Of a stretch of DNA of 38,413 nucleotides, positions 1 to 38,413 are shown one piece after another. How positions within the stretch are numbered: position 1 is the first letter of the stretch; the number at the start of each line of letters is the position of its first letter. The notes beneath the pieces were generated by a model, which was given only the letters and a program-made list of their open reading frames with translations, searched no databases and was not told the DNA's origin. The stretch spans positions 1 to 38,413 of the forward strand of contig DASWYJ010000031.1 in NCBI GenBank assembly GCA_036405035.1, read 5' to 3'. This DNA is from Burkholderiaceae bacterium (lineage in GTDB: Bacteria > Pseudomonadota > Gammaproteobacteria > Burkholderiales > Burkholderiaceae_C). Both the position numbers and the translations under genes were made by a program.

Positions 1-1
1 C

Positions 2-769
2 GTGGGGCGGTCGTCCCTTCCCGAGGCAGAAGAGTCGGAAGTAACACGATCCCTGACCGATCCGCGGGAACTGCGCCGTGTCCTCTCGACGCACAACAAG
101 GGCATGCGTCCTGCCGAGATTGAACGCATGGTGTCCACCCTTCTGGCCGAGCGGGAGCTGGGGCGCTCGCTGGAGGCGATCCGCCAGACGGGTGCTACGG
201 TCAATTACACCGGCATGGATGTGCGGAAAGACCGGGAATTTGCCAGTTTTGTGGAGGCGTTGTACCAGCGGCACGGCCGCATCGATGCGGTATTCCATGG
301 TGCCGGTGTCATCGAGGACAAACTGGCCCGAGACAAGAGTTTTGACAGTTTCTCCCGGGTTTTTGATACCAAGGTCAAGCCGGCTCTCGTGTTGTCGGAC
401 TGCATCCGGGACGACGTCAAGTGGGTGGTGTTCTTCTCCAGCGTGGCATCGGTTTTTGGCAACCGTGGGCAGAGCGACTATGCCGCAGCGAATGATGTAC
501 TGGACCGGCTTGCGCGGGGGTGGAACACCCGTCTGCAGGGTGCTGGAAAGGTGCTGGCCGTCAATTGGGGGCCGTGGGCGGGTACGGGGATGGTGTCGGA
601 ATCCCTCGAAAAGGAATATGCCCGGAAGGGGGTCGGGTTGATTCCGCTGGAGCAAGGCGTTTCGGCGCTGCTGGATGAGCTGCGTTTCGGCCAGGATGCG
701 CAATGCGTGCTGATGTGCGGAGCACCGGATGCCTTCGCCGGCAAAGCGGGAGTCGCTGCGGCGGTGTGA
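2..769 (+). CDS. C-terminal ketoreductase (KR) domain of a type I PKS / PUFA-synthase-like protein; 5-prime end lies outside the window
   Basis: The frame is open from the window edge; the M at position 2 is only the first in-frame GTG. SDR/KR signature FSSVASVFGNRGQSDYAAAN is followed by VNWGPWAGTGM, as in PKS KR domains. Stop at 767-769, 5 nt before the next PKS gene. Confidence 0.8.
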   Translation: MGRSSLPEAEESEVTRSLTDPRELRRVLSTHNKGMRPAEIERMVSTLLAERELGRSLEAIRQTGATVNYTGMDVRKDREFASFVEALYQRHGRIDAVFHGAGVIEDKLARDKSFDSFSRVFDTKVKPALVLSDCIRDDVKWVVFFSSVASVFGNRGQSDYAAANDVLDRLARGWNTRLQGAGKVLAVNWGPWAGTGMVSESLEKEYARKGVGLIPLEQGVSALLDELRFGQDAQCVLMCGAPDAFAGKAGVAAAV

Positions 770-774
770 CGCGA

Positions 775-3700
775 ATGGACCGGATTGCAATCATCGGGAT
801 GTCGTGCCTGTTCCCGGGCGCTCCCACATTGGCAGATTACTGGGCCAACATCGTCGGCGGCGTTGACGCCATCTCCGAGGTGCCGAGTGCGCGGTGGGAT
901 GCGTCGTTCTATGAACCCGACTCGCGCGCGGTCGATAGGTTCTACTGTCGGCGCGGTGGCTTCATCGACGATATTGCATCCTTCGATCCGGTCACATTCG
1001 GGGTGATGCCGAAGGCGGCGGACGCTGCCGAACCCGATCAGTTGCTGATGCTGAAGATCGGCCTGGAAGCCCTTCGGGACGCGGGATACCAGAACCGGGA
1101 GTTTGCCCGGCAGCGCACGGGCGTGGTCATCGGCCGTGGCAACTACATCACGGCCGGTGGCGCGCGGCTGGCCCAGCATGTCCGTGTCATTCCCCAGGTG
1201 CTGCTGACCCTCGGTGAACTGTTTCCAGACCTGGGCGCTTCGGCACTGGCACAGGTCAAGGAACGGCTGCTGAGCCAGCTCGACTATTTCGGCCCTGATG
1301 TCGCGGCAGGGATGATCCCGAACCTGGTGGCATCCCGTTTGGCCAACAAGCTGGATCTGCGGGGCCCCGCGTTTACCGTGGACGCGGCCTGCGCAAGCTC
1401 GTTGATTGCGCTGGAACATGCCTGCACCGCGCTACGGTCCGGGCAAACCGACATGATGATGGTTGGTGGCGTCCACGTGTGCCATGACCTGACCTTCTGG
1501 GCAACGTTCTGTCAGCTTGGCGCCTTGTCAAGAACGGGCGTCATCCGGCCGTTCTCTCGGCAGGCGGATGGCATTCTGGCGGGGGAAGGCATCGGCATGG
1601 TGGTGCTGAAGCGACTGGATGACGCGGTGGCGTCGGGCGATCGCATCTATGCCGTCATCGAAGGGGTTGGCTCCGCCAGCGATGGGCGCAGTGGCAGCCT
1701 GATTGCGCCCTCTGCTGACGGACAATTTCTCGCCTTGGAGCGCGCCTGGGCCGGGCTGCCTTTTGCGCCACAGGCAATCGGGTTGCTTGAAGCGCATGGA
1801 ACCGGCACGCCTGCCGGGGATGAGGCCGAGCTGGAAACGGTTGCGCGGTTCTTTGGCCCAACCCGCGGGCCGGCAGAGCGTGCTGTCATGGGCTCGGTCA
1901 AATCCATGATTGGCCACACGATGCCTGCAGCGGGTATTGCCGGCTTGATCAAGGGGGCACTGGCGGTGCACCACGGTGTGCTGCCGCCTTCGCTGCATTG
2001 CGGAGAGCCCCATCCGGGCATGGACCGCACCTGCTTCAGGGTGCTCGGTGAGGCGCGGCCATGGGAAGCGGAGCGAACCGAGCGTATCGCCGGAGTCAAT
2101 GCGTTTGGTTTTGGGGGCATCAACGCCCATGTGGTCATCCGGGGGCATGCCATGCCTGTCATGCCGACACACCGGATCACCAGTCCGGTGCCTGGACTTC
2201 CCCGCGTCATGGCGCTCAGCGCCGACACCCCCGGGCAACTGCTGGAGCGTCTTGCCGCAGGGCAGCGCAACACCGACCCCGGAAACGGTGCCTGTCGCAT
2301 CGCCATTGTTGATCCGGACAGCCGGAAGCTCGAACTGGCGCGCAAGATCATCACCGCCGGACAACCGTGGCATGGACGCAGCGACATGTACTTCACCACG
2401 GGTGGATTGGCCGCGGCGGGTGGAAAAGTCGCTCTGCTGTTCCCGGGCATTGACAGCAGCTTTGCACCGCAAACAGAAGGATTGGCTGCAGCGTTTGGCC
2501 ATCCGGTACCGGAGCACATCCATCAGTCCCACCCATCGGATGGCCTGTTGGGTACGGCATTGGGGGTGCTGGAATTCAACCGGTATCTGTTTGGCATATT
2601 GCAGGACCTGAAGATCCAGCCAGATGCCATTGCAGGTCACAGCATTGGCGAATGGAGCGCCATGCATGCGTCCGGCATGATGATCGGCGAAGGCCTGGAG
2701 GACCGGATTGGTGCCTCCATTGCGGGCAATGCCATCGCGTTTCCAGATGTTCTTTTTCTGGCTGCAGGATGCGATGTACACCGGATGCAGCAGGCGATGC
2801 ACGGCCTCGCCGAGATTTCCGTTTCGCATGAGAACTGCCCACACCAGGCCATTGCATGCGGGCGCAAAAGCAGTATCGAAACCCTGGCATCCCGTTTGCG
2901 GGAGTCGGCCGTTTTTTGCGAAGTGCTTCCCTTCGTGTCAGGTTTCCACTCGCCGTTGTTCAACGAGCATCTCGGGGTGTACCGGGAGTTCTTTGGTGCG
3001 GTGGGGCTCAGCACCCCCCGGACGCCGGTCTGGTCGGCCACGACGGCAACCCCATATCCCGATCACCCCGATGCCGTACGTGACCTGGCGATCGACCATC
3101 TGCTACAGCCCGTACGGTTTCATGCACTGATCGACGCCATGTACGCGGCAGGATGCCGGGTGTTCATCCAGGCAGGCACGGGGTCTCTGGTCGGATTCAT
3201 CGGCGACATCCTGAAAGGGCGACCGCATGTGGCCCTGCATGCCAACCAGGCCAAGCGGAGTGCCGTCGCGCAGCTAACCCATATGAGCGCTGCACTGTGG
3301 GTTGAGGGCCTCGCATTCGATGCCGCGTTGCTGGGAATAGCCAATGCGCTTCCCGGTGCGAGGGATGTGCCACCGGCCGCTGTACCGGAGCGGAAGGGCA
3401 AGTTGCTGGCGCTGGGCGTGCCCTTGGTGCAACTGGGTGCAGGCCTGGATCTGGGCACAGTATCCACGGCAGGGTCGGCCAGGCAACTGGCCGAGCAGGC
3501 GGCGGATCCCGTGCAGCGCATGGTGTTTCATACCATTGCAGAGATCGAGCGTGCCACGCGTGAGGTCTCCCAGTTGTTTGCCCAGCATCAATCCGGAGTG
3601 GGGTCCCGCCATGCCGGCCCAACAGCAGATGCAAGCCGAACTGCGCAACCGGCCCGTGCGGCGGCGGCGCCCGTTCCACCGTCCGGCATCCAGCGCCGTA

Positions 3701-5238
3701 TCCGTCGGGTACTCGACCTCGACACCACGATTCCCTACGTGCGGGACCATGCCCTGCACCCCCAGCGCGAGGGATGGCCGATCATTGCCGACCGCTATCC
3801 TGTTGTCCCCATGACGATGGAGGTCATGCTCGTGCGGGAGGCCGTCGAGGAAACGCTGCCCGGATATGTCGTCGTGGAAGTGCGCGAAATACAGGCGTAC
3901 AGATGGCTCATGGTATCGACACCGTGCAACGTGGACATCGTTGTGCAGTCGCTCGGCACCCATCTGCTGCGGGTCGATATCGAGGGGTATTTCCGGGCGC
4001 AGGTGGAGATTGCCGCAGCATATGCGGCACCTGCTGCCCCCCACGCAGAAGAGCCGCTTGCCGGCCATCGGGAAACCGCAATATCGGCCCAGGCTCTGTA
4101 CCAGGACAACTGGATGTTCCATGGTCCCGCCTACCAAGGGGTGGAGCGGTTCCTGGGTATTGGATCCAATGGCATCGATGGCGATATCCGGGTCCCGGAC
4201 GGCAAGGGGGCGCTGCTCGACAATATGGGGCAACTGGCGGGCTACTGGGTAATGGAACAGCCAGACAATTGCCTCGCCATGCCCATTGGTGTGGGGAAGA
4301 TCCGGTTCCACGGGCCTGACCCGTTGCCTGGTCAGCGCGTCACCAACAAGGTCAGGGTCCGGCAGCTGGATGCGGATACCTGCATCACCGACCACGTGCT
4401 GCGGGATGTTGACGGCAAGGCCAGCATCTCCATCGAAGGGTGGGCGACGCGGCGCTACCGGATGGACCGCAGCATGTGGGCGAACAGCCGGCAATTGCCC
4501 ATCTCCAGGTTTTCGCAGCCACTCACGGATGGTGTGATGGTTTTCAACGATGTCCACGACACGGCGATCATGCGGGATCATCTGGCGTGCCGTTACCTCT
4601 CGCAACCGGAAGTGCTGGTGTACGAACAGTTGCCACCACGGCGCAAGCGTCAGTGGCTCAGTGGGCGTGTTGCGGCCAAGGATGCCGTGCGCGACTTCCT
4701 GGCATCCAGCCAGGGGGTTCTGCGCGTTTTTCCGAAAGAAATGCGGATAGAAAACGATGCTGCGGGCGCCCCCCGGGTTGTGGCCCACGTCACCAACACC
4801 GTTCCATCCCATCTCCGGCTGTCGATTGCCCATAAGGCGGGTATCGCCGTCGCATTGGCATCGGATGGTGCGGTAGGTGTCGATGTCGAGGTGATCGAAC
4901 CGCGTCCCGACAGCTTTGTGGCCATGGTCTGCTCGGAGGCGGAGTGGCGTCTGCTGGATGGCGATGATCGGGATACCGCGGCTACCCGTGCCTGGGTTGC
5001 CAAGGAAGCGGTTGCGAAATCACTGGAAATCGGCATGGGCGCCAACCTGCGCAGCCTGGTGGTCGAGGCGGTGGATGGACCACGCGTCAAGATCGGACGG
5101 CACTGGGTTCACACCGCGCGGGTAGGCCAACATATTGTGGGCTGGACGCAGGAACATGACGCCGTCGGCACGACAATACGGGCCCCGGTTCTGCGCACCC
5201 AGGAGGGGATTGCGCACCAAGAAAAACAAGGAAGTTGA
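775..5238 (+). CDS. Type I polyketide synthase, domain order KS-AT-DH-PPTase (about 1487 aa)
   Basis: Start set at ATG 775 (MDRIAIIGMSCLFPGAP, a canonical KS N-terminus) rather than track start 703, which overlaps the upstream gene. KS ~775-2140: DAACASS (Cys codon 1390-1392), EAHGTGT, GSVKSMIGHT, NAFGFGGINAHVVI. AT ~2420-3260: LLFPGIDSSF, GHSIGEW (Ser codon 2641-2643), VSGFHSPLF. PKS-type DH ~3690-4470: VRDHALHP (His codon 3748-3750), FHGPAYQGV, LLDNMGQLAGYW. C-terminal 4-phosphopantetheinyl transferase ~4540-5110: VGVDVEVIE and WVAKEAVAKS motifs. No ACP, KR or ER motif seen inside this ORF. Confidence 0.9.
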   Translation: MDRIAIIGMSCLFPGAPTLADYWANIVGGVDAISEVPSARWDASFYEPDSRAVDRFYCRRGGFIDDIASFDPVTFGVMPKAADAAEPDQLLMLKIGLEALRDAGYQNREFARQRTGVVIGRGNYITAGGARLAQHVRVIPQVLLTLGELFPDLGASALAQVKERLLSQLDYFGPDVAAGMIPNLVASRLANKLDLRGPAFTVDAACASSLIALEHACTALRSGQTDMMMVGGVHVCHDLTFWATFCQLGALSRTGVIRPFSRQADGILAGEGIGMVVLKRLDDAVASGDRIYAVIEGVGSASDGRSGSLIAPSADGQFLALERAWAGLPFAPQAIGLLEAHGTGTPAGDEAELETVARFFGPTRGPAERAVMGSVKSMIGHTMPAAGIAGLIKGALAVHHGVLPPSLHCGEPHPGMDRTCFRVLGEARPWEAERTERIAGVNAFGFGGINAHVVIRGHAMPVMPTHRITSPVPGLPRVMALSADTPGQLLERLAAGQRNTDPGNGACRIAIVDPDSRKLELARKIITAGQPWHGRSDMYFTTGGLAAAGGKVALLFPGIDSSFAPQTEGLAAAFGHPVPEHIHQSHPSDGLLGTALGVLEFNRYLFGILQDLKIQPDAIAGHSIGEWSAMHASGMMIGEGLEDRIGASIAGNAIAFPDVLFLAAGCDVHRMQQAMHGLAEISVSHENCPHQAIACGRKSSIETLASRLRESAVFCEVLPFVSGFHSPLFNEHLGVYREFFGAVGLSTPRTPVWSATTATPYPDHPDAVRDLAIDHLLQPVRFHALIDAMYAAGCRVFIQAGTGSLVGFIGDILKGRPHVALHANQAKRSAVAQLTHMSAALWVEGLAFDAALLGIANALPGARDVPPAAVPERKGKLLALGVPLVQLGAGLDLGTVSTAGSARQLAEQAADPVQRMVFHTIAEIERATREVSQLFAQHQSGVGSRHAGPTADASRTAQPARAAAAPVPPSGIQRRIRRVLDLDTTIPYVRDHALHPQREGWPIIADRYPVVPMTMEVMLVREAVEETLPGYVVVEVREIQAYRWLMVSTPCNVDIVVQSLGTHLLRVDIEGYFRAQVEIAAAYAAPAAPHAEEPLAGHRETAISAQALYQDNWMFHGPAYQGVERFLGIGSNGIDGDIRVPDGKGALLDNMGQLAGYWVMEQPDNCLAMPIGVGKIRFHGPDPLPGQRVTNKVRVRQLDADTCITDHVLRDVDGKASISIEGWATRRYRMDRSMWANSRQLPISRFSQPLTDGVMVFNDVHDTAIMRDHLACRYLSQPEVLVYEQLPPRRKRQWLSGRVAAKDAVRDFLASSQGVLRVFPKEMRIENDAAGAPRVVAHVTNTVPSHLRLSIAHKAGIAVALASDGAVGVDVEVIEPRPDSFVAMVCSEAEWRLLDGDDRDTAATRAWVAKEAVAKSLEIGMGANLRSLVVEAVDGPRVKIGRHWVHTARVGQHIVGWTQEHDAVGTTIRAPVLRTQEGIAHQEKQGS

Positions 5239-5520
5239 ATGAATTCGCAATATGACAACACGTTGGCCACGGTTGTTTCGACCATTCGCACGGCAATCGA
5301 CGAAGACTGGATTCACGATTGGGATATCCATGCGGAAACCCGCTTGAGCAGTGACCTCGAACTCGACAGCATTGAATTTGTCAAGATTGCCGATGCGCTG
5401 CAGGTGCATTACGGGGCACGCATCAACATGGTGCAGTGGTTGTCGGGGAAGAACATGGATGAACTCATCAACATGACCGTTGGTGATATCGCGGCATTCA
5501 TTGCATCCGCAGCAAGCTAG
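5239..5520 (+). CDS. Discrete acyl carrier protein (93 aa)
   Basis: ATG immediately follows the PKS stop (TGA 5236-5238). Carrier-protein attachment motif DLELDSIEFVKIADAL (DSI/L serine), with size and helical pattern typical of an ACP. Confidence 0.85.
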   Translation: MNSQYDNTLATVVSTIRTAIDEDWIHDWDIHAETRLSSDLELDSIEFVKIADALQVHYGARINMVQWLSGKNMDELINMTVGDIAAFIASAAS

Positions 5521-5528
5521 AGCGTCCG

Positions 5529-6686
5529 GTGGCGAGAGTCCTGTTTGTTGTTCCCCCGCTGGTCGGCCATCTGAATCCGGCGCTGGCGGTTGCTTCCGTG
5601 CTGGAGGCCGCAGGGCACACGGTTGCGTGGTGTGTTCATGCGGAGATCATCGGTGACCGGCTCCCGCGTGGGGCAACCGTGTTTCCCATCCGCAGCGTAG
5701 CCGGGGTGGATTTCATCGCGCGCTCATCGGATTTGCGTGGTCTGGAGAGCGTTCGCTTCTTTCTGGACGAGTTCGTGATGCCCATGGCGAGCGATTCCCT
5801 GTCCGTGATCGAGCGCGCAGTGGACGGATTTCTCCCGGATCTGATGGTGGTCGACCACCAGATGGTTGCCGGGGCACTGGTCGCACGCAAGCGTGAGCTG
5901 CCCTGGTTGTCACTGGTCACGACCACGGCATCCATACTGAAACTTCTGCCATCCCACGACGCTTGGGTCGAGGCGCAATATGGGCGCCTGCAGCAGGGAT
6001 ATCTGCCCCCGTCGCGGATCGTGGCCCGGCCTGATTTCTCTCCCGATGCGGTGGTGGTCTTCTCCGTCGACATGCTGGTCGGGGACGCCTATGAGCGGTT
6101 TGACGCTCCCTATGTCTTCGTGGGGCCGTCTGGCGGCGTAGGGCAGCGCGATGTGGCATTTCCCTGGGAATGGCTGGAGCCCGGCCGGAAGAAGCTGCTC
6201 GTGACGCTCGGCACCTTGAGCCGTGATCGTGAAACACGATTCTTTGATGTGGTGGCTGCCGCCCTGGCCGAACTGGATATCCAGGCCGTTTTTGTGGCAC
6301 CGGAGTCGATGATCGGGCGGGTGCCTGCCAATGTACTGGTGCGGTCTTACGTGCCCCAGCATGCATTGCTGCCGCACATGGATGGCGTGATCTGCCATGC
6401 GGGACACAATACCGTGTGTGAAAGCCTCGCAGCCGGATTGCCGCTGATCGTGGCGCCCATACGGGATGACCAGCCCATCGTGGCCCGGCAAGTGGCCCGG
6501 GCCGGTGTGGCAATCCCCGTACGCTACGGCAAGGTTACGCCTGTCGGAGCAAAAAAAGCCATCGAGCAACTGGTCGGTGATCAGGAGATGGCCCGGAAAG
6601 CGCGTGCGGTGGCCCGCCAGTTTGCGGACGCCCCCGGTCCGCATGGCGTGTTGCCGATCGTGGATCGGTTGTGTGTGCCCGTTTGA
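5529..6686 (+). CDS. GT1-family (MGT / UDP-glycosyltransferase-like) glycosyltransferase
   Basis: GTG start giving MARVLFVVPPLVGHLNPALAVA, a typical GT-B N-terminus. C-terminal nucleotide-sugar binding signature HAGHNTVCESLAAGLPLIVAPIRDDQP. Confidence 0.85.
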   Translation: MARVLFVVPPLVGHLNPALAVASVLEAAGHTVAWCVHAEIIGDRLPRGATVFPIRSVAGVDFIARSSDLRGLESVRFFLDEFVMPMASDSLSVIERAVDGFLPDLMVVDHQMVAGALVARKRELPWLSLVTTTASILKLLPSHDAWVEAQYGRLQQGYLPPSRIVARPDFSPDAVVVFSVDMLVGDAYERFDAPYVFVGPSGGVGQRDVAFPWEWLEPGRKKLLVTLGTLSRDRETRFFDVVAAALAELDIQAVFVAPESMIGRVPANVLVRSYVPQHALLPHMDGVICHAGHNTVCESLAAGLPLIVAPIRDDQPIVARQVARAGVAIPVRYGKVTPVGAKKAIEQLVGDQEMARKARAVARQFADAPGPHGVLPIVDRLCVPV

Positions 6687-6701
6687 TGTGGTGAGATCCG
6701 G

Positions 6702-7496
6702 ATGAAAATGATCGATGTCGACGGGGCCCGGCTGGCTTCGCTGGAAATGGGGAGTGGCCGCACTACGGTGTTTGTCCATGGGCTGGCCTTTGGCAGCATG
6801 GCGCTGTGGTACATGACCGGTGTGACGGCGCTGTCGGATGCACGCCGTATCGTGCTGTATGACCAGCGGGGGCATGGCAACAGCAGCGAGGCTGCGGCCG
6901 GATTCGATCTGGATACGCAGGCAAACGATCTCGATGCCGTGGTACGCAGCTATGTAGGGGACGATGAAACCATTGACCTCGTCGGGCACAGCATGGGCGG
7001 CTTGATCGCAATGCACTATGCCATGCGGTGGCCCGAAAAGGTTCGCCGCTGCGTGGTGGTGGATGCCGGTGTACCGGCGTCCCAGTACATGCTTCCGGGT
7101 TTGCAGGCAATACAGTCTGAAGACGCCCTGAATGCTTACCTGGACAGCCCGTACAGCATCAGCCCGGGCCTGGGGGGGCGCCGCCGGGAACGCGTGTTCC
7201 AGCGGCTCAAAGGCCTGTTTTTTGAGTCAACGATGATCCAGGATGTGGCTGCGATGCAGACCCCTCCGCCCGAAGACATGACACGCCTGCGTATGCCCGT
7301 GCTGCTGGTATACGGCCGGACATCGCCTTTCATTCCCGCAGCCCATTTTCTGCTGGAGCATCTCCCTTGTGCGCAGTTGGCGCTCCTGGAGTGTGGGCAC
7401 CGGATAACGCGCGAGGCACCGGCTGCCCTGTTCGCCGAAATCGGGCGCTTTCTGCAGCCGGCGGCGGCGGTGGATGCATCCGCCGCGCGCACGTGA
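6702..7496 (+). CDS. Alpha/beta-fold hydrolase (possible thioesterase/esterase)
   Basis: VFVHGLAFGS oxyanion region, nucleophile elbow GHSMGG, C-terminal His in ECGHRITREAP. Sits 15 nt after the GT gene. Confidence 0.8.
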   Translation: MKMIDVDGARLASLEMGSGRTTVFVHGLAFGSMALWYMTGVTALSDARRIVLYDQRGHGNSSEAAAGFDLDTQANDLDAVVRSYVGDDETIDLVGHSMGGLIAMHYAMRWPEKVRRCVVVDAGVPASQYMLPGLQAIQSEDALNAYLDSPYSISPGLGGRRRERVFQRLKGLFFESTMIQDVAAMQTPPPEDMTRLRMPVLLVYGRTSPFIPAAHFLLEHLPCAQLALLECGHRITREAPAALFAEIGRFLQPAAAVDASAART

Positions 7497-7498
7497 CG

Positions 7499-8725
7499 AT
7501 GCAGACATCCATGGCAACGGTTGCACAACCTGTGTATTCACGGCCGCTGTCTGGCATCGAGCGGTATTCGCTCATGTTCCATGCGGTGTGCCGTTACCAC
7601 GTGGATGCCATTTTGCAGGGGCAGGGTGATCTGAGCGCCGCCGAATTGCGCATGGCCGTGGCAACTGCCGCAGAGGCCAATCCGGGGGTTCGGGTCCGCT
7701 TGCGGGGCATTCTGGGCTGGGCGCGTTGGGTGGACAGTGGCATCGCTCCCGTCGTGCATGTGGTCGAATCGAGCAACTGGACAGGTTCCAGCGGGGAAGG
7801 GGCAGACTTTCTGTCCACCGCGCTGGACGCGATACGAGGGGGGCCGGTTGCCGATCTGTTTCTTGTCCGCTGTGCGGATCAGCAGTTGCGCATTGTTTTC
7901 CGAAGTGTGCATGCGGCGATTGACGGCCGCGGGATCATGCACTGGATCCAGGACATCTTCCGTGTCTTGCGGGGCGACCCTCCTATTGGTTCCCACTCGA
8001 CACTGACCGACGGCGATGTCCAGGCCCGTTACCGTGACCGCCTGCAGCACAGCGGCTTCACGCCGTTGCCGCCGGCCGACACCATTCCGGTTATTTCAGC
8101 AGGAACAGCGACCGGGCCGCTGGACTACATCTGGCGGCGTGTTGTGCTGCCTAAAAGTCCATCGGGTCTGCTGGCACGGAGCGCCGTTTTTCTTGCGCAA
8201 TGGGCAAGGCAATCCGGGCCGGGGGAGGTCCGGTTTACGATTCCTGTGGACTACCGGGGCTTGCGAACGGATGAAATGGGCGTTGGCAATCTCACCGGAT
8301 TCCTGAAGTTGTGCGTGGAGCCCACGGACACGCATCGCAGCCTGACGCTTCGCCTGAGTCAGCTGGTGAAAGCCTATGCCGATTGTTACCAATCCCGCGA
8401 GATTCCCGTGATACGGTGGCTGCCGCTGCGGTTTCTCGTATCCAAGCTGCGGGAGCGCCTGAATACCCTGTTGTTCAAGCTGAACCACGACATGCCCAGT
8501 GGCGGTATTGTGTCGATGGGTTCACCCGACATGGCCCGCTATTCGTGTGCGGGTTTTCGGGCGGAATATCTGTACGGAATCCCCGGCTTCGTGGGGAAAC
8601 TGAATGTCGTATTTCTTTCCTATGCCGATTTTGCTGTGGTGACATTTGCCGCTCCGGCCGCATACAACGACCAAAAGCAGTTCGACGCCCTGATCCACGC
8701 TTATGAGGCCCATTTTTCATCATGA
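7499..8725 (+). CDS. Stand-alone condensation-domain-like (HxxxDG) acyltransferase, paralog 1
   Basis: Start set at ATG 7499, 2 nt after the hydrolase stop (track start 7367 overlaps the hydrolase). Catalytic-type motif VHAAIDGRG (His codon 7910-7912), as in NRPS C domains and the PapA5 / WS-DGAT acyltransferases. Clearly paralogous to 13027-14262. Confidence 0.65.
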   Translation: MQTSMATVAQPVYSRPLSGIERYSLMFHAVCRYHVDAILQGQGDLSAAELRMAVATAAEANPGVRVRLRGILGWARWVDSGIAPVVHVVESSNWTGSSGEGADFLSTALDAIRGGPVADLFLVRCADQQLRIVFRSVHAAIDGRGIMHWIQDIFRVLRGDPPIGSHSTLTDGDVQARYRDRLQHSGFTPLPPADTIPVISAGTATGPLDYIWRRVVLPKSPSGLLARSAVFLAQWARQSGPGEVRFTIPVDYRGLRTDEMGVGNLTGFLKLCVEPTDTHRSLTLRLSQLVKAYADCYQSREIPVIRWLPLRFLVSKLRERLNTLLFKLNHDMPSGGIVSMGSPDMARYSCAGFRAEYLYGIPGFVGKLNVVFLSYADFAVVTFAAPAAYNDQKQFDALIHAYEAHFSS

Positions 8726-9942
8726 ATGAAGTTGATCTGAACCGTTTGCGTATCCACCGCAACGCCGAATCGCCCGGCATCCGGCGCCAACCCCGGCGCT
8801 GGCTGTGGCCCGTGCTGGCGCTGCTGGCTGTGGGGGCCATCGGGGGCTATTTCATTCAGAACCCACCGGCCACCACTGTCCAGACGACCCAGGCCGTGAC
8901 GGCATTCCCTTCCTCGCAGTTCGTTGCGTTGAATGCGACCGGATACGTGGTTGCCCGGCGCAAGGCCTCGGTTGCCTCCAAAGGAACCGGGCGGCTGGAG
9001 TGGCTGGGTGTGACTGAAGGCAGCAAAGTGAAGGCGGGGGAGTTGATCGCCCGGCTCGAGAGTCGTGATGTGTCGGCATCCCTGCAGAGTGCGACAGCCA
9101 ACAATGATGTAGCGCTGGCCTCCATCGCATCGGCCAATACCGAATTGGCCGATGCACAGCAGAACCTCCGGCGGGTTGAAGACCTGTTTCAGAAGCAATT
9201 CGTTTCACAGACTGCATTCGATGATGCCAAGTCGCGGGTTGCCCGTGCCCTGGCGGCAACGAACAGTGCCAAGGCATCCCAGGCAGCGTCCAAGGCAAAT
9301 GAAAGCTTTGCACGCAACGCGGTCGAGTACACCAACATTCGCGCGCCATTCGATGGAGTCGTGATTTCCAAAACCGCCAATGTGGGGGATGTCGTCACGC
9401 CGCTGTCGTCCGCCGCAGACGCCAAGGGAGCCGTTGTGGTGATCGCTGATCTTGGCACGCTGGAAGTGGATGCCGATGTTTCCGAATCGGCGCTTGCCAG
9501 CATCGTGATAGACCAGCCGTGCATCATTGTTCTGGATGCCTTTCCGAAGGAACGTTGGCGCGGCCGTGTGAGCACCATTGTCCCGACGGTCAAACGCTCC
9601 AGTGCAACCGTCACCGTGAAGGTACAGATCATGGATCTGGATGCACGCATCCTGCCGGACATGAGCGCCAAGGTCAGCTTTCTGACACAACCGGTCGATC
9701 TGGCGACGGATTTGCCGGCCGTGGCTGTCAATCCCGCTGCGATCGTGCGCGAAGGAACGCAGGCTTTTGTTTTTCGCGTGGAGCCGGATGCAACCGTCCA
9801 GCGCATCCCGGTCACCCCGGGTGTGAAATCCGGTGATGTGCAATTTGTCGCCGGCGCACTGAAGGCTTCCGATGTCCTGGTGGTGTCGCCTTCGGATGGA
9901 ATGAAATCCGGAGCCCGGGTCCGTGTCGCGGACCGGAAATGA
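8722..9942 (+). CDS. HlyD-family periplasmic adaptor (membrane fusion protein), DevB/MacA-like
   Basis: ATGA start/stop overlap with the preceding gene. N-terminal TM segment WLWPVLALLAVGAIGGYF, a coiled-coil hairpin region (AQQNLRRVEDLFQK...), a lipoyl/beta-barrel pattern (APFDGVVISK) and a C-terminal beta domain. Confidence 0.85.
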   Translation: MNEVDLNRLRIHRNAESPGIRRQPRRWLWPVLALLAVGAIGGYFIQNPPATTVQTTQAVTAFPSSQFVALNATGYVVARRKASVASKGTGRLEWLGVTEGSKVKAGELIARLESRDVSASLQSATANNDVALASIASANTELADAQQNLRRVEDLFQKQFVSQTAFDDAKSRVARALAATNSAKASQAASKANESFARNAVEYTNIRAPFDGVVISKTANVGDVVTPLSSAADAKGAVVVIADLGTLEVDADVSESALASIVIDQPCIIVLDAFPKERWRGRVSTIVPTVKRSSATVTVKVQIMDLDARILPDMSAKVSFLTQPVDLATDLPAVAVNPAAIVREGTQAFVFRVEPDATVQRIPVTPGVKSGDVQFVAGALKASDVLVVSPSDGMKSGARVRVADRK

Positions 9943-9943
9943 C

Positions 9944-10630
9944 ATGACTTCACTGATCTGCGCAGCCGGGCTGGGCAAGACCTACTGGCGTGGCAGGCTC
10001 GCGGTGCCGGTGCTGCTGGATGTCAATCTGGATATCCAGGCTGGTGAATACGTGTCGTTAATGGGGCCGTCCGGGTCCGGAAAAAGCACCCTGCTCAACC
10101 TGATTGCCGGCATCGACAAACCCACCGCTGGAAGCCTCCATATTGCCGGAGTCAACATGGTGGAGTTGTCGGAGAAGGAGTTGTGTGCCTGGCGTGCGCA
10201 GCATGTCGGCTTCATTTTCCAGCTCTACAACCTCATGCCGGTTCTCACGGCATTCGAGAATGTAGAGTTGCCGCTGTTGCTGACCGGGCTGACCCGTCGT
10301 GAACGGCGCGAGCATGTCGAAATGGCATTGGCGATGGTGGGGCTCGGTGATCGCCTGGACCACCATCCGAACCAGTTGTCCGGAGGCCAGCAGCAGCGTG
10401 TGGCTATCGCCCGTGCGCTGGTGTCGGACCCTACCCTGATCGTGGCCGACGAGCCCACAGGAGATCTTGATCGCACCTCTGCCAATGAGGTGCTGCAGCT
10501 GCTGGATCGCCTGAACAGCGAAATGGGGAAAACCATCGTGATGGTGACCCATGATCCCAAGTGCGCGGCCCGCGCCACCCGCCAGATTCATCTGGACAAA
10601 GGGGTGTTGTTGTCCGCGATGCCGGAATAG
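9944..10630 (+). CDS. ABC transporter ATP-binding protein (DevA/LolD/MacB-NBD-like)
   Basis: ATG 9944 lies 1 nt after the adaptor stop (9940-9942); track start 9923 is a GTG overlapping that gene. Walker A GPSGSGKST, signature LSGGQQQRVAIARAL, Walker B LIVADEPTGDLD. Confidence 0.9.
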   Translation: MTSLICAAGLGKTYWRGRLAVPVLLDVNLDIQAGEYVSLMGPSGSGKSTLLNLIAGIDKPTAGSLHIAGVNMVELSEKELCAWRAQHVGFIFQLYNLMPVLTAFENVELPLLLTGLTRRERREHVEMALAMVGLGDRLDHHPNQLSGGQQQRVAIARALVSDPTLIVADEPTGDLDRTSANEVLQLLDRLNSEMGKTIVMVTHDPKCAARATRQIHLDKGVLLSAMPE

Positions 10631-10646
10631 CACGTACCGCATCAAC

Positions 10647-11813
10647 ATGCATATCTGGTACATCCTGCGGCTGGCCGTCAAAAACATGTGGCGGCATTGG
10701 CTGCGAACCGCGCTCACCATGGTGGGGATCGCTGTGGCAATCGCTGCGTTCGGCCTTTTGCAGACGGTCGTCGATGCGTGGCTGGCGGGGGTCGAGACGG
10801 CATCGTCTGCCCGGCTGATCACGCGGAACAAGGTATCGCTCACCTTTCCGCTGCCGGTTACGCATATTGAAAGCCTGCGAAGAATCAAAGGGGTCCAGTC
10901 AGTCAGCTGGGCCAACTGGTTTGGGGGAATCTATATCGATGAGCGGCGCTTTTTCCCTCAGTTCGCCGTGGACGCACGCAGCTATTTCCACGTCTATCCG
11001 GAGTACGAAGTCCCCGAACACGAAATGGCAGAGTTTCTACGCGACCAGCGTGGCGTCGTGGTGGGCCGCAAGGTTGCCAGTGACTACGGTTGGCGGGTAG
11101 GTGATCAGGTTGCGCTGAAAGGAACCATTTATCCGGGGGCCTGGAGTTTCACGGTGCGGGGTATCTACCACGGGGCGGACAGCAAGGTCGACGAAACACA
11201 GTTCCTCTTCCATTGGGATTACCTGAACGAAATGGTGAAAAGCCTGTTGCCATCACGGGCAGACAAGGTGGGCGCGATCATCGTGTATCTCGAGAATCCC
11301 GCCATGGCAGCTTCCGTGGCAACGGAAATCGACGAGACGTTCCGTAACTCGCTGGCCGAAACACTCACTGAAACCCAGAAATCCTTTCAGCTGGGGTTTG
11401 TCGCCATGGTCGATACGATCCTGACCACGATCCAGGTGGTTTCCTTTGCTGTCATTCTCATCATCATGGCGGTCATGGCGAACACCATGGTCATGACGGC
11501 GCGCGAGCGCTCCCGCGAGTATGCGACGCTCAAGGCGCTGGGATTCCACGACCGGTCGGTTTTTGGGCTCATCCTTGCGGAATCTCTGTTGATCGCTGGC
11601 GTGGGTGGGGCAATAGGGGTAGCCTGGTGTTTTCCGTTGGCCCAGCTCTTCCATGAAGCCAGTGGGCGGATGTTTCTCGTTTTCGAGATCAGTTCCACCA
11701 CGGTGGTGCTGCAGTTGGCGGGAGCCGCATTGGTCGGGGTGGTGGCCGCGTTGTATCCCGCCTGGGCCAGTTCCCGCATTCGCGTTGTCGACGGCCTGCG
11801 TGCGGTGACATGA
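10647..11813 (+). CDS. ABC transporter permease, MacB-periplasmic-domain + FtsX type, copy 1
   Basis: Start set at ATG 10647 (MHIWYILRLAVKNMWRHWLRTALTMVGI). One N-terminal TM, a large periplasmic domain and a C-terminal FtsX-type three-TM bundle with RERSREYATLKALGF and YPAWASSRIRVVDGLR. Confidence 0.85.
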   Translation: MHIWYILRLAVKNMWRHWLRTALTMVGIAVAIAAFGLLQTVVDAWLAGVETASSARLITRNKVSLTFPLPVTHIESLRRIKGVQSVSWANWFGGIYIDERRFFPQFAVDARSYFHVYPEYEVPEHEMAEFLRDQRGVVVGRKVASDYGWRVGDQVALKGTIYPGAWSFTVRGIYHGADSKVDETQFLFHWDYLNEMVKSLLPSRADKVGAIIVYLENPAMAASVATEIDETFRNSLAETLTETQKSFQLGFVAMVDTILTTIQVVSFAVILIIMAVMANTMVMTARERSREYATLKALGFHDRSVFGLILAESLLIAGVGGAIGVAWCFPLAQLFHEASGRMFLVFEISSTTVVLQLAGAALVGVVAALYPAWASSRIRVVDGLRAVT

Positions 11814-12979
11814 ATTCGCTTGCCATTGCGTATGCGGCGCGCAACCTGCGCGCGCGAAAGATAACCACGCTGCTGACCGTCGTGGGCATGGTGCTGGTGG
11901 CGGGTATTTTTGCCGTCGTGCTCATGCTCACCGAAGGGTTGCGCCAAACGCTGGCGGGTACCGGCTCCTACAACAATGTGGTGATTACCCGGCAGGGAAC
12001 TCTCACGGAAACCCAGAGCACGATCGAGCGGGCCCAGGCCAACCTCATCGAGACCTTTCCTGGCCTGGCCGCCGATGGCGACGGCCGCGGTATCGTTTCG
12101 CGGGAGGTGGTTGTTCTGGTGAACCTGCTGAAGAAGGGCACCAACACACCCGCCAATGTGCTCATTCGAGGAACGACACCGAATGGGCTGGCGATGCGAA
12201 GCCAGGCGCACATCGTGAGCGGTCGCATGTTTCGGCCAGGCACCTCGGAAATCATTGTGGGCAATGGCATATTCCGGAATCACCAGGGCACCACGATCGG
12301 CAGCAAGCTGTCGTTCGGTTTGCGCGAATGGACGGTGGTCGGTGTGTTCGATGCGGGAACCAGTGGATTCAATTCCGAGGTCTGGGGCAATACCGAGCAG
12401 ATGATGCAGGCGTTCCGGCGCGAAGCGTTCTCCTCGGTCATTGGCCGCTTGCGTGACAGCGGGGCCATGGACGAGTTGGTGGCGGCGATCCGGGCAGATC
12501 AGCGGCTCAAGCTGGAGCTCAAGCGCGAGTCGATCTTCTATGCAGACCAGGCAGAGAAGCTGTCCAATTTCATCGACATATTCGGAAAAACCATCACGGC
12601 GGTGTTTTCGATTGCCGCGATCATCGGGGCCATGATCACGATGTATTCAAGTGTGGCCAACCGGACGCGGGAGATCGGAACCTTGCGCGCGCTCGGTTTT
12701 GGGCAGCGGGCCATCGTCGGGGTTTTTCTCTGTGAAGCGGTGCTGTTGGGCGTGGTGGCAGGCTGTTTGGGTCTGAGCCTGGCGTCGGGTGCGCAGTGGG
12801 TGGAGGTATCCACCACGAATTTCCAGACCTTCTCCGAAATCTCCTTCCGGCTGAGCCTCACACCGGCCATCGGGTTTCAGGTGCTGGCATTTTCTGTGTT
12901 CATGGGCGTATTGGGTGGCGTTCTGCCAGCGGTGCGTGCGGCGCGGCTCGAGATCGTGGACGCATTGCGGGCTGTCTAG
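11810..12979 (+). CDS. ABC transporter permease, MacB-periplasmic-domain + FtsX type, copy 2
   Basis: ATGA overlap with copy 1. Same architecture: ARNLRARKITTLLTVVGM, RTREIGTLRALGF, LPAVRAARLEIVDALR. Confidence 0.85.
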   Translation: MNSLAIAYAARNLRARKITTLLTVVGMVLVAGIFAVVLMLTEGLRQTLAGTGSYNNVVITRQGTLTETQSTIERAQANLIETFPGLAADGDGRGIVSREVVVLVNLLKKGTNTPANVLIRGTTPNGLAMRSQAHIVSGRMFRPGTSEIIVGNGIFRNHQGTTIGSKLSFGLREWTVVGVFDAGTSGFNSEVWGNTEQMMQAFRREAFSSVIGRLRDSGAMDELVAAIRADQRLKLELKRESIFYADQAEKLSNFIDIFGKTITAVFSIAAIIGAMITMYSSVANRTREIGTLRALGFGQRAIVGVFLCEAVLLGVVAGCLGLSLASGAQWVEVSTTNFQTFSEISFRLSLTPAIGFQVLAFSVFMGVLGGVLPAVRAARLEIVDALRAV

Positions 12980-13026
12980 CGCCAAAGCTGCGGCCCTCCT
13001 GTTCCCATCCCTTACTAGAGAGGCGT

Positions 13027-14262
13027 ATGCCAGGCAATCTCACATTGGAACCGACGCGGCAAATATCACGGCGGTTGACCACGCCCGAGTACTACCACGC
13101 ATGTATCGGAGAAAGCAACCGCACCATCGAGCCACCCCGGGAAGCCATCTTTGTACTGACGGGCGAGGGGCATGTCGCCCCTGAAACATGGCGCGGGGCA
13201 TTGGATGCGGTCGCGGAAGCCAACCCGGGCCTGCGCCTGCGCATCGTGGGTTCGCGCATGGGCACCCGGTGGCAGAGTGATGGCCTGACCACTCCCGTGC
13301 GTGTTGTCGCCGATCCCCAATGGGACGGGCAGTCCGAGGAGGGCTCCGCGTTCATCTACGAAACCCGATTGAATCTGCATGCGGGTCCTGCAACGGAGCT
13401 GATCATTGCACCCCAGGCTTCCGGACGCACGCTGGTGATTTTCCGCGCGCTGCATGCCGTGATGGATGGGCGTGGTGTACGGCATTTCCTGTACGAATTG
13501 TTCCGGGCCCTGCGCGGCGAACCTTTGTTGGGTACCAACGTCGCTTTCGGCGATGCCGACCTGATGAAAGAGGTGGGGCCATCGCACTCGACATCCCGGC
13601 ATGTGCCATCTGTTGCCCTGACCGGGGGCCAGCGCGGCGCCCTGCAAGGGGATACCTGGAGGCGGCTGACATTCCCCTTGCCCCAGCACGACATCCTGGC
13701 CCGTACCGCCAGTGCGATGGCGGCGTATGCACATCGGCATGCAAATGGAACCGCGCTGATTGCCGTCCCGGTCGATCTCCGGCGGCACATGCCCGCGATC
13801 CAGTCGACCCTGAACTTCAGCAGCATGCTGCTCGTCCCCATGCAACCCGGCGATGGGCCTGACGTATTCAAACGCGGGCTGCGCAACATGCTGGAGCAGA
13901 AAATGGAGGCGCGGTATCCACGGCTCCTGGATTGGGTCCGGCTGCTGCCGCTACCGTGGCTTGACGCGCTGGTTTCGCGCACCCCCCGGAATTACGTGAA
14001 CAAACGCCTGATGGAGACGGTGCTGATTTCCAATCTGGGGGTATTCGATCTGGGGACAATGCACGGCGCAGGCTTTTCCACCGACAACATCTTTTGCCTT
14101 CCGCTGGGCGGGAATGCATGCTGTGTCCTGGCCGGAACGGACCGGCATGTGGAGATGACCGTCTGTCTGTCGCAGGTGCTGGCCAGCGATGGGCGGATGG
14201 ATGACCTGATCCGGTTCCTTCGCGAATCGCTGTCTGTGAACCCGGATAAATCCAGCGCCTGA
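13027..14262 (+). CDS. Stand-alone condensation-domain-like (HxxxDG) acyltransferase, paralog 2
   Basis: Start set at ATG 13027 (MPGNLTLEPT) with a purine-rich stretch upstream. Motif LHAVMDGRG (His codon 13453-13455). Aligns by eye with paralog 1: AEANPGLRLR vs AEANPGVRVR, LFRALRGEP vs IFRVLRGDP, VPVDLRR vs IPVDYRG. Confidence 0.65.
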   Translation: MPGNLTLEPTRQISRRLTTPEYYHACIGESNRTIEPPREAIFVLTGEGHVAPETWRGALDAVAEANPGLRLRIVGSRMGTRWQSDGLTTPVRVVADPQWDGQSEEGSAFIYETRLNLHAGPATELIIAPQASGRTLVIFRALHAVMDGRGVRHFLYELFRALRGEPLLGTNVAFGDADLMKEVGPSHSTSRHVPSVALTGGQRGALQGDTWRRLTFPLPQHDILARTASAMAAYAHRHANGTALIAVPVDLRRHMPAIQSTLNFSSMLLVPMQPGDGPDVFKRGLRNMLEQKMEARYPRLLDWVRLLPLPWLDALVSRTPRNYVNKRLMETVLISNLGVFDLGTMHGAGFSTDNIFCLPLGGNACCVLAGTDRHVEMTVCLSQVLASDGRMDDLIRFLRESLSVNPDKSSA

Positions 14263-14323
14263 CGGCCGCTGCTCGAGGGCGGGGCCTTCGCAGTGCGGTG
14301 CGTGGGAAATTCAGGCGCTCAGT

Positions 14324-14364
14324 AAAAAACCCCTGCAGCGCGTTCAGAAATCGCTCTGCAGGGG
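14324..14364 (-). terminator. Rho-independent terminator downstream of the lipoprotein gene
   Basis: On the minus strand, stem CCCCTGCAG (14356-14364) pairs with CTGCAGGGG (14330-14338), followed by a T6 run (A6 at 14324-14329 on the plus strand). Confidence 0.6.
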
Positions 14365-14421
14365 CTGGCGCCGTTTCCGTACTCCGCAGGAAGAGCGGGT
14401 ACGGCTGGCAACGGATGCGGC

Positions 14422-14937
14422 TTACTTGACCGTGACCTCGATCGTCTTGCTCAGGGCTTCGCCGTACGACTGGTGTGCGCCATTGGCGAACTGGGCCGTC
14501 AGCTTGTACTTGCCGGGGGCCAGCTTCACTTCGGCTTCGGTCTGGGCCTTGCCGTAGTGCAGGTGGGTTTCATCCATCGGGATCGACTGGCCTTCGGCAA
14601 TCGGACCCGTATTGATCAGCAGGTGATGGTGGCCCGAGCCCGCCACGATGGCGCCAGCGGGTTCCACCTTCAGGCCGTCAATGCCGAACTTGACCTTGAA
14701 CGGCGACGATACGGTGGCACCGTCTGCGGGTTCCAGGATCGACACCGAGCCCGTGACTGCAGGGGCGGCCGATGCGGGCGCCGACGCCGGTGCGGCAGCA
14801 GGAGCGGGCGCAGGTGCCGGTGCGGCGGCAGGGGCCGGTGGCGGCTCGGCCTTGTTGCAGCCCGCCAGCACGCCGAGACCCAGGGTGGTCACGGCTGCGA
14901 TGGCCAGAAAATGTTTGGCAGATTTCTTGATTTGCAT
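14422..14937 (-). CDS. Lipoprotein, DUF4399-like, with a Pro/Ala-rich linker
   Basis: Signal peptide plus lipobox LGVLAGC. Linker PPPAPAAAPAPAPAPAAAPASAPASAAPA. C-terminal domain carries GSGHHHLLINTGP, a pattern I associate with DUF4399. Confidence 0.7.
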   Translation of the reverse strand: MQIKKSAKHFLAIAAVTTLGLGVLAGCNKAEPPPAPAAAPAPAPAPAAAPASAPASAAPAVTGSVSILEPADGATVSSPFKVKFGIDGLKVEPAGAIVAGSGHHHLLINTGPIAEGQSIPMDETHLHYGKAQTEAEVKLAPGKYKLTAQFANGAHQSYGEALSKTIEVTVK

Positions 14938-14995
14938 TCGAAACTCCTCGAAATTTTGGTACTGGGGTTCAGACTCTATACCAACGCGATTGACG

Positions 14996-15069
14996 TGGAG
15001 CGGGTGAAGGGAATCGAACCCTCGTATGAAGCTTGGGAAGCTGCCGTTCTACCATTGAACTACACCCGC
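14996..15069 (-). tRNA. tRNA-Gly (anticodon CCC)
   Basis: Reverse complement reads GCGGGTG TA GTTC AATGGTA GAAC G GCAGC TTCCCAA GCTTC ATAC GAGGG TTCGATT CCCTT CACCCGC TCCA. This is a full cloverleaf with encoded CCA, nearly identical in layout to E. coli glyU. There is one C-U mismatch in the anticodon stem. Confidence 0.93.
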
Positions 15070-15446
15070 AATTTGCAACCCGCCTAGTTTCAACGGGTTA
15101 TTGCCATAAGCGCTTGATCTGTAACGGTTTTTCCAGCCTTTCAGCTGCACGGACTGCCCTGATCAATCCGTATCCAACCGGCTACCTCCGAGCCCATGGC
15201 GTAGGTCCCGGCGTAACGTTTTATAACCATTCGCCTCACCTACGCTGCCACGGCGATCCAGCCGGTGGCAACAGATAAGAGTATAGGGGTGAAGGCATGC
15301 CCCGCATGCCCCCTGTGTGGTGGTTGCGGTGTTGTCCTACGCCGATGTCGGCCCCGGCCGATGGGCCACCGCGCAAGGCCGGCCTACAGTGGGGTTGTGT
15401 CTGGTCACCGCAAGACCGGGCGCTTATTCAATCACAAAGGAAGATC

Positions 15447-15833
15447 ATGAAGAAAGCAGCCCTTGTATTCGGAATCGTCGCCGCGCAGGCCCTGGCCGTC
15501 AGCGCATTTGCCCAGGTTTCCCCGGATGGCACCGCAGGAACCGTCAACCAGCCCAATTTGTCGCAGGGGAGTGTTCCCAACCTGACATCGACCCACGGGA
15601 ACCCGGCAGCTCCCAAGCCGGACCCGAAGGCCGTTGCCGGCAAGGAGCAGTACGACAAGGGTTCCCAGAAGCTGGGTACCACCAAGCCATCGACCGAGGA
15701 AAAGGCCGCTGCGGTGCAAAAGCGCCGGGCTGAAGGCGCCGAGGCCGCGAAGGAAAGCCAGACCAATGCAGCCACCATTGCCCCTCCCGGTAGTGAAAAT
15801 ACGGTGAAGCCGGGCCTGAAGCAGCCAGGCTAA
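15447..15833 (+). CDS. Small secreted low-complexity protein (128 aa), unknown function
   Basis: ATG 15447 is preceded by AAAGGAAG. Signal peptide MKKAALVFGIVAAQALAVSAFA-Q. The mature part is rich in Pro/Lys/Ala/Gly/Thr. Followed by a strong terminator. Confidence 0.55.
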   Translation: MKKAALVFGIVAAQALAVSAFAQVSPDGTAGTVNQPNLSQGSVPNLTSTHGNPAAPKPDPKAVAGKEQYDKGSQKLGTTKPSTEEKAAAVQKRRAEGAEAAKESQTNAATIAPPGSENTVKPGLKQPG

Positions 15834-15853
15834 GCAGGAAGCTTTCCACGCTG

Positions 15854-15889
15854 CCATGAAAAAACCGCCCTCGGGCGGTTTTTTCATGG
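15854..15889. terminator. Bidirectional rho-independent terminator (perfect palindrome)
   Basis: CCATGAAAAAACCGCCC-TC-GGGCGGTTTTTTCATGG. GC-rich stem flanked by A6 on the left and T6 on the right, 20 nt after the stop at 15833. Confidence 0.7.
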
Positions 15890-16127
15890 CGGAAAGGGCT
15901 GCGGCGCTTGTGCTCCCGGGATGGGCCGGGCGCAGCCAGATCAGCACAAGGGCAACTGACCGCGCGACCATGGCGTTGTTTCTGCTTTTCCTTCGGGCTT
16001 TGGGCCCGCAGTAGCCCGGGCAAATTGCCCGCACCGCTGTAGAGGGCCTTTTTCCTGACCTGTCGTGCCTAGCATGGTGTCCGGTTCGTCGTGCGGCGGA
16101 CCGTATCCAACAAAACAGGAGCGGGAC

Positions 16128-17306
16128 ATGCGGAAATGGATGGGGATTGTGGTGGTGGCGCTGGGTCTGGCCCGGATGGGTTCGGCGGTGGCGTCGGACG
16201 GCGTCGGGTATGACGCCTTTGAACGCCAGGTAAAAACGGCCTTGGCGCCGCTCGCAGGCAAGGCGATCGCAGGGCTCAAGGTGCTGCATTTGAGTGCGGA
16301 TGTGGGGCCATGGCAGGACACCGGCATGCAGATCCAGCAGGGCGAGCAGGTCACCATCGTGCTGGATGGACAAGTGTGGCTGTCGCGCCAGTACCAGTTG
16401 ACGCTGGAGCCGTATCTGCAGGTCTGGCATCGCATCGGCGCCAAGGGGCAGATCGCCCGCGGAGCGCGGAATACCGACACCATCACGGCCCGCGAGGCCG
16501 GAACCTTGCAGTTCAAGAACCTGCCCACCCGCTGGCTGGACCGGCAGGGTGGCTATGCCGGCGAACCCGCTGCGGTGAATCCCGACGCGGGTGGCGGAGT
16601 GAACATCGCGCTTATCCGCTGGACACCGGGAACCAATGTGGCTGCCGAGCTCGGCAAGCTGGCGGCACAGGCGGGCGGGCCGGCATGGCCCGCTGCCGAG
16701 CGCGAGCGCTTGGCGAGCCCCGCGACGGCGCCTGCGGGCTGGAGTTACCTGTGGGAACTGGGGCCGGCAGACATCTTCAAGACGGTGGCTGCCAGCGCCG
16801 ACGGGGGCCCCACCGGCCCGCGCCTGGGTGTGCATACCCACAAGGATGTGGCCATCCTGCAGAAGGAGGTGCGACAGGCCCTGACGCCGCAGACCCGGTT
16901 GCAATGGTCCTGGCGTGTGGATGCGCTGCCGGCCCAGGGCCCCGAGAATTCGCCCATCCATCACGACTACCTGAGCATTGCCGTGGAGTTCGACAACGGC
17001 CAGGACCTGACATACCTCTGGAGCCGTGAGTTGCCGGTTGGCCTGAGTTTCCGCTGCCCGCTGGAAGGCTGGAAAGACAGGGAAACGCATATCGTGGCCC
17101 GATCCGGCAGCGGTGACCTGCAGAAGTGGCTGGATGAGAGCGTCAATGTGTGGGAGGACTACCAGCGCGCGGTGGGCGGCCCCATGCCACGCCAGATCAC
17201 CAAGGTCTGGATCATCGCCAACAGCGTGTTCGGCCGGCAGACTGGCGCGGGCCAGTTTGGCGACATCCGCCTGCAGACCGGCACGCAGACGCGGAAAGTG
17301 TGGTGA
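16128..17306 (+). CDS. Secreted two-domain protein: N-terminal beta-sandwich-like region + C-terminal DUF3047
   Basis: Start set at ATG 16128 (MRKWMGIVVVALGLARMGSAVA, a signal peptide) with GGAG upstream. The C-terminal half has the pattern I associate with DUF3047: LQWSWRV, HHDYLSIAVEFDNGQDLTYLWS, VNVWEDYQRAVG, FGDIRLQ. Confidence 0.65.
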   Translation: MRKWMGIVVVALGLARMGSAVASDGVGYDAFERQVKTALAPLAGKAIAGLKVLHLSADVGPWQDTGMQIQQGEQVTIVLDGQVWLSRQYQLTLEPYLQVWHRIGAKGQIARGARNTDTITAREAGTLQFKNLPTRWLDRQGGYAGEPAAVNPDAGGGVNIALIRWTPGTNVAAELGKLAAQAGGPAWPAAERERLASPATAPAGWSYLWELGPADIFKTVAASADGGPTGPRLGVHTHKDVAILQKEVRQALTPQTRLQWSWRVDALPAQGPENSPIHHDYLSIAVEFDNGQDLTYLWSRELPVGLSFRCPLEGWKDRETHIVARSGSGDLQKWLDESVNVWEDYQRAVGGPMPRQITKVWIIANSVFGRQTGAGQFGDIRLQTGTQTRKVW

Positions 17307-17309
17307 GCC

Positions 17310-18701
17310 ATGGGTGCATCACTTTTCTTCAGGGGCCGCCACGCACGGCGAAAGGCCTGTGGCCTGCTGCTGGTTCTGTCCATCGGTGGGATGGGTATCG
17401 CTGCACCATCTCTGGCTGCCGAGCAGTTGGTGGATGTTGCCCCCGTGCGGGCCTGGCTGGCACTACAGCAGCAGGCCCATGCCGATGCGCTGCCGGTACT
17501 GGCTGAGGATGCGGCCCGCTTCGAGGCGACGCTGCGGCTGCCGGATGCCGGTGTTGTGCACATTGGAGTGGACTGGGATGAGCGTGGAGGGGGCAGCCGG
17601 CTGCAATGGCAGGGGGAGGCGGGTGCTGACCCGCGGACTTTCGCCAACTGGATCGCCAGGGTAGCGCAGCGTGCGGTCGCTACGCCCCCGGAGAACCCGT
17701 TGTGCCAGGGACAGCAGGCTACACCCGAAGCCCTGGCGGAGGCAGGCGCCGGACAGCAGGCGCCGACCTGCCGCTACGGCGCAGGGCAATTTTCATCGGC
17801 CCTGTTCGAGCTGGAAAAATGTGGTGATTTCGAAAGCTCGCTCAAGATACTCGCCGCCTGCGTGGCCGAGAAACATGCTGGCGGCCTGATCCGGCTTGCC
17901 AGTTTTTACGACAACGGCTACGGCGTACCGCGCCGTCCTGAGCGCATGGCCGAGTTTCTGCGGCAGGCGGGAGAGAGCGATACACCGGGTTACGCCGAGA
18001 TGGGACGATTGCACTATGCCACGGCCCTTTATTTCGGCGTGGGAGTGCCGGGGGACCGGGTGCGGGCGCGTGCATTGTTCGAGTCCCTGGCAGCGGCCGG
18101 GAATGCAGATGCACGCAGTTTCCTTGCCACCGGCCAGCACAGCGCATGGTTGCGGCCTGACGGCACTCCCTACGTCGATCCGCTGTGGCAGGCACCTGCT
18201 GCGGAAGACATGCCCACGCCAGCGTTGTCGCGCGATCTGTCGGGAAACGAATTCAGCTATGGCGCACATATCCGCAGTACCAGCCGTTTCAAGTGCCTGT
18301 ACGGATATGTGGCCGACAAGACGGGGGACCACGCTGCGGCCATTGCGATTTTCGAGGACTGCATCGCCCGCTGGAACGATGTCTATTCGATGTTGTGGCT
18401 GGCGCAAATCCTGGAGAGTGGCGTGGGCGCGCCGCGCGACCTGGTGCGGGCCACGGACCTGATGCGGCGCGGTGCGGAAAGCGACGATGCCACCGGCTAC
18501 GGTGCATTGGCGCGCTACCACTATGGCGTTGCGTTGCGCGAGGGCCGGGGCGTGGCACACGACATGGTCGCGGCCCGCCATTGGCTGGAGCGGGCCGCAC
18601 GCGAAGGCGTTCCCGAGGCCACGCAGTATCTGGCCATGCATTTCGGGGACACGCCTTCCACGGCGGTGCGGCTCCCCGCCACAGCGCACGACATGCGGTG
18701 A
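17310..18701 (+). CDS. Periplasmic Sel1-repeat (SLR/TPR-like) protein
   Basis: ATG lies 3 nt after the upstream stop. N-terminal signal/TM segment LLLVLSIGGMGIAAPSLA. Several Sel1-type repeats: YDNGYGVPRRPERMAEFLRQAGESD, YFGVGVPGDRVRARALFESLAAAGNADA, ESGVGAPRDLVRATDLMRRGAESDD, REGRGVAHDMVAARHWLERAAREG. Confidence 0.8.
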   Translation: MGASLFFRGRHARRKACGLLLVLSIGGMGIAAPSLAAEQLVDVAPVRAWLALQQQAHADALPVLAEDAARFEATLRLPDAGVVHIGVDWDERGGGSRLQWQGEAGADPRTFANWIARVAQRAVATPPENPLCQGQQATPEALAEAGAGQQAPTCRYGAGQFSSALFELEKCGDFESSLKILAACVAEKHAGGLIRLASFYDNGYGVPRRPERMAEFLRQAGESDTPGYAEMGRLHYATALYFGVGVPGDRVRARALFESLAAAGNADARSFLATGQHSAWLRPDGTPYVDPLWQAPAAEDMPTPALSRDLSGNEFSYGAHIRSTSRFKCLYGYVADKTGDHAAAIAIFEDCIARWNDVYSMLWLAQILESGVGAPRDLVRATDLMRRGAESDDATGYGALARYHYGVALREGRGVAHDMVAARHWLERAAREGVPEATQYLAMHFGDTPSTAVRLPATAHDMR

Positions 18702-18739
18702 TCGGAACAGCCTTGTGGTTCCGACCACAAGGCTGCGCC

Positions 18740-20119
18740 ATGCCTGCTGTGACCACTTTCTTTTCGGCGACCCCGGTGCTTGACCTGAAACGCCGGCTGT
18801 TCTGCGGCATTGTGGCCGGCACTGCGTTGATCGCCGGTGTGGCTGCGCTGCACGTCCTGGAGCAGGCCCGCGTGCGCATTGCGGCCGACGTCGGGCGGCT
18901 GGGCAGCACACTGGGCCAGTTTGCGCTGAAGGAGCTGCGCTTTGTGCCGGGGCAGTTCCAGTATCAGCTGGCGCCGGTCGACCTGGATGTGTTCCAGGGC
19001 ATCGGGCTGCTATTGCCGTTCTGCGTGGAGGTTGAGGACATACATGGGCAGGCGCTGTCGCAGCGCTGCTTCGGTGATCCCGGCAACGCACCGCCTTTTG
19101 TGGTTGCGGCACTGACCCGTGCCATGCAGGGAGCACCGGTGGCACGGATACGGCTCAACCGCCACCCGGGCATCAAGGTGGGCGAGATGGTGGTGTCGCC
19201 CCATCTCCAGGCCGAGGCCGGCCTGCTGTGGCAGCAATGGCAATTGCTGCTGGTGGTAGCGGCGGGTCTGGTCGTGATCAGTATGGCGGTGTACGCCACG
19301 GTGCGGCGAGCCCTGCATCCCACCCACACCATGCTGGCCACCCTGGCCCGGATGGAAGGCGGCGACCTGCAGGCCCGGATGCCGCATTTCGCGCTGGTGG
19401 AACTGGATCGCATCGGCAGGGTGTTCAATCAGCTCGCCGACCGCCTGCAGCACACCATTGCCGGCCAGCGCGAACTGGCCGACCGCCTGTTGCGGGTGCG
19501 CGAAGAGGAGCGGCGCCACCTGTCCCGTGAACTGCACGACGAGTTCGGGCAGAGCCTGGCCTCCATCAACGCCGAGGCGGCCTATGCCGGCGAGGTGGCG
19601 CGTGAGTCGCTGCCCGGCCTGGTGACCTGCACCGACGCCATCAGCCGCGCGACCACCGCCATGATGGACACCTTGCAGCACCTCGTGCGGCGGCTGCGTC
19701 CGCCGGATCTGGACGCCTTTGGTCTGGAGGCCAGCCTGCGGCAGATGCTGGAAGGCGGGCGCCACCGTGCGGGTGGCCGCTGCCAATGTGTTTTACAGAC
19801 CACCGGGCCGGTGGACCGGGTGCCGGACGCGATGGCAGTCCACCTGTACCGATTGGTGCAGGAAAGCCTGACGAATGCGCTGCGCCACGGCCAGGCGACC
19901 CGGGTTGATGTGGCGCTGGCGGTGACGGACGACGCGGTGCGGCTGACGGTGGTGGACAACGGCCAGGCCCGCAGCGTGCCCGTTCATCCACCGGGCCATG
20001 GCCTGCTGGGCATGCACGAGCGGGTGCTGGCACTGGGGGGCGAGATCGTCACCCAGGTGTGCCAGCCGCATGGCTGGCAGGTGGGAGTGTGGCTGCCGCT
20101 GTCCCGGGAGGCCGCATGA
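18740..20119 (+). CDS. Sensor histidine kinase (HAMP + HisKA_3 + HATPase_c; NarX/UhpB class)
   Basis: Start set at ATG 18740 (track start 18185 overlaps the Sel1 gene). Two TM segments flank a ~125-aa periplasmic region. HAMP (MEGGDLQARMP). H-box EERRHLSRELHDEFGQSL. N-box LVQESLTNALRHG. G-box GHGLLGMHERV. Confidence 0.85.
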   Translation: MPAVTTFFSATPVLDLKRRLFCGIVAGTALIAGVAALHVLEQARVRIAADVGRLGSTLGQFALKELRFVPGQFQYQLAPVDLDVFQGIGLLLPFCVEVEDIHGQALSQRCFGDPGNAPPFVVAALTRAMQGAPVARIRLNRHPGIKVGEMVVSPHLQAEAGLLWQQWQLLLVVAAGLVVISMAVYATVRRALHPTHTMLATLARMEGGDLQARMPHFALVELDRIGRVFNQLADRLQHTIAGQRELADRLLRVREEERRHLSRELHDEFGQSLASINAEAAYAGEVARESLPGLVTCTDAISRATTAMMDTLQHLVRRLRPPDLDAFGLEASLRQMLEGGRHRAGGRCQCVLQTTGPVDRVPDAMAVHLYRLVQESLTNALRHGQATRVDVALAVTDDAVRLTVVDNGQARSVPVHPPGHGLLGMHERVLALGGEIVTQVCQPHGWQVGVWLPLSREAA

Positions 20120-20784
20120 TCCGGCTGGTGCTGATCGATGACCACGCCATCGTGCGCGAGGGTTACCGTCGTCTGCTCGAGCGCCGGGCCGACCTGCAGA
20201 TCGCCGGTGAAGCCGACAGCGCCGATCAGGGCTATGCGCTGTGTGCCGCGCAGGCTCCGGATGTGGCACTGGTTGATCTGAGTCTGCCCGACGCCAGTGG
20301 CCTGCATCTGGTGCAGCGGCTGCTGCAGCGTGACCCCGGCGTCCGGGTGCTGGTGTTCAGCATGCATCGGGAGCCGCTGTTTGCGGTGCAGGCCCTGCGG
20401 GCCGGAGCACTCGGCTATGTGACCAAAAGCAGCCCGCCCCAGCGGCTGGTGGAGGCGGTGTACCAGGTGGCCCGTGGCCAGCGGGTGCTGAGCCCCGACA
20501 TCGCCTCCGAAGTGGCGTTGGCCATGCTGGAAGACGAGGCCGAGGCACCCGGCCTGAGCCCGCGCGAGTTCGAGGTGCTGCGCCTGCTGATGCAGGGCCG
20601 CAGCCCGGAGGAGATCGGCGCGGCGCTCCACATCAGTCCCAAGACTGTGCGCAACTCCCACTACCAGCTCAAAACCAAGCTGGGTGTGAAATCCGACATC
20701 GAACTGACCAAACTCGCCATGCGCATGCGCCTGGTCGACCAGGCCGCACTCCGCGCCAACCCATCGGCCGGCGATGCTACCTGA
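20116..20784 (+). CDS. Response regulator, NarL/FixJ family (REC + LuxR-type HTH)
   Basis: ATGA overlap with the kinase stop. MIRLVLIDDH, phospho-acceptor context VALVDLSLPD, LGYVTKS. HTH: LSPREFEVLRLLMQGRSPEEIGAALHISPKTVRNSHYQLKTKLGV. Confidence 0.9.
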   Translation: MIRLVLIDDHAIVREGYRRLLERRADLQIAGEADSADQGYALCAAQAPDVALVDLSLPDASGLHLVQRLLQRDPGVRVLVFSMHREPLFAVQALRAGALGYVTKSSPPQRLVEAVYQVARGQRVLSPDIASEVALAMLEDEAEAPGLSPREFEVLRLLMQGRSPEEIGAALHISPKTVRNSHYQLKTKLGVKSDIELTKLAMRMRLVDQAALRANPSAGDAT

Positions 20785-22255
20785 GCACGTCGCCCAGGCA
20801 CAGGTATTTCATCTCCAGATACTCGTCCATGCCATGCGACGAGCCCTCGCGGCCCAGGCCCGACTGCTTGACACCACCGAACGGCACATGCTCGGTGGCG
20901 ATCACGCCCGCATTGATGCCCACCATGCCGTATTCCAGCGCCTCGGCCACGCGGAAGATGCGCCCCACGTCGCGGCTGTAGAAATAGCTGGCCAGGCCGA
21001 ACTCGGTGTTGTTGGCCGCGTCAATGGCCTCCTGCTCGGTGTGGAAGCGGAACACCGGGGCCAGCGGGCCGAAGGTTTCTTCGCGGGCACACAGCATGGC
21101 GCCAGTGGCATCGGCCACCACGGTCGGCTCGAAAAACTGGCCTTTCAGCCGCTGGCCACCCACCACCACCCGGCCGCCCCGGGCGACCGCATCGTCCACA
21201 TGGCGCTGCACCTTGTCAACGGCCGCCTCCTCGATCAGCGGGCCCTGGGCCACACCGGCATCGAAGCCGTTACCCACCTTCAAGCCCCGCACCTTGGCGG
21301 CGAACTTGTCCACGAAAGCGTCGTACACGCCGTTCTGCACATAGATGCGGTTGGCACAGACACAGGTCTGGCCGGCGTTGCGGTATTTGCTGGCCATGGC
21401 GCCATCGACCGCGCTGTCGAGGTCGGCGTCGTCGAACACGATGAAGGGCGCGTTGCCGCCCAGCTCCAGCGACAGCCTCTTCACCGTGGGCGCGCTCTGC
21501 GCCATCAGGATGCGGCCGACCTCGGTGCTGCCGGTGAAGCTGATGTGGCGCACCACATCGCTGGCGCAGAACACCTTGCCGGCGGCAATCGAGTTGTCGC
21601 TGTCGGCGGTGATGACGTTCAGCACGCCCGCAGGAATGCCGGCACGCACCGCCAGTTCGGCAGCGGCCAGGGCCGTCAGCGGTGTCAGCTCGGCCGGCTT
21701 GATGACCACCGGGCAACCGGCCGCCAGCGCTGGCGCCACCTTGCGGGTGATCATGGCCAGCGGGAAGTTCCAGGGTGTGATCGCGGCACACACGCCGATG
21801 GGCTGCTTCAGCACCAGCAGGCGGCGGTTGTTGTCGAACTGCGGTAGCGTTTCGCCATTGACGCGCTTGGCCTCTTCGGCAAACCATTCCACAAAGCTGG
21901 CACCGTAGAGGATTTCACCGCGCGCTTCGGCCAGCGGCTTGCCCTGCTCGGCAGTGAGGATGCGGGCCAGGTCGTCGGCGTGCTCCACCAGCAACTGGAA
22001 CCAGCGCAGCAATACCGCATGGCGTTGCTTGCCGGTCTGGCTGCGCCACGCCGGCCAGGCGGCGTTGGCGGCGGCAATCGCCTGTTCGGTCTCGGCGGCG
22101 CCGAGGTTGGCCACGTCGGCCAGGCGCTGGCCGGTGGCGGGGTCGTGCACCGGAAAGCGGCTGCTACCGGTGATCCATGCGCCGTTGATGAGTGCATCGG
22201 TTTTCAGCAGCGCGGGATCTTTCAGCAGCGCGAGGGGTGAGGTTTTCTGGTCCAT
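20777..22255 (-). CDS. gabD: Succinate-semialdehyde dehydrogenase (aldehyde dehydrogenase family)
   Basis: Start set at [11 protein letters not shown] (22255). [61 protein letters not shown] and catalytic Cys context [16 protein letters not shown] closely follow GabD. Confidence 0.88.
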
Positions 22256-22474
22256 GGGGGAGTCTCCGGGATGGCGGGGCCTGCGCGGCGGGGAGGCCGG
22301 CAAGCGGGCAGGGCGTGCAAGATTGCGGTAAGGATAGCGGTTTGCAGGCCCTGCTGCAGCGCCGGTGCGACAAGGCCACAGGCCCCGGAAACCTATAATT
22401 GCCGGCTATCCCGCACAGGCTCCCCGTCTGTAGCACGCGGCACGCCGCCGCGCCGGGACAACCGCTGGTCCACC

Positions 22475-25099
<2,625 letters not shown>

Positions 25100-25105
25100 G
25101 CGCGG

Positions 25106-26245
25106 TCAGCGGATGATGCGCCCGTCGCTGGTGATGCTCACCAGGTCGATGGGGCGGGACGCATCGCGCACGCCGACCCGCAGGTTCAGGTGAAAACCGC
25201 CGACGTCGTAGTCGGTCATGCCGGCCATGGTGCGCTGCAGGGCCGTGCGGTCTGCGCCGCGGCCGGTGCGGCGCACCGCCTCTGCCAGGGCCTTGGCTGC
25301 AATGAAACCTTCCAGGCTCTCGTACGACGGTGACTGGTCGGATTTGTCGATGGCGGCCAGGTATTCCCGCACGATCGGCACCGTGACGCTGCGCGGCGAC
25401 GGCACCACCTGCGACACCACCACGCCACCGATCTCCTTGCCCAGCGCGGTGAACAGCGGGTCGATGCCCACCACCGAGAAGTTCATGAATGCGCCGGCAT
25501 AGCCGCTTTTGCGCAGGGCGCGGATGGACGCGGCCGTGGTATTGAACAGCGCGGCCTGGATGATGGCGTGGGGCTGCGCCTTTTCCAGCGTAGCGACCGC
25601 GCTGCCAACCTGGTTGCTGTTGGCCGGCACGAACGCGATGGCAACGGGCGGCGGCAGTTTCAGCTCGGCCACCGCGCGTTCCAGCGCCAGCTTGCCGGCA
25701 CGGCCCATGGCGTCGTCTTCTGCGAGCAGCGCAATGCGGGTCTGGTTCAGTGTGGCGCAGTGCCGCACCATGCGGATGGCCTCATCCGTCAGGCTGGGAC
25801 GGATGTTGAAGACGGTCGGAAAGGCTGCGGTGTCGTGCAGCGCGTCCGATGCGGCGAACGGTGCGAAGAACAGCGCACCCTGTTGCCGCGCCACCTGGGC
25901 GGCGGCGTCGCTGCTGGCGGTTCCTACAAAGCCGAACAACAGGTCGGCACCATCGGCCAGCAGTTTGCGGGCGTTCGCGGCGGCGCTGGTGGCGGTGTAG
26001 CCATCGTCGAGCTGGCGCAGCTCGAAGGTCCAGCCGGGGTTGGGCTTGCGCTCGTTGAAGGCATCGAAATAGAGTTTGGCGCCTGCGGCAAATGCCAGCC
26101 CGATCTCGCTGGCTGCACCGGTGAGGGGCACCGACTGGCCCAGCAGGATGCGCCGGGGCTTGGCTCCCTGCGCAAGGACATTACCCGGAACATGCAGCCC
26201 GGCCGCGAGTGCGGTTCCCAGCAGGGCCCTGCGTGTCAAGTCCAT
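25106..26245 (-). CDS. Periplasmic substrate-binding protein, LivK / branched-chain amino acid ABC type
   Basis: N-terminus MDLTRRALLGTALAAG (Tat-like). Type I periplasmic-binding fold pattern throughout (ILLGQSVPLTGAASEIG, VGTASSDAA, RIALLAEDDAMGR). No cognate permease or ATPase genes adjacent. Confidence 0.8.
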   Translation of the reverse strand: MDLTRRALLGTALAAGLHVPGNVLAQGAKPRRILLGQSVPLTGAASEIGLAFAAGAKLYFDAFNERKPNPGWTFELRQLDDGYTATSAAANARKLLADGADLLFGFVGTASSDAAAQVARQQGALFFAPFAASDALHDTAAFPTVFNIRPSLTDEAIRMVRHCATLNQTRIALLAEDDAMGRAGKLALERAVAELKLPPPVAIAFVPANSNQVGSAVATLEKAQPHAIIQAALFNTTAASIRALRKSGYAGAFMNFSVVGIDPLFTALGKEIGGVVVSQVVPSPRSVTVPIVREYLAAIDKSDQSPSYESLEGFIAAKALAEAVRRTGRGADRTALQRTMAGMTDYDVGGFHLNLRVGVRDASRPIDLVSITSDGRIIR

Positions 26246-26257
26246 CGGTGTGCCGGG

Positions 26258-26950
26258 CTACCGCAGCGGGGGCAGGTCCTGGGTCGCGATGACGTCCGAA
26301 CCCGACAGCCCGAGCACGCGCCGTGCACCGTTGAAACGCGCCTCCCAGTAGTCCAGGCGCATGTCGGCCATGCGGATCGCGCTGCCGGCGGAGGGCGCGT
26401 GGACGAAGCGGTTCTCGCCCACGTAGATGCCCACGTGGCTGAACTCGCGGCGCGAGGTGTTGAAGAACACCAGGTCACCGGGTTTGAGCTCGCTGCGGTC
26501 GATGGGCTGGGTCGCAGCGGCCTGCTCGGCGGCGCTGCGCGGCAGCATTACACCCGCCGACTGGCGGTGGATGGCCTGCACGAAGCCGCTGCAGTCGAAC
26601 CCGGTTTCCCAGTTGCTGCCGCCCCAGGTGTAGGGCCGGCCCAGGAAGCCCATGGCGGCAACCACCATTTCGGAGGCGCGATCAACGCCGCGCGGCACCA
26701 TGAAGTCACGCGGCGGTGCCAGCAGGCCCCGGTTGAGCAGCAACAGTTCCAGCTCATCGGGCTGCTGCGGGCCGGAGGGGAGCCGGGCGGCGGGGGCCGA
26801 ACGGTCCAGGTCGCGGAGCAGTTGCTCCAGGGCATCCACCCCGTTTGGCGGTGCGGCGTGGGCACCGAGTCCCCACGCCAGCGCCAGCCCCATGGCCAGC
26901 CTGCGGGGCAGGGTGCTGCGGCGGGGAACAGGGGTGTGGCGGGCTGGCAT
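26258..26950 (-). CDS. NlpC/P60 (C40) family peptidoglycan endopeptidase
   Basis: Start set at MPARHTPVPRR (26950), though a later Met is possible. Signal-like LAMGLALAWGLGAHA. Catalytic region YTWGGSNWETGFDCSGFV ... GDLVFF ... HVGIYVG ... FVHAP. Confidence 0.85.
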   Translation of the reverse strand: MPARHTPVPRRSTLPRRLAMGLALAWGLGAHAAPPNGVDALEQLLRDLDRSAPAARLPSGPQQPDELELLLLNRGLLAPPRDFMVPRGVDRASEMVVAAMGFLGRPYTWGGSNWETGFDCSGFVQAIHRQSAGVMLPRSAAEQAAATQPIDRSELKPGDLVFFNTSRREFSHVGIYVGENRFVHAPSAGSAIRMADMRLDYWEARFNGARRVLGLSGSDVIATQDLPPLR

Positions 26951-27091
26951 GGGCTCGACCTTACCGCAGAGCGCCGGATTTCCCAATAGAAATGCCCCGA
27001 AGTCGCCCGTATCTGGTGCTTTTACGCTGCATATTTGCTAGCAAACGCTGTTTGGCCGGGTGCAATCCGGCGGTATCGTGCGCGTTTTTTC

Positions 27092-28195
27092 TCAGCGCCC
27101 CATGGCGGCCCGCACTTCCTGGCCGAGTTCGATCACGGCCATGGCGTAGTAGCTCGACTGGTTGTAGCGGGTGATTACGTAGAAATTGTGGGTGCCGGCC
27201 ACGTAGCTGGGCGGTGCGTCGCTGCCGTTCTGCAGCTCCACCAGCGCCAGCGCGCCCGGGTGCTGCAGCGCCGGGCCTTCAAGTACCGCCCCCCGGGCAG
27301 CGAAGCCGGCCACGGTGAAGGTGGGCAGGATGTCCGGCGCCAGCAGCGCTTCCTTGTCGAGGCGTTCGGTTTCGAGGCGCACGGGGTAGTGGGTGGCCAT
27401 GCCGCTTTCCCAGTTGTAGGCGCGGAAATAGCTGGCCACGGAGCCGATGGCGTCGGCCGGGCTGGTGAAGAGGTCAATGCGCCCGTCGCCGTCGAAATCG
27501 ATGGCATGGCGGATCCAGCTCGACGGCATGAATTGCGGCAGCCCCATGGCGCCGGCATAGCTGCCGCGCGGCTCCAGCGGATCCACGCCGGTGCGGTTGC
27601 ACAGGCTCAGGAACTGCTCCAGCTCACTGCGGAAATACGCGCTGCGTTCGGCTGCGCGCGGGTGCTCCACCGGGAAATCGAAGGCCAGCGTGGTCAGCGC
27701 GTCCATCACCCGGAAATTGCCCATCTGCTGGCCGTAGATGGTTTCCACACCAATGATGCCGACGATGATTTCGGCCGGCACGCCGTATTGGCGTTCGGCC
27801 TTCTGCAGGCTGGCTTCATTGGCCTGCCAGAACGCGGTGCCGGCGGCGATGCGATAGCCGTCGATGAAGCGGCCGCGGTACGCCTGCCAGTTCTTGGCGG
27901 TGCCACCGGGAGCAGGGCGCATCAGCCGCGGAACCGCGGGCAGGAAATTGGCCTGGCCAATGGCTTCGCGCACCCAGGTGCGGTCGAGGCCGCGGCGGCC
28001 GGCCAGGTCGTCGGCGAACTGCATCGCGTCTGCGCGGCTGGCATACAGCGGGCCGGGTTCCGGCGGGCGCGGGGCCACCCGGGTGGAGACTTTTTGCGCA
28101 ACCGGCTTTTTTTTGACGGGTTTCTTGGCCGCGGCCAGCGCAGGTGCTGTTCCGATAGCTATCAAAAGAAGAGCGTTCAGCAGGAGTTTGAGCAT
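27092..28195 (-). CDS. mltB: Lytic murein transglycosylase B
   Basis: Start set at ATG 28195 (MLKLLLNALLLIAIGTAPALA), which overlaps the upstream stop as ATGA. The track N-terminal extension to 28594 runs inside the tgpA gene. IIVGIIGVETIYG (catalytic Glu), GSYAGAMGLPQFMPSSW, DFDGDGRIDL. Confidence 0.88.
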   Translation of the reverse strand: MLKLLLNALLLIAIGTAPALAAAKKPVKKKPVAQKVSTRVAPRPPEPGPLYASRADAMQFADDLAGRRGLDRTWVREAIGQANFLPAVPRLMRPAPGGTAKNWQAYRGRFIDGYRIAAGTAFWQANEASLQKAERQYGVPAEIIVGIIGVETIYGQQMGNFRVMDALTTLAFDFPVEHPRAAERSAYFRSELEQFLSLCNRTGVDPLEPRGSYAGAMGLPQFMPSSWIRHAIDFDGDGRIDLFTSPADAIGSVASYFRAYNWESGMATHYPVRLETERLDKEALLAPDILPTFTVAGFAARGAVLEGPALQHPGALALVELQNGSDAPPSYVAGTHNFYVITRYNQSSYYAMAVIELGQEVRAAMGR

Positions 28196-30234
28196 CAGTC
28201 GGGCCAGCGCAAATGGTGGAAGTCGCGACGCAGTGTAGCCAGAGGCGTGCCGGGCAGGACTGCGTAGCGGTGCGATTCGAGGGCCAGCAGCCATGCCGCG
28301 AGCGGCTCGGCAGCTGCGCCGAAGTGCTGCTGCGCCTGCTGCGCCATCGCACGCGGCGGGCTGGCCGGCGGCATGGGCAGGCCGGCCTGGGCCAGCCGGT
28401 GGCGGGCCCGCTCCAGCAGCCGCAGCCAGGGGTCGTGCTGGCTGCGCTCCCACAGGGCCCAGCCGGCGCCGGCCAAGCTGGCCAGCACCAGGATGCCGAG
28501 CAGCAGGTAGCTGAGGTCCTGCCAGCTGGGTTCGGCAAAGCCCAGCTGCCGCAGCAGGTTGAACTGCCGGCCCTGCGAGTAGTTGAGCACCCACTGGTTC
28601 CAGCCGTTATTCAGTGCCTCCCAGCCGGCGCGCAGGCTGCTGAGCAGGCCGGGGCTGATGGTGCCCAGCGCATCGTTGAAGGCCGAGGCCAGCGCGCCGC
28701 GTGGGGGCAGCAGGCGCTGCAGGGCGCCGGTGCGGCTGGGTGCCACCGCCGCGGTGGGGTCGATGCGCACCCAGCCACGGCCTGCCTGCCAGATTTCGGC
28801 CCAGGCGTGGGCATCGCTCTGCCGCACGGTCCAGAAGCCATCGACGCTGTTGCGGTCACCGCCCTGGTAGCCGGTCACGATGCGGGCGGGCACATCCAGG
28901 GCGCGCATCAGCACCACGAAGGCCGAGGCGATGTGTTCGCAGAAGCCGGCCTTGCTGTCGAACCAGAATTCGTCGGCGCTGTGCGTGCCGGTGGTGCCCG
29001 GCTCCAGCGTGTACACGTAGCCGCCGCTGCGCAGGCGGTCCAGCACGGCGCGGGCCAGCCCGTCGGCGGTGGCGCCGGTGAGCTGCGGATCGCGCCGCAT
29101 CTCGGCGGCCAGCGCCAGCGTGCGGGGATTGAAACCGGCGGGCAGGTCGGTGTAGTCCTGCAGCTGCAGCGTCTGGCGCTGGGGGCCATGGCGAAAGCTG
29201 CTGTAGCTCTGTGCGCTGTAGCGGACCAGATCCGTCACCGGGCGGGTCGAGAGCCACTGCAGGTCGGCGGTCATGCGGATGTCATGGCCGGGTACGGCCG
29301 GTGCGCGGGCAGCCGCTTCCAGCACGAAGATCCAGGGGCGCTGGTTGGGCTCCAGCGTGACCTCGTAGCTGAACGGCGTGCCGGCCACCTGCAGATCGGC
29401 CTGCGCCTGCTGGTGCCGCGGGAACCCGGATGCAAGGCCCCGCCATTCGCGGCCGTCGAAGGTGGCGAGGACCGGGCCGCGGAAGTACAGGTCCTGCTGC
29501 GGGGGAACGGTGCCGTCGAAACGGATGCGCATGGCGATGCTGTCGTCCAGCACCAGCTGCGCGATGCTGCCCACCTGCATCGTGGCCGACAGGCCGCTGC
29601 GGCCGCTCATGCTGTCGCCCGGCAGGCCCCACAGCGGCGCCATGCGCGGAAACAGCAGGAACAGCACGGCCATGATGGGTGCGCCCAGCAGTGCCATCCA
29701 GCCCGCGGTGCGGGCCGCCTGCAGCAACGGGGGGCGGCCCACCGGCATGTGGGCATTGACCAGCGCCGTCAGCAGACCCAGCAGCGCCACCAGCATGGCT
29801 GCAGCGGTGAGCAGCGACTGCGAGAAGAAGAAGTTCGTGAGCATCGTGAAGAAGCCCAGGAAGAAGATCACGAAGGCATCGCGCCGTGCCCGCAGCTCCA
29901 GCGTCTTGAGCGCCAGCAGCACCACGGTGAGCGTGACGCCGGCATCCCGGCCCAGCAGCGTGCGGTGGCTGTACCAGGTTGCGGCGATGGTGAGCGCGAG
30001 CAGGCCCAGCAGCCACCATTTGCCGGGCAGGGGCCTGCCGGCCAGTGCCAGATACCCGCGCCACAGCAGGACGACGCCGGTCAGCGTGCTGCACCACAGT
30101 GGCAGGTTGCCCAGCTGCGGCAACACTACCCAGCCCACCACGACCAGCAGGAACAGCGTGTCGCGGCTGTCGCGCGGCAGGCTGCGCAGCGCGTCGAAAG
30201 GCGTCTTCAGACGCAGGGGCAGGGAAAGGGCCAT
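28195..30234 (-). CDS. tgpA: Transglutaminase-like membrane protein (N-terminal polytopic DUF3488-type domain + transglutaminase core), TgpA-like
   Basis: Start set at MALSLPLRLK (30234), 1 nt after the DUF58 stop. About six N-terminal TM helices. Transglutaminase core GFCEHIASAFVVLMRALDVPARIVTGYQGG ... DAHAWAEIW. C-terminal TM plus tail. Confidence 0.82.
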   Translation of the reverse strand: MALSLPLRLKTPFDALRSLPRDSRDTLFLLVVVGWVVLPQLGNLPLWCSTLTGVVLLWRGYLALAGRPLPGKWWLLGLLALTIAATWYSHRTLLGRDAGVTLTVVLLALKTLELRARRDAFVIFFLGFFTMLTNFFFSQSLLTAAAMLVALLGLLTALVNAHMPVGRPPLLQAARTAGWMALLGAPIMAVLFLLFPRMAPLWGLPGDSMSGRSGLSATMQVGSIAQLVLDDSIAMRIRFDGTVPPQQDLYFRGPVLATFDGREWRGLASGFPRHQQAQADLQVAGTPFSYEVTLEPNQRPWIFVLEAAARAPAVPGHDIRMTADLQWLSTRPVTDLVRYSAQSYSSFRHGPQRQTLQLQDYTDLPAGFNPRTLALAAEMRRDPQLTGATADGLARAVLDRLRSGGYVYTLEPGTTGTHSADEFWFDSKAGFCEHIASAFVVLMRALDVPARIVTGYQGGDRNSVDGFWTVRQSDAHAWAEIWQAGRGWVRIDPTAAVAPSRTGALQRLLPPRGALASAFNDALGTISPGLLSSLRAGWEALNNGWNQWVLNYSQGRQFNLLRQLGFAEPSWQDLSYLLLGILVLASLAGAGWALWERSQHDPWLRLLERARHRLAQAGLPMPPASPPRAMAQQAQQHFGAAAEPLAAWLLALESHRYAVLPGTPLATLRRDFHHLRWPD

Positions 30235-30235
30235 G

Positions 30236-31222
30236 TCAGTGCAGCGCCAGCGCTTCCAGGCACTGCCGCCTGTGGGCCTCGCCGCAGGCGGGGCTGACAA
30301 CCAGGCCCGGCAGGCGCAGGCCGTAGTCGAGGCCCAGCCGGTCTGCCTGCAGTACCCAGGCGCACAGGCGTGAAAGCCGCGCCTCGCCCTCCAGGCCGGC
30401 GGTGTGGTGCCAGTCGAGCCAGAGCGCGTGGTGCTGGGCCTGCTGGTTGTCGCGGCTCACCAGCGTGTCGTCGCCGCTTTCCAGTGTTTTTGCGGCCTTT
30501 TTCCAGACCACGAGCTTCAGCGGATCGCCCCGGCGGTAGCTTCGGATGCCGTCGAACTCGGCGCTGCTGTGCAGGCGGGTGGCACCGCTGCCGCCGGCCA
30601 GGGGTTCACCGGGTGGCAGCGCAGGCGGGCGCAATTCGGCCTCGGGGTAGATGAGCAACTGGGCGGCTGGCCGCCAGATGGCCCAGACACGGAAGGTGCC
30701 CAGCGGGAAGCGGGTCTCGGCCGTCAGCGGCGGCAGCCGGTGGCGGCCCCGCAGGGGTGCGGCCACGGCCACCTGGAGCGTGGCGCTGCCCTGCGCCGGC
30801 ACGTCGGTCCAGCTCCACAGCCGCGTGCCCAGCATGCTGATGCCGATGGCGTGCCGGGGCCGTGCCCGGGTGTTGTGCAGGTGCACCGTCACCACCGCCG
30901 CCGAACCGGCAAACGCCGCATCCGGCGCCGCCAGCCGCAGGGTGAGGCCGCGCAGCGTGCCGTGGCACACGTGCATGCCCACCAGCGCGCTGCCGGCGAG
31001 CAGGAAAGTGAGCAGGTAGCCCAGGTTGAGCTGGTAGTTGATCGACGCCACCAGCAGCACGAGCAGGGTGGCCGCCAGCATGAAGCCGGGCGGGGTCGGC
31101 AGGATGTAGACGTTGCGCTGCGTGAGCGTCAGGGTGTCGGACAGCGGAAGCTTCGCCTGCCACCAGCGGGTGAAGCGCTGGCGGATGAAGGCCAGCGGGC
31201 TGGGCAGAAGTGCCGCATTCAT
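30236..31222 (-). CDS. DUF58 domain protein (MoxR-associated, VWA-like)
   Basis: Start set at MNAALLPSPLAF (31222). Two N-terminal TM helices. Hallmark FDGIRSYRRGDPLKLVVWKKAAK. Confidence 0.82.
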   Translation of the reverse strand: MNAALLPSPLAFIRQRFTRWWQAKLPLSDTLTLTQRNVYILPTPPGFMLAATLLVLLVASINYQLNLGYLLTFLLAGSALVGMHVCHGTLRGLTLRLAAPDAAFAGSAAVVTVHLHNTRARPRHAIGISMLGTRLWSWTDVPAQGSATLQVAVAAPLRGRHRLPPLTAETRFPLGTFRVWAIWRPAAQLLIYPEAELRPPALPPGEPLAGGSGATRLHSSAEFDGIRSYRRGDPLKLVVWKKAAKTLESGDDTLVSRDNQQAQHHALWLDWHHTAGLEGEARLSRLCAWVLQADRLGLDYGLRLPGLVVSPACGEAHRRQCLEALALH

Positions 31223-31324
31223 GGGGTATGCGCGCCAGCCACCACGCCGCGCCGCGCGAAGCAAGGCACGGCGCCCTTGGAGGGCAGCGCAGTGCGCGCA
31301 ACAGGGAGCGTGGAGGCCATGTTT

Positions 31325-32269
31325 TCAGGCCAGCGGCACCGCGTCGATCATCGCGCGTACCTGTTCCACCGCGCCGCGCCCCGCAGTGCCCACCGGAACC
31401 AGCCGGTGCGCCACGGTTTGCGGCAGGATGGCCTGCACGTCGTCGGGCGCCACGTAGTCGCGGCCGCTCAGCAGGGCCTGGGCCTTGGCGGCCCGCACCA
31501 CGGCAATGCCGGCGCGCGGGCTCAGCCCCTGCAGGAACCAGCGGCCTGAGCGGGTGGCCGCGATCAGGTCCTGCACATAGCTGATGAGTGGCTCGGCGGT
31601 GTGCACCGCCAGCACCTGGCGCTGCAGGGCTTCCAGCTCCACGGCGGTGAGCACGGGCGGCAGCGTGTCGGCCAGCGCGCGGTGGTCGGCGCTGTGCAGC
31701 AGCAGGCGCTCGGAGGCGCGGTCGGGATAGCCGAGTGAAATGCGCATCAGGAAGCGGTCGAGCTGCGACTCGGGGAGGGCGAAGGTGCCAAGCTGGTCGT
31801 GGGGGTTCTGGGTGGCAATCACGAAGAAGGGCGAGGGCAGGGGTCGGGTTGCGCCTTCCACCGTGACCTGCTTTTCCTCCATGGCTTCGAGCAGGGCGCT
31901 TTGGGTCTTGGGGCTGGCGCGGTTGATCTCGTCGGCAAGCAGCACCTGGGCGAACAGCGGGCCGGGGTGGAACACGAAGGCTTCCTTGCCCCGTTCGTAG
32001 ATGGAAACGCCGGAGAGGTCGCTCGGCATCAGGTCGGCGGTAAACTGGACCCGCGAGAACTGCAGGCCAAAGGTGCGGGCCAGCGCATGGGCCAGCGTGG
32101 TCTTGCCGACGCCGGGCACGTCCTCGATCAGCAGGTGGCCGCCTGCCAGAAGGCAGGCCACACCGTCCTGTACCTGGGCCCTTTTCCCCACAATCACCGT
32201 GTTAAGCTGGTCCAGCAGCGCCCCGAGTTTGCGTTTTACGTCAAGATGGGGGATGGAATGGGCATTCAT
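31325..32269 (-). CDS. MoxR-family AAA+ ATPase
   Basis: Start set at MNAHSIPHLDVKRKL (32269); track start 32308 is a TTG overlapping the divergent gene. Walker A DVPGVGKTTLAHALA, Walker B LLADEINRASPKTQSALLEAMEE, then VIATQNP. Confidence 0.9.
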   Translation of the reverse strand: MNAHSIPHLDVKRKLGALLDQLNTVIVGKRAQVQDGVACLLAGGHLLIEDVPGVGKTTLAHALARTFGLQFSRVQFTADLMPSDLSGVSIYERGKEAFVFHPGPLFAQVLLADEINRASPKTQSALLEAMEEKQVTVEGATRPLPSPFFVIATQNPHDQLGTFALPESQLDRFLMRISLGYPDRASERLLLHSADHRALADTLPPVLTAVELEALQRQVLAVHTAEPLISYVQDLIAATRSGRWFLQGLSPRAGIAVVRAAKAQALLSGRDYVAPDDVQAILPQTVAHRLVPVGTAGRGAVEQVRAMIDAVPLA

Positions 32270-32298
32270 GGTGAAACCATAACGTAAAAAAACGGGAC

Positions 32299-33252
32299 AT
32301 GGGCGCAACCGGCTACTTTACGCACAGCGATTGTCTGAAACACGAGATGGGTCCCGGGCATCCCGAATGCCCGGAGCGCCTGCATGCCATCGAGGACCGG
32401 CTGCTGGTGAGCGGTGTTGCACTGGCGCTGGCCCGGCGTGAAGCCCCACCGGCGCCGCTGGCAGACCTGGAGCTGGCCCACCACCGCATGCATGTCGCTG
32501 CGCTGCGCGGCATGCACGAGCAGCTGGCCGAAGACCACCAGTCCGGCGGGCCTCCGCTGGCCTACATCGATCCCGACACCGCGATGAACGCCCACACCTG
32601 GCAGGCTGCCCTGTGCGCCGCCGGCGCCACGGTCGCCGCAACCGACGCCGTGATTGGCGGTGAGCTGGAAAACGCCTTCTGCGCGGTGCGCCCGCCGGGC
32701 CACCACGCCGGCCACCGGCAGGCCATGGGCTTCTGCTTCTTCAACAACATCGTGGTGGCGGCGCGCCATGCGCTGGAGCGCCATGGCCTGCAGCGTGTGG
32801 CCATCGTGGATTTCGACGTACACCACGGCAACGGCACCGAGAACATCGTTGCCGGCGACGAGCGCATCCTGATGGTCGGGTTCTTCCAGCACCCGTTCTA
32901 TCCCTACAGCGGCGCGGACTGCACGGCTGGCAATGTGCTGAACGTGCCGGTGCCGGCCTACACGCGGGGCATGGCGGTGCGGGAGCTGGTCGAGGCCGCC
33001 TGGATTCCGCGGCTCGAGGCCTTCCGGCCGGAGATGGTGTTCATCAGCGCCGGCTTCGATGCCCACCGCGAAGACGACCTGGGCCAGATGGGCCTGGTCG
33101 AGCAGGACTATGCCTGGATCACCCAGCGCATCAAGGATGTTGCCCAGCGCCATGCGCAGGGCCGGATTGTCAGCACGCTGGAGGGGGGCTACAACCTCAG
33201 CGCGCTGGGCCGCAGCGTCGAGGCCCACCTGCGGGTGCTGGCCGACGTGTAA
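32299..33252 (+). CDS. Histone deacetylase-family (HDAC-like / acetylpolyamine-type) amidohydrolase
   Basis: HPECPERL, RPPGHHAG, IVDFDVHHGNGT, SAGFDAH, LEGGYN: the full zinc-deacetylase motif set. Confidence 0.88.
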   Translation: MGATGYFTHSDCLKHEMGPGHPECPERLHAIEDRLLVSGVALALARREAPPAPLADLELAHHRMHVAALRGMHEQLAEDHQSGGPPLAYIDPDTAMNAHTWQAALCAAGATVAATDAVIGGELENAFCAVRPPGHHAGHRQAMGFCFFNNIVVAARHALERHGLQRVAIVDFDVHHGNGTENIVAGDERILMVGFFQHPFYPYSGADCTAGNVLNVPVPAYTRGMAVRELVEAAWIPRLEAFRPEMVFISAGFDAHREDDLGQMGLVEQDYAWITQRIKDVAQRHAQGRIVSTLEGGYNLSALGRSVEAHLRVLADV

Positions 33253-33269
33253 CTCGAGGAGACAACACC

Positions 33270-34091
33270 ATGTTGACAGCCACCGTGGCGCAGGATGCGC
33301 CCCTTTTCAGCCACCGCGATGCACGCGGCGTGCTGACCCTGACCATGAACCGGCCCGGCAATTTCAATGCGCTGGGCGAGGAAATGCTGGGCGCGCTGCA
33401 GGCCGCCATCGATGCCGCTTCGCGTGACGACACGCTGCGGGTGGTGGTGCTGGCTTCCGCCGGCAAGGCCTTCTGCCCCGGGCACAACCTGAAGGAAATG
33501 ATCGCCCTGCCCGAGAACGAGGCGCTGGCCTACTACCAGTCACTGTTCAGCCGCTGCAGCCGGGTGATGCTCGGCCTGCTGCAGCTGCCGGTGCCGGTGA
33601 TCGCCCGGGTGCAGGGCCTGGCCACGGCTGCCGGCTGCCAGTTGGTGGCGCAATGCGATCTGGCGGTGGCGGCCGACAGCGCACGTTTTGCGACCAGCGG
33701 GATTGCCTATGGGCTGTTCTGTTCCACGCCGAGTGTTGCGCTCTCCCGCAATGTGGGAACCAAGCAGGCGATGGAAATGCTGCTGACCGGTGAATTCGTC
33801 GATGCCGCCCAGGCGCAGCAGATGGGCCTGGTCAACCGGGTCGTGCCGGCCGGGGAACTGGACGCGGAAATCGAGGTCCTGGTGCGCAGCATCCTGGACA
33901 AGCCACGGGTGGCCATGGCGATGGGCAAGCGGCTGTTCTACCAGCAGCGCGAGATGGGCATCGAGGCGGCCTACCAGCTCGCCGGCCAGACCATGGCGGT
34001 CAACATGATGGACCCGGCCGCCCGTGAAGGCGTGCTGGCCTTCACGGAGAAGCGGCTTCCGGCCTGGCGCGTGGCAAAGGGACAGGCATGA
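33270..34091 (+). CDS. Enoyl-CoA hydratase/isomerase (crotonase) family protein
   Basis: VVVLASAGKAFCPGHNLKEM, IARVQGLATAAGCQLVAQCDLAVA, AMEMLLTGEFVDAAQAQQMGLVNRVV. Confidence 0.88.
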   Translation: MLTATVAQDAPLFSHRDARGVLTLTMNRPGNFNALGEEMLGALQAAIDAASRDDTLRVVVLASAGKAFCPGHNLKEMIALPENEALAYYQSLFSRCSRVMLGLLQLPVPVIARVQGLATAAGCQLVAQCDLAVAADSARFATSGIAYGLFCSTPSVALSRNVGTKQAMEMLLTGEFVDAAQAQQMGLVNRVVPAGELDAEIEVLVRSILDKPRVAMAMGKRLFYQQREMGIEAAYQLAGQTMAVNMMDPAAREGVLAFTEKRLPAWRVAKGQA

Positions 34092-35374
34092 CGGAACTGC
34101 AGGCATTGCTGGAGGACCTGTCCAACGCCCGGGTCTGGGTGGAAATCGGGGCGCTGGCGGGGTGCATGGCGCTGGCCTGGCTGGTGAGCTGGATGATCGG
34201 CCGGGGCCAGCCCAAGGATTCGGTCTGGTTTGGCCGCAATACGCTCGATGGCCTCTTTTTCCCCTTGGTGGCGCTGGCATTGATCTATGCTGCGCGGGTT
34301 GCCGTCAGCCACTACCAGCCTGTGGCCGTGCTGCGGGTGGCCGTGCCGGTATTCCTGTCGCTGGCGGCGATCCGGCTGGCGGTGCTGGTGCTGACGGCGG
34401 TGTTTCCCAGTTCCGGGGGCATCCGGCTGCTGGAGCGTTTCGTGTCGTGGATCGCCTGGCTCGCGGCGATTCTCTGGATACTGGGCCTGCTGCCCAGTGT
34501 GCTGGCCGAGCTGGACCAGATCACGCTGGCGTTCGGCAAGACCAAGGTGTCCGTCCGCACCATCATCGAGGGAACGCTGTCGAGCGGGCTGGTGCTGGTA
34601 CTGGTGCTGTGGGTGTCGGCCACCATCGAGCGCCGGCTGCTGTATACCCATGTGAGCGATTTGTCGGTCCGCAAGATTGCCAGCAACGCGATGCGGTCGG
34701 TGCTGCTGCTGGTCGGGTTCCTGTTTGCGCTGTCGGCCGTGGGAGTGGACCTGACGGCGCTCTCGGTGCTGGGCGGGGCGATTGGCGTGGGCCTGGGTTT
34801 CGGCCTGCAGAAACTGGCGTCCAACTACGTGAGCGGATTCGTGATCCTGCTGGAGCGGTCGCTGCGGATCGGTGACAACGTGCGCATCGATGGCTTCGAG
34901 GGCAAGATCACCGACATCAAGACCCGCTACACGCTGGTGCGGGGCAGCAATGGCCGCGAATCCATCGTGCCCAATGAGCTGCTGATCACACAACGGGTCG
35001 AGAACCTGTCGCTGAGCGACGCGAAAATTCTGGTCAGCAGCACCATTTCGGTTGGCTATGACAGCGATGTCCGCAAGGTGCGCGAGATCCTGTGTGCCTG
35101 CGCGGCCGCGAGCAACCGGGTGCTGAAGGACCCGGGGCCGGTGGCCCACCTGGCCAATTTCGGCGCCGATGGGCTGGAGTTCTCGCTGCTGTTCTGGATC
35201 ATGGACCCGGAGAACGGCCAGCTCAACGTGCGTTCGGAGATCAACATGGCGGTGTTGTCAGCCCTGCGCGCCGCCGATATCGACATTCCCTATCCCCAGC
35301 GGGTGGTGCATGTGCGGCCCGACGGTACGCTGGCCACGCCAGCGGGTGCAGCGGCGCAGGCTGCCCCCGACTGA
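34088..35374 (+). CDS. Mechanosensitive ion channel (MscS family)
   Basis: ATGA overlap with the upstream gene. Multiple N-terminal TM helices. Pore/beta-domain signature GGAIGVGLGFGLQKLASNYVSGFVILLERSLRIGDNVRIDGFEGKITDIKTRYT. Confidence 0.88.
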   Translation: MTELQALLEDLSNARVWVEIGALAGCMALAWLVSWMIGRGQPKDSVWFGRNTLDGLFFPLVALALIYAARVAVSHYQPVAVLRVAVPVFLSLAAIRLAVLVLTAVFPSSGGIRLLERFVSWIAWLAAILWILGLLPSVLAELDQITLAFGKTKVSVRTIIEGTLSSGLVLVLVLWVSATIERRLLYTHVSDLSVRKIASNAMRSVLLLVGFLFALSAVGVDLTALSVLGGAIGVGLGFGLQKLASNYVSGFVILLERSLRIGDNVRIDGFEGKITDIKTRYTLVRGSNGRESIVPNELLITQRVENLSLSDAKILVSSTISVGYDSDVRKVREILCACAAASNRVLKDPGPVAHLANFGADGLEFSLLFWIMDPENGQLNVRSEINMAVLSALRAADIDIPYPQRVVHVRPDGTLATPAGAAAQAAPD

Positions 35375-35391
35375 GGCCCGCGGCGCGCTGC

Positions 35392-35420
35392 TTGCGGGGC
35401 GCCGGTGCAGCGCATATAAT
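35392..35420 (+). promoter_or_regulatory. Candidate sigma-70 promoter for etfBA
   Basis: TTGCGG (35392-35397), a 17-nt spacer, then a perfect TATAAT (35415-35420), about 160 nt upstream of the etfB ATG in an unusually AT-rich spacer. Confidence 0.35.
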
Positions 35421-35427
35421 CGGAAAA

Positions 35428-35441
35428 AGAACGGTCGTTCT
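35428..35441. promoter_or_regulatory. Inverted repeat (6-2-6) just downstream of the candidate -10; possible operator
   Basis: AGAACG-GT-CGTTCT, with perfect 6-bp arms. Confidence 0.3.
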
Positions 35442-35579
35442 ATTTTTGGTTTTCACAGGGAAAACCCACTGGAAACGTTGCCCGAATTGTCGCCGTGGCG
35501 GCTATTTGCAATCAATTACAATGCCAGTTTCCAGTAAGAATTCTTTCAATCACTTCAAACACTCTAGGGAGCCTCGGCA

Positions 35580-36329
35580 ATGAAGGTCTTGGTCGCAGTC
35601 AAGCGTGTGGTCGACTACAACGTGAAGGTCCGCGTCAAATCGGACAACACTGGCGTGGATATCGCCAACGTCAAGATGAGCATGAACCCCTTTGACGAGA
35701 TCGCGGTGGAAGAGGCCGTGCGTCTGAAAGAAAAGGGCGTGGTAACGGAAGTCATCGCTGTTTCCTGCGGTGTGGCCCAGTGCCAGGAAACCCTGCGTAC
35801 TGCCATGGCCATTGGCGCGGACCGCGCCATCCTCGTTGAAACCGCCACCGAACTGCAGCCCCTGGCCGTGGCCAAGCTGCTCAAGGCCCTGGTGGACAAG
35901 GAACAGCCTGGCCTGGTGATCCTTGGCAAGCAGGCCATCGACGACGACTGCAACCAGACCGGCCAGATGCTGGCTGCGCTGGCCGGCCTGCCACAGGCCA
36001 CCTTTGCCAGCAAGGTGGAAGTGGCCGACGGCAAGGCCTCGGTGACCCGCGAAGTCGACGGCGGCCTGGAGACCCTGTCGGTCACGCTGCCCGCCATCGT
36101 CACCACCGACCTGCGCCTGAACGAGCCGCGCTACGTCACGCTGCCCAACATCATGAAGGCCAAGAAGAAGCCGCTGGAAACCGTCAAGCCCGAAGACCTC
36201 GGTGTGGACGTCACGCCGCGCCTGAAGACCCTGAAAGTGACCGAGCCGCCCAAGCGCAGCGCCGGCATCAAGGTGCCCGATGTGGCCACGCTCGTCGCCA
36301 AGCTGAAGAACGAAGCGAAGGTCATTTGA
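35580..36329 (+). CDS. etfB: Electron transfer flavoprotein subunit beta
   Basis: [64 protein letters not shown] upstream. Confidence 0.95.
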
Positions 36330-36432
36330 TGCTTCCCGGCCGAGGGGCTCCGCACAGCGGGGTCGCCCGGCCGACGCACCGAATCCCGGAACGTACCGCA
36401 CCCGAAACAGAATTTAGGTCAGGACCCAAACC

Positions 36433-37365
36433 ATGACATCCCTCGTTATTGCCGAACACGACAACGCCTCCATCAAGGGCGCAACGCTCAACACCGTGAC
36501 CGCCGCCGCTGCCTGTGGCGGTGATGTGCACGTGCTGGTGGCGGGCGCCAATGCCGCTGCCGCTGCCGCCGCCGCCGCCCAGATTGCCGGTGTGGCCAAG
36601 GTGCTGCATGCCGACGCCCCGGGCCTGGAACACGGCCTGGCCGAGAACGTGGCCGCCCAGGTGCTGGCCATTGCCGGCAACTACAGCCACATCCTGTTTC
36701 CCGCCACCGCCTCAGGCAAGAACGTGGCGCCCCGCGTGGCCGCCAAGCTCGACGTGGCCCAGATCTCCGACATCACCAAGGTCGACAGCCCCGACACCTT
36801 CGAGCGCCCCATCTACGCCGGCAACGCCATTGCCACGGTGCAGAGCAGCGATGCCACCAAGGTCATCACGGTGCGCACCACCGGCTTCGATCCGGCTGCG
36901 GCCACCGGTGGCTCGGCCGCCGTGGAAGCCGTGGCAGCCACGGCCGACAACGGTTCCTCCACCTTCGTGGGCAGCGAGATCGCGAAGAGCGACCGCCCCG
37001 AACTTACCGCCGCCAAGATCATCGTATCGGGTGGCCGTGCGCTGGGCAGCGCAGAGAAGTTCGACGAGGTCATGACGCCGCTGGCCGACAAGCTGGGCGC
37101 AGCCCTCGGCGCCTCGCGCGCGGCAGTTGACGCCGGCTACGCACCCAACGACTGGCAGGTGGGCCAGACCGGCAAGATCGTCGCGCCTCAGCTCTACATC
37201 GCCTGCGGCATCAGCGGTGCAATCCAGCATCTGGCCGGCATGAAGGACAGCAAGGTCATCGTCGCCATCAACAAGGACCCCGAGGCCCCCATTTTCTCGG
37301 TGGCCGACTATGGCCTCGAAGCCGACCTGTTCACCGCTGTGCCCGAGTTGGTCAACAGCCTGTAA
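36433..37365 (+). CDS. etfA: Electron transfer flavoprotein subunit alpha
   Basis: [36 protein letters not shown]-binding [35 protein letters not shown]. Confidence 0.95.
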
Positions 37366-37379
37366 TTTCCTGTTCCAGC

Positions 37380-37403
37380 GGGCGTCCTCGGGACGCCCTT
37401 TTT
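37380..37403 (+). terminator. Rho-independent terminator after etfA
   Basis: GGGCGTCC-TCG-GGACGCCC followed by TTTTT, 15 nt after the etfA stop. Confidence 0.8.
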
Positions 37404-37425
37404 GTATCTGCTTCCGGAGAAGACC

Positions 37426-38413
37426 ATGAGCTATACCGCCCCCCTGAAGGACTTGCTTTTCGATATCCAGCACCTGGCCCGCATCGACCAGATCGCGCAG
37501 ATTCCCGGTTTTGAAGACGCCGGCTTCGATACCGCCCAGGCAGTACTGGAGGAATGCGCCAAATTCAATGAAGGCGTCGTGGCCCCCCTCAACTGGGACG
37601 GCGACCGCAACCCTTCTAGCTGGAAGGATGGGGTCGTGACGACCACACCCGGCTTCAAGGACGCCTACCGCCAGTTCTCCGAAGGCGGCTGGCAGGGCCT
37701 GCAGCATCCGGCCGATTTCGGCGGGCAGGGCCTGCCGAAGACGATCGGCGGCCCCTGCGGCGAGATCCTGAATTCCGCCAACCTGAGCTTTGCACTCTGC
37801 CCGCTGCTGACCGACGGCGCCATCGAGGCGCTGCTCACGGCCGGCTCCGACGATCTGAAGGCCGCCTACCTCGAAAAGCTCATCAGCGGCGAATGGACCG
37901 GCACCATGAACCTGACCGAGCCGCAGGCCGGCAGCGACCTGGCCGCCGTGCGCAGCCGCGCCGAACCGCAGCCCGACGGCAGCTACAAGGTGTTCGGCAC
38001 CAAGATCTTCATCACCTACGGTGAGCACGACATGGCCGAGAACATCGTCCATCTGGTGCTGGCCCGCGTGACCGGCGCACCGGAAGGCGTGAAAGGCATC
38101 AGCCTGTTCGTCGTGCCGAAGTTCATGGTCAATGCCGACGGCTCCCCGGGTGCGCGCAACGATGTGCACTGCGTCAGCATCGAGCACAAGCTGGGCATCA
38201 AGGCCAGCCCCACCGCCGTGCTGCAGTACGGCGACCACGGCGGGGCCGTGGGCTACCTGGTGGGCCAGGAGAACCGGGGCCTGGAATACATGTTCATCAT
38301 GATGAACGCCGCCCGCTATGCGGTGGGCGTGCAGGGCATCGCGGTGGCCGAGCGGGCCTACCAGCATGCGGTGGCCTATGCCCGCGAGCGCGTGCAGAGC
38401 CGCCCCGTCGATG
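37426..38413 (+). CDS. Acyl-CoA dehydrogenase (long N-terminal type); 3-prime end outside the window
   Basis: Not in the supplied ORF track because no stop codon is reached. My own translation from ATG 37426 gives MSYTAPLKDLLFDIQHLARIDQI ... GEWTGTMNLTEPQAGSDLAAV ... YKVFGTKIFITYGEHD ... GISLFVVPK ... IEHKLGIKASPTAVLQYG, typical of acyl-CoA dehydrogenases. GGAGAAG RBS upstream. Confidence 0.9.
   Translation, partial: MSYTAPLKDLLFDIQHLARIDQIAQIPGFEDAGFDTAQAVLEECAKFNEGVVAPLNWDGDRNPSSWKDGVVTTTPGFKDAYRQFSEGGWQGLQHPADFGGQGLPKTIGGPCGEILNSANLSFALCPLLTDGAIEALLTAGSDDLKAAYLEKLISGEWTGTMNLTEPQAGSDLAAVRSRAEPQPDGSYKVFGTKIFITYGEHDMAENIVHLVLARVTGAPEGVKGISLFVVPKFMVNADGSPGARNDVHCVSIEHKLGIKASPTAVLQYGDHGGAVGYLVGQENRGLEYMFIMMNAARYAVGVQGIAVAERAYQHAVAYARERVQSRPVD

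Follow-up and report, generated by a model that had tools for sequence, protein, structure and literature searches.

Positions 2 to 14262 of a Burkholderiales contig hold eleven tightly packed plus-strand open reading frames (ORF calls and a reading of the sequence; the window is the whole 38,413-nucleotide stretch that was analysed). The genes, numbered g1 to g11, are listed here with the matches that define them.

2..769, plus strand: g1, 3' end, KR domain (Pfam KR, E 2.7e-30)
775..5238, plus strand: g2, KS-AT-DH(PS-DH)-PPTase(ACPS) protein, 1487 aa (Pfam ketoacyl-synt, Acyl_transf_1, PS-DH and ACPS, all above cut-off)
5239..5520, plus strand: g3, discrete acyl carrier protein (ACP), 93 aa, LDSIE serine motif (Pfam PP-binding, 24.4 bits; cut-off 20.8)
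5529..6686, plus strand: g4, GT1-family glycosyltransferase, macrolide-GT-like (Pfam EryCIII-like_C and UDPGT, above cut-off)
6702..7496, plus strand: g5, alpha/beta hydrolase, GHSMGG nucleophile elbow (Pfam Abhydrolase_1 and Abhydrolase_6)
7499..8725, plus strand: g6, predicted stand-alone condensation-superfamily enzyme, HAAIDGRG motif (AlphaFold2, Foldseek, tblastn)
8722..9942, plus strand: g7, periplasmic membrane-fusion (adaptor) protein, N-terminal TM helix (TIGR01730, 173 bits; cut-off 94.9; HlyD_D23)
9923..10630, plus strand: g8, ABC ATPase, probable start 9944 (Pfam ABC_tran, E 1.9e-36)
10647..11813, plus strand: g9, MacB-type permease (Pfam MacB_PCD and FtsX)
11810..12979, plus strand: g10, second, divergent MacB-type permease (Pfam MacB_PCD and FtsX)
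13027..14262, plus strand: g11, second predicted stand-alone condensation-superfamily enzyme, HAVMDGRG motif (AlphaFold2, Foldseek, paralogy with g6)

Intergenic gaps were 5, 0, 8, 15, 2, 1, and 16 nt (with starts at 7499 for g6 and 9944 for g8), with ATGA overlaps at 8722 and 11810 and a single 47-nt gap directly before g11; the computed spacing matches the packing described in the original prediction (gaps of 0 to 16 nt, ATGA overlaps, one 47-nt gap). GC3 of the operon genes was 0.66 to 0.76, against 0.84 to 0.87 in the contig, which marks them as compositionally foreign. The predicted 11-gene operon is intact and horizontally acquired. Earlier domain calls for the eleven genes were confirmed in HMM searches (Pfam and NCBIfam), except those for the two HxxxDG proteins, g6 and g11, which were placed instead from their modelled structures and a tblastn alignment with an NRPS domain.

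The g1 fragment had the PfaA KR region as its best NCBIfam match. Full-length g1 (2380 aa), recovered via 98.5%-identical sibling contigs and orthologous clusters, runs in the order degenerate NMO-like region, NMO-type enoyl reductase (ER), KS, AT, two ACPs, and KR. An ER had been reported as lacking; it is missing from the window because the N-terminus of g1, where it sits, falls beyond the window edge. The operon does continue past the left edge, as proposed, but only for g1 itself, which is preceded in the sibling contigs by a 340-nt leader and then the end of an unrelated gene. Active-site motifs of g2 were intact in translation (DAACASS, GHSIGE, and, for the PPTase, GVD / WxAKEAxxK).

The g3 ACP was matched in 76 of the 80 best related genome loci, and PDB relatives of g4 include YjiC, OleD/OleI, and CalG. 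A PF00975 Thioesterase match was weak in g5, and the orthologues from Solimonas and Hydrocarboniphaga gave unmarked ones (E <= 1e-5); g5 is thioesterase-like by sequence, probably a chain release or transfer enzyme, which amends the earlier statement that no TE domain is visible.

Neither g6 (start at 7499 or 7511) nor g11 matched any Pfam or NCBIfam model. The two are paralogous (28% identity, E 5e-38), each is kept as its own orthologous group (g11 orthologues, 43 to 47% identical), and among 45 homologues H138, D142, and R144 were invariant and G143 was at least 90% conserved. AlphaFold2 models (pLDDT 95 for g6, 84 for g11) matched condensation domains in Foldseek at E of about 1e-18. Best matches for g6, at E 1e-18 to 1e-16, were AzeD (8s6l) and the C domains of MokA and of NRPSs, and tblastn aligned 99% of its length to an NRPS N-terminal domain at 28% identity; for g11, the best match was the lipo-initiation starter C domain of RzmA (E 3.7e-18). 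As judged from the predicted structures and the tblastn match, g6 and g11 belong to the condensation-domain superfamily. Dehydration, epimerisation, and cyclisation are further chemistries of the condensation-like fold, and AzeD is annotated as a dehydratase; we counted both observations against the acylation of a glycolipid favoured below.

Walker A, signature, and Walker B motifs of g8 were intact; the protein resembles LolD, MacB, DarD, and DevA and missed every equivalog cut-off (NCBIfam). The permeases g9 and g10 shared only 33% identity, restricted to the C-terminal 142 aa. Orthologues of g9 in loci L097, L098, and L103 were 58 to 61% identical, and those of g10 were 60 to 62% identical. 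Domain searches of the window found no outer-membrane factor, as originally stated, but the statement does not extend to orthologous clusters: a TolC-like OEP gene lies 20 nt 3' of g11, directly after the cluster, in Hydrocarboniphaga effusa and nearby in Solimonas aquatica.

A five-gene core (two synthase genes, ACP, hydrolase, and GT1) was syntenic in most of the best 80 genome loci, which span Actinomycetota, Bacteroidota, Acidobacteriota, Gemmatimonadota, and Proteobacteria; the core, including ACP, hydrolase, and GT, is present in Streptomyces, Amycolatopsis, Chitinophaga, and others. The block is conserved in related genomes, with the complete 11-gene order kept in three cultured Gammaproteobacteria (Aquirhabdus parva, S. 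aquatica, and H. effusa) and a partial version in a Cellvibrionales MAG. The exporter genes are nested between g6 and g11, in identical order in four lineages. The two condensation-like enzymes and the MacB-type pump form an extension limited to a proteobacterial subset of core loci; nine of the Streptomyces loci have an ABC gene resembling MsbA, three of them with a PlsC-type acyltransferase as well. Proteins in the named genomes are labelled only "type I polyketide synthase" or "hypothetical protein," and a literature search for the product of the operon or its relatives found no paper assigning one. No whole-operon match to a characterised cluster turned up in genome annotations or literature. 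The gene set is an orphan, as predicted, in that it matched no characterised pathway, but its five-gene core is widespread and falls in an orphan class already noticed.

For that core, the probable counterparts are the orphan "Type M/N" secondary lipid synthases that Shulse and Allen (2011) described, equated by taxa only: the taxa listed for Types M/N match those of the core, their products are unknown, and the text does not give their domain order (PMC3098273). The synthase resembles Pfa/hglE-type orphan secondary lipid synthases ("hglE-KS" class of antiSMASH) in its gene pair, a PfaD/PfaA-like ER-KS-AT-ACPn-KR gene and, after it, a KS-AT-DH gene that includes a PPTase. The operon differs from the Type M/N core in its two added condensation-like enzymes and MacB-type pump.

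With the heterocyst glycolipid system (hgl, HglT, DevBCA-HgdD), the operon shares its logic: an iterative Pfa-like synthase and a glycosyltransferase for a long-chain glycolipid, which an MFP/ABC/FtsX-type exporter would pass to a TolC-like channel. It lacks a terminal thioester reductase, and a fatty alcohol aglycone is therefore not expected; its synthase architecture also differs, with no KS-CLF-AT gene, and it has two distinct permeases in place of one DevC; hgl islands have been reported as one cyanobacterial lineage (PMC11804610). The proposed "DevBCA-type" parallel stands as shared logic and functional analogy, but the NCBIfam cut-offs for DevA, DevB, and DevC were missed.

The "PapA5" parallel likewise survives as a functional analogy; at family level the relationship is remote: in a profile search of PDB, a chain that its depositors named a PapA5-type transferase, AzeD of Pseudomonas, matched at E 0.01. 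Mycobacterial PDIM, sulfolipid-1, and polyacyltrehalose pathways combine Pks proteins with PapA-type acyltransferases and MmpL exporters. By description, the operon is like these pathways in placing stand-alone condensation-superfamily enzymes beside a lipid-making PKS and a dedicated exporter, and the paralogues g6 and g11 would fit two successive acylations, presumably as with PapA2 and PapA1. Differences are the MacB-type ABC pump, against RND-type MmpL, and the Gram-negative host. The resemblance of the operon to the heterocyst-glycolipid and mycobacterial PapA systems goes no further than logic, and it fell outside both in membership tests.

With the type VII / MacB superfamily systems MacAB-TolC and LolCDE, the pump shares permeases bearing MacB_PCD periplasmic and FtsX domains. 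A MacA-like adaptor and the TolC-like OEP of orthologous clusters recall MacAB-TolC, and two differing permeases with a separate ATPase recall LolC/LolE/LolD; in MacB, however, the ATPase is not separate from the permease, and LolCDE has no adaptor. Equivalog cut-offs (NCBIfam) were missed for MacB (234 against 966), LolD (234.5 against 307.75), and LolCE (46.5 against 362). In the alkylresorcinol cyst lipid pathway of Azotobacter vinelandii, ArsA and ArsD, two large proteins, constitute an iterative type I FAS whose C22-C26 acyl chains pass directly to downstream head-group enzymes. Compared by description, those enzymes are type III PKSs, whereas here they would be the ACP, hydrolase, and GT. 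Type P adjoins Types M/N in the KS-phylogeny ordering of Shulse and Allen (PMC3098273), which we counted as a likeness to ArsA/ArsD.

We favour, with moderate confidence, a self-contained operon that would make and export an acylated, very-long-chain glycolipid: the chain from an iterative FAS-like PKS would receive a sugar, be acylated by the two condensation-like enzymes, and leave through a MacB-type tripartite pump that has two different permeases. Together, g1 (ER-KS-AT-ACP-ACP-KR) and g2 (KS-AT-DH-PPTase) would supply all activities of an iterative type I FAS-like PKS, self-activation of the carrier proteins included, and would build from malonyl units a chain that we infer to be long and largely saturated, possibly with a hydroxyl kept. 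In a putative order of steps, the discrete ACP (g3) would handle the chain, thioesterase-like g5 would release or transfer it, and g4 would attach a sugar. With donor use like that of free-standing C enzymes and lipo-initiation C domains, g6 and g11 may each transfer an acyl group, joined by an ester (or amide) bond, from a carrier-protein or CoA thioester. The pump (ATPase g8, a heterodimer of the differing permeases g9 and g10, and adaptor g7) would then extract the lipid from the inner membrane, carry it across the periplasm, and dock onto a TolC-like channel encoded elsewhere in the genome, with the cell surface as the likely destination of the sugar-lipid.

This reading is favoured by the complete and intact reductive domain set split across g1 and g2, the tandem PfaA-type ACPs of g1, the fatty-acyl-transferring starter C domains among the best structural neighbours, the pairing of the core with other exporters and acyltransferases in independent lineages, and an inserted LCM-family (carboxyl or O-) methyltransferase gene in sister clusters. 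Further points in its favour are the synteny of the core across phyla, the condensation fold and invariant H...D pair of g6 and g11 and their upkeep as two orthologous groups, the nested exporter genes, and the TolC-like OEP gene of H. effusa and S. aquatica. Counted against it are the lack of an outer-membrane factor in the window and of a flippase among the operon genes; MacB-type pumps take up substrates from the periplasmic side. The original central claim, an orphan PKS, GT, and condensation-like acyltransferase operon with an exporter for an undescribed lipid or glycolipid, draws support from the absent characterised match, block conservation, and domain calls.

The same assembly line could use g6 and g11 other than as O-acyltransferases, attaching an amine or amino-acid head group by an amide bond or dehydrating or cyclising the chain, and so yield a lipo-amino-acid glycoside or a modified chain in place of a multiply acylated sugar lipid. 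Amide formation is the commonest C-domain chemistry, and outside the family the nearest relatives by sequence are the N-terminal domains of NRPSs of the C-A-T type. The best structural match of g6 is the annotated dehydratase AzeD, and the dehydrating C domain AmbE is another of the structural hits. We nevertheless consider this rather unlikely: Pfam and NCBIfam found no adenylation domain, aminotransferase, or amino-acid-activating enzyme in the operon, the His-Asp catalytic pair typical of acyl transfer is invariant, and g11 is best matched by lipo-initiation C domains.

Still less probable is a secreted bioactive glycosylated polyketide, such as a macrolactone closed by a condensation-like enzyme, with the MacAB-like pump serving self-resistance and secretion, not lipid export. 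One module-equivalent with full KR/DH/ER and PfaA-type tandem ACPs points to an iterative fatty-acid-like chain, and core conservation across phyla fits a structural lipid, not an antibiotic. In favour of such a product, MacB-type pumps export macrolides and peptides, macrocyclisation is within the reach of fungal CT and terminal C domains, and the GT scored best in NCBIfam against the macrolide glycosyltransferase family, but at 160.6 bits it lies below the family cut-off of 260. It seems highly improbable that the locus simply encodes a PUFA or hydrocarbon synthase for a membrane lipid of the Pfa or Ole type, with the GT, hydrolase, condensation-like enzymes, and pump as functionally unrelated neighbours, given the 0- to 16-nt gaps and ATGA overlaps that bind all genes together and an entire gene order kept across orders. 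Omega-3 PfaA is the best NCBIfam match of g1 and g2, and g1 combines an ER of the PfaD type with tandem ACPs of the PfaA type, but the score of 457 lies far below the PfaA cut-off of 1010, the KS-CLF pair is absent, and g2 has one PS-DH-type dehydratase domain (Pfam) where PfaC has a tandem DH pair.

Because cultured bacteria carry the gene block as well, the role proposed for the operon is open to experiment.

The operon at 2-14262 is real, intact, conserved, and orphan. It is a secondary-lipid cluster of the Pfa-like kind, extended by an undescribed set of tailoring and export genes, and not a new category; the reading of it in the original prediction was supported, with corrections. The eleven plus-strand ORFs were packed as tightly as had been claimed, with spacers of 5, 0, 8, 15, 2, 1, and 16 nt (using the starts best supported by homologues), ATGA overlaps at 8722 and 11810, and a lone 47-nt gap before the last gene. 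The genes, all on the plus strand, were assigned with Pfam/NCBIfam as follows.

Genes of the operon (plus strand)
g1 fragment, 2-769, cut by the left edge: KR
g2, 775-5238: KS, AT, PS-DH, and ACPS-type PPTase
g3: PP-binding protein (discrete ACP)
g4: GT1 glycosyltransferase
g5: alpha/beta hydrolase with a GHSMGG elbow
g6, 7499-8725: stand-alone HxxxDG protein, no Pfam/NCBIfam match
g7: membrane-fusion protein (MFP, the adaptor)
g8: ABC ATPase (ABC_tran)
g9 and g10: MacB_PCD and FtsX permeases (Pfam, above cut-off)
g11, 13027-14262: stand-alone HxxxDG protein, no Pfam/NCBIfam match

In the translations, the catalytic motifs of the KS, AT, KR, PPTase, GT, hydrolase, and ATPase were all intact. 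Most domain calls, made originally from motifs, were upheld by Pfam/NCBIfam, except those of g6 and g11, which matched no model. A GT-B C-terminal nucleotide-sugar domain (UDPGT/EryCIII-like_C) was present in g4 (PF06722, 57.1 versus a cut-off of 31.7; PF00201, 50.4 versus 19.5), and the MGT subfamily model TIGR01426 scored 160.6, under its cut-off of 260. Exact-sequence look-up succeeded for the MFP and ACP and returned no match for the GT and g2, because their sequences in the window differ from public copies by a few residues. Between g11 and a convergent DUF4399 gene (14422-14937, minus strand) lies a GC-rich hairpin at 14330-14364 (CCCCTGCAG...CTGCAGGGG), preceded by A6, which a pattern scan passed over owing to its loop size. 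The hairpin reads as a terminator for the DUF4399 gene and possibly also serves the operon.

Public metagenome contigs 98.5% identical to window positions 1-15013 supplied the remainder of g1. The full protein (2380 aa) was ordered as a degenerate NMO-like region, an NMO-type (PfaD-like) enoyl reductase, KS, AT, two ACPs, and KR, with only the KR part inside the window; the two ACPs carry the PfaA-type LEADLSIDSIKR motif in g1 and in its full-length sibling P0151. The reported lack of an enoyl reductase was therefore an edge effect, and the reported lack of a thioesterase is doubtful, as g5, and above all its orthologues, matched the Thioesterase family. The operon begins with g1 and holds eleven genes in all, since the sibling contigs carry 5' of g1 only a 340-nt leader and then the end of a CoA-transferase-like gene, and the genes upstream of g1 in a Cellvibrionales MAG encode ArgRS and a SPOR protein. 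The leader of one sibling contig (L099), when scanned against Rfam, gave no match near a gathering score.

The degenerate NMO/TIM-barrel-like region occupies residues 1-330 of P0151, ahead of the canonical ER domain, and a g1 orthologue at another public locus (L017) likewise held two NMO stretches by Pfam. Two JGI metagenome contigs, L010 (1-5531, 10291-11447) and L013, had g1 split into 1465 + 771 aa and the GT into 203 + 177 aa, through either frameshift sequencing errors or decay of these operon copies.

Part of this architecture is that of a polyunsaturated fatty acid (PUFA) synthase, with a PfaA-type KS-AT-tandem ACP-KR and a PfaD-type (NMO/FabK-like) enoyl reductase in g1. A canonical PUFA synthase (PfaABCDE) was nonetheless rejected: in place of the PfaC-type KS-CLF and tandem FabA-like DH, g2 has a KS with an active-site Cys, an AT, and a single PS-DH, without a CLF, and TIGR02813 scored 457 bits (g2) and 143 bits (g1 fragment) versus a cut-off of 1010. 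Between them, g1 and g2 hold a complete reductive cycle and self-activation; with a single dehydratase, just two ACPs, and no chain-length-factor KS, they are a better fit to an iterative fatty-acid-like synthase than to a PUFA synthase or a modular PKS. Neither the eleven genes nor full-length g1 contained an HglB-type thioester reductase or NAD-binding release domain; with no reductive release domain, the chain is expected to keep its carboxyl end, as an acid or ester. Both the range of taxa and the integrated PPTase suggest that the core corresponds to the orphan Types M/N that Shulse and Allen described in 2011, which have no known product (PMC3098273); the domain order is not in the text of that paper, so the assignment is drawn from the taxa. 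Our literature search found no characterised product or named homologous cluster, in line with the earlier statement that the gene set corresponds to no characterised pathway.

Conservation was scanned using one genome per species. At least 596 loci encode a relative of g2, the best being 56% identical. Among the best 80 of these loci, which include Streptomyces, Amycolatopsis, Kitasatospora, Chitinophaga, Aquimarina, Sulfidibacter, Gemmatimonadota, and various Proteobacteria, the five-gene core (g1, g2, ACP, hydrolase, and GT) was nearly always present and syntenic. The extended version, which adds g6, the pump, and g11, was rarer, yet clearly conserved. Aquirhabdus parva, Solimonas aquatica, and Hydrocarboniphaga effusa share the order g1-g2-ACP-GT-hydrolase-(LCM methyltransferase in some)-g6-MFP-ATPase-permease-permease-g11, with protein identities of 43-76% to the window, and the genes are thus conserved as a block. 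In these comparisons, g6 and g11 formed separate orthologous groups; the two were adjacent without the pump in two MAGs, and Sterolibacterium paired the core with the LCM gene and a g6 orthologue.

The window is without the LCM-family (leucine carboxyl/TcmP-like) methyltransferase, which lies between the hydrolase and g6 in four sister clusters (L097, 9141-10004; L017, 17003-17929; L021, 16610-17440; L102, 23981-24838). Its presence hints at a methylated product variant, and a carboxyl or O-methyltransferase of this family agrees with a retained carboxyl end. In nine of the Streptomyces loci (L044, 16810-21146, and eight others), a fused ABC exporter of MsbA-like type came after the core, and three of the nine also had a luciferase-like monooxygenase and a PlsC-type acyltransferase, a different solution to export and acylation.

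Placement of g6 and g11 required profiles, structure prediction, and tblastn, as both gave zero Pfam/NCBIfam matches and a single-sequence phmmer search against the PDB was also empty. The two proteins are paralogues (28% identity; E 5e-38) with an HHxxxDG motif, VHAAIDGRG in g6 and LHAVMDGRG in g11. In an alignment of 45 homologues, H138 (the second His), D142, and R144 were invariant and G143 was at least 90% conserved, the first His not being conserved. Weak PF00668 matches occurred in 18 of the 45 (best E 1.3e-5), and g6 and g11 themselves gave no match; a profile search of the PDB reached CmnI at E 5.9e-4. AlphaFold2 models (pLDDT 95 for g6 and 84 for g11) had a two-lobed chloramphenicol-acetyltransferase-like fold, with Foldseek matches to C domains and stand-alone C-like proteins at E 1.5e-18 (TM 0.74) and 3.7e-18, respectively. 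The neighbours were stand-alone AzeD, the MokA C domain, and NRPS C domains, and for g11 they included the lipo-initiation starter C domains of RzmA and the CDA synthetase. With tblastn, g6 was 28% identical over 99% of its length to the N-terminal domain of a 1004-aa NRPS (E 7e-25).

On this evidence (paralogy, motif, profile, predicted fold, and NRPS match), g6 and g11 belong to the condensation superfamily, in a subfamily outside current domain libraries, and the stand-alone condensation-like enzymes of the original prediction are borne out by both fold and motif. A full-library profile search returned 787 representative clusters at 50% identity (390 at E <= 1e-30), mostly proteins of ~400 aa with few fused into larger ones. 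The NRPS with the g6-like N terminus (L101, 9004-12018) is on Streptomyces atratus plasmid NZ_CP108284.1, beside genes for a TauD dioxygenase and type I PKSs, so that actinomycete PKS/NRPS clusters contain fused relatives of the stand-alone family.

The exporter has the permease, adaptor, and ATPase parts of a MacB-type tripartite ABC efflux pump, with the MacB_PCD and FtsX permeases g9 and g10 (old, divergent paralogues), an adaptor (g7) above the TIGR01730 cut-off, and the ABC_tran ATPase g8. LolD (TIGR02211, 234.5 versus 307.75) and LolC/E (TIGR02212, 46.5 and 25.4 versus 362.45) scored below cut-off, and LolCDE, unlike this pump, is without an adaptor. The pump is a member of the MacB superfamily, but it misses the MacB, LolD, and LolCE equivalog cut-offs and mixes features of both. 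As first noted, no outer-membrane factor is visible, and we found no TolC-like one in the whole 38-kb window. In H. effusa (L103), a TolC-like OEP gene lies 20 nt after g11 on the same strand, and in S. aquatica (L098) one lies 0.8 kb away; the host of the window presumably uses a TolC encoded elsewhere.

The parallels drawn earlier with the heterocyst glycolipid pathway (hgl and DevBCA) and with PapA5 hold for working logic but not for membership. The hgl islands form a single cyanobacterial lineage (PMC11804610); the operon lacks the HglB-type reductase, and DevBCA membership was rejected because DevB (TIGR02971, 45.1 versus 129), DevA (TIGR02982, 214.5 versus 295.8), and DevC (TIGR01185, 28.8 and 26.5 versus 290.35) all missed their cut-offs. 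The mycobacterial Pks/PapA/exporter pathways also share the logic, and the operon is not a member of them. A PapA5 orthologue was set aside. PapA5 itself was absent from the best 50 Foldseek matches, and the sole PapA5-linked match was a profile hit (E 0.01) to chain 8s6l, which was deposited as a dimycocerosyl transferase but is AzeD of Pseudomonas; specific kinship with PapA5 was not demonstrated.

The remainder of the window is housekeeping (AlaRS, ETF, enoyl-CoA hydratase, MscS, MoxR, transglutaminase, lytic transglycosylase, and aldehyde dehydrogenase). At 90% identity, ETF-beta falls into one cluster with Rhodoferax, Comamonas, Variovorax, and Aquincola, which places the host in the Burkholderiales and agrees with the betaproteobacterial genome first proposed. 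GC3 was 0.66-0.76 in the cluster genes (2-14262) versus 0.84-0.87 in AlaRS, ETF, ECH, HDAC, and MscS (22271-37365), which makes the operon foreign in composition to its Burkholderiales host. The nearest named relatives of the cluster genes are Gammaproteobacteria, and horizontal acquisition of the operon is probable.

The match of the window to the sibling contigs stops 18 nt inside the 3' end of a tRNA-Gly (ccc, 14996-15069, minus strand). After the tRNA remnant, one sibling (L001, 16280-21221) carries a LysR-type gene and a Tn7-like module (TnsA-like, Mu-transposase-C/TnsB, TniB, and TniQ), which suggests that a Tn7-like or integrative element inserted at tRNA-Gly in the sister strain. A genomic island at tRNA-Gly was set aside, as no matching repeat occurred in the left flank and the break is better explained by the element in the sibling. 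Further along, the minus strand at 26258-32308 encodes NlpC/P60, an SLT_2 lytic transglycosylase, a TgpA-type transglutaminase, an unassigned ORF, and a MoxR AAA+ ATPase; the long ORFs read on the plus strand across this interval matched no family and are probably spurious.

In the pathway we propose, g1 and g2 would synthesize the chain, which may be handed to the discrete ACP or released by the hydrolase, glycosylated by the GT1 enzyme, and acylated twice, by g6 and g11. Extraction of the lipid from the inner membrane would then fall to the pump, made up of a single ATPase, the two different permeases, and the adaptor, together with the host TolC; the model contains no flippase step. A rhamnolipid-like RhlA/RhlB logic, which pairs an alpha/beta hydrolase with a GT1, was considered and set aside; RhlA was not among the best 60 PDB sequence relatives of g5. 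The main rival readings concern g6 and g11, whose C-like fold also permits amide formation, dehydration, or cyclisation instead of acylation. The strongest argument for an exported, further acylated lipid is that the core has been linked to exporters and acyltransferases repeatedly and independently.

Taking acylation as the preferred reading, we tentatively propose, as a possibility short of an even chance, that a Gram-negative subset, many of whose members degrade hydrophobic substrates (Hydrocarboniphaga, Solimonas, Sterolibacterium, Steroidobacteraceae, and Cellvibrionales), makes an unknown class of multiply acylated very-long-chain glycolipids, delivered to the surface by a dedicated pump of LolCE-like heterodimeric permease, MacA-like adaptor, and TolC-like channel. 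If true, the heterocyst glycolipid layer would have a counterpart outside the cyanobacteria, and the widespread Type M/N-like secondary lipid synthases would have their first assigned product. Genomes commonly encode Pfa-like "secondary lipid" synthases, but the known products of these enzymes number only a handful (PMC13291983; PMC3098273). The operon joins a synthase of this kind to tailoring enzymes and to all the machinery for surface export. It also offers for study an unusual pump layout of two different MacB-type permeases with an adaptor, and a family of uncharacterised stand-alone condensation-type enzymes without a Pfam model. As the same package occurs in cultured bacteria that are amenable to genetics, its product is directly testable, as is the role of that product, possibly as a barrier at the surface, as a biosurfactant acting on hydrophobic substrates, or in outer-membrane remodelling, and these organisms offer a concrete handle on the products of a widespread synthase class.

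Follow-up and report, generated by a model that had tools for sequence, protein, structure and literature searches.

A KS-AT-DH-PPTase protein and its adjacent discrete ACP as the probable second half of a known kind of two-protein secondary lipid system

Gene content of the locus

The window, by which we mean the whole stretch of DNA analysed, comprises 38,413 nt from a Burkholderiaceae bacterium (GCA_036405035.1, DASWYJ010000031.1:1-38413). Its start cuts through a megasynthase gene of which only the KR-encoding 3' end is included, and the genes that follow encode a multidomain protein (ORF2), a small discrete ACP, a glycosyltransferase (GT), an alpha/beta hydrolase, two condensation-fold proteins and an ABC exporter (Table 1). 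ORF2 is described here in the form chosen by the gene caller (product P0241, 1487 aa); an alternative in-frame ATG at 703 would produce a 67-nt overlap with the upstream gene. The ATG of the discrete ACP lies directly after the TGA of ORF2. Scans of the window ORFs revealed no type III PKS.

Table 1 Features of the gene cluster in the window, with the evidence for each assignment.
Feature	Position (nt)	Strand	Evidence and remarks
3' end of upstream megasynthase gene (255 aa, KR), cut by window start	2..769	+	Pfam KR 2.7e-30
ORF2 (KS2-AT-linker-DH-PPTase, 1487 aa)	775..5238	+	Pfam, NCBIfam, alignment, AF2, Foldseek
KS2 and KS C-terminal extension	778..2256	+	Pfam PF00109, PF02801, PF16197; active-site Cys206, His341, His381
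AT, predicted non-malonyl type	2407..3324	+	Pfam PF00698, weak and partial (38 bits)
Post-AT linker with low-complexity Ala/Pro/Arg stretch	3337..3714	+	Poorly conserved; not ACP
DH, PKS-type (double-hotdog)	3727..4524	+	Pfam PS-DH 1e-8; His992, FHGP 1115-1118, Asp1149...Gln1153
PPTase, Sfp-type (two-lobed, ~200 aa)	4567..5154	+	Pfam ACPS 2.2e-12; Foldseek
Discrete ACP, 93 aa	5239..5520	+	PP-binding 3.5e-5; translationally coupled to ORF2
GT1 (macrolide-GT-like) glycosyltransferase	5529..6686	+	Pfam EryCIII-like_C, UDPGT; TIGR01426 MGT 5.7e-47, below cut-off
Alpha/beta hydrolase, GHSMG nucleophile elbow	6702..7496	+	Pfam Abhydrolase_1, Abhydrolase_6, weak Thioesterase
Free-standing condensation-fold acyltransferase, 404 aa, HAAIDGRG	7511..8725	+	AF2, Foldseek, family Pfam matches
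MacAB/DevBCA-like exporter	8722..12979	+	Pfam, NCBIfam
Exporter membrane-fusion protein	8722-9942	+	Pfam/NCBIfam; sub-threshold match to DevB family TIGR02971
Exporter ABC ATPase	9923-10630	+	Pfam/NCBIfam
Exporter MacB/FtsX permeases (two)	10551-11813, 11810-12979	+	Pfam/NCBIfam
Second condensation-fold paralogue, HAVMDGRG	13027..14262	+	Pfam Condensation 0.07 (weak, HxxxDG region); start codon uncertain

Relatives of ORF2 were sought in a 5.8-billion protein set with the DH-PPTase part (nt 3880-5235) as query. KS, AT, DH and PPTase are encoded by a single ORF in 67 of 82 related loci, and the loci without this form are mostly contig-truncated or frameshifted; L032 and L063, both Acidobacteriaceae, lack KS2. 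Matches of 440-700 aa that resembled stand-alone DH-PPTase proteins were dropped, as their contigs carry fragmented or frameshifted KS-AT-DH-PPTase genes in the same synteny. The exception among these short matches is a true Ars-type DH-PPTase.

The genes immediately downstream are conserved across the related loci. An ACP gene lies directly 3' of the PPTase in 80/81 of them, and the serine motif of the discrete ACP (DLELDSIEF) is kept across 82 homologues. A GT is encoded at most 4.5 kb from the PPTase in 66/68 loci. An alpha/beta hydrolase, often duplicated, is encoded in 66/68 and is a candidate thioesterase or acyl-release enzyme.

The 404-aa protein itself has no Pfam match; 12 of the 26 members of its family match Pfam Condensation (best 1.3e-5), and its AlphaFold2 (AF2) model (pLDDT 93) retrieved AzeD (8s6l, TMq 0.77), MokA, SrfA-C and CDA C domains in Foldseek. 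His134 and Asp138 are invariant in this family. Its paralogue is the last gene of the cluster and occupies the same position after the permeases in L005-L008 and L013, while the exporter is syntenic in the closest relatives (L003, L005-L008, L013). Because the condensation-fold genes and exporter are confined to a small subgroup (~6/56 loci), we place them outside the conserved core. Relatives of the 404-aa protein were also observed in Solimonas, Hydrocarboniphaga and Aquirhabdus.

Domain organization of ORF2

An earlier reading of this DNA, made from sequence only, had described a 1487-aa ORF with KS, AT and PKS-type DH domains and a C-terminal PPTase, and both the domain search and the structure search agree with that description. 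Pfam detected KS (4.5e-68 and 2e-33, with KAsynt_C_assoc), Acyl_transf_1 (1.4e-9, a weak and partial match), PS-DH and ACPS, Foldseek matched the C-terminal region to Sfp, and the quoted motifs VGVDVE, WVAKEAVAKS and LLFPGIDSSF are all present. An alignment of 68 full-length relatives, drawn from at least six phyla, shows little or no variation at the catalytic residues of the four domains.

The Cys, His and His of KS2 occur in every sequence aligned at those columns (66-67/68, the remainder being gaps). With its active-site Cys retained, KS2 is not a CLF. The top NCBIfam model for this domain is PfaA (TIGR02813), with a score of 457 bits against a cut-off of 1010, and KS2 forms an orthologue group apart from KS1, the KS of the partner subunit described below (identity 0.60 within, 0.46 between).

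The AT retains the Ser-His dyad in GHSIGEW (Ser623) and SGFHS (His725), with both residues invariant in 68/68 relatives, but departs from malonyl-CoA:ACP transacylases in the two other features that mark these enzymes, GQGSQ and an Arg ~25 residues after the active Ser. LLFPGID, part of LLFPGIDSSF at residues 554-563, stands in place of GQGSQ, and the column equivalent to FabD Arg117 holds L, I, V, M, N or G and never Arg among the 68 relatives. In the same alignment the replacement motif, F(L/V)FPG(V/L)(E/D), is family-wide. The sequence-only reading was right to treat this AT as non-canonical. A weak PDB match was obtained to the AT of DynE8 (2e-6). Judged by these residues the ORF2 AT is not malonyl-specific, and because the carboxylate-binding Arg and GQGSQ are both absent, its substrate is probably a monocarboxylic acyl group and not malonyl.

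Between AT and DH lies the expected low-complexity Ala/Pro/Arg stretch (about residues 940-975, nt ~3590-3700), set in a linker that is the least conserved part of ORF2 (mean top-residue frequency 0.16-0.37, gaps up to 55% in the 68 relatives). Pfam PP-binding gave no match on the whole of ORF2 at E<=0.01, nor on the linker at E<=10. An HMM of the family's discrete ACPs likewise found no match inside ORF2, although it is a weak control that catches only 2/74 partner-subunit ACP domains. For this reason the conclusion that ORF2 holds no cryptic ACP, which upholds the earlier claim, draws on the PP-binding searches and on the variability of the linker.

His992, Asp1149 and Gln1153 of the DH are invariant in 68/68 relatives, His992 being scored from the full-length alignment. 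Structural comparison used an AF2 model of residues 1036-1487 (pLDDT 84.5), which lacks the first DH strands since the DH-PPTase query begins 44 residues past the catalytic His992. Foldseek matched the modelled DH to the DH domains of AlnB, MlnB, CurJ and RzxB (E ~1e-7 to 1e-6).

The PPTase contains AGAP, LSIAH, VGVDVE at 1367-1372 (Asp1370, Glu1372) and WVAKEAVAKS at 1407-1416 (Lys1410, Glu1411, Lys1415), and its catalytic residues are kept in 66-68/68 relatives. Foldseek aligned it with Sfp (4mrt; TM 0.69, rmsd 3.6 Å, 219 columns) and with human AASDHPPT (2cg5; E 3.6e-10), with TMt values of 0.59-0.69 to 2cg5, 4mrt, 7bcz and 4qjk and further matches to PcpS and PptT. In the predicted structure and the sequence the domain shows the fold, the Mg-binding Asp and Glu, and the W/FxxKE(A/S)xxK motif of Sfp-type (group II) PPTases.

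The upstream partner subunit

The KR noticed earlier at the end of the preceding ORF is clearly recognized by Pfam and aligns to positions 2056-2262 of the PfaA model TIGR02813. A KR-ending gene lies directly upstream in 72/72 related loci with enough sequence, and the window KR is 40-60% identical to those KRs. By Pfam, the partner subunit in L001 reads NMO(ER)-KS-AT-PP-binding x2-KR, and its complete domain composition was verified in L001, L003 and L085; in the window the KR end alone is visible, and the ER-KS-MAT-ACP2 content of the partner at this locus is inferred from relatives. The partner MAT keeps GQGSQ and an Arg at Ser+25, and each of the two ACPs has LSIDSIKR, a Pfa-type motif. 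Pfam scans of two partner subunits, that of L001 and the Beijerinckia type I PKS, detected no DH domain.

These observations alter the picture of the carrier proteins. The stand-alone gene does encode the only ACP within the window, as had been claimed, but it appears so because the window edge cuts off the upstream gene; for the system as a whole the claim does not hold, given the two ACPs on the partner of relatives. As the ACPs sit in the partner protein, ORF2 is not a self-sufficient trans-ACP synthase, and the earlier proposal of a self-priming, trans-ACP iterative enzyme is not supported in view of the tandem cis ACPs on a partner whose gene is found upstream in 72/72 loci.

Enediyne PKSEs carry KS-AT-ACP-KR-DH-PPTase in one polypeptide; they are iterative type I enzymes related to PUFA synthases, and their integrated Sfp-type PPTase primes the carrier domain of the same synthase. 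The 'warhead' cassette genes found beside PKSE include a hotdog thioesterase. ORF2 could accordingly be read as a PKSE variant, a self-contained, self-priming iterative PKS that uses the 93-aa ACP in trans and borrows its KR from the preceding protein. It does contain KS, AT, DH and PPTase, is translationally coupled to an ACP gene and, like PKSE, ends in a PKS-type DH followed by an Sfp-type PPTase. When set against the PKSE layout as generally known rather than by direct sequence comparison, however, ORF2 has no ACP or KR between AT and DH, the KR being on the other subunit, which agrees with the earlier statement that the arrangement differs from that of enediyne synthases. Moreover, the ever-present upstream gene has in relatives its own KS, malonyl-specific AT, two ACPs and an ER, which gives the system an ER and one more KS, and the ORF2 AT, without the malonyl-binding Arg and GQGSQ, is poorly suited to extender loading. 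By their annotation, the conserved neighbours are the ACP, hydrolase and GT genes, not those accompanying PKSE, and Streptomyces relatives (~35% identity) share this ACP-hydrolase-GT context and are therefore not PKSEs. We consider a PKSE variant very unlikely.

Relation to documented systems

The layout [ER-KS-MAT-ACP2-KR] + [KS-AT-PPTase] + [ACP] was tabulated by Shulse & Allen in 2011 as Types M/N/O (PMC3098273, File S1), so the architecture that the sequence-only reading called unusual is a documented one. Hosts listed there are Frankia (three strains), Renibacterium salmoninarum, Streptomyces avermitilis, Actinosynnema mirum, Chitinophaga pinensis, Chryseobacterium gleum, Dinoroseobacter shibae and Gloeobacter violaceus (PMC3098273). 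The window resembles these systems in combining KS, AT and PPTase in one polypeptide with a small discrete ACP gene directly 3', and Frankia, Streptomyces and Chitinophaga also occur among our related loci, where the synteny is the same. The same study assigned the PPTase motif classes x(G/D)xP and hShxH to Types M-T (PMC3098273); AGAP and LSIAH of the window PPTase belong to these classes, without the PUFA-type FNxSH, and the Gly, Pro, Ser and His of these motifs vary little or not at all across the family alignment. Differences also exist. The DH between AT and PPTase, clearly present here, is absent from the 2011 table, the window has the order ACP-GT-hydrolase rather than ACP-hydrolase-GT, and it further contains two condensation-fold acyltransferases as well as a MacB-type exporter. 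ORF2 and the small ACP are most probably the second half of a known kind of two-protein, FAS-like 'secondary lipid' system. In the literature searched we found no product for any Type M/N/O cluster. The known secondary lipids given in a 2026 paper are a handful, namely heterocyst glycolipids, phenolic lipids, zeamines, fabclavines, megapolipeptins and chitinimines.

Characterization extends to this architecture in part, through a relative, the Type P ars operon of Azotobacter vinelandii, in which ArsD is the PPTase that modifies ArsA, the synthase of C23-C25 acids (PMC4824345). We judged the domain content of ArsD on the homologue from Beijerinckia indica rather than on A. vinelandii itself. 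The B. indica pBIND02 cluster (L085) encodes an ER-KS-AT-ACPx2-KR protein, two type III PKSs, a 629-aa DH-PPTase, a GT and an ABC exporter, and its DH-PPTase (PS-DH and ACPS) is 29% identical to that of the window over 479 aa. Common to the window family and the Ars type are an ER-KS-MAT-ACP-KR partner and a DH-PPTase fusion assigned to dehydration and priming, and the B. indica cluster, like the window, has a GT and an ABC exporter. In contrast to ORF2, the Ars DH-PPTase has no KS-AT in front, the Ars cluster has no discrete ACP, and two type III PKS genes that make the phenolic head group lie between the Ars synthase genes. The KS2-AT of the window family occupies the slot of these type III PKS genes.

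The heterocyst glycolipid island of Nostocales (hglE/F/G/D/C/A/B and hglT; Type F), with its DevBCA/HgdD exporter, offers a further parallel to the system predicted here in a PfaA-like iterative synthase with tandem ACPs, whose very-long-chain lipid is glycosylated and exported by a membrane-fusion protein, ABC ATPase and permease. The hgl system differs in its KS-CLF-AT, separate ER and KR, ACP-thioester reductase and separate PPTase (PMC3098273, File S1). It has no KS-AT-DH-PPTase protein, whereas the window shows no thioester reductase.

Among PUFA synthases (PfaABCDE), resemblance is found in the KS and KR, which are closest to PfaA models, in the tandem Pfa-type ACPs of the partner and in an NMO/PfaD-type ER, fused to the partner subunit in L001. 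That the system is itself a PUFA synthase making EPA- or DHA-like acids would fit TIGR02813 being the top NCBIfam model for both KS2 and the upstream KR, as well as the LSIDSIKR motif of the partner ACPs. We regard this as scarcely credible, however, since the scores fall far under the PfaA cut-off, no CLF or FabA-like DH/isomerase pair was detected in the cluster genes scanned, where the only DH is of PKS type, and the PPTase is fused rather than free. Types M/N/O also form a branch apart from PUFA producers (Shulse & Allen 2011, PMC3098273).

Proposed mechanism

We propose, with a probability of roughly 75%, that ORF2 serves as second subunit in a PfaA-related, iterative type I fatty-acid/polyketide synthase made of two proteins. 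This 'secondary lipid synthase' of Type M/N/O would work as follows. In a priming step, the PPTase would convert the two tandem Pfa-type ACPs of the partner and the discrete 93-aa ACP from apo to holo form, a role supported by its intact catalytic residues and by the precedent of ArsD. Chain building, as predicted from domain complement and homology, would draw on the ER, KS1, malonyl-specific MAT, ACPs and KR of the partner, with the ORF2 DH as the only dehydratase of the system. Such a complete reducing cycle would yield a long, mostly saturated acyl chain comparable to the C22-C26 acids of ArsA/ArsD. KS2 with its intact Cys-His-His, the Arg-less AT and the discrete ACP may then form a hand-over or terminal-extension module, which is the weakest step of the scheme. 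Gene content further suggests that the alpha/beta hydrolase would release the ACP-bound product and the GT1 enzyme glycosylate it, and that in the gammaproteobacterial subgroup the two condensation-fold acyltransferases would esterify it and the MacB-type ABC system export it. As the end product we predict a very-long-chain glycolipid of the envelope or of the extracellular space. Against this scheme, ArsA and a DH-PPTase seem to be enough to make C22-C26 chains without a second KS-AT and separate ACP, and the two Acidobacteriaceae loci do without KS2.

The same two-subunit synthase might instead use KS2, AT and discrete ACP at the start of the chain, with the AT charging the discrete ACP with a monocarboxylic primer, either acetyl or an acyl group of medium or long chain taken from CoA or FAS II, and KS2 carrying out the first condensation before KS1 takes over. 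Loading modules typically have ATs without the carboxylate-binding Arg, and the ORF2 AT shares their residue pattern; the paralogues KS2 and KS1 are distinct and each is conserved in its own right, consistent with their acting at different chain lengths. None of the opposing points is decisive: ArsA-type systems start without such a module, the KS2-AT slot holds the chain-terminating type III PKSs in Ars-type clusters, and the discrete ACP adjoins the release and tailoring genes. We consider a starting role for KS2 unlikely and favour its placement at the hand-over step.

Significance and distribution

The architecture is not a discovery, having been tabulated in 2011 and occurring in hundreds of bacterial species. 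The five-gene cassette (ER-KS-MAT-ACP2-KR, KS-AT-DH-PPTase, ACP, hydrolase and GT) was found in at least 571 GTDB species representatives of at least six phyla. What remains of interest is its chemistry, the product, probably a glycolipid, of so widespread a cassette. It is possible, though less likely than not, that the cassette makes a new class of very-long-chain glycolipid, that KS2, its Arg-less AT and the discrete ACP constitute a new hand-over module, and that in the subgroup the two condensation-fold enzymes build an acylated glycolipid for MacB-type export. If so, the module would collect the completed chain from the Pfa-type ACPs and pass it to the enzymes of release and glycosylation, the role taken by type III PKSs in the Ars system. 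For the family, it is useful to recognize the DH between AT and PPTase, the predicted lack of malonyl specificity in the AT and the presence of KS2-AT in the type III PKS slot. Being compact (~14 kb visible) and equipped with its own exporter, the cluster is a reasonable candidate for heterologous expression.

Clustering at 50% identity (E<=1e-30) resolves the KS-AT-DH-PPTase family into ~290 clusters. In the GTDB species set, the DH-PPTase part is matched best by a Cellvibrionales MAG (54% identity). RefSeq routinely annotates genes of this kind, giving them generic names, as in Streptomyces sp. NBC_00984.

Domain content of ORF2

The Pfam domain search agrees with the KS, AT, DH and PPTase domains that the sequence-only reading had called in ORF2, and each motif quoted there is found at its place in the window sequence. 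The N- and C-terminal halves of the KS (KS2) were matched at 4.5e-68 and 2e-33, together with a KS C-terminal extension, PS-DH (1e-8) and ACPS (2.2e-12); the Acyl_transf_1 match was weak and partial (1.4e-9, profile positions 82–266 only). There was no NCBIfam model whose cut-off ORF2 passes. The preceding ORF ends with a KR, as had been read. The ATG of ORF2 at 775 lies 5 nt past the stop of that gene, with an alternative in-frame ATG at 703 that would overlap it by 67 nt, and the ATG of the discrete ACP follows immediately after ORF2’s TGA.

Features of the lipid cluster and adjoining DNA, in window positions
Feature	Position	Strand	Evidence or remark
KR-ending ORF entering from window start	2–769	+	KR; PfaA model positions 2056–2262 matched
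ORF2	775–5238	+	Gene-caller’s product P0241, 1487 aa
Discrete ACP	5239–5520	+	93-aa PP-binding protein
Condensation-fold protein 1	7511–8725	+	HxxxDG, predicted structure
MacB/DevBCA-like pump	8722–12979		Pfam/NCBIfam
Condensation-fold protein 2	~13027–14262	+	HxxxDG, weak Condensation match E 0.07 (Pfam)
DUF4399	14422–15048	−	
tRNA-Gly(CCC)	14996–15069	−	
DUF3047	16065–17306	+	
Sel1-repeat protein	17310–18701	+	
Histidine kinase	18185–20119		

Neither an ACP nor a KR was detected in ORF2. Its least conserved part among 68 full-length relatives is the region linking AT to DH (residues ~855–980), where the top-residue frequency is 0.16–0.37 and gaps reach up to 55%, and this stretch gave no PP-binding match even at E ≤ 10 (Pfam). 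On these two grounds we see no cryptic ACP, in line with the original observation. An HMM from the family’s discrete ACPs also found nothing in ORF2, but the same HMM failed its positive control.

ORF2 keeps each of its four domains intact and under constraint. KS2 residues Cys206, His341 and His381 are present in all sequences aligning there (66–67 of 68; the remainder are gaps), and KS2 is therefore no chain-length factor. AT Ser623 and His725, DH His992, Asp1149 and Gln1153, and PPTase Lys1410 are invariant in the 68 full-length relatives, while PPTase Asp1370, Glu1372, Glu1411 and Lys1415 are kept in 66–67 of them. The lack of the usual GQGSQ-type motif in the AT, pointed out earlier, proves to be family-wide, with F(L/V)FPG(V/L)(E/D) in its place throughout. 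The equivalent of FabD Arg117 is absent too: that column, located through alignment to T. thermophilus FabD, holds L/I/V/M/N/G in the 68 relatives. It is established for AT specificity that an enzyme lacking this Arg does not pick out dicarboxylic extender units.

An AlphaFold2 model of residues 1036–1487, built from an 18-sequence alignment (mean pLDDT 84.5, pTM 0.80), was compared with the PDB by Foldseek. The C-terminal ~200 residues resemble Sfp-type PPTases, confirming the proposed fold, with matches to human AASDHPPT (2cg5, E 3.6e-10), Sfp (4mrt, TM 0.69, rmsd 3.6 Å over 219 columns), PcpS and PptT. The model’s N-terminal portion resembles the PKS double-hotdog dehydratases AlnB, MlnB, CurJ and RzxB.

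A conserved cassette with an ACP-bearing partner

Homologue searches queried with the DH-PPTase part of ORF2 returned 151 relatives in a large protein set, at least 571 in GTDB contigs (one genome per species) and ~290 clusters at 50% identity (E ≤ 1e-30) in a representative library, many of these 1350–1600 aa long with the match located C-terminally. Among the matches listed, identity of this part to its relatives was at most 54%. Apparently stand-alone DH-PPTase proteins among the 151 relatives were rejected as fragmented gene calls.

When the window’s proteins were mapped onto 82 fetched loci, gene order was nearly invariant, and the cassette is co-inherited. A gene with the same KR ending lies directly upstream in 72/72 loci with room for it, KS-AT-linker-DH-PPTase occupies one ORF in 67/82, a ~90-aa ACP comes next after the PPTase gene in 80/81, and one or two alpha/beta hydrolases plus a GT1 glycosyltransferase are found in 66/68. 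Loci without the single ORF are mostly contig-truncated or frameshifted, and two lack KS2. Hosts include Gamma-, Beta- and Alphaproteobacteria, Myxococcota, Actinomycetota (Streptomyces, Frankia, Amycolatopsis), Bacteroidota (Dyadobacter, Chitinophaga, Niabella) and Acidobacteriota. The two loci whose second subunit lacks KS2 (L032 and L063, locus ~8400–11470) come from Acidobacteriaceae MAGs; AT-DH-PPTase there stands right after the KR-ending gene, with ACP, hydrolase and GT still downstream. The same cassette occurs on a RefSeq Streptomyces plasmid under generic product names.

Complete upstream genes encode a partner subunit with the domain order ER(NMO)-KS-AT-PP-binding x2-KR. Since this subunit carries two ACPs in relatives, the “missing” ACPs very probably belong to the partner, which the window cuts off, and the stand-alone ACP would then not be the only one in the system, contrary to what had been supposed. 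In one fetched locus (L003) the partner AT has a canonical GQGSQ and an Arg 25 residues past the AT serine, and its two carrier domains bear LSIDSIKR, of the PUFA-synthase type. Identity is 0.60 within the KS2 group, 0.66 within the group of the partner’s KS (KS1) and 0.46 between them; the two are separately conserved paralogues.

The presence of KS, AT, DH and PPTase in one chain might suggest a self-contained PKSE-like enzyme, but the constant ACP-bearing partner, the AT residues and the neighbouring genes speak against this, and we consider it highly unlikely. A PUFA synthase, to which the partner’s carrier domains are akin, is more improbable still, as neither CLF nor FabA-like DH/isomerase domains turned up in the cluster genes scanned and scores fall far under the PfaA cut-off.

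Accessory genes differ by lineage (L001, L009, L010, L012, L084, L086) and include LCM or class I SAM methyltransferases, an extra SDR (L083), a second alpha/beta hydrolase in Myxococcota and Betaproteobacteria, and up to three GT genes (L017, L022). This variation implies a family of related, differently decorated products.

Relation to published lipid synthases

ORF2 adds a new and fairly divergent member to a group of secondary lipid synthases that is already known and widespread but chemically uncharacterised. The observations of the sequence-only reading stand and its interpretation is partly borne out, but its self-contained synthase is not supported and the layout is neither new nor unusual. 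The same three-gene arrangement, [ER-KS-MAT-ACP2-KR], [KS-AT-PPTase], [ACP], is already tabulated in File S1 of Shulse & Allen 2011 (PMC3098273), which names Frankia alni, Frankia strains CcI3 and EAN1pec, Renibacterium salmoninarum, Chryseobacterium gleum, Dinoroseobacter shibae, Streptomyces avermitilis, Gloeobacter violaceus and Actinosynnema mirum, with Chitinophaga pinensis entered as KS-PPTase. Types M, N and O of that study are “secondary lipid synthases with uncharacterized products”. Their table shows no DH, whereas ORF2 has one between AT and PPTase; AGAP and LSIAH of the window PPTase fit the motif classes x(G/D)xP and hShxH described for Types M–T. The only remaining interest of the cassette lies in its product, to which the literature searched gives no assignment.

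The characterised relative is the ars system of Azotobacter vinelandii (Type P), in which ArsA makes C23–C25 acids and is itself modified by the PPTase ArsD (PMC4824345). For a direct look at the Type P layout we used Beijerinckia indica plasmid pBIND02, whose cluster encodes an ER-KS-AT-ACPx2-KR protein of 2674 aa, two type III PKSs, a GT with an ABC permease/ATPase/adaptor set, and a 629-aa PS-DH + ACPS protein with 29% identity to the window DH-PPTase over 479 aa. As the fusion is present here too, the PfaA-like subunit has a DH-PPTase as its constant companion. In the ORF2 family KS2-AT is fused ahead of it, while type III PKS genes fill that slot in the ars-type cluster. The pBIND02 cluster (L085; NC_010578.1, record 24719–42468) lies on a 67-kb plasmid, and its GT and ABC genes hint at a glycosylated, exported alkylresorcinol-type lipid. 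To our knowledge, B. indica has not been reported as a phenolic-lipid maker.

Proposed pathway

No Pfam DH domain was found in the partner subunits examined. By analogy with ArsA/ArsD, the ORF2 DH would probably complement the ER, KS1, MAT, ACP and KR of the partner in a full reducing cycle that yields a long saturated chain, with the PPTase priming both the discrete ACP and the partner’s tandem ACPs. The chain would then pass to KS2, the Arg-less AT and the discrete ACP, which would carry out a terminal step. In the main internal alternative, KS2-AT-ACP acts as a priming module instead; we regard this as rather unlikely, and the computation does not separate the two roles. Following a terminal step, the hydrolase would free the chain, the GT may glycosylate it, and the MacB/DevBCA-like pump is a candidate exporter of the product. 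Ester or amide bond formation from the carrier-bound acyl chain is the probable role of the two condensation-fold proteins.

Condensation-fold proteins and flanking DNA

These two proteins are paralogues of ~400 aa each, both with HxxxDG intact, and lie on either side of the exporter genes, an arrangement shared with the closest gammaproteobacterial relatives. The first has no Pfam match and was modelled as a free-standing NRPS-type condensation domain (pLDDT 93); its top PDB match is AzeD (8s6l, TMq 0.77), with further matches to the MokA, SrfA-C and CDA C domains. Some UniRef entries related to the pair are titled “Condensation domain-containing protein”.

G+C is 0.59–0.63 in the lipid cluster (window 1–14262) versus 0.66–0.71 in the housekeeping genes to its right (15000–38413; AlaRS, aldehyde dehydrogenase, SLT, MoxR, ETF), and the cluster ends ~700 nt from the tRNA-Gly gene. 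The lower G+C and the nearby tRNA gene suggest a horizontally acquired island. The DUF4399, DUF3047 and Sel1-repeat genes sit between the lipid cluster and the histidine kinase gene.
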